A stretch of 63,090 nt of DNA, the filler included, from Kipferlia bialata (Eukaryota): NCBI GenBank assembly GCA_003568945.1. It is 5 parts of 5 records of this genome, joined end to end, with 100 filler letters (N's around TTAATTAATTAA, not from the genome) between each part and the next. Parts side by side here need not be neighbours in the genome. Positions count along the whole stretch, not along the records: positions 17,842 to 35,578 come from BDIP01000513.1; positions 35,679 to 53,406 come from BDIP01000514.1; 3 more parts are not named here. One strand, written 5' to 3'. Of the stretch, positions 1 through 63,090 are shown in pieces; position 1 is the stretch's first letter, and the number at the start of each line of letters is the position of its first letter. A program made the translations under genes and the position numbers. The notes under the pieces are model-generated. The model searched no databases and had not been told where the DNA came from. It saw only the letters and a program-made list of their open reading frames with translations.

Positions 1-70
1 TTTCTCTTCCCTCTTTGTGCCCCCCCCCCCCCCCCCCCTTTCTCTCTCTCTTTCTGTCTCACCCTCTCAG

Positions 71-3000
71 GTTCATGCAGGAGAGAGATGCTCTCAAGAG
101 AGAGAGAGACGAGATTGTGGCCACATGCTCTGTCCTGAGACTCAAGAACAAGCAGCTGGAGACAGAGTACGTGCATAATCTCTTTCGTCATATCATATCC
201 CTACATACCGTAATAGCCTCATTCATATTGAGTTATGTTACTACATCTTCCCATCCCTCCCCCATCTTATCCTAGGTATGTCCTGCTAGGTGGTACCATG
301 TCTGCCAGTGCAGGGCCTAGGAGTATGCAGAAGAAGAAGAGGGGGAGAGAGAGAGAGAGAGAAGGAAAGGGAGAGGTGGGGGGTAGTGTCAGGCTAGTGA
401 GGGAGAGACGTGTGGCACATGTACCCACTGAGAGGAAGCCTGACAAGAAGAGACCTGAGAACCACCGGTTCAAGAAGAGGGAGAGGGATAGGGATCACAA
501 GACTCCTCAGGCAGATAGGGTATGTACTCCCTCTACTTTCCCCATGACTCTTTCATATTCCATATCATCTGATCACCAGACCCCCGGTGCACCACCATCC
601 ACTGACCCTACCCCTGTGCAGCACTCCCAGGTCTCCCCTTCTGTGCCAAGGGTGACCCCCTCTCTTCCAGAGCTCTCCCCAGCACACGCACATGTCTCTC
701 CCTCCCACATGCACTTTGAGAGAGGGAGTGAGATGGTGGAGAGCCCAGCGCAGAGGAGAGAGAGAAGAGAGAAGAAGGCGAAGGTAGGTAGATGTGTGTA
801 TGTGTGTTTTCCTCTCTCCTTCCAGTCTATTTGATCGACACCGACCCTTATCTCGTCGTTTGCTATCAATACCCCCTCCTCCCCTCTCTGACTGTCAGGA
901 TAGGAAGCGAAAGGAGAGAGAGCTGGCAGAGAGGCAGGTATTGTCATCATCATGTCTCTCCACTGTATTTATGCCGTGTATATACATATATTTCTCTCCC
1001 TGTCTTGGTTTGTCCCTCTCTCTCTCTTACCCTCTAATGCCAGGAGAGATACAGGCTTGAGATGCTCCAGAAACAGGAGGCGGAGGAGGAGGCTAGGGGT
1101 AGAGAGAAGAGGAGGGAGAAGAGAGAGAAGGCAAGACTGCTCAAGGAGAGGAGGGAGAGAGAGGCACTTGACAAGACACAGAGAGAGGAGCGGAAGCAGA
1201 GAGTCAGAGAGCAGATTGAGAGGGAGAGAGACGCGGGGAGGCCCAAGATCCCGGTACGTATTCACGCATTCATCTCTCTACGCTGCCTCACTCTTACACC
1301 AGGAGCTGCCTCGGCGTGATGTGGACTATTACAATGGCCAGTTTAGAGGCTGGTACCCCAAGGTGGAGCAGTGCATGAAACAGAGGAAGGCAGAGGTACA
1401 GTCGTATATGTATGTATGGTACCGGCAGTGGTATTCTGGACATAACTTGAAAATGCCCAAAGAGGTAATCTTAGTCCACATCTTCTTCTCTCGTTCTTAG
1501 TATACCCCTCACCTCAGCTCTCTCTTCGTGGTATCCACCTAGGAGACGCCGGTGCCAAGGCCGTAGCTGCCAGTATGAAGTACATGCCATGCCTCAAGAA
1601 GGTGTGTGACCCCCTCTCCATCCCCTCCCCCCCACGTCTCTCTCTCTTATCCCTGCTTTCCTTGAAGGCTATCTAGTGTCAGCCAAACACAACATTTGTA
1701 TCTCTTGGCTGTATCTATTTGCCACATTCTCTTTCTAACCATAGCTCTGCCTCAGCCATACCTGCATCGGCCCTTCTGGCGCTGTTGCCCTGGCCAAGGC
1801 CCTGCACCACACACCTGATCTGGAGACGGTATGTTATCGTATCTCTCTCTCTCTCCTTCGTATCTCTCTGTATGATTCTCATATCAGCTGTGGCTCCCCT
1901 CCAATGAGTTTGGCAAGGAGGGTGCGGTTGCTCTGATGCATGCCCTGCCCAGTGTGCCCAACCTCAGAAAGGTGCCCACTATATATATATATACAGTGAT
2001 ACTCCTATACTATATATATAAAAAACGAAAAAAACTAACTAAAACCTTTGTCTATCTCTGACCCCAGCTCTGCATGTGTGACAATGTCCTGGGTAGAGAG
2101 GGGGGTATTGCCTTGGCACACTCCATGAAGGCACTGCCACACCTCCAGTGGGTGAGTGAATCTCTCTCTCTCTCTCATGCATTCTTACATGTAGTGTCAA
2201 GTGGATGCTATATAATATATATGTCCCTGTCAGTGTTTATCCCTCTCTCATCGTAGCTTCGTCTCGAGCGCACTGACGTGGGACCCGGGGGTGGCATCCC
2301 TATCATAGAGGCACTCACACACGTGCCAGAGTTGACACTGGTGGGTATATATTGTGTATGTCTCCTGGATTACCAATTGGTTTGTTATATTCTCGTTGCC
2401 TCATGCTCAGCTCTACATGGACACAGGCTCAGGGTCTGCAGGGATCGGACCGGCAGGTTGGGTAAATTCCTCTCTCTCTTTCTCTATTTCTCTCTCTCTC
2501 TTGGAGTCTTAACAGTGTTGTAGCCTGACCTCTCCCCTCCTCCCACCCCCCTCACCCTCAGGTGGTCTGGCCATGGCCTCTGCCCTTCTCGGCCTCCCTC
2601 ACCTGCTGAAGGTATATCTTATCTACACATACTATTGATATGTACACAGCAGTATATATATATATATATATATGTATCCCTCTCTCAATTAATTACGTTC
2701 CATGGGTGTAGATATCTCTGTTATAATCCTAACCCCCAGCTGTCTCTGGACTGGCACGGCATAGGTGACTCTGGTCTCGAGGCCATAGCACAGTGCATGG
2801 GCAGTGTCCCACACCTGCAGAAGGTATATGTGTATATATATGAAGAAATGCATCTGTGTACTTAGTATGTGTCCGCCCTGTTGCCTCCTCACCCCCTAGC
2901 TCTCCCTGTGTGGGTGCAACCTCTCTCCCTCTGGCACCGGGTGTCTAGCACTGGTCCCCACCCTCCACTCCGTCCCAGACCTAGAGGTATCAGTGGGTAC

Positions 3001-3778
3001 TATATCACATTAGTACATTAGTAACCAGTCAACCTTCCATCTAACACAAACTGACTCTCTAGGAACTGGATCTGTCTCACAATGCCCTTTGTGACGATGC
3101 TGGTGAAGCCCTAGCCAGGGAAGCCCTGCCCCATCTGCCACTCCTCAGGTACGAATTCGATGTATATTCACTGATTATCACACTTAGCAACCCCAACCTA
3201 TAACGTTAACCTAAGGCGACTGTCCCTTGGGGGCAATGTCCTCTCAGCTCAGGCAGGGGCGGCGCTGGCAACGTCGATACAGGTACACACATATATATAC
3301 ACATACATGATTTTCAGTTCAATCCTCTCATCGATGCAGAGTCTTCCCCGCCTAGAGTCCTTAAGTCTCTCTGGCAGCAACATAGGCCCAGAGGCAGGGG
3401 CAGCCCTCGGGAGTGCTCTCAAGTACACACCGGACATGAAGGTGAATATGTGCTTGTCTCGCTCTCTCTTCCTTATCAATATGACGGAGTTTATTAACCC
3501 CGTCTTCTTCTCTCTCTCTAACCACAGGAGCTCTCCCTCGCTGGTTCCTCTCTCGAAGACAAGGGTGTTGTGCAGATAGCTGCTGGACTGGCACATACAC
3601 CACACATGAAGGTATTTACATATTTACCAATGACGTCAAGTACTCTATACCTTCATCCATTCTCACTCTCAGAACCTCGATCTGCAGGATACCTCTGTCG
3701 GGGATGTGGGACTGCTATCACTAGCAAGAGCAATGCCCAGGCTCTCTGAGCTTCAGGAGGTAAGGATATGTAAATGTA

Positions 3779-3820
<42 letters not shown>

Positions 3821-3975
3821 TATCCACTCCGTTGCAGTGTACTCTCTCTCTCACGCTCTCTCTCATCCCTCAGCTAAACCTGGGTCGTAACGGCATTGTA
3901 GGAGAGGACTACAAGGCCATCAAGAGAGAGCTCAGACGGGGAAGGGCAAGTAAGACTGTCAAGATCAAGTATTAG
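71..3975 (+). CDS. Multi-exon protein, 5'-partial: charged coiled-coil N-terminus plus about 14 ribonuclease-inhibitor-type (28-aa) leucine-rich repeats (NLRC3/RanGAP-like LRR class)
   Basis: GT-AG splicing joins exons such as LSLRGIHLGDAGAKAVAASMKYMPCLKK, LCLSHTCIGPSGAVALAKALHHTPDLET, LWLPSNEFGKEGAVALMHALPSVPNLRK and LDLSHNALCDDAGEALAREALPHLPLLR in one frame, ending at ...KTVKIKY* (TAG 3973-3975). Pattern LxLxxNxIGxxGaxxLaxaLxxxxxL. Confidence 0.85.
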
Positions 3976-4241
3976 GGTTGGTGTACTTCCATTTCAGAGT
4001 CAGATAGGATCAGACTCAGTATTTCATTTGAAATAGATTGCTTTGCGCTGTATTCTCCTACACTCCCTCATATTTTGCATGATATGATATTTACTGGGTT
4101 ATTGATAGTTCTCAATGTATCTCACTGAACACTTACGTGTTACAATTCTGACTCTATTCAATATAGTGTCTCTAGATAGTTTGGTTCAAGACACCTCGAG
4201 GTGTTCTTGGGTGTGTAGGAGTATTGTGAGACTCGTGGAGG

Positions 4242-7200
4242 TCACTTGTCCCTGTCACTTTGGCTGAGAGTGCCACTGTGGGACTCTCCCTCATCCTCAG
4301 CCCACCGCTGATAGTTGTAGGAGGCCTAGAGTGAGAAGACACTACAAAGTGTGTCACAGGCTGATACTAACTGAACTCGCTCTCATATACCTGTCTCAAA
4401 AGCGTGTCGACTACCGTAGAGTCAAGCCTGCAGTTCGTGTGCATCTGCTTCATGGCACCTAGAGTAAGCACACACCAAAGTACCAAAATATTATGCTTGC
4501 AGCTGGTATAAGTAATGGCTTGGTGTGAGTCTCTAATGACCTACCTAGGAAAGGGGCAACTCTGTCTCTAAGGAACGCTGCCTGGCACAGCTTGGTGGTC
4601 AACACTGGATCCCTAAAGTGCATGTCTCTACGAGGTGGTACAATGAGACCAACTCGACCTTCAAGTATGCCACTGCCAAAGCCCTGCTTCATCCTGCTCA
4701 ACCCAAACTGCCTAGCCACCTGGTTAAATTAGTTACTGAACATGTCTACGGCAAAGGGCAGTTTCTTTTCTTATCTCACCTTCCACGGTCTGACTGCATT
4801 GGCTATCCCAGCAAATGTGGCAAGAACTTGCAGCCTAAGGCTCTGCAGTTGGCCTTCAGTGCTCTCAGGGGTGACCAGAGCAGCGGGGCATACACTGGAG
4901 GGTTAGTCATGATCCGTCTGGACAATATGTAACGGTATATAAGTTTCATGTAGACTAGATGGGTTAGAGATGTGAAAGGGTTCCAGTAGATGGTCATAGC
5001 TAACCACTGTCTACCTCTTAGACTCCATCTTCACAACCCGAGTCAGTACTTCGGTTGGTAGTACTGTTCTCTGTGCCATATACCCCACGGAACTCATATT
5101 TTGTCGTCTCGTGGAAAGAATAATCCCCGCTAAGAAACCTGCTGACATACTGGGGAGGCACTGCAGCATGTTGTGGTGGTGCAAGAAGGAGAGAGTGAGG
5201 GAGAGGGCCTGGGTTGGTGAGACGTTTGTAGTGAATTTCTTACTTCCCGAACACTTCTCATAGACTCAACCCATACTGGATACCTGCTTCTGAAGCGGCA
5301 TGGCCCTTCCATGTAACACTGATATTGGGTGGCCTGTCTGGACCAGATAGTCAACAGAGAGTCCTGTGTCAATACCATCATCAGACACGATAGTCTATAA
5401 GAATCCATTCCATTTTAGTTACTCTGACAAGTACCTGGAGAGTCCAGGTCACAACTTACTACTGATATCATTAGCAGTAGCCTAAGGAGCGGAGGCATTG
5501 TTCTAATGTTTCCAGGTGTTGCTGCAGTACCATGGGTCATGAGGATCGCCATCTGTGTGAAATGATGCTAGACTAACGATACATGCCACATCACATACCC
5601 ATTGTTTGGGCTGTATACAATTACCTGCAACGCATCCAGCACGTGGATCGAGTTACTGAATGGGCAGTCATGAGTGTTCTTCTCGATTGAGAGCAGGAAC
5701 CCTGTAAGAGCCTGGTATTTTCAAAGACACAATACAGTTACCTCATATATGTGCAACACCAACTGGTAATCGTCATATATTATTAGAGTTAGATATTACC
5801 TGTAGGCTGACTCCAGAAGGAACAGACCAGTTCAATCGGCTAAACAGGTACATGAAGAGGAATCCAAACCCAAACCCTCCCGTCATTGCATTGAATGCAT
5901 ATGCGTCAAAAGCTACATCAGAGAGAGCCAGACTGAACAGACTTCTCTTCTCAGGATCTGCTAAGAGTCTGTGGAAGCGCCTCAAGAGCAAGTCTGTACA
6001 CTGTTAATGTGAGGAGGAAATATGTCTGCAGCAGAAATACAACAGGAAGACAATCAACAGTGGAGACTGGCAGATAATTACCTGGCTGCATCCGTATACA
6101 TCGCTCCTCATCTTGGCTATATGAGGGGGTAGGGACGGGCGCTGCCAGTCGGGTAAGGTGTTGTCAGTTGGGAGGAACATGGATGTCAGACATCCATGTT
6201 GCACACTCATAGAGACGCATAGAGAAGGCAGAGGCTTGTGCTCTGACAATGGCCTCAGAATGCCAGAACGTGCTGGTCCGGTCCAGGTGAAGGTAACAGC
6301 GTTAAGGGTCTCATCATAGAGAAGTCGGGGCCTTGTGGGTCTGAGCTTAGTACTATAGTGCATAGAAGTCACATATACTTTTGATTCAGAGAGTAAACGC
6401 TGATAAGAGACAGCGGAAGATGTCTTAAGCAATACCTGCCCTCTATATAGTGCCCAGGTACACTACTCTGTGGATCACACACACTGTGGAATTCATTATA
6501 CCCAGCCATCAGTGTGGGCAGACCGTTCCTGTCTGTACGCAGCAGGTCTCCACACCCACTCATGTACACCAGAAGATCCCTGTTCTGCTGTTTGATCTCG
6601 AATAGACTTATAGTATTTCAGTGACGAAAATACGTGAGAGGGAATCAATTTACCTTGCATGTTCCTTCACCAGCCTTGGTTCTGCCCGCCGCTAAAGGAT
6701 CAAGGAAGAAGCGAAACTCAATCCAGTACCTGACGGGTAGACTTCTGATGACATCACTACGCCAACATTCGACTCGACTATTCATAGATAGAGCAATAAT
6801 TACAGTATTTGATACTAACTCACCTCTTTGTTGCTGTGAAGGCCGCAGCCACAGCATCCCCTAAGAACTTTGCATCGTCTGGGAACACCCGTAGGAAGAA
6901 TGGTCTTGTTGGATCATGGGTTCCTAGGACTTCAGAACTTCTGATTCAGAAGGTATACGTTCGATGTATTCACAATTTCTATGTATTGCATACCCTTGAG
7001 TGGATCCTCGACATCTTGGGCCCAGGTCATCTTTGCAAAGCCTACGTCCACTCTAGCCTCTCTAGCCATTGGGTTGATAATCCAGCCCCCGATCAAAGAC
7101 GCTGGCTCTTGGAAGCGGAAACCTGACAAGATCTGGTGGAAATCTTCCTTGTGTTATGTGTTCGTGTGAGACCATCATAAGACCATCCACTCATACAATG

Positions 7201-9457
7201 CTTTGCTAAGATGAGAAACATACCAGTGTGGGCGTCAATGATCTCTCTCTGGGGGATAGGGTAGCATGGCTACGTCGGAGGTCGGGTATGTCGGGAAGTA
7301 GGGCTGTGCGAGAGCGAAGACTTTGGGTGACATCTAGAGTAGAGGCTGTAGTGTCACTAGACTTGGAGAGCGCCATGGAGAGACGCCGCCCCCCTGGCAG
7401 AAGACTTGCCATAGTACATGACAGTCTGCGTACCCTGGACATGGACTTCTGGTTGTGAGTCTCAACTCAAGTATACTAGATATTGTGAATACTCTTTCTT
7501 AGGAGAGTTACATAATGGTAACCTGTTGAATTGATCAGTGTCTATACTACCATACCTGCTCCGGTACACAACTCTTGGTCTCTCTGTTGATGTCTGACTC
7601 ACAGCCACTGAGGCGGAATGTGTTGTCGACTGTGTTTGACCTATGGTCAGAGGGATTGTGCTACATGGTATCTTTATGTGGTACTGGGTGTCAATAGTGT
7701 CTTTCTGGTTACTAAAGCAACGCTTAAGAGAAATTTCACATGTACCTGTAGAAGTCCCACTCCTGGTTACTATCAGTCTGCCAAACCAGACTGCCATCCC
7801 TGAGTGTAATCGAGGTAGTAAAAGAGCATGTGAGTGTATACGGTTGCTAGTCGTGTAGTTTGGTACCTAAATGCCTCCCCTTCTGAAGATGAGGTGTCGG
7901 TCGTCTCTTCAAACTGACTGAATACCAATTCGGAACCCGACTGCTCAAACCCACTCTCTGCTACAGATGGACTGTTCCCACCCGGGACCTCAGGAGCGGT
8001 AGGCTCACAGGCGCCATCTCTGTATAGGTTTATGGGCTGTTTAGTCTGTCATAAGAGCGAGGGGCTGCTACTGAAGTAATACTAGTATTCATGAAGAGTG
8101 CTAGAAGTGGGTTCTGAGCCTCAAGCTATTACCTCCACTGGCACATAGAGGTCCCGGCGTACGACGCTAAGAAGCAGGCGCTCTAGTCTAGCGCGGGCGT
8201 GCTGGAAGTAAACGTCCCGAGCTATGGCATGCAGAAGGTGTATCAGGTCATCTGCGTAGGTCTCAATTCTGACGGAGCCGTCATGGTCTCTGAGGGCAGT
8301 CTCACAGCCAACTAAGGGACTAGGCAACACACGCGGGTAGGTCCCCATACATCTGTTTGTTAGACGTCAATCCAAAACGAAGTATTGGTACCCTGAGTAA
8401 GGTTCCGTTACCTATCGAGAAACCATCTAATGAGAAACCGGTCCCCAGGAAGTTCATGCCCGACATACATAGTGACACATTGGAAGATCAGAAGAAGAAT
8501 GGCTGACACCCGGTTACAGTGGCGGGTAACTAGTCTGTCTGGCTTGGTATGTCTGCCAGTCACAAGGATAGTGGCTACCCTTGAGACATGACGCAATGTC
8601 AGTAGATCTAGAGTATCCACCATACATCGATGGATTGGCACTACTCCACAAGCGCTTTCTGCTACTGCGACTTGTCCATTGCCCTGTCTTCCATACATGC
8701 AGCAGTACCCGGAGGTCAGACTGGTAGCCTGAGTGTGTATACTACACAGTCTACTCAGTATCTCCGGTTGATCCAAAGACGACGAAACAACAGTAGACGC
8801 CACTCCGCTCTGCAAGAGGGAGAGTACACCGGGGCGGATCTGCAAGTATCTCTCTACAATACTCCTTTGACACAGAGAGAACTGGGCTGTGAGGCGTTGA
8901 AGTCTGTCTGTAGTACGTTTAATTCTTATAATTCACTTTGTGGGGCCCCCACACGTATTCCAATGACTGAGTATCGAAATACATACATATCATACCTGAT
9001 TGACCTCCCCTGTCACTCCCTCTCCCTCATTGCATTCAGTATCAGTATCCACACCCATTGGGAACATCTGATACAATGGAACTGAGAGCACGGCTGCATA
9101 GACTACAAAGATTCCTGCAATAGTAAAAGACGGACTCCAAGGCAGTGTGAAGTGCTGCATCGCCATCCAGCAAACAAACGATACGGCAGAGAAGATGGTA
9201 AGTTGTCTGCTACTTGAGACCAGATGGCGATTGGTCTCGTGGGTCACAGAATGCGGAACCAGCAGAGAGCAACATACGCTGTACAGGTGTGTAACAATCA
9301 CTGAAAGGGATATCACCCTGATCAGTGCCCAGACGTCTGGCATTGCAGACACTGCTGAACACATGGCTAACATGCACTGGGGATATACCAATGCGACACC
9401 GGAAACACACGCTACCACTAGCAGGCCAATGCGATTCACAGGTAAACGATCTCCCAT
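4242..9457 (-). CDS. Multi-exon membrane-anchored class I cyclic-nucleotide phosphodiesterase-like protein with degenerate active site; start uncertain
   Basis: N-terminal exon (ORF 8990-9457) has several hydrophobic TM segments. C-terminal exons give the PDEase_I motifs in order: FLLSIEKNTHDCPFSNSIHVLDALQ (YHNxxHAADV position), VVSCDLDSPGLSVDYLVQTGHPIS (HDxDHPG), IILSTR (LATD), FAGIANAVRPW (ADLSNP), LCQAAFLRDRVAPFL (Q.GFI...V.P), ASYNYQRW. Stop TGA at 4242-4244. Confidence 0.75.
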
Positions 9458-9928
9458 AGAAGCTGTAGACTCAGAAGTTGCTGGGCGAGTGCTCTTGGGT
9501 AAGAGCCAAAAGTTCTCTTTCAGTCTGCGTGACCGACTACAGAGTTGCCCAGGTCAAGGCGCGGTAATGTGTGAGTACCGTGTCTTCTAGTGTATGCTTA
9601 AGTGAAGGTCCCAAGGTACGTATGATTCTCCTACCATCAGGCATGTTGCTCCTATCATATTACTATTGACATAGCGTCAACTGTTAAGGGTTACCCTCAA
9701 CTTGAGGGTATCTCACACAGCTGTACTATATACCATTTGAGATGTGGCTTTGGCTAGGTATATGAACTTCATATAATATGAAGCCATCGCTGGGTATATG
9801 ATACTCAATCATGATGGTTATGTGTATGCAAATATGACTGTCAAATTGACAGTGTCAATGATCAAAAAAGTGCTATTGAACCCGGACTCTTAATCACTAT
9901 ACCACTATGACGATCTATAACCAATTGC

Positions 9929-11586
9929 CTATCTAGTAGTCCTTGGGGGAATCACCCCTAGGAGGAGAGTAAGGGTCTTCTCTACAAACTCTGAAAAGAG
10001 AGTGAGTCCCTCACTCGTCTGAGGACCAGGGGCTCCTTGCTCTGTGACGGCACTGCCAACCCCATCATCCTGTGAGGGTTCGGCTGTGGACCGAGTCATA
10101 GAGCCTGTCACCCCTGACCCTGCCTCTGCCCAGGACATTCCGTTCTCAGACGCTGTCACCTGGGTATAAGGTACCACCATTCCAACAGTTAATTCAGGCC
10201 ACTATGATATTATGTCTCCACCACATACCAGAACGGGGTCCAGAGGTATCCTGCCGAGGAAGGGCACATTGCCCATAGCCTCTGCCATAGCCTTCAAATT
10301 AGTTATACTTAGGGAGAGGGCTATTCGGACAATGAATCATTGTAAATGATAATACATACCAGAGAGCTATGTGGTGTTATGTTGCCTTACCTCTGCTCCA
10401 CCGTGTGCTGGAGGGTAGATCTGCATCACGAGATTACAACAGGGGCATACATATCCACTCATGTTCTCCACTACCCCCAGAACTGGAAGGGAGACTGCAT
10501 TGCAGAAAGACACTTCCTTTCTGACGCTGGCCAAGGCTACTTCCTGTCGTCAGCGATACACAGTTCATGTGCCGTTGGATACTCTATGGGGAATCAACAA
10601 CGTTTCTTCACCCAAATATCGTATGTTGTACCTGGGGTGTAGCCACCACAATGGCCCTTGGTGTCTTGTGGGCAAGAGCAGGGAGTAGCATACTGAGGAC
10701 TGACAGGTGCTCATCTGATGTACCAGGAGGCGTGTCGATTATCAGGTAGTCCAGAGGGCCCCACTGAACCTGGTGGTGAGTGCGAGTGGAAATAGTGACC
10801 AAGACGCCTGAGTAGTAACGGCATTACACAGTCTGTATACAGGAAGTCTAATCTACCTCTGTCAGGAACTGCTGTATCAGTGCTGTCTTCCGGGGCCCCC
10901 TCCAGATCACTGCATCATCGTCTCCATTCAACAGGAACCTAGGTGTCAGGAGACAGCATCTCCACCCCTGATAGTAGTACGTGTACATACCCTATGCTCA
11001 TGACTGACAGATTGTCTGCGACAGGTACCGGTGTCCATCCGTGGTTGTTGTTGCGGACCTCCTTGCCCTGGATGTTGGTTACTTGGAATTATACACACAG
11101 ATACTTTTGGAGTGGTACAGATTTCTCACCTTAGTGCCTGTGAGAGTAGGCAGACTCGGTCCACAGATATCCAGATCCAGCAGCCCGACCCTAGCACTGT
11201 AGACACTTGCCAGGCAGAATCCTAGCTGGGCTGATATTGTTGACTTGCCTACCCCTCCCTTGCCGCTGAGTATCACCAACACCTGCGGTCAGAGAAATAA
11301 GTGTCACTTCTCCTTGTTGCCATGGTCCAAAGTAATGAGAGTACAGAATAGAGCATATACATATCGTACATTCTGGACTCCTCCCAGTCTCTCTGCTATG
11401 GTGCGATAGAGTGCAGGGGCACCCGTAGCAACACCAGTGGATCCTGGTACCGCAGATTTGTGGCATACCCCTTGTGTTACAGATACTCCAAAGTTTGCAG
11501 TCCACACAATTGTCAGAGTAATCTAGTAATTGTACCTCTCTGTGGGCACACTGCACATGTGGAGGGATCAGGTCGGTCACAGACAT
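9929..11586 (-). CDS. NBP35: Cytosolic Fe-S cluster assembly factor Nbp35/NUBP1 (Mrp/NBP35 P-loop ATPase), multi-exon
   Basis: N-terminal CX13CX2CX5C ([24 protein letters not shown]), [76 protein letters not shown] and FLGRIPLDP. Confidence 0.95.
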
Positions 11587-12160
11587 GCTCTTGGTCACTT
11601 GGTCCTGGGTGACCCTCCTGCAGTAACATTTACGAACTACACGTAGGGAGTATAGAATATGAACTAACCATGCCACACGGACCACAGGTGAATCTGTTCT
11701 TGGACTGGAGCTAGTGCCCTCAGGAAAGACAGCTTTGCGTTGAAGATCCAATAGAGTAAAACAGTGGGCTCTGATACTCTATGCCGAAATGGCCAGTGGC
11801 TGTCCCAGTGTTTGTTGTGTGTTATAGAGATGTGTTAAAGTGGACACAGCTCTACCGTATAGGAGGTAATCTTTTGTTACTGTAGCCTCGATATATTACC
11901 GTAGCGGGTGAGGGACTCAATGTCCGATTTGCCACTATAAGAATGAATGCTGTTATTACTATTCTCTGGCGTTCAATTATTAGTAGTCTATTAGGAGGTT
12001 TCTAGACCCCAAGTAGGATGATATCCCTGGAGTAGAGGGGGGCACTGGAACAGTTGCTGACACTCCTATAGACACTCAGGGCGTACACACACCAGTGGGT
12101 CATCTCTCAAAGACTACAGAGTGAGCACACAGCATCTCTGTCATCATGTAGCCATCTGCT

Positions 12161-15100
12161 TCAGACGAAACCCAAGTCCAGCAGAAGGTTGACGATACCA
12201 GGGAGAACCTCAATAGTTCCCAGGGTGAGGGAAAGCAGTGTCTGAACTACGATCTTGATCGGGTCGTTCACCACTGCATCCTGGATCACACCAATGATGT
12301 TGGCAAGTAGCCATGCCCTTCCGACAGAGCTTGCAAACTTCATACTGTAGAGGAGCATCATAAAACCAACTCCTAACAAGTAGATGAAGGACAGGGCGTA
12401 CCACAGATACGCAAACCCATAAGGCAGGTCTACCAGAGACAGGCTGAGAATGGTACGGTAGAGCCAGTTCCTATCACGTGGAGGGAAGCGCTTCTTCAGA
12501 GCATTGTCCTTGTGCTTCCCAATAGGGCGTGTGTGGGAGAATAGATACCTCAGTAGCATTGAAGGGGGAAGTGCTATGATGGTGGTGCCACACGCTATCA
12601 GGAAGGTCTGCTTGTAGGTGTACGGGACACAGACTACTTCTGAGACCAGCAGGCCCTCCTCCCCAGGTCTGGCCACCCCTGGCTCACAGTCTGCCCTGAA
12701 AAACATAGCAGAGGTGAGGAACAGACCAAAGACAAACACAAAGATGTTTGTGACACGTCTAGGCCCTGTCATGTTTGAGTCCTCACGTGTCTTGTTGAAG
12801 ACTAGTCCCGTCCACTCGTGTCCTGTGTACAGATCCTGCTTGAGCTTGGACCTGAATCGCTGCCAGAATGTCACCGCCTCCCCATCCTGGCATCGCTGCA
12901 TCTTGGCCTTGATGCGCCTCTCAGTCCGCAGCTCTTGGAGATCGAGAGGGAAGCTGGCAGTGGTTGCAGCTGTAGGCTTAGACTTGCTCTCGGCACTGTT
13001 GAATGGGGTGTGAGACACTGCTGAGAGTACCACTGGTTGATCGGTCCACGGGCATCGTATGACGCCAGACTCATCCGACTCACGGTTCCCATCCTCTGTG
13101 TCATCTTCGCTAATCTCCCCGATATCTACATCTGTCACTGACAGAGTGCCAGGGCTAGGCGGTACATCCAGAGGTGTGAAGACTACACTGTGTACAGAGA
13201 CACACGAGGCCGGTTTGTTGGTGGAGCCAGTTGTAGGTTTCCCTGCTTGCATGAACTCCCACTCGGCGTCACCAGCAGTCTGGCCTCCTGCAGTGTCACA
13301 CCCCGGGCTCTGTGCAGTAACGTAACTCTCTAGGGTTTCGTTTCCCACACCAGCCTTCGAGTCCGCTGACTTGAACACTTGGGACCTAAAGAAGGTCGCC
13401 ATGCCATTCTGGAGGTTGTCGAAGCTCAACACAATCATGAGTCCGACATATACAGAGAAGCACACTCCAAGAATGTAAAGTCCCATGGGATTGTCCTCCA
13501 CAGTCGTGAGGAGATCTGGAATCTCCTCAATGTCAATCACGTTCACATCAATGCCATACTGGTGGAAGAATGCCACGAAGGACGTAAAGTGGTCTGTCTC
13601 TGCTAGGATATAGCCAAGGTCGGGGTTGTATGTTTGGGTTGTAATTCCGGACTCAGTCCACTCTGAACCATTCCATGCCTTCAAAAGAAGAGTAGCATTG
13701 AGGGCTGCGCTCATCTCAGGATCAGGCAATGATGTGAGAGGGATCTTGATGGTAACTGGGGCAGCCAGGTCAGCGACGGATACTTCAGTGCCCGAAGTGT
13801 CAATGACTTCAACAGATGTCATGGCTGAGTAGAAGGAAGTGGAGTTGTCTCCCATGAACGGTTCAGGGAGAGAGACAACGGCCACAGAGAGGTCACTGTC
13901 GTACCCCATATGATCCCTAAACGTAGCTGGAAGAGTAATAGTCATGTCACTACCTGGGACTCCCACCTCCTGCTCCACTGACTGTGTGGTCAACGCTTGT
14001 GCACTGAGCTGTATGTGATCAGTCTCTATACTGACCGGTCTCTGTCCCTCAACGAGTCCAGCTGCCACTGATGCAGCCATCTGCTGTACCGCTCCAAACG
14101 CCTGAGCGGCTGACAACGCACTACGCTGGGAACTAATATCATCGCTCCAGACACTGTCGTGGGCGTCAGAGTAGACTGCTGTTGTTGCAGTCACGACACT
14201 GACAACTTCCATGTTCTCGAGGCTCCCACTCTCTGCAAGTCTAGCAACAATGGATGAATAGTAGTCAAGTGGCGCATTGGCCATCTGTGACAAAGCACCA
14301 ACTATCTGAGTCGTGATACTTCGACCTCCAGGCAGAGATAGAATATCGTCCAGGGTGTCTGTAATGTAGTTGGTGTACAATGTCATGTCGTTACTAGACA
14401 ACTCATACTCATTGGCACTGGCACTTTGGCAGAGCACATCAAGAACGTTGAGTGCCTTGGATATGTCAGCCGCCACAACAGCTGCCTTGAAATGGACCTT
14501 CATGGAATCTGCATATGTGTCCATTTCAGTATCAATGCTGACAGTCACACTTGCACTGTCCGTGTAGGACACAGTGGCGCCTTCGGTGTCTGTGACTCTC
14601 ACTCCAAGGCTGTAGAATCCCTCTGGTAGGAAGAGGTCACAAGAGGACTTGTATTCACTCGACGCTAACAGTGTTGTTGCCTCACTGTCGACGTCACTGT
14701 ATGTGAACGAGTACTTGAGAGGACCATTTCCCTCCGGCACTATCCAGTCTATAGCAGTTACTATCAAGGACTCTGTAGCGGCCACCTCATAGGAAGACAC
14801 AGTAAGGTATCCGCCCGAGGGAGAGAGAGTGGGACACACTGTAGTTGTTGCACTGCCAGATGCGCCTAAGGTATCTGTGCAAGACAGCTCGAATGAATAC
14901 TCAAACACTTCTTGCAGTGCCCCAGCCCCTAACACCAAGTGCGGAGTTGCGGTTGAGGTTGAGAGTAACACACGTGGATCATCGAGTGAGAGAGTGGGAC
15001 CAGATGTCTGCTGCCATGCGTATGTGATACTGTCACCAGAAGGAGACACACAATGTCCGTGTAGGGTGATCTGTGAAGAAGCGAAAGTAACTTCAGGAGT

Positions 15101-17740
15101 CACAGTGATGCTACAGTCGACTGCAGCTGTCTCAGTAACATTGATAGTCGCACATGACGTGGATGATGCCGTCCCATCCAGAGAACGGGTGGCTGTGAGG
15201 CAGATATCAAAGGCACCAACATCCATCCCTGCGGTATTGAGACACACAGACTCCCCATTTCCAGCGACAGCAGCCATCTCAACAAGGGTGTCTGGTACAT
15301 TCCACTCCAGGCTGTCGTAGTAGGTGGAGCACGAAGTTGCACAGACTTCTTCTCCAGCCATAATGAAACTGGAGTCCAGTGAAATGCAACTTGTCGGCAG
15401 GTATACTTGGGACACTACATCAATACGGTCCTCTCCATATGCGTCATGTCCGTGGATCCCATACCTCACACGTACAGTCAGTGTATGACTTGATCCTTCG
15501 GCAAACGCACCAGCAGGGATAGCGAGGTGTGACGTGATGGTCCAGTAATCAGTAAGTCCATCAATGTTGTCACAGTTGTCACCAGTACATAACCACATGA
15601 ACTCCAAAGATCCTACGCCCCAAGACAGGTCGTAGAGACTAGAGTGCTCAGCACCAACCACTAAAACAAAGGCATCTTGAGAGACAGTGAGTAGATTTCC
15701 CGCTTGGATGGTGACCTTTGGCACTGAGTCATCGACGATACGGATGGTCTTGGTTGCCGCCGAACTTGAACCGTCGATGCCAGTTATAGTCAACGACACT
15801 TCTAGGTCACTATCTACGGGAAGGTTGGTCTTGTTAGCGTCAAGTACCAGAGAAGACTGGGTCATGTACTTTTCAGTCAGCTCTAGCCTGGCATTGTTCA
15901 GTGATGGTACCACAATGGTCCACTTGTATGACACCGGTGGCTTTGTCTCTGTATGCGCGGCGTATAGAGACATGGTCCCGGACAACGCAAATGTAGCAGC
16001 TCCAAGAATAGATGCCTCCGGTATGTTTAGAGATACTGGCCCTTGGATAGCAATTGAAAGAGGTCCCGAGAGGTATGCACCGTACTGGTTGGAATCCAGT
16101 TCAACTGGTGACTCTACTTGAGGCAAGGCACGTAATGGCTCCAGGAGAGTGACCGCAGTGCCGTCCTCAAAGGCCGAGAGGTAAGCTTCTTGCTCGCTTC
16201 CAAGCACTATCGTAACTGCAGTTCCAACACTCCGTTGGTTCGAAATCTGTGTCAAGAGACACCGTGGATTCGTGCCAAGGGTTGATACGTCAGATAGAAG
16301 CTCAGCACAGGGTACATTTCCAACAGTGGTGTCCAGAGTAAGACCAGGCAGTGAGAGTGTGATGTGACCCATTGTGTTATACCACTGACCAGTAGCTGAT
16401 GTAGGCATGACACATACGATCACAGTGTCGCTAGTTTCGTGACCGTAGCTGTTCAGTGCAGTGATCTCAATATTGAACCACATGTCCTCAATGAGAGAGT
16501 ACTCGGTCGCCAAGTACAACTCAATACTGTACAGAGCCGTGTTGATGTCTTCTAAAACACCCTCGCACTCAAGAGTTGTTATCCTACTTGTGGTGTCAAG
16601 ACAGATTGATACATTGTCTTGCACAGTATCTGATATGGCCAACGCAACCCCATTGTCCACCATATCTTCAGAATTTGAAAGATATTCGGGTATGGACAAT
16701 GTCACTGTGAGTGTTTCAGCAGCATCCCTATGTGCTAACAGAGGAATAACGTGCATGTATGCATGTTCATGGACAAACAGAGAGCCATCGTAGTTGATGA
16801 ACGTCGGAGGCTCTGGAATCATTGTGACTTGAATAGTAACGGTTACGGGGTCCCAGTTTCCATGAACACTGTCTAGAACAGCCACTGTCAAGTAATCAGC
16901 GCCAATGAAGTCAGCTGCTGGTGTGTAAGTGACTTGATTCAGGGTTGTCGACAACCTGCCTGCAGATCCTGTCAAGCAACAGCTCTCTCCTGCAGCTACA
17001 CAGTAACCATCGGGAGGACACAGCGACCCACAATCCACAGTGAGACATGCCTCCAGAGTCTCAGAACCAAACGGTGAATGACTCAGTCTAAGTCCTGTCA
17101 ACACCAGGTCGTCACCCTCTTCAAGTGTCAAGCCCGTGGTTGATACCACTTCTGTGATGTAAGGAACCACAGTTAGGGTTGTTTCTGTTCCAAGCACGGT
17201 GTTCTCATTGTAGAGAAGGACCAATGTGTATTCACCACAGAGAGTGAAGATAGAAGCAAGAGTCGATGGTTCATCTACAGTCGTGTAGTACTGTCCTGCA
17301 AGGTGTGTAAGCTCCAAGATGTCAGGTCCAACGTAGGAGACATCATCGCTGGTAACTCGTATACCAAGGCTTCCTGCAGTGACGCTGTTGCTGTACTGGT
17401 CGAAAACGATTGCGGAAATGTACAAATCGGCACTTGTCACGTGACAAGAGAGGTCAGATGACGAGAATATCGACGACGATATTCCATTAGGGGATCCGAA
17501 CCCAACAACAAAAGTCGACTCAGTTGCTGGGTAGGCAGTGCCATCCACACTCAGCTCCACGGTGTATGTACCGGTTGCTGTGACAGCTGTAGTGTCACAG
17601 GTGTACTTGGACACACCTCCGTCGTATGAGAGAGCATGGGACTCAACAAGAGCGGCGCTCGAGTCATAGATGTTGACTGCTACCGTGTAGCCACTGGATA
17701 TGGCATTCCCACACGCATCAGCCAGAGTGGCAGATAGAGT
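12161..17740 (-). CDS. Large intronless surface receptor, polycystin-1/REJ-like (Ig-like repeats, PKD/REJ region, GPS-like motif, about 6 TM segments); 5'-truncated by contig end
   Basis: The 1817-aa ORF stays open to the contig end (TLSATLADACGN...). It has REJ/PKD-like motifs (SITYAWQQTSGPTL, YSFELSCTD, PSGGYLTV..A.DW...PLKYSF), GPS-like AWNGSEWTESG...ETDHFTSF then a TM, and a PKD1-like HEW..F...RVT..F TM block. Confidence 0.8.
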   Translation of the reverse strand, partial: TLSATLADACGNAISSGYTVAVNIYDSSAALVESHALSYDGGVSKYTCDTTAVTATGTYTVELSVDGTAYPATESTFVVGFGSPNGISSSIFSSSDLSCHVTSADLYISAIVFDQYSNSVTAGSLGIRVTSDDVSYVGPDILELTHLAGQYYTTVDEPSTLASIFTLCGEYTLVLLYNENTVLGTETTLTVVPYITEVVSTTGLTLEEGDDLVLTGLRLSHSPFGSETLEACLTVDCGSLCPPDGYCVAAGESCCLTGSAGRLSTTLNQVTYTPAADFIGADYLTVAVLDSVHGNWDPVTVTIQVTMIPEPPTFINYDGSLFVHEHAYMHVIPLLAHRDAAETLTVTLSIPEYLSNSEDMVDNGVALAISDTVQDNVSICLDTTSRITTLECEGVLEDINTALYSIELYLATEYSLIEDMWFNIEITALNSYGHETSDTVIVCVMPTSATGQWYNTMGHITLSLPGLTLDTTVGNVPCAELLSDVSTLGTNPRCLLTQISNQRSVGTAVTIVLGSEQEAYLSAFEDGTAVTLLEPLRALPQVESPVELDSNQYGAYLSGPLSIAIQGPVSLNIPEASILGAATFALSGTMSLYAAHTETKPPVSYKWTIVVPSLNNARLELTEKYMTQSSLVLDANKTNLPVDSDLEVSLTITGIDGSSSAATKTIRIVDDSVPKVTIQAGNLLTVSQDAFVLVVGAEHSSLYDLSWGVGSLEFMWLCTGDNCDNIDGLTDYWTITSHLAIPAGAFAEGSSHTLTVRVRYGIHGHDAYGEDRIDVVSQVYLPTSCISLDSSFIMAGEEVCATSCSTYYDSLEWNVPDTLVEMAAVAGNGESVCLNTAGMDVGAFDICLTATRSLDGTASSTSCATINVTETAAVDCSITVTPEVTFASSQITLHGHCVSPSGDSITYAWQQTSGPTLSLDDPRVLLSTSTATPHLVLGAGALQEVFEYSFELSCTDTLGASGSATTTVCPTLSPSGGYLTVSSYEVAATESLIVTAIDWIVPEGNGPLKYSFTYSDVDSEATTLLASSEYKSSCDLFLPEGFYSLGVRVTDTEGATVSYTDSASVTVSIDTEMDTYADSMKVHFKAAVVAADISKALNVLDVLCQSASANEYELSSNDMTLYTNYITDTLDDILSLPGGRSITTQIVGALSQMANAPLDYYSSIVARLAESGSLENMEVVSVVTATTAVYSDAHDSVWSDDISSQRSALSAAQAFGAVQQMAASVAAGLVEGQRPVSIETDHIQLSAQALTTQSVEQEVGVPGSDMTITLPATFRDHMGYDSDLSVAVVSLPEPFMGDNSTSFYSAMTSVEVIDTSGTEVSVADLAAPVTIKIPLTSLPDPEMSAALNATLLLKAWNGSEWTESGITTQTYNPDLGYILAETDHFTSFVAFFHQYGIDVNVIDIEEIPDLLTTVEDNPMGLYILGVCFSVYVGLMIVLSFDNLQNGMATFFRSQVFKSADSKAGVGNETLESYVTAQSPGCDTAGGQTAGDAEWEFMQAGKPTTGSTNKPASCVSVHSVVFTPLDVPPSPGTLSVTDVDIGEISEDDTEDGNRESDESGVIRCPWTDQPVVLSAVSHTPFNSAESKSKPTAATTASFPLDLQELRTERRIKAKMQRCQDGEAVTFWQRFRSKLKQDLYTGHEWTGLVFNKTREDSNMTGPRRVTNIFVFVFGLFLTSAMFFRADCEPGVARPGEEGLLVSEVVCVPYTYKQTFLIACGTTIIALPPSMLLRYLFSHTRPIGKHKDNALKKRFPPRDRNWLYRTILSLSLVDLPYGFAYLWYALSFIYLLGVGFMMLLYSMKFASSVGRAWLLANIIGVIQDAVVNDPIKIVVQTLLSLTLGTIEVLPGIVNLLLDLGFV

Positions 17741-17741
17741 G

Positions 17742-17841
17742 NNNNNNNNNNNNNNNNNNNNNNNNNNNNNNNNNNNNNNNNNNNNTTAATTAATTAANNN
17801 NNNNNNNNNNNNNNNNNNNNNNNNNNNNNNNNNNNNNNNNN
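17742..17841. other. Artificial contig-joining spacer
   Basis: 44 N + TTAATTAATTAA (stops in all frames) + 44 N. Confidence 0.97.
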
Positions 17842-18179
17842 TAAATAAGAAGCTGCCCTCTCCCCCCCCCCCCCCCCCCCCCTCCCTCTTCACTCCAGTC
17901 TCACTTTCACTTTCCATTGAATCATTCGCTAACCTGGATCTCTCGTCTCTCACACTCTCTCAACCAATGTATATGTTCATTTACATATCACCAAGAGTAG
18001 ATATTATGGGAATACTATTGTCTCTCTCTCCACCCCCTTGTTACCAGACTCTCTGTCCCTAGCTCAGGAGTATATGTATTCTCTCCCCTTCTCTCTATAT
18101 GTCCTCTTCTCTCTCATTCTCTCTCTCTCCCTACACCCTAATTACCAGACTCTCTGTCCCTAGCTCAGGAGTGGATGTA

Positions 18180-18217
<38 letters not shown>

Positions 18218-18233
18218 ACACCCTTATCACCAG

Positions 18234-21200
18234 GCTCTCTGTCCCTAGCTCAGGAGTGGATGTGGTGTACACTTGGGTCAATGGTACGTCTCTCTCTCTC
18301 TCTCTCTCTCTTCACCCTTATTGGTGGGTCAATGGTATGCATAGTTTCTACCTCTCTCTCTCTCCCCTACTATACTCTGTCCACAACGTACTAACCCTGT
18401 GCAGCTAATCTCTCTCCCCCCCCCTCTCTCTCCCTCTACACCCTTATTTCAGACACTGACCCTGTCCACAAGACTTCACTCTCTCTCTCTCTCTCTCCCC
18501 CCCTCTACACCCTCATTTCCAGGCACTGACCCTGTCCACAAGGCACTGAGGGATCAGTACATGGCATCAGACCCACCCACTAAGGTATTCGTTCGTATGC
18601 ATTTATGTATAGAGGGAGAGAGAGGGGGGGGGAGAGAGGGAGGGATCAATACGTCAGTCCCACCAACCAAGGTATATACGCGATTATATATTGTATACAT
18701 TGTTTTACTGAGGGGGGGAGAGAGATCAGGACATGACATCAGATCCACCCTATAAGCATATAGTGTTAAGATTCTCTTGACGCGTTATTGTCGAAGTATA
18801 CTCTCTCTTCTACTAGACCCTTACACTAGGTTGTCATCGAAAGACTGGTGGCATCGTCGAAACTCTCTCTCTCTCTCTCTCTCTCTCCTTAGACCCTTAT
18901 TCTAGGTTGTTATTGAGAGACTGGTGGCAGAGTTGGATGGTGAGGTCATCGAGACTGTGAGTGAAGGGGAGGGAGAGGGAGAGGGAGAGGGAGAGGCTGA
19001 GCTGAACAGATGGGCAGAGCACGATGAACTGAGGTATATTTCTATATCCATACACCCAGATATAGAATGAGTGCAGACACCTATATGCTTAGCTTTTGTA
19101 TATGCGGGCAGAGATAGAGTTGAACAGATGGGCAGGGCACGATGAACTGAGGTATGCATACATGTATATATACACATATATACATTCTCATTTAGTTGTA
19201 GTGCCGACTATAACTATATCTAAACTAGCTTTGTATAGTCAGATATTGAATGAACTGAACAGATGGGCAGAGCACGATGAACTGAGGTATATATACATGT
19301 ATACACACACACATATATGTATACATATGTATATATATGTATACACATATATATACACATATTAGTTGAACCGATGGGCAGAGCACGATGAACTGAGGTA
19401 TGCATACACATATAAACATATAATGCATTAGTACAGATTCTTTCTATCTATATATACTATCATTGTATATTCAGGTATTGAATGAACTGAAGAGATTGGC
19501 AGAACATGATGAACTGAGGTGGGTTAGTCTTTCCTCTCTCTCTCCCTCTACACCCTTATTGTCAGAGCACGATGAACTCAGGTGTGTATGTCTATTCCCC
19601 CCCCTCTCTCTCTGTCTGCAGCCTTCTGATCAGTGTCTACCCTCATTCTCTCTCCATCTACACACTTAATGTCAGGTACTCTCTCAGGAGTGTGGAGAGT
19701 CTCTGTCCAATGTGCGGCACAGTCAGAATAGGTATATGTAATAGCAGTAGTACATAATCTATAGTACATTTGTATATGTTAGTGCATGTATATCTATGAG
19801 TCTCTGTCCAATGTGCGGCACAGTCAGAATAGGTATGGTGTCAAATTGTTTCATTTCTATACACCAAATGGTATATATGTGTGTATATATGTATATATAT
19901 ATAGGTATAATACTTATATATAATAAGTGTATGTGTTCCATTGAGTGTCCAATGTGCGTATAGTCAGAATAGGGACATGATGACCTCCATATGTAAATAC
20001 ATATGAGTGCTGAATATTTGTAACTCTCTCTCTAGCCCTCAGTGACCATGGACCAGATTCCCTCCTGGCTTAATTAAATATATATATATCTATATTGAGT
20101 ATATACATTCATTGTATGTTAATTGAATACTCATTTTATAATAATATCATATATAAACAATTTAACCTGACACTCTTCATCTATGCTTGGAATCAATACA
20201 TTGTATAACTACATATGTGTACATATGTATACATTTCTAACCCCTTAGTCACCATGGACCAGATATTCTCCAAGCACATCTACCACCCTTCATATATATG
20301 GCGATACCTCAATGTATACTGCAATATATATATATATATATGTGTTTGTTCTTATTCTCACCCTTCAGTCACCATGGACCAGATCCCCTCCTGGCTCAAC
20401 CTGACCAACGACAACCTGGCAATGATAGACCACAAGGTACGCAACAGAAACATGGCACCTCATAACCATCTCTCTCTTAGTCATTTATCTCCTAAATGGC
20501 AGATTTCCATAGGTTGTACGTCGGTAGTGACACCTTTCTCTCTCTATCTCTCTCTCTCTCTGACCCCCTTAGGACATATACGCACAGTGGCTGGAGACCT
20601 ACCTCACTCCTGAAGAGGAGCGTTTGGCCGTCTCAGCGTCTCAGCGTCTTGCTGAGTACCTCCCCTCCTTCTCCTCCCCCTCCATCGAGACCCCCCTCCA
20701 TCTGATACCATCACTGTCCGAGGCATACCTGTACTCCAATGATGACATGATGTTTGGGAGTGAGGTATGTACATATGTATATATATATATACATATATAT
20801 AGAGAGAGAGAGATACCATCACTGTCAGTGGCGTCTCTCTATTCCACTGATGATGTTGTGATGTTTGGATCAGAATTATGTCTGTATTGATGTTGGGTTA
20901 TACTTCAAATGATCTTCCATATTGCAATTGACCATCTCTAATTCCAATGAATATGCCTTATTCTATTGAATAGGTCTCCCCCTCTGACTATGTGGACAGG
21001 GGCAGACCTGTCCTATATGTATATATACTAGCTATTCTAATGATCTCTATAGCATATTCCAATGACTAGATCTCTGAGTCTGACTATATATATATCTAAT
21101 GACTAGGTCTCTCCCTCTGACTATGTGGACAGGGGCAGACCCATCCTGTACTCTGAGTGGCAGACACCCAGATGCGCAGAGGTATATATGTGCATAGTAT

Positions 21201-21953
21201 CATGTATTTATATGTGTGGTTTCCACTCTGTTGTTCTCCCTCCACACCGTCACTCTCCCCCTCAGGTCCTTTAACATCAGTATCAGTATCAGTGTCAGCA
21301 GATACTGAACATACCCCAGTCCTGCACTCTGGGGCTCTCCTTGTACACCCCTATCTCTCCCTCTACACCCTCTACTCACCCCAGTCCTGTAAGTCTCTTA
21401 TCTCTCTCNNNNNNNNNNNNNNNNNNNNNNNNNNNNNNNNNNNGTAAGTCTCTTATCTCTCTCTCCCTCTACACCCTCTACTCACCCCAGTCCTGTAAAT
21501 CTCTTATCTCTCCCCCTCTACACCCTTTTCTCACCCCCAGTCCTATAAATCTCTTATATCTCTCCATCTACACCCCTATCTCTCTCCCCCTACACCCTCT
21601 ACTCACCCCAGTCTTATACTCCCCTATCTCCCCCTCTACACCCTTTTCTCACCCCCAGTCCTGTAACGAGGCCATGATGGACGGGACTACCTGCATACAG
21701 GTACAAGAGCACTATATATATATTACAATATAATAGTATAATAGTAGAATTATTACAATGTAATAATGTAAATATCTAGTGAATTATGTTATACAACGCT
21801 TAATGCAATATGATCACTATATACATATGAATAGGTGTGATGCCATGATGGACGGGACTGCCTGTATGCAGGTAGACTTACATAGATATGGCTGACGTGT
21901 ATACATATATGCCTACACATTGTGTAACTGGACCTATTCGCATTTGAATGCCA

Positions 21954-21996
<43 letters not shown>

Positions 21997-22533
21997 GTAT
22001 GTATATATACATACCGCGGCCAAGATGGACGGTACTCCATGAATATGTATATGATGAGTATTGTGTAAATATATATGAATAGTCATTTGATTAACCCCAG
22101 CAATGCAATACCACTGCCTGTGGCTACAGTGCAGGGGCATACTTATATATACTTAAGTATATATATATATGATACATAATGTATATATACATGCTATAGT
22201 CATTGATATCAGCAATGCAACACCACTGCCTGTGGCTACAGTGCAGGGGCATATATATAAACATCAGTATATATAAATATGATAAATAATGTATATATTC
22301 ATGTATAACTAATGTATTAACACTAGCAATGCAACACCACTGCCTGTGGGTACAGTGCAGGGGCATGTCTACCAAAGGGGGCTAGTGGTGAAGAGGCAGA
22401 GGAGGACTCTACGATTGATTCTCCGATCAATTCCACGATCAATTCTCCGGTTATGGGCAGGACTGGCAGGGTACAGTCACTGAGAGATGCACCCAGGAGG
22501 AAGTACTGCGTGGAGGTATAGTATAAATATACT

Positions 22534-22568
<35 letters not shown>

Positions 22569-22736
22569 ATATGTATATGTATAGTGTATATATACACTCT
22601 CTGAGAGATACACCCAGGAGGAAGTACTGCGTGGAGGTACCTAGCTGTCTCCAATATCGGACACCTGTTTCTCTCTACATTTTCTATCTCTAGACTCTCT
22701 TAGTATATACCATCTAGGGCTGCAGTCCCCCTGTTA

Positions 22737-22770
<34 letters not shown>

Positions 22771-49886: not shown

Positions 49887-51425
49887 ATGGCCCCAGTTTC
49901 TCCTGTACGTTCATTCTCATCGTATATGTGGGGTTTATGCTCTATTTAGATAGGATTGGGGTGTATTCTTGGTATATTGGGTACATATGCATAGTAATGG
50001 TCTCTTGCTGTCAATTTGACCTGTGTGGCTCTGATATCACGTTATTCAGTTACTCTGAGCATATGGTCACATTTTGTTTTGTGCGATATTTGTCTTTGAA
50101 GTGAGTTTGTGGCTGAGTTGTTTCATTGTGTCTAATTGTGTCATTACCTACCTTCTCCTCATCCCAGCACTGCAAGTGTGTCATTGTGGGCGATGGTGCC
50201 GTTGGCAAGACCTGCCTGCTCACTGTCTACGTCGAGAACAAGTTCCCTACAGTGTACGTTTCTATAGTGAATGCGGTCCATCGGTTGTCTTGTCCGTTCT
50301 GTCTACACAAGTCTTGCATCTCTCACAGTCAGGTACGTCCCCACCATCTTTGAGAACAAGCAGACCTACGTCCAGTTCAGGGACCAGACCGTCACATTCA
50401 TGCTCTGGGATACAGGTGCGTGTTACCTTCACATACTGGTGTCAGAAGGGTGTTCACTCCCTTCAGTCTCTCTCCCTCTCTGTCTCACCCCCAGCTGGCC
50501 AGGAGGAGTTCGACCGTCTCAGGCCCCTCTCCTACGATGGCGCCAACGTTATCCTGATTGCTTACTCTGTGGACAGCGAGGTATGGGATTTACACTTGAG
50601 TGGTAGCTACTCTCTCTGTCTCTTGGTTGTCCACTTTTCGCCTCATATTGTATACATAGGAACAGTCGTCAGTATGAAATATTATTAAATCTAGTGTTCA
50701 TATCGCGCGCCCCCCCCCCTCTCTACTAGTCTTCTCCCCTCACCTTCCAGACCTCTGTTGAGAACATCACGTCCAAGTGGTACCCCGAGGTGTCGCACTA
50801 CTGCCCCTCCATCCCAGTGGTGCTGGTCGGTACCAAGGCAGACCTCAGGGAGTCCGAGGAGTGCAAGTGAGTATTCTTTATAATACTATATATAGTAGTA
50901 TGTATTATATATACATTATCTAGGCAGACCTCAGGGAGTCCGAGGAGTGCAAGTGAGTATACATTTAATACACTACATAGAGTATGTATTGTATATACAG
51001 TATACATATTACCAAGGCAGACCTCAGGGAGTCCGAGGAGTGCAAGTACGTAGATTGTATTACAATTGCTTTTTAGTGATCTCCATTGTGTATTGATCTC
51101 TCTCTCTCTATCTCTCCCTTATATCAGGAACAGGATGGCTGCCAAGGGCTATGCCATGGTGACCTCTCTCTCTCTCTCTCTCCCTCCCCCCCTCCCTCCC
51201 CCCCTCTTACAATAGGAACAGGATGGCTGCCAAGGGCTATGCCATGGTGACCTCTCTCCCTCTCTCTCTCTCCCCCCCCCCCTCTTACAATAGGAACCGT
51301 ATGGCTGCCAAGGGCTATGCCATGGTGACCGAGGCCTCCCTCTCTCTCTCTCTCCCCCTCCCCCCCTCTTACAATAGGAACCGTATGGCTGCCAAGGGCT
51401 CTGCCATGGTGACCGAGGCCTCCCC

Positions 51426-51464
<39 letters not shown>

Positions 51465-52033
51465 CATATGTATACCCTAACCCCTAGGAACAGGATGGCT
51501 GCCAAGGGCTATGCCATGGTGACCGAGGCCTCTGTCAAGGCCGTGGCCAAGCAGATCGGGGCAGCCGACCTGGTCGAGTGCTCGGCCAAGTCACAGCACA
51601 ACGTCAAGGTATATTAGCATGACAACATAGGTTATACAAGTATATGAGTTTATATAGTGTGTGAATCCTATATTTACTAGGCCAAGTCACAGCACAACGT
51701 GAAGGTATATCTACTATATGTAAGAGTAATTAGTATGTATATAGAATGTCTTGTACATGTTTACTCGGCCAAGTCACAGCACAACGTCAAGGTGGGAATA
51801 TATATATATATATAAAGAGAGAGAGAGGGAGAGAGAGTATGTGTGAACACCTATATATATCCCCCCCCTCTTCTCACCTCCAGGAGGTGTTCTAGTCTGC
51901 CCTATATATATGTGTGTGTGTATATAGTGTATGCACTTACCCCCAGGAGGTCTTCGAGGCTGCCCTGGCCGCTGCCTTTGACGCCCAGTCCAAGTCGGGC
52001 TCAGGGGACGCCCAGACATGCTCCCTCATGTAG
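49887..52033 (+). CDS. Rho-family (Rac-like) small GTPase, 7 exons
   Basis: [80 protein letters not shown], a Rho insert helix, ECSAK and C-terminal CaaX CSLM*. Confidence 0.95.
51128..51422 (+). repeat. Intronic array of 4 acceptor-side echoes of the Rho exon starting at 51488
   Basis: ag|gaac(agg/cgt)atggctgccaagggctatgccatggtgacc at 51128, 51216, 51294 and 51378. Confidence 0.92.
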
Positions 52034-52283
52034 ACACCATCATCATCTCTCTCTCTCTGTCTATCTATGTGTGTCAATGATGTGATCCATATTGTACGCA
52101 GTCCCGGGTGCTCTGTTTCTGCTCCCACTCTCCACCATATTGTTTCGGAGGCGGCTGTGTCACAGGTCGATCTATCTCACTGTGTGTTGGGCATGTGTTT
52201 TGTGTGTGACTTGGTGGCGTGTACGCTGAGTAAATGTATTCTTCTGTGACTGAGTATATATATATATCGAATCGATATTATCG

Positions 52284-53357
52284 ATGTATGGTTTTTGCCT
52301 AAGGGGTTTAGGAGCTTCTTTCCGACTGTCATACAAAGTGATGGTACTCTCCACCCAACCCCCCATGTGGGATGACATGGGCCCTGGGCTGCAAGCGGTG
52401 ACTGTGGTGTCAATATTGGTGACTGTGATAGAGCTATGCTTCTTTGTGGCCATGCTCAAGCACCGCAAACAGTCCAGCTGGTCAGGTCAGGCTGTGTGCA
52501 TCATGTGCTTCTGCATGGCAGTCATAGTAGTCGGGGGGAGTGTGTGGGACACGTACATAGTGCTGTCGTACTCTGATGTGGACAGTCTGCCTGGGTTGCT
52601 ACCCTATCTGGCCTGTATCTACTACTGTGCCGGCTGCACTGAGCTCCTGGTCTGTCTGGCCCTCACCCTCCTCTACGTCCAGGTGTTCAGGTCGGTGCTC
52701 AAGCCTTCCACCTTCAGATGTATATACCGACTGGTGGGGTGTGGCTCAGTGTGTGCCCTTGTGGCTAGTCTGTGGGTGTTGCTGGGTGACATGCTATACA
52801 ACCTGGAGGTGATGGAGAGGGAGAACTCAGACTGGTATCCAGAGTGGCACACACACGCCCTCTCAGTGTCCACTCGCTACTTACGGGTCCAGATAGCTGC
52901 TGTCGTCCAGCTGTTAGTCATCATGATAGCCCTTATGGTTGTCAGGCGGGGCATGGCGAGACGTATGCACCAGCTCTCCATGCCAACACAGCCTAGTCTC
53001 CCTGTCTCTGATTCACATACCCCTAGAGAGAGAGAGAAAGAGAGAGCGGCACCCAGACGCAAGTCCCTTAGAGAGAGAGAGAGAGAGAGTGCGGTACCCA
53101 GACGCAAGTCCCCTCAGAAGAGTGACATTCTCCCTGTGCTGTATAGTGTGTATACCCTAGGGTTGGTCCTGGCCATGTGTGCATACCTAGACCCCAGTCG
53201 CTGGGTGGAGGGAGATGACGCAAGTAGGGGTATCATTGTGCTCAACATTGGTGTGCACTGTATCCAATGCATAGTGGTGTGCGTTGTCTTCTACCCACTG
53301 GGGGCTAGGAAGGGTCGTGTAGGGAGGGGACGGATACACTGTGACAGTCAGGTGTAG
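52284..53357 (+). CDS. Intronless orphan seven-transmembrane (GPCR-like topology) protein; start may be the ATG at 52341 or later
   Basis: The 357-aa ORF has seven hydrophobic segments, a long basic loop between TM5 and TM6 and a short basic tail. Confidence 0.7.
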   Translation: MYGFCLRGLGASFRLSYKVMVLSTQPPMWDDMGPGLQAVTVVSILVTVIELCFFVAMLKHRKQSSWSGQAVCIMCFCMAVIVVGGSVWDTYIVLSYSDVDSLPGLLPYLACIYYCAGCTELLVCLALTLLYVQVFRSVLKPSTFRCIYRLVGCGSVCALVASLWVLLGDMLYNLEVMERENSDWYPEWHTHALSVSTRYLRVQIAAVVQLLVIMIALMVVRRGMARRMHQLSMPTQPSLPVSDSHTPREREKERAAPRRKSLRERERESAVPRRKSPQKSDILPVLYSVYTLGLVLAMCAYLDPSRWVEGDDASRGIIVLNIGVHCIQCIVVCVVFYPLGARKGRVGRGRIHCDSQV

Positions 53358-53359
53358 GA

Positions 53360-53397
<38 letters not shown>

Positions 53398-53406
53398 CGC
53401 GGCCCC

Positions 53407-53506
53407 NNNNNNNNNNNNNNNNNNNNNNNNNNNNNNNNNNNNNNNNNNNNTTAATTAATTAANNNNNNNNNNNNNNNNNNNNNNNNNNNNNNNNNNNNNN
53501 NNNNNN
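53407..53506. other. Artificial contig-joining spacer
   Basis: 44 N + TTAATTAATTAA + 44 N. Confidence 0.97.
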
Positions 53507-53661
53507 TTTAAAGTACATATTTGGAGGTTTTACACCACACCAGTGCGTTAACGGACACTAATGGGGTTTATAAACACCTCTAAGGTGTATATAAAAATAT
53601 ATAATTATTATATATTCACAATTATTTTATATATATAAAATATATAGCTGGCCCAGCCCTA
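53507..53661 (-). mobile_element. Possible terminus of a hAT-like DNA transposon/MITE
   Basis: The minus strand reads TAGGGCTGGGCCAG followed by a very AT-rich subterminal tract. TAGGG-starting ends are typical of hAT TIRs. The other end is not in the contig. Confidence 0.3.
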
Positions 53662-53662
53662 G

Positions 53663-54414
53663 TGTACTGCCATGGATGCCTGGAGGTAAGAGGCCAAGAG
53701 TGTATACAGTTCGTATTCCACACCACAATGTAGCTACATGATGATTATTATTTGTATGTACTGCCCATTATTCACAGATGGAGGGAGGCAATATCTAATG
53801 TCATTGCTTACGGGAAGGGAGTGTATTCATGTAGTAGTGCTGCAGCTGCGGTCCTATCTAACTATCAGACAGTGCCCCAGTGTGATGACTGTTCTAACAG
53901 AGGGTTCCTCACGTGCTGCAACCTATCGTTAACTAACTGTGGAGTGGAGGTCTGCCTGGATCACAAGCATGACCACTGGAAGGTACTAATAACCAGTATA
54001 TATATATATATATATGTATATTCGACCACTATAAGGTACTAGTAACCAGTAGTACAAAACGTGTGTGTCCCATGATTGCGTTGTTTGCACCATATATATA
54101 TATACATATATATATATATACCATGCGACCACTGGAAGGTGAGAAGTAGCACAAAACACGTGGGTTGCATAATTGCGTCACAATGCATATATATGCAATA
54201 TACATGTATATTCTATTATCCACCCGGCTGATACGGTATCACCGACCACTATACCCAAATACCCGAATACAGTACAGATAGATACTTAAGAGTGATACCT
54301 CACACCCAGGTGTGTAACTTGGGGTGTACAAGGCCACGGAGGGGCTGGGGATCCTACGATGAGTCTTCTGAGATTGACTCAGCATTTGAGGACGAGTACT
54401 CTGATGAGTACTGA
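53663..54414 (+). CDS. 3' part of a small Cys/His-rich (zinc-finger-like) protein with acidic tail
   Basis: Exons 53663-53685, 53869-53982 and 54310-54414 splice to YCHGCLE|TVPQCDDCSNRGFLTCCNLSLTNCGVEVCLDHKHDHWK|VCNLGC...EDEYSDEY*. Confidence 0.55.
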
Positions 54415-54757
54415 CTCAGTACTGTACTGGGGTTTCAACACATTACTCAATAGTGCATATCTTGTATAGAATGCATATCATGTATAGAATGACTGGGTTC
54501 TTCATTTAGCACACTAAGAGGTAGTTGGCTAAGGAGTATTCGGGGAGTTTGATGTGAGAAGAGTGGTAAAGAATGGCTCCAACAGCAGGTTCATTCATTA
54601 CTAGATACTTGTCTGACACCATTAGCATAACCTCCCTCTCCTGAGTATATGTGTCAGCGTATTAGCACTTCCAGCACCTCTGAGTAGTCAATCTCCACGC
54701 AAAGGTATGCTGTGTACCCACATAGCCTGGATGATTCAAGAGAATCATCCATACCTA

Positions 54758-55702
54758 CTAGATGTCCCATCGGTCTACCACCGCCTCTGAGTAGTCAACC
54801 TCAAAGCACAACCCGTCCTGCACTACTAGCACCCGACCCTCAACCAGGGGTATGAGGTGGGGTGGTCGAGTTGCATAGCAGCACGTGAATGTCAGAGTGG
54901 CCAGGGGCACCCAGAGGTCACTGCACCTGTCATACAGACAGACACGCACAGTCCTGTCATCACTGTACAGCATGTTGCTATCAGGGACACAGAATACACC
55001 CACAACGTGTTGGTGCACTGCCGTGCTCCTGCATGTGGTCAGTATGGGACCTGTAGAGCCTACACGGAGTCCCTCGTCTAGGGTATACACTCTCCACTCC
55101 TCGCCGTATACGCTATCACTCAGATGCACTCTGTACGGAAGGCACATTCCCGTTTCAGGGTGGAGCTGTGGGTGGACACTATCGATGTCGGCCTTCTGTC
55201 TTGGCACAGTGGGCAGACCAGAGCTGAGGCATGTCCATGTTGGCATGTTTGGCATGTTTGGCATGATACTAGACACGTCACAAGCCCACACCTCTGTCAC
55301 ATCCCGGACCCGTCCTATGATGCACAGACACCCATGGATCTCACCCAGATATGCTATGGACCGAATCCGAGGGGTTCTCGTATCTCTGTCTTGAGTAGCA
55401 ACCTCACTCCACACCCTAGTCACAAGGTCGAGGTATACTACCCTTATAGTGTAATCAACCATAGCGCAAAAGAACACTCTGTGCCCAATGGTAACAGGGG
55501 TCAATGATGATGCTGTGACCTGTCTGAACAGCCTTATGTCCACGTTGCTAGTGTCATCACAAGGTACAGGCTCCCAGGAGTGCTTGTAGGACCTGCATAT
55601 GTCAGTATCAACGAACAATTGATAATAGCCACCAGCATCAAGTGTACCTTTTCCCTTCTTGTTCTCTGTGCCACACACCAGTTCCAATGAAGGTCCGGCC
55701 AC
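54758..55702 (-). CDS. Kelch/beta-propeller-like hypothetical protein; probably the last exon of the gene at 55894-59452
   Basis: The 314-aa ORF has kelch-like segments (YLDLVTRVWSEV, LCIIGR, LYDRCSDLWVPL). It begins right after an acceptor (cgtag|GTG) rather than at an ATG. Confidence 0.6.
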   Translation of the reverse strand: MAGPSLELVCGTENKKGKGTLDAGGYYQLFVDTDICRSYKHSWEPVPCDDTSNVDIRLFRQVTASSLTPVTIGHRVFFCAMVDYTIRVVYLDLVTRVWSEVATQDRDTRTPRIRSIAYLGEIHGCLCIIGRVRDVTEVWACDVSSIMPNMPNMPTWTCLSSGLPTVPRQKADIDSVHPQLHPETGMCLPYRVHLSDSVYGEEWRVYTLDEGLRVGSTGPILTTCRSTAVHQHVVGVFCVPDSNMLYSDDRTVRVCLYDRCSDLWVPLATLTFTCCYATRPPHLIPLVEGRVLVVQDGLCFEVDYSEAVVDRWDI

Positions 55703-55893
55703 CTACGCACAGGGTCTGAAGAGTGAGGGGGTGGCTCTACTCTATACAAAGAGGCATAGGTGACTATAACAAGTAGGCCTATAGGGTTACTGAAGAGGCA
55801 GATGAAGTGGATAATGTCATTCTACCTCATCGTGGGATATCGGTATCATGTGTCTCCAATTCGCAAACTCCATCAGAACCTCCTGGCCTGAGG

Positions 55894-58800
55894 TCAGAGT
55901 TCTATCACTTCTATGACCGGGGAAACCCCAATAACACTCACGGCCAGAAAGAAATTAATCATACCTCTCACAACGACAGGGAACTCCACCAGTGGCCACT
56001 TTTCCACACTAATACCACGAAGGTGAAACTTGGTACCCACATATTCAGTCTTCATCTCTGAGATTACAGGAGCGTTAGGCTGATACCCCTCTATAGTCAC
56101 CTCTGGGTCAGAAGAGAACGTTTCTGGTGTCTTGGGAATCATAGCTGCATGTATCACATCTCTAACCACTGTGGGAGTGGATGGATGGAATGCGACCTGC
56201 ACTGTACACTTGGTTAGTATGTCACCAGCATCTTGGGAGTGAAGGACTGCAAGAAGTCTGTTCATAGTCTCTCCCTGTCTCTCCCCTGAGACATCCACAC
56301 CTGTTAGGTCCAGTAACCCATCTGAAGTAGCAGCAGTAACAGAGCCGTGTGTGTCACATATATGCATCCACAGTGGTGTGTACAGGGGCAAGGTGACACA
56401 AGCAGTGGCCATGACAGAGAGCATACCCAGTCTAGACAGAGTAGAAGGTGACTCGTATCGATCAGACTCGGGTCCAGACATGGATGACACAAGGTCAGTG
56501 AGGGTACAGAGAGAGACACAGTCAGGGATGGAGAGAGGCTGGCTGCAAGAGCCCAGCCCTCTGACTAGCTCTGTCTCCCACCGTGCCACTACCCCTACCA
56601 CATACACCGTCCAGGCGACTGATCTAGGAACAGTATGAGAATGTGTGTCGGTCTCTCTAGTTCTTGCATGGGCAGCCCTCAGTGCACCCAGTAGGTAGGC
56701 AGCTGCCACCGTCTGTGAAGACACTGCCTGGCCCGTAGTGGTGAGAGGGGCACCTACAACACCTCCACTCAAGAGCTGTGTCAGTCTTTCAACCGTGTCA
56801 CCAGCATCCTCACTAGGACTCGCACGCATCTCCCCCACAACCTCTGCCACTTCCACAGCCAGTATGCAGAGTGTCTCATCTAGCCCAGTCACACCAGACC
56901 CCTCTAGTATACCCCCACTGCTCCCAAGCCTTTGGGCCATTCTGTACACGACTACCGCTGGGTGCACTCTCAGCTGAGTAGCAGTCTGCTGGAGATACTC
57001 TCCCCCTAGGCCTCGCAAAAGGGGATCTGGAAGTGATAGGAGGAGACGTCCACCGTTTGTCTCCAGCAACACAGAGTCCACATCACACAGCTGACCCACT
57101 CCATACATGCACGATACATTCTTGGGCATAGTGCATGATATGGGTTCTAGCCAGGTGTCACTTGCGCAGTGGTACACATGCATACTACTCGTGGGGTAGC
57201 CTTGGAGTTCTGTGGCAATGATGTATGGTCCGGTATTGATGAGTATAGGTCTGGCTCTGGGACATGGGAATTCAGCCTTGACATCCCACTTTCCAGAAGG
57301 AGAAAGGCGTATATGAACCATTTCATCGTCTCTCGATGACTGGTTGGCCATGACATGCAAGGAATTGCAGTGACATACAAAACTATGAGTTCTCTTGATG
57401 GGGACCAGAGTGGAGGGGAGCTGTGCCCAGCCAGTAGGACCTCTGGTCCAAACATCAGTATACCGGTGGTTGGTGCCTCTTATCACGGCTCCATATCCCT
57501 CCCCTCCCAACACTACTATCTGGTCATGTAGAGACGTAGTCATGTGGGAGTGTCTCTGCAGTGGCCTCTGACCTTCGGCACAAGAGATAGATACCGCACT
57601 CTGCCTCCCTGGTACCAGCTCTGCCAGCTCGATAGTCTCTCCATCCACAAAACTATACATCGGCGCTATCTTGTTTGATAGCAGTAGATGATTGCCTGCG
57701 CTAGTGGCTCCGCCTATGTCAAAGTACTCTGGCAAAGAGACAGGTAGGGTTCTAGATGTCACCGATGGCGTCTCAGAATCCACCAATACACACTCTCTCC
57801 CTACTCTAGGAGGCACCTCCACGGTCTCAACATCCGTTTCATGAACACGGATAGCCTCACTGTATTCTTCTTCAGAGGTCGTACACACACTTAGAACTAG
57901 ACCAGGGGATATAAGGACCAGACTCCTGCTAGTCCCCCCTTCACCACAGATCTCTGCTCTCAGGGTAGTGTAAGAGAGATCAGGATCAGGTATGTGGGTG
58001 TTCTCTACTCTCTCACTCACAGCTGCAGTGATGAACGGAAGCACAGGTGCCAGAGCCAGTGCACAAGGAGAGGTGCAGGAGTCTGTGACGCTGAGTGTTA
58101 CACTTGTCACTGTGACAGGCAGTGCGTGTAGGGCAGTCAGCACTCTCAGGCCAAGGGATGTGTCTGGCACACTGGAGAGGGGGGGTACAGACAGATACTC
58201 ACAGACATGGTCTAGGACCAATGTTTCACGCATGTCATCTCTCTCAAGTTGCAGTAGGGTTAGTAGCTCTACGAGCAACTCTGTAAGAGAGGCATACTCC
58301 GTACACATAGCAACAACGATAGCAAGGAGACTGGATGGGGACAGAGAGAGGAGGGTGTTGGCCTTTCCTTCGAGGCCACATGTCTCCACCTCACTGTGAA
58401 GTAGAATGCATAGAGCACCCAAACCCTCAGCACTGCGGGTGTGGGCCCTAGACACCCACTCAGGGGGAAGACCAAGGCACAAGGCTCTGTCCACAATAGG
58501 ACTGGAGACAGATACTCTGTCAGTAGTCTCAAAAATACCAGCCCCCTCCTCTAACTGTAGTAGAAGAGGACGGCCACCCACTGGTAGGAGTAGCACACTG
58601 CCATCATCTAGGGTACACGCAGAGTGGCAGTCAGGGATGTACGCAGAGTCACCCTCTGCATATTGGGCTATAGGACACACATCCCATTCACCGTACTGCA
58701 ATCCCTCTCCCCCTCCACTTTTCACCCCATCTATAGGAGTGTATGCATGTGCTCCTATTATCATCAGTACCCTAGGCCGTTGACTTCCCACTGACACCAC

Positions 58801-59271
58801 AATAGGACTCTCCGCATGGAAAGGGGGATCGAGTAGCCTCTCCCATACAACATCCTCCCTCCGTCCCAGGAGAGAGTATCGGAAGTGACGCAGAATCCCA
58901 TCCCCTACACCACAGGCCAGATGAAGAACGCTATCGACCACGCATGTCGCCCATGAGTCAATCCTGTTACCAATACTGGGCATTGGTACAAGGGGGATAT
59001 GTACTCTCTCATCACTCGGGTCTGTGTAAGGCTCTAGCCACTCTAGGTGCCTGGTCAAAGACTCCCTCGTACCACCACTACCCACACCTCTCTGTGGCAT
59101 AGCAACATGCCTGGTTCCCCTCTCCCCCTCCCCCCTAGTCTCTCTCTCTGTCTCTCTCCCCATGTCTCCTCTGGTCGCTATGGGTGCCTCCATAGAAGGT
59201 CTTTCAGTCATTGGACCTAAGCCTAATGAGTCTTCTCTTCTCCAACAGTGTCTGGTATTAGAAAGAGACAA
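55894..59271 (-). CDS. Large hypothetical protein with kelch-type beta-propeller segments and helical regions; 5'-partial (further exon at about 59376-59452)
   Basis: The 1125-aa ORF has kelch-like motifs (HSHMTTSLHDQIVVLGG, DVWT...GWAQLP, MHVYHCASDTWLE, WERLLDPP). An upstream exon YMFNVHR|HCWR splices in frame. Confidence 0.7.
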   Translation of the reverse strand: MSLSNTRHCWRREDSLGLGPMTERPSMEAPIATRGDMGRETERETRGEGERGTRHVAMPQRGVGSGGTRESLTRHLEWLEPYTDPSDERVHIPLVPMPSIGNRIDSWATCVVDSVLHLACGVGDGILRHFRYSLLGRREDVVWERLLDPPFHAESPIVVSVGSQRPRVLMIIGAHAYTPIDGVKSGGGEGLQYGEWDVCPIAQYAEGDSAYIPDCHSACTLDDGSVLLLPVGGRPLLLQLEEGAGIFETTDRVSVSSPIVDRALCLGLPPEWVSRAHTRSAEGLGALCILLHSEVETCGLEGKANTLLSLSPSSLLAIVVAMCTEYASLTELLVELLTLLQLERDDMRETLVLDHVCEYLSVPPLSSVPDTSLGLRVLTALHALPVTVTSVTLSVTDSCTSPCALALAPVLPFITAAVSERVENTHIPDPDLSYTTLRAEICGEGGTSRSLVLISPGLVLSVCTTSEEEYSEAIRVHETDVETVEVPPRVGRECVLVDSETPSVTSRTLPVSLPEYFDIGGATSAGNHLLLSNKIAPMYSFVDGETIELAELVPGRQSAVSISCAEGQRPLQRHSHMTTSLHDQIVVLGGEGYGAVIRGTNHRYTDVWTRGPTGWAQLPSTLVPIKRTHSFVCHCNSLHVMANQSSRDDEMVHIRLSPSGKWDVKAEFPCPRARPILINTGPYIIATELQGYPTSSMHVYHCASDTWLEPISCTMPKNVSCMYGVGQLCDVDSVLLETNGGRLLLSLPDPLLRGLGGEYLQQTATQLRVHPAVVVYRMAQRLGSSGGILEGSGVTGLDETLCILAVEVAEVVGEMRASPSEDAGDTVERLTQLLSGGVVGAPLTTTGQAVSSQTVAAAYLLGALRAAHARTRETDTHSHTVPRSVAWTVYVVGVVARWETELVRGLGSCSQPLSIPDCVSLCTLTDLVSSMSGPESDRYESPSTLSRLGMLSVMATACVTLPLYTPLWMHICDTHGSVTAATSDGLLDLTGVDVSGERQGETMNRLLAVLHSQDAGDILTKCTVQVAFHPSTPTVVRDVIHAAMIPKTPETFSSDPEVTIEGYQPNAPVISEMKTEYVGTKFHLRGISVEKWPLVEFPVVVRGMINFFLAVSVIGVSPVIEVIEL

Positions 59272-59506
59272 ATGGGAATGCTACTTCATAGAGTGATATA
59301 TATAATGATAAGGTGCTAGTAAATGTATACATATCGTTCTCTCAGGGTAATCTCATATGTGTATATGTCACCAACCTGTGGACATTGAACATGTATGTGT
59401 GTGGGTTGGGGACAGCCTCCCTTGAGTCATAGCAGTACCCAGATAGATTCTCTTGAGTGTCAGAGGGAGGGGGGGGGGGGAGGGCAAGAAAGTAATGCCC
59501 AAAAAG

Positions 59507-59606
59507 NNNNNNNNNNNNNNNNNNNNNNNNNNNNNNNNNNNNNNNNNNNNTTAATTAATTAANNNNNNNNNNNNNNNNNNNNNNNNNNNNNNNNNNNNNN
59601 NNNNNN
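59507..59606. other. Artificial contig-joining spacer
   Basis: 44 N + TTAATTAATTAA + 44 N. Confidence 0.97.
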
Positions 59607-59703
59607 GGGGGGGGCCCCGGGGGGGGGGGGGAAAAAAGGGGGGGGGGGGGGGGGGGGGGGGTAGGAGTGTACAATCCTATTTACAATATTAGTAGCGTGG
59701 TAC

Positions 59704-60535
59704 CTGAGCCATGAGCCCCTCGAGGTCCTTGATCATCTCCTCCACCCGGGACTGGCCTGACCCACCGGTGGACAGGTCCTGGGGGTGAGGGAGAGAAGGA
59801 GAGAGAGAGAGTTGTGTATATATTTACTTATATACAATGAGAGAGACACACTAAGACAGGGATGAGAAAGGAAAGAGTGTAGGGTGTGTCCCATCTTTGA
59901 GCTATGTGAACCTCAGATACATATATAGTAACATAATAGTGTCAAAATGTGGATGTATATATGAATATACAGTAATGTCTCAATACCTTGAGCTCTGTGA
60001 GCCTCTGCTCGTGTGCATTCATAGTACTACCTATATACATATATATATATATATGTCCATATACACCCTTATACATGTATACCCACATACATATATACAC
60101 ACCTTGAGCTCTGTGAGCCTCTGCTCGTGTGCATTCATAATACTACCCATGTATATAATATATAATGTATATATAGTAATTATATGATACTGATACCTTG
60201 AGCTCTGTGAGTCTCTGCTCGTGTGCATTAATCTCCCTGGACAGCACGTTGCCCTGCTCAATGGCATAGGAGAAGGACACAGAGCCTGGGGGGTAAATGG
60301 TAGGAGAGGGAGAATACTACATGTATATATATATATATGTGCATGTATGTATATATATGACATAGGAGAAAAACACAGAGCCTGGGCTGAGGGGGGAGAC
60401 CTTCATTGAGAGAGAGAGAATCCACCCTGACCAACACAACACTCACATCCACTAAATAGTGGGCTCTATATATATCCACCCACCCTGCTCCCTGACCTCC
60501 TGACTAACGACAAACAGAAACTAATATACAATATG

Positions 60536-60584
<49 letters not shown>

Positions 60585-62687
60585 TATCTATCATACAGTC
60601 AGCCTCACCCTGCTCCCTGACCTCCTCGATGGTGGCAGACAGGGCATCGGTGCGGGAGGTGGCCTGGGGGTGAGACATGCATATATGGAGTGAGACGGGT
60701 ATGTACATCTCCACGCACCTCCTTGAGCGTCTCCTTCATCTCCTCTGCCCCCAGCTTCAGCAGAGCAAGGTCCCTCTCAATGGTCAGAGAGGCAGTAAGG
60801 GACTGAGTCGGCTAGGGTTAGGCATGGGTATACACATAGTGCACATATAGAGAGATAGATAGATACTCTCAATGGTCAGAGAGGCAGTAAGGCACTGAGT
60901 CGGCTGGGGTTAGGCATGAAAATACATAGTGAACATATACATAGATATATATATACTCTCAATGGTCAGAGAGGCAGTCAGAGACTGGGGGGGCTGGGGT
61001 CAGATTATGCGATGGTCTATACACTAACTGCACACATGTATATATACCTTCTCTATGCCGACCCCACTTTGACACATATGATTATATACACGAGCATGAA
61101 TATGTCTGCACTATACAATACACTATACACTGTACTATACAATATATATATATACCCATCCCCCACCTTGTCGATGCCGACCCCGCTCTGGCTGTGCTTC
61201 ATGGACCCCACGTCCTCCTGACAGTCAGGGGGAGGGCATATACATAGAGTGGGCATATGCACAATGAAGATGATTGGCATAGTAGCACATAGAGTGTCAA
61301 TTTCTTCTGCACATAATATATTCATGTTATATGTATAGTATGTGCATATATATCTGTACCTGCAGTGCCAGCAGTCTCTCGTCCACCCCGGGCAGCCTCT
61401 GCACAGCCTGGGCCAGTCGGTCATTGACAGACGTGACTAGGGAGAGGTCGGACTGGGGGTGGGTATATATTAATATATATATATACATAGAGAGTTGAGA
61501 GAGAGAGAGAAAGAAATGTGACTAGGGACAGGTCGGACTGGGGGTGAGGATAGTATATATAGAGAGAGAGAGAGTTGAGAGAGAGAGAGAGAGAGCTGAC
61601 GAGGGACAGGTCGGACTGGGGTTGAGGGTGAGGGGAGATATGGGATGATACGTCCCATATATATAATACACCCATGCTGAACAATGTCCCCGTACCTGGA
61701 GGGCTGTGACGCTCTTGTCCACAGACCCCTCGACATCAGACACCCTAGTGCCCAGGGAGTGCACCTGGGGTCAAGGGTATAGTATATAGTATATATATAT
61801 ATATACACAATTGTATATATATGTGTGTGTTTATAGATGTATATGTACTGATACTGATACTGTGATCAACTATGCATAGACCCATCTATACCCATACCTT
61901 TGCTGCCAGCACTGACACATCGTGGGAGGCAGTGGAGGTGCCTGGGGTTAAAGAAGACAATAACATATAAACACACAGATACTGAAAGATTTATAGTGAC
62001 ATAAAATGGTGTATAGTGACATGGTGATACATAGGGAGGCAGTGGAGGTGTCTAGGGAGGTGCCTAGGGTTAAACAGGACAATTCCATAGATACACAATA
62101 GATATATAGACAATCCTTAATACTACTAAACCATGAGTACAGACCAATGTGCAATAATCAGTGAATACCTGGCGCCTCTGGGAACTCCATGCCAGCCACT
62201 GCACTTGTCCCCCATGCCATCTGTCTGTCTCTGAGGAGGACACGGGTCAGGGCAGAGTCGGACTGGGGGTTAGACATATAATAGAGAGAGAGAGAGAGAG
62301 GAGGAGGACACGGATCAGGGCAGAGTCAGACTGGGGATGAGAGCTTGAATACAAAACGTATAGAGAGAGAGAGAGAGAGAGAGATGGGCCACGGGTTAGG
62401 GCAGGGTGAGACTGGGGTGAGGCAGATGAAAAGAACACAGATTGTTTGACGTACACTCATTTAGATACTCAATATATACGGGTCAGAGATATACCAGGAG
62501 ACATTTACATATATAACATAGGGTACAATCACTAATACATATATATATATCCACACACACACACCTGCAGTATGTGCACCATGTCTGCCTCTGGGTACAC
62601 CCTCATGACATGCACACACATGGTACAGGCAGCAGAGGCCACAGCCCTGTCCCTGTGCATGACCCATGCACCCAGGGAGTGGCAGTC
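59704..62687 (-). CDS. Internal fragment of a multi-exon hypothetical coiled-coil protein
   Basis: Small GT-AG-bounded exons, e.g. DCHSLGAWVMHRDRAVASAAC..., SDLSLVTSVNDRLAQAVQRLPGVDERLLALQ, LTIERDLALLKLGAEEMKETLKE and RVEEMIKDLEGLMAQ. The introns are full of exon-edge echoes. Confidence 0.55.
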
Positions 62688-63090
62688 CTGGGGGGTAAGG
62701 CAAGTACAATATATATTCATACTATACTAAGAGGCTGTATGAGAACACACACCCAGGGAGTGGCAGTCATATGGTAAGAGAGAGGGGAGAGAGAGAGGTA
62801 TACAAGTGATATGTGCATGACCCAGGCACCCAGGGAGTGGCATCATTTATACATACATACATATATATATATAGGAATGTAAAGCAACAGACTAGAAGTA
62901 TGACCCACACACCCATAGAGTGGCAGTCCTGGGGTAAGTGGGAATACATATTAATATTTATACACGTGATATGTATATGTGTATATGTAGTAACAGAGAA
63001 GGATGTAAGACACAGGCACCCAGGGAGTGGCAGTCCTGGGTGAGGGGGGGGGGGGGATTTATGGTACACTATCTACGTATATTGTGTGAA

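Follow-up and report, generated by a model that had tools for sequence, protein, structure and literature searches.

The window is a stretch of 63,090 nt of Kipferlia bialata DNA made up of five joined parts (assembly GCA_003568945.1). Introns of five genes in it contain short copies of the neighboring exon's edge, each with its own splice signal, which we term echoes. A Stealth-family gene (GlcNAc-1-phosphotransferase-like; 18234..35157, plus strand) has 41 exons, 1403 codons uninterrupted by any stop, and 56 echoes beginning at 18049. It matches the Pfam domains Stealth_CR2 and CR4. A search of protein records with one Stealth exon found no record, and so this gene model was built by hand, based on the unbroken frame and the Pfam matches. 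The G6PD-6PGL fusion gene (35981..45038, plus strand) has 37 echoes, the first at 35756, and 30 exons that, when spliced, reproduce protein P0001 exactly. The queuosine-salvage gene (45937..49401, minus strand) has 12 modeled exons and 10 echoes, of which two contain stop codons (46236 and 47278, the latter an AAG to TAG change that had been noticed near 47270). A Rho-like GTPase gene (50168..52033, plus strand) has 6 exons and 9 echoes, four of them at 51128-51422, and an unnamed gene (59704..62687, minus strand) has 10 exons, 262 codons uninterrupted by any stop, and 16 echoes, the outermost at 63035. The first contig of the window has zero echoes, an absence for which our best explanation does not account.

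Echoes were tallied without regard to codons, as local matches scoring at least 26 between the 99 exons of the five genes and their flanking introns. Among 6544 pairs of an exon with a foreign intron the 99th percentile of the score was 24 and the maximum was 36. There were 131 matches, of which 128 were anchored at an exon edge; the other three were left out. The 128 echoes lie at 57 of the 99 exons and at 73 exon edges, are divided equally between acceptor and donor sides (64 versus 64), and span 18049-63035, a wider range than the 18830..51500 of the preliminary description. The aligned exon part is 15-54 nt long even where the exon exceeds 100 nt, with lengths distributed in a bell shape around 31 nt and no pile-up at 54. 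Each echo has one splice side only, and there are no whole-exon copies. The splice dinucleotide is retained in most cases (AG in 58/64 acceptor echoes, GT in 51/64 donor echoes). In the six arrays inspected, the units are half introns lacking a GT...AG pair. Echoes are spaced ∼105 nt apart, with up to 7 copies per junction, and the median intron length is 109 nt without an echo versus 642 nt with four or more. In 24 of 55 comparisons, adjacent echoes reach equally far into the exon to within 2 nt, whereas chance would give 16%. Two N gaps fall inside arrays (21409-21442 and 39221-39233), the second of which, 13 N long, duplicates one echo copy.

Individual echoes on the plus strand illustrate the pattern, and the codon differences listed in the preliminary description are present in the sequence. 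The acceptor-side echo of exon 18906 (18830..18853) has three silent changes (GTC/GTT, ATC/ATT, and GAA/GAG), and the end of the same exon (18906-19033) has five donor-side echoes (19107..19581), each followed by GT and then by differing intron starts. The donor-side echo of exon 25138-25211 (25281..25319) has four silent changes and zero missense (CTA/CTG, GCA/GCG, GGA/GGG, and ACA/ACT; 25282 versus 25174), and that of exon 28531-28672 (28726..28759) has six silent changes and an in-frame 9-nt deletion (28728 versus 28633). The acceptor-side echo of exon 29611 (29505..29551) differs by seven synonymous changes, including an AGT/TCT serine swap, and three nonsynonymous ones, the seventh silent change lying just outside the alignment. 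Exon 30664 has five acceptor-side echoes (30092..30594), each of which has a branch-like motif and an AG of its own; at 30351 the differences are TTG/CTA, CTC/CTT, and CCT/CCC. In the G6PD-6PGL gene, the echo at 35756 differs from exon 35981 by GGT/GGC, CAC/CAT, and TCG/TCT, the donor-side echoes of exon 38669-38752 (38864..39292) present a Gly codon as GGC, GGA, and GGG, and the six acceptor-side echoes of exon 40821 (40167..40743) have 0-2 differences in the exon part and flanks that are 50-92% different. Echoes of exons 25, 27, 28, and 29 of this gene lie at 43181..44890, the first with four synonymous changes relative to 43280. The Rho echo at 51294 has CGT for AGG at 51488 (both Arg). The acceptor-side echo of exon 26890 (26797..26829) has CTC/CTG and CCG/CCT, with GTT/GTC visible just outside the alignment on the truncated end. 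It is a 93-nt tandem unit, among the few in which the intron part still matches the real one almost exactly.

The preponderance of synonymous differences, first noticed in hand-picked examples, was stronger in the unbiased tally. Differences between echo and exon fall at codon positions 1, 2, and 3 in the ratio 71:63:193, and pN/pS was 0.22-0.26 at score cut-offs of 26, 32, and 40. Differing sites amounted to 106/2576 at 0-fold and 116/671 at 4-fold positions, giving d0/d4 = 0.215 (95% CI 0.154-0.289), or 0.169 once 8 nt were trimmed at the truncated end of the echo. The neutral expectation had previously been put at 1. The proper null is ∼0.5 because a dead copy is compared with a real exon whose own branch is purified; nevertheless, the upper confidence limit lies below the value of at least 0.5 expected of dead copies, and 0 of 3000 edge-bootstraps reached 0.5. 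Pairs of echoes are biased likewise (91/1681 at 0-fold and 78/464 at 4-fold sites), and 168 silent changes were seen, versus 47 expected under decay alone and ∼94 if the exon drifts equally. The Rho gene taken alone does not display the bias (0.66, CI 0.29-1.56, 4 edges). Judged from the sequence, these data support the earlier suggestion that the copies have passed through protein-level selection.

A speed-up confined to the exon and codon optimization were each considered as sources of the silent excess and rejected, as only 8 of the 4-fold differences are common to all echoes versus 39 private ones. Silent singletons are also spread over several echoes within one array, and of the two codons the more common is that of the exon in 76 cases versus 56 (P = 0.10). 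Recursive splicing as the cause was rejected by reasoning only, since it would not select on codons.

The intron parts of the echoes behave quite differently from the exon parts. Around 50% of bases differ between the intron flank of an echo and the real flank. The mismatch is ∼0.08 within the exon part and rises in a sharp step at the AG/GT to 0.39-0.61. Even the 24 echoes with an identical exon part have a flank mismatch of 56%. Splice signals are of real strength: the mean acceptor score was 3.49 for echoes (n = 58) versus 4.39 for real sites, −7.9 for decoys, and −1.85 for simulated neutral decay, and the mean donor score was 2.34 (n = 51) versus 2.13, −1.28, and −1.46, respectively. None of 2000 neutral-decay simulations attained the echo mean, and the strength holds across all 8 rank classes. 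This pairing of dissimilar flanks with signals of real strength, absent from the preliminary description, is the feature that we judge most telling. Error-prone copying filtered at birth was rejected as a source of echoes; it would keep flanks related, unlike those observed.

The account that we favor, and regard as somewhat more probable than otherwise, is that diverged alleles exchange out of register at exon edges, which places a new junction on the inner side and displaces the previous one into the intron. Specifically, a first array would be seeded when a break in an exon edge is repaired by copying ∼105 bases across the junction. Alleles would pair in exons only, because their introns have drifted apart, and out-of-register recombination or repair would place a diverged allele's junction beside the exon while the old junction moves outward. 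In later exchanges, the working edge of one allele would pair with an echo of another, adding or removing units and reusing the old breakpoint. If the spliceosome takes the innermost site, the retired copy would be harmless and decay. On this account, a newly formed echo would already differ from its exon by the purified divergence between alleles, whose minimum by arithmetic is ∼0.11 per 4-fold site (0.196 minus 2 × 0.042). Metamonads, which lack classical end joining, are thought to rely on homologous recombination, according to the accessible part of PMC8516963.

Toy models with tuned rates, into which a ∼5-fold faster flank turnover was entered by hand, agree best with the earlier proposal of capture from diverged alleles. 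Populations with exchange and a silent diversity of 0.15-0.21 gave ratios of 0.18-0.28, whereas those without exchange gave 0.48-0.52 and those with low diversity 0.50 (12 seeds each). Single no-exchange seeds went down to 0.38, and a separate no-exchange run at 0.39 lay within the noise of the 12-seed set. The simulations fit the data at a silent diversity of ∼0.15-0.2. A difficulty for allele exchange is that flanks need ∼5-fold faster turnover than silent sites. The lower diversity of Paramecium introns than of 4-fold sites, as given in the accessible part of bioRxiv 10.64898/2026.05.26.727746, counts against such turnover. Searches for a second allele revealed none, which also counts against allele exchange: a G6PD exon query gave one match only among longer proteins, the 120 best of 4074 matches to shorter proteins included no fragment close to identity, although short fragments would be missed, and a metagenome scan gave three loci, all distant (24-39% identity) and left aside. 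The main text of the K. bialata genome paper does not contain "duplicat," "heterozyg," or "ploid."

The flanks could instead be intron ends swapped in from other introns, through ectopic copying of DNA or through reverse splicing and cDNA, while the DNA or mRNA of a diverged allele supplied the exon edge. The sharp step at AG/GT would then arise without hyper-fast intron drift. Indeed, only 12 of 128 flanks (7/64 acceptor, 5/64 donor) exceed the 95th percentile of unrelated junctions, and a single acceptor motif is present in 11 copies on the plus strand of the Stealth contig, at ∼8 different junctions, with 0 occurrences in the first contig and on the plus strand of the G6PD contig. Within the window, flanks of different junctions match best at (CT)n or (TA)n tracts and at one acceptor motif restricted to a single gene. 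We nevertheless consider intron-end swapping unlikely, as acceptor flanks of the same junction are on average more alike (6.4 versus 1.4-2.5 for other junctions, with 17% above the 99th percentile) and some units, such as that at 26797, are plain tandem copies. Swapping would also still require allelic divergence for the silent excess.

Selection on the echoes today, through transcripts or a rearranged DNA copy using their splice sites and codons, would be consistent with the low missense rate and with splice signals of real strength, 24 of 58 echo acceptors outscoring their own real acceptor. This explanation is improbable: ordinary splicing does not link the truncated head of an exon with that exon's middle portion, and P0001 takes the innermost splice site at 30 of 30 exons. 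Moreover, stop codons occur at the decay rate (8 versus 7.1 expected), of 12 internal indels 11 are frameshifting, and missense changes are no more conservative than random by BLOSUM (P = 0.24), so that the suggested use in transcripts finds no backing in the sequence. Stops, frameshifts, and random missense accumulate as in passive dead copies. Differences at 0-fold sites are more frequent in the outermost than in the inner echo (39/682 versus 24/731; paired P = 0.008, 36 arrays), although not monotonically with rank (8/437 in middle echoes). The 4-fold rates are similar (27/177 versus 27/194; P = 0.36), indicating no widening of the silent gap as echoes age. Echoes are therefore likely to be dead today and to have been working junctions formerly, on a different lineage.

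An assembly artefact, in which a short-read assembler stitched junction fragments of several culture haplotypes in tandem, would also yield silent differences and working flanks. The longest exon part (54 nt) and the ∼105-nt spacing are near a 55-mer and a 100-nt read, which are assembler and read defaults, and there are the two N gaps inside arrays, one duplicating a copy. Such an origin is decidedly doubtful. At the joints where mid-exon sequence meets mid-intron sequence there is no N and no shared long word, which is not what a mis-join in the assembly graph should produce. Alleles in working order would be free of the 8 stops, the 11 frameshifts, and the 19 losses of AG/GT seen here, and also of an age gradient; lengths are not piled at 54, and a junction can have up to 7 copies. 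Ordinary tandem duplication within a single chromosome, whether or not accompanied by gene conversion and copy swapping, is the known origin of repeats that span a boundary. It matches the tandem arrangement, the breakpoints held in common, and a few young units whose intron parts are still near-identical, but it is very improbable given flanks that diverge yet keep their splice score and simulated ratios of 0.50-0.65 in 32 of 32 single-lineage settings, none below 0.5, and 0.48-0.52 in pooled populations without exchange, against an observed upper limit of 0.29. The silent-site signature is not produced by same-chromosome duplication in simulation, and the same figures speak against the earlier idea of copies cycling in and out of the coding position on one chromosome.

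Should the allele reading prove correct, one assembly from a poorly sampled eukaryote lineage would suffice to measure population diversity and sex or parasex, one process would account for intron length, and the arrays would be many natural tests of how the innermost of several sites of equal quality is chosen, even where this is the last acceptor and not the first. The Kipferlia spliceosome is reduced, with 87 of 174 proteins found in the accessible part of PMC6679479. More tentatively, and with somewhat less than even confidence, we propose that Kipferlia continually replaces its junctions with those of other alleles, filing the old ones in the intron by age. If so, one genome would contain dated samples of former alleles at junctions numbering in the tens of thousands. 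This would be direct evidence of both genetic exchange and silent diversity above 10% in a free-living Giardia relative, and would offer a route for renewing the ends of introns, perhaps even across different introns of a gene, with intron position unchanged.

Tandem gene copies and donor pseudogenes undergo unequal crossing-over and gene conversion. Echoes resemble these systems in out-of-register exchange and in that non-expressed copies may feed the coding locus, but each comprises 15-54 coding bases lying in an intron of its own gene, and they hold silent rather than protein diversity, so that a role in antigen variation is not indicated. A literature search, largely confined to freely available main texts, found no description of the pattern in Kipferlia or elsewhere. 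Introners likewise bring ready-made splice signals that recur in genes (PMC9860276, accessible part); within the window, echoes are half introns rather than similar complete introns at many unrelated sites, and form no dispersed sequence family. Alternatively spliced duplicate exons are whole, with an open frame and both splice sites, unlike echoes. Intron gain by tandem genomic duplication (PMC4974935 and PMC3265369, accessible parts) shares a short intragenic duplication with the protein unchanged via splicing, but makes a new intron from duplicated exonic sequence, whereas echoes lengthen an existing intron and replace its end. The human F7 IVS7 37-bp VNTR is a minisatellite spanning an exon-intron boundary, whose spare sites, aligned in the intron, are normally silent while the exon-adjacent site is used (PMC1557585, accessible part). 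As in F7, the echo unit covers the junction, including exon edge and splice dinucleotide. The F7 pseudo-sites are identical copies of one donor in one gene, whereas whole-unit near-identity is absent from echoes (flank mismatch ∼0.5), which occur at 57 of 99 exons and equally at acceptors and donors, with mostly dissimilar intron parts and mainly silent exon differences. Junction-spanning repeats, already known as single-locus oddities, are here found at 73 exon edges in five genes.

Echoes, the short intronic copies of a neighbouring exon edge that lie beside an AG or GT splice signal of their own, were tallied on five constructed gene models with 99 exons in total. The window comprises five contigs (1-17741, 17842-35578, 35679-53406, 53507-59506 and 59607-63090), separated by N linkers, from Kipferlia bialata, a free-living fornicate whose published short-read assembly is described as having 124,912 GT-AG introns (PMC5874029). 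The 30-exon G6PD-6PGL model at 35981-45038 (+) encodes a single 752-residue protein that fuses G6PD with 6-phosphogluconolactonase. Its spliced product is exactly P0001, the protein matched at 100% identity by one exon and named glucose-6-phosphate dehydrogenase, Kipferlia bialata, at source. The Stealth-family, queuosine-salvage, Rho-like and unnamed genes were modelled by hand with unbroken frames, and all except the unnamed gene have Pfam matches on single exons. The Stealth-family gene (18234-35157, +; at least 1403 codons) has CR2 and CR4 matches. No protein record matched the one exon of it that was tested, and the gene is possibly annotated otherwise or absent from the annotation. Outside these models, a gene at 1518-3970 (+) consists of regular 84-nt exons, presumably resembling leucine-rich repeats, and is free of echoes; a long stretch at about 12000-17741 (-), with no visible intron-like filler, has the appearance of one large coding exon.

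Every exon was aligned to its adjoining introns without regard to codons at a threshold score of at least 26, the score null having a 99th percentile of 24 and a maximum of 36. This gave 131 matches, 128 of them anchored at an exon edge (64 acceptor-side and 64 donor-side) and spread over 73 edges of 57 exons. Echoes are a real feature of the sequence. The exon portion that aligns spans 31 nt at the median and never more than 54 nt. Successive copies lie a median of 105 nt apart (5-95%: 71-156). Introns lengthen with echo number, from 109 nt where there is none to 642 nt where there are at least four. In all modelled acceptors, real and echo alike, a branch-like motif lies fused near the AG, as described for introns of Giardia, Spironucleus and Trichomonas (PMC6679479). 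At 19535-19590 (+) an acceptor-like tail precedes the outermost donor echo of exon 18906-19033, with an AG-to-GT stretch of 16 nt; parts of two different junctions appear to be combined here.

The preliminary description had reported, from nine hand-picked pairs, that echo and exon differ mainly at synonymous sites, and had proposed an unbiased tally. All nine pairs were confirmed in the sequence, and the tally upheld the bias: 106/2576 0-fold and 116/671 4-fold sites were changed, a d0/d4 of 0.215 (CI 0.154-0.289). By codon position the differences were distributed 71:63:193. The ratio was 0.11 for G6PD, 0.19 for queuosine salvage, 0.23 for the unnamed gene and 0.26 for Stealth; Rho gave 0.66, with a wide interval from 4 edges only. 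The bias persisted when the score threshold was tightened, when each shared change was counted only once (0.26) and when the truncated end was trimmed (0.17). Private differences were biased too (57/684 0-fold, 39/175 4-fold sites), as were echo-echo pairs, which rules out faster evolution of the exon alone.

Every site can change in a dead copy, but only silent sites change in the exon, so the neutral ratio is about 0.5 and not near 1 as previously supposed; the observed ratio lies below even this lower value. When duplication, deletion and swapping were simulated in a single lineage, 32/32 settings yielded 0.50-0.65, and simulated populations without haplotype exchange gave pooled ratios of 0.48 and 0.52 (seed range 0.38-0.69). 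Passive duplicates should likewise give 0.5 or more, and the echoes fall below this. Because the observed interval ends at 0.29, the echo branch must have been under protein-level selection for some time after its split from the exon branch, as the preliminary description had inferred.

Mismatch rises from ∼0.08 within the exon part to 0.39-0.61 immediately past the AG or GT, close to the 0.4-0.74 of unrelated junctions. Even the 24 echoes identical over ∼30 exon bases have a flank mismatch of 56%. Same-junction flanks are nevertheless somewhat more alike on average than those of other junctions, and so are likely to be deeply diverged homologues. Splice scores of echoes are real-like for acceptors (3.49 versus 4.39, P=0.13; decoy AG -7.9) and donors (2.34 versus 2.13, P=0.21; decoy GT -1.3), in single, inner, middle and outermost echoes alike. 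Real flanks randomly mutated to an equal extent scored -1.85 and -1.46, respectively, and 0/2000 simulations reached the echoes. Since the flanks are divergent yet score as real, each unit has the appearance of a junction that was, until recently, functional on a lineage of its own. This combination of flank divergence and preserved splice strength had previously been overlooked.

At present the echoes look dead. With rates taken from 0-fold sites, so that the missense count fits by construction, the numbers expected under decay are 47 for silent changes and 7.1 for stops, against 168 and 8 seen. Frameshifts result from 11/12 internal indels, and the 85 missense changes of a single base show no tendency towards conservative replacement relative to random expectation (P=0.24). 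Outermost echoes exceed inner ones in 0-fold change (39/682 versus 24/731, paired P=0.008) and in loss of AG/GT (9/36 versus 4/36), with similar 4-fold change (27/177 and 27/194). Decay is lowest in middle echoes (8/437), and the gradient is therefore not clean. The silent gap seems to have been there from birth, with decay added later.

We propose that alleles would pair in exons where their introns have drifted apart. Repair of a break near an exon edge would copy ∼105 nt through the junction from the other allele and join without full homology, stranding the resident edge in the intron and leaving the incoming junction innermost. In an existing array, the working edge of one allele would pair with an echo of the other, gaining or losing units and reusing the old breakpoint. 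Neighbouring echoes share a breakpoint in 24/55 cases versus 16% by chance. The innermost splice site is used at 30/30 exons according to P0001; such use is what exon definition would give. Toy populations with exchange and a silent diversity of 0.15-0.21 gave ratios of 0.18-0.28, pN of 0.05, pS of 0.18-0.27 and flank mismatch of 0.37-0.54; at a diversity of 0.02 the ratio was 0.50. Because these simulations used tuned rates and presupposed a 5-fold flank mutation rate, they show feasibility only. Metamonads lack Ku and DNA-PKcs and are thought to depend on homologous recombination (PMC8516963).

No second allele was found among protein records and metagenome loci, which leaves the donor haplotypes hypothetical; if the culture were haploid or inbred, such an allele would go unseen. 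Paramecium introns are reported to be less diverse than 4-fold sites, contrary to fast intron drift (bioRxiv 10.64898/2026.05.26.727746). Copying may also transfer intron ends from one intron to another within a gene, as hinted by a gene-restricted (CT)n-linked acceptor motif with 11 occurrences at about 8 different Stealth-gene junctions (18217-32674, +) and none in the first contig or on the + strand of the G6PD contig (35679-53406). An assembly artefact is, on sequence grounds, unlikely to explain the echoes; at short N gaps within arrays (21409-21442 and 39221-39233) the two sides overlap, and one copy per gap has likely been counted twice. Echoes vary by region: the first contig (1-17741) has none, and not one of 150 close direct repeats in the window starts there, despite its intron-rich genes. 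This contig has 4 (TA)n tracts, against 28 in the second and 42 in the third.

No description of the echo pattern was found in the literature searched. Tested within the window as duplicate exons and as an introner family, the echoes proved to be neither. They work as a boundary-spanning repeat, like the human F7 IVS7 minisatellite as presented in PMC1557585, but differ from a minisatellite of that type in that their units are not nearly identical.
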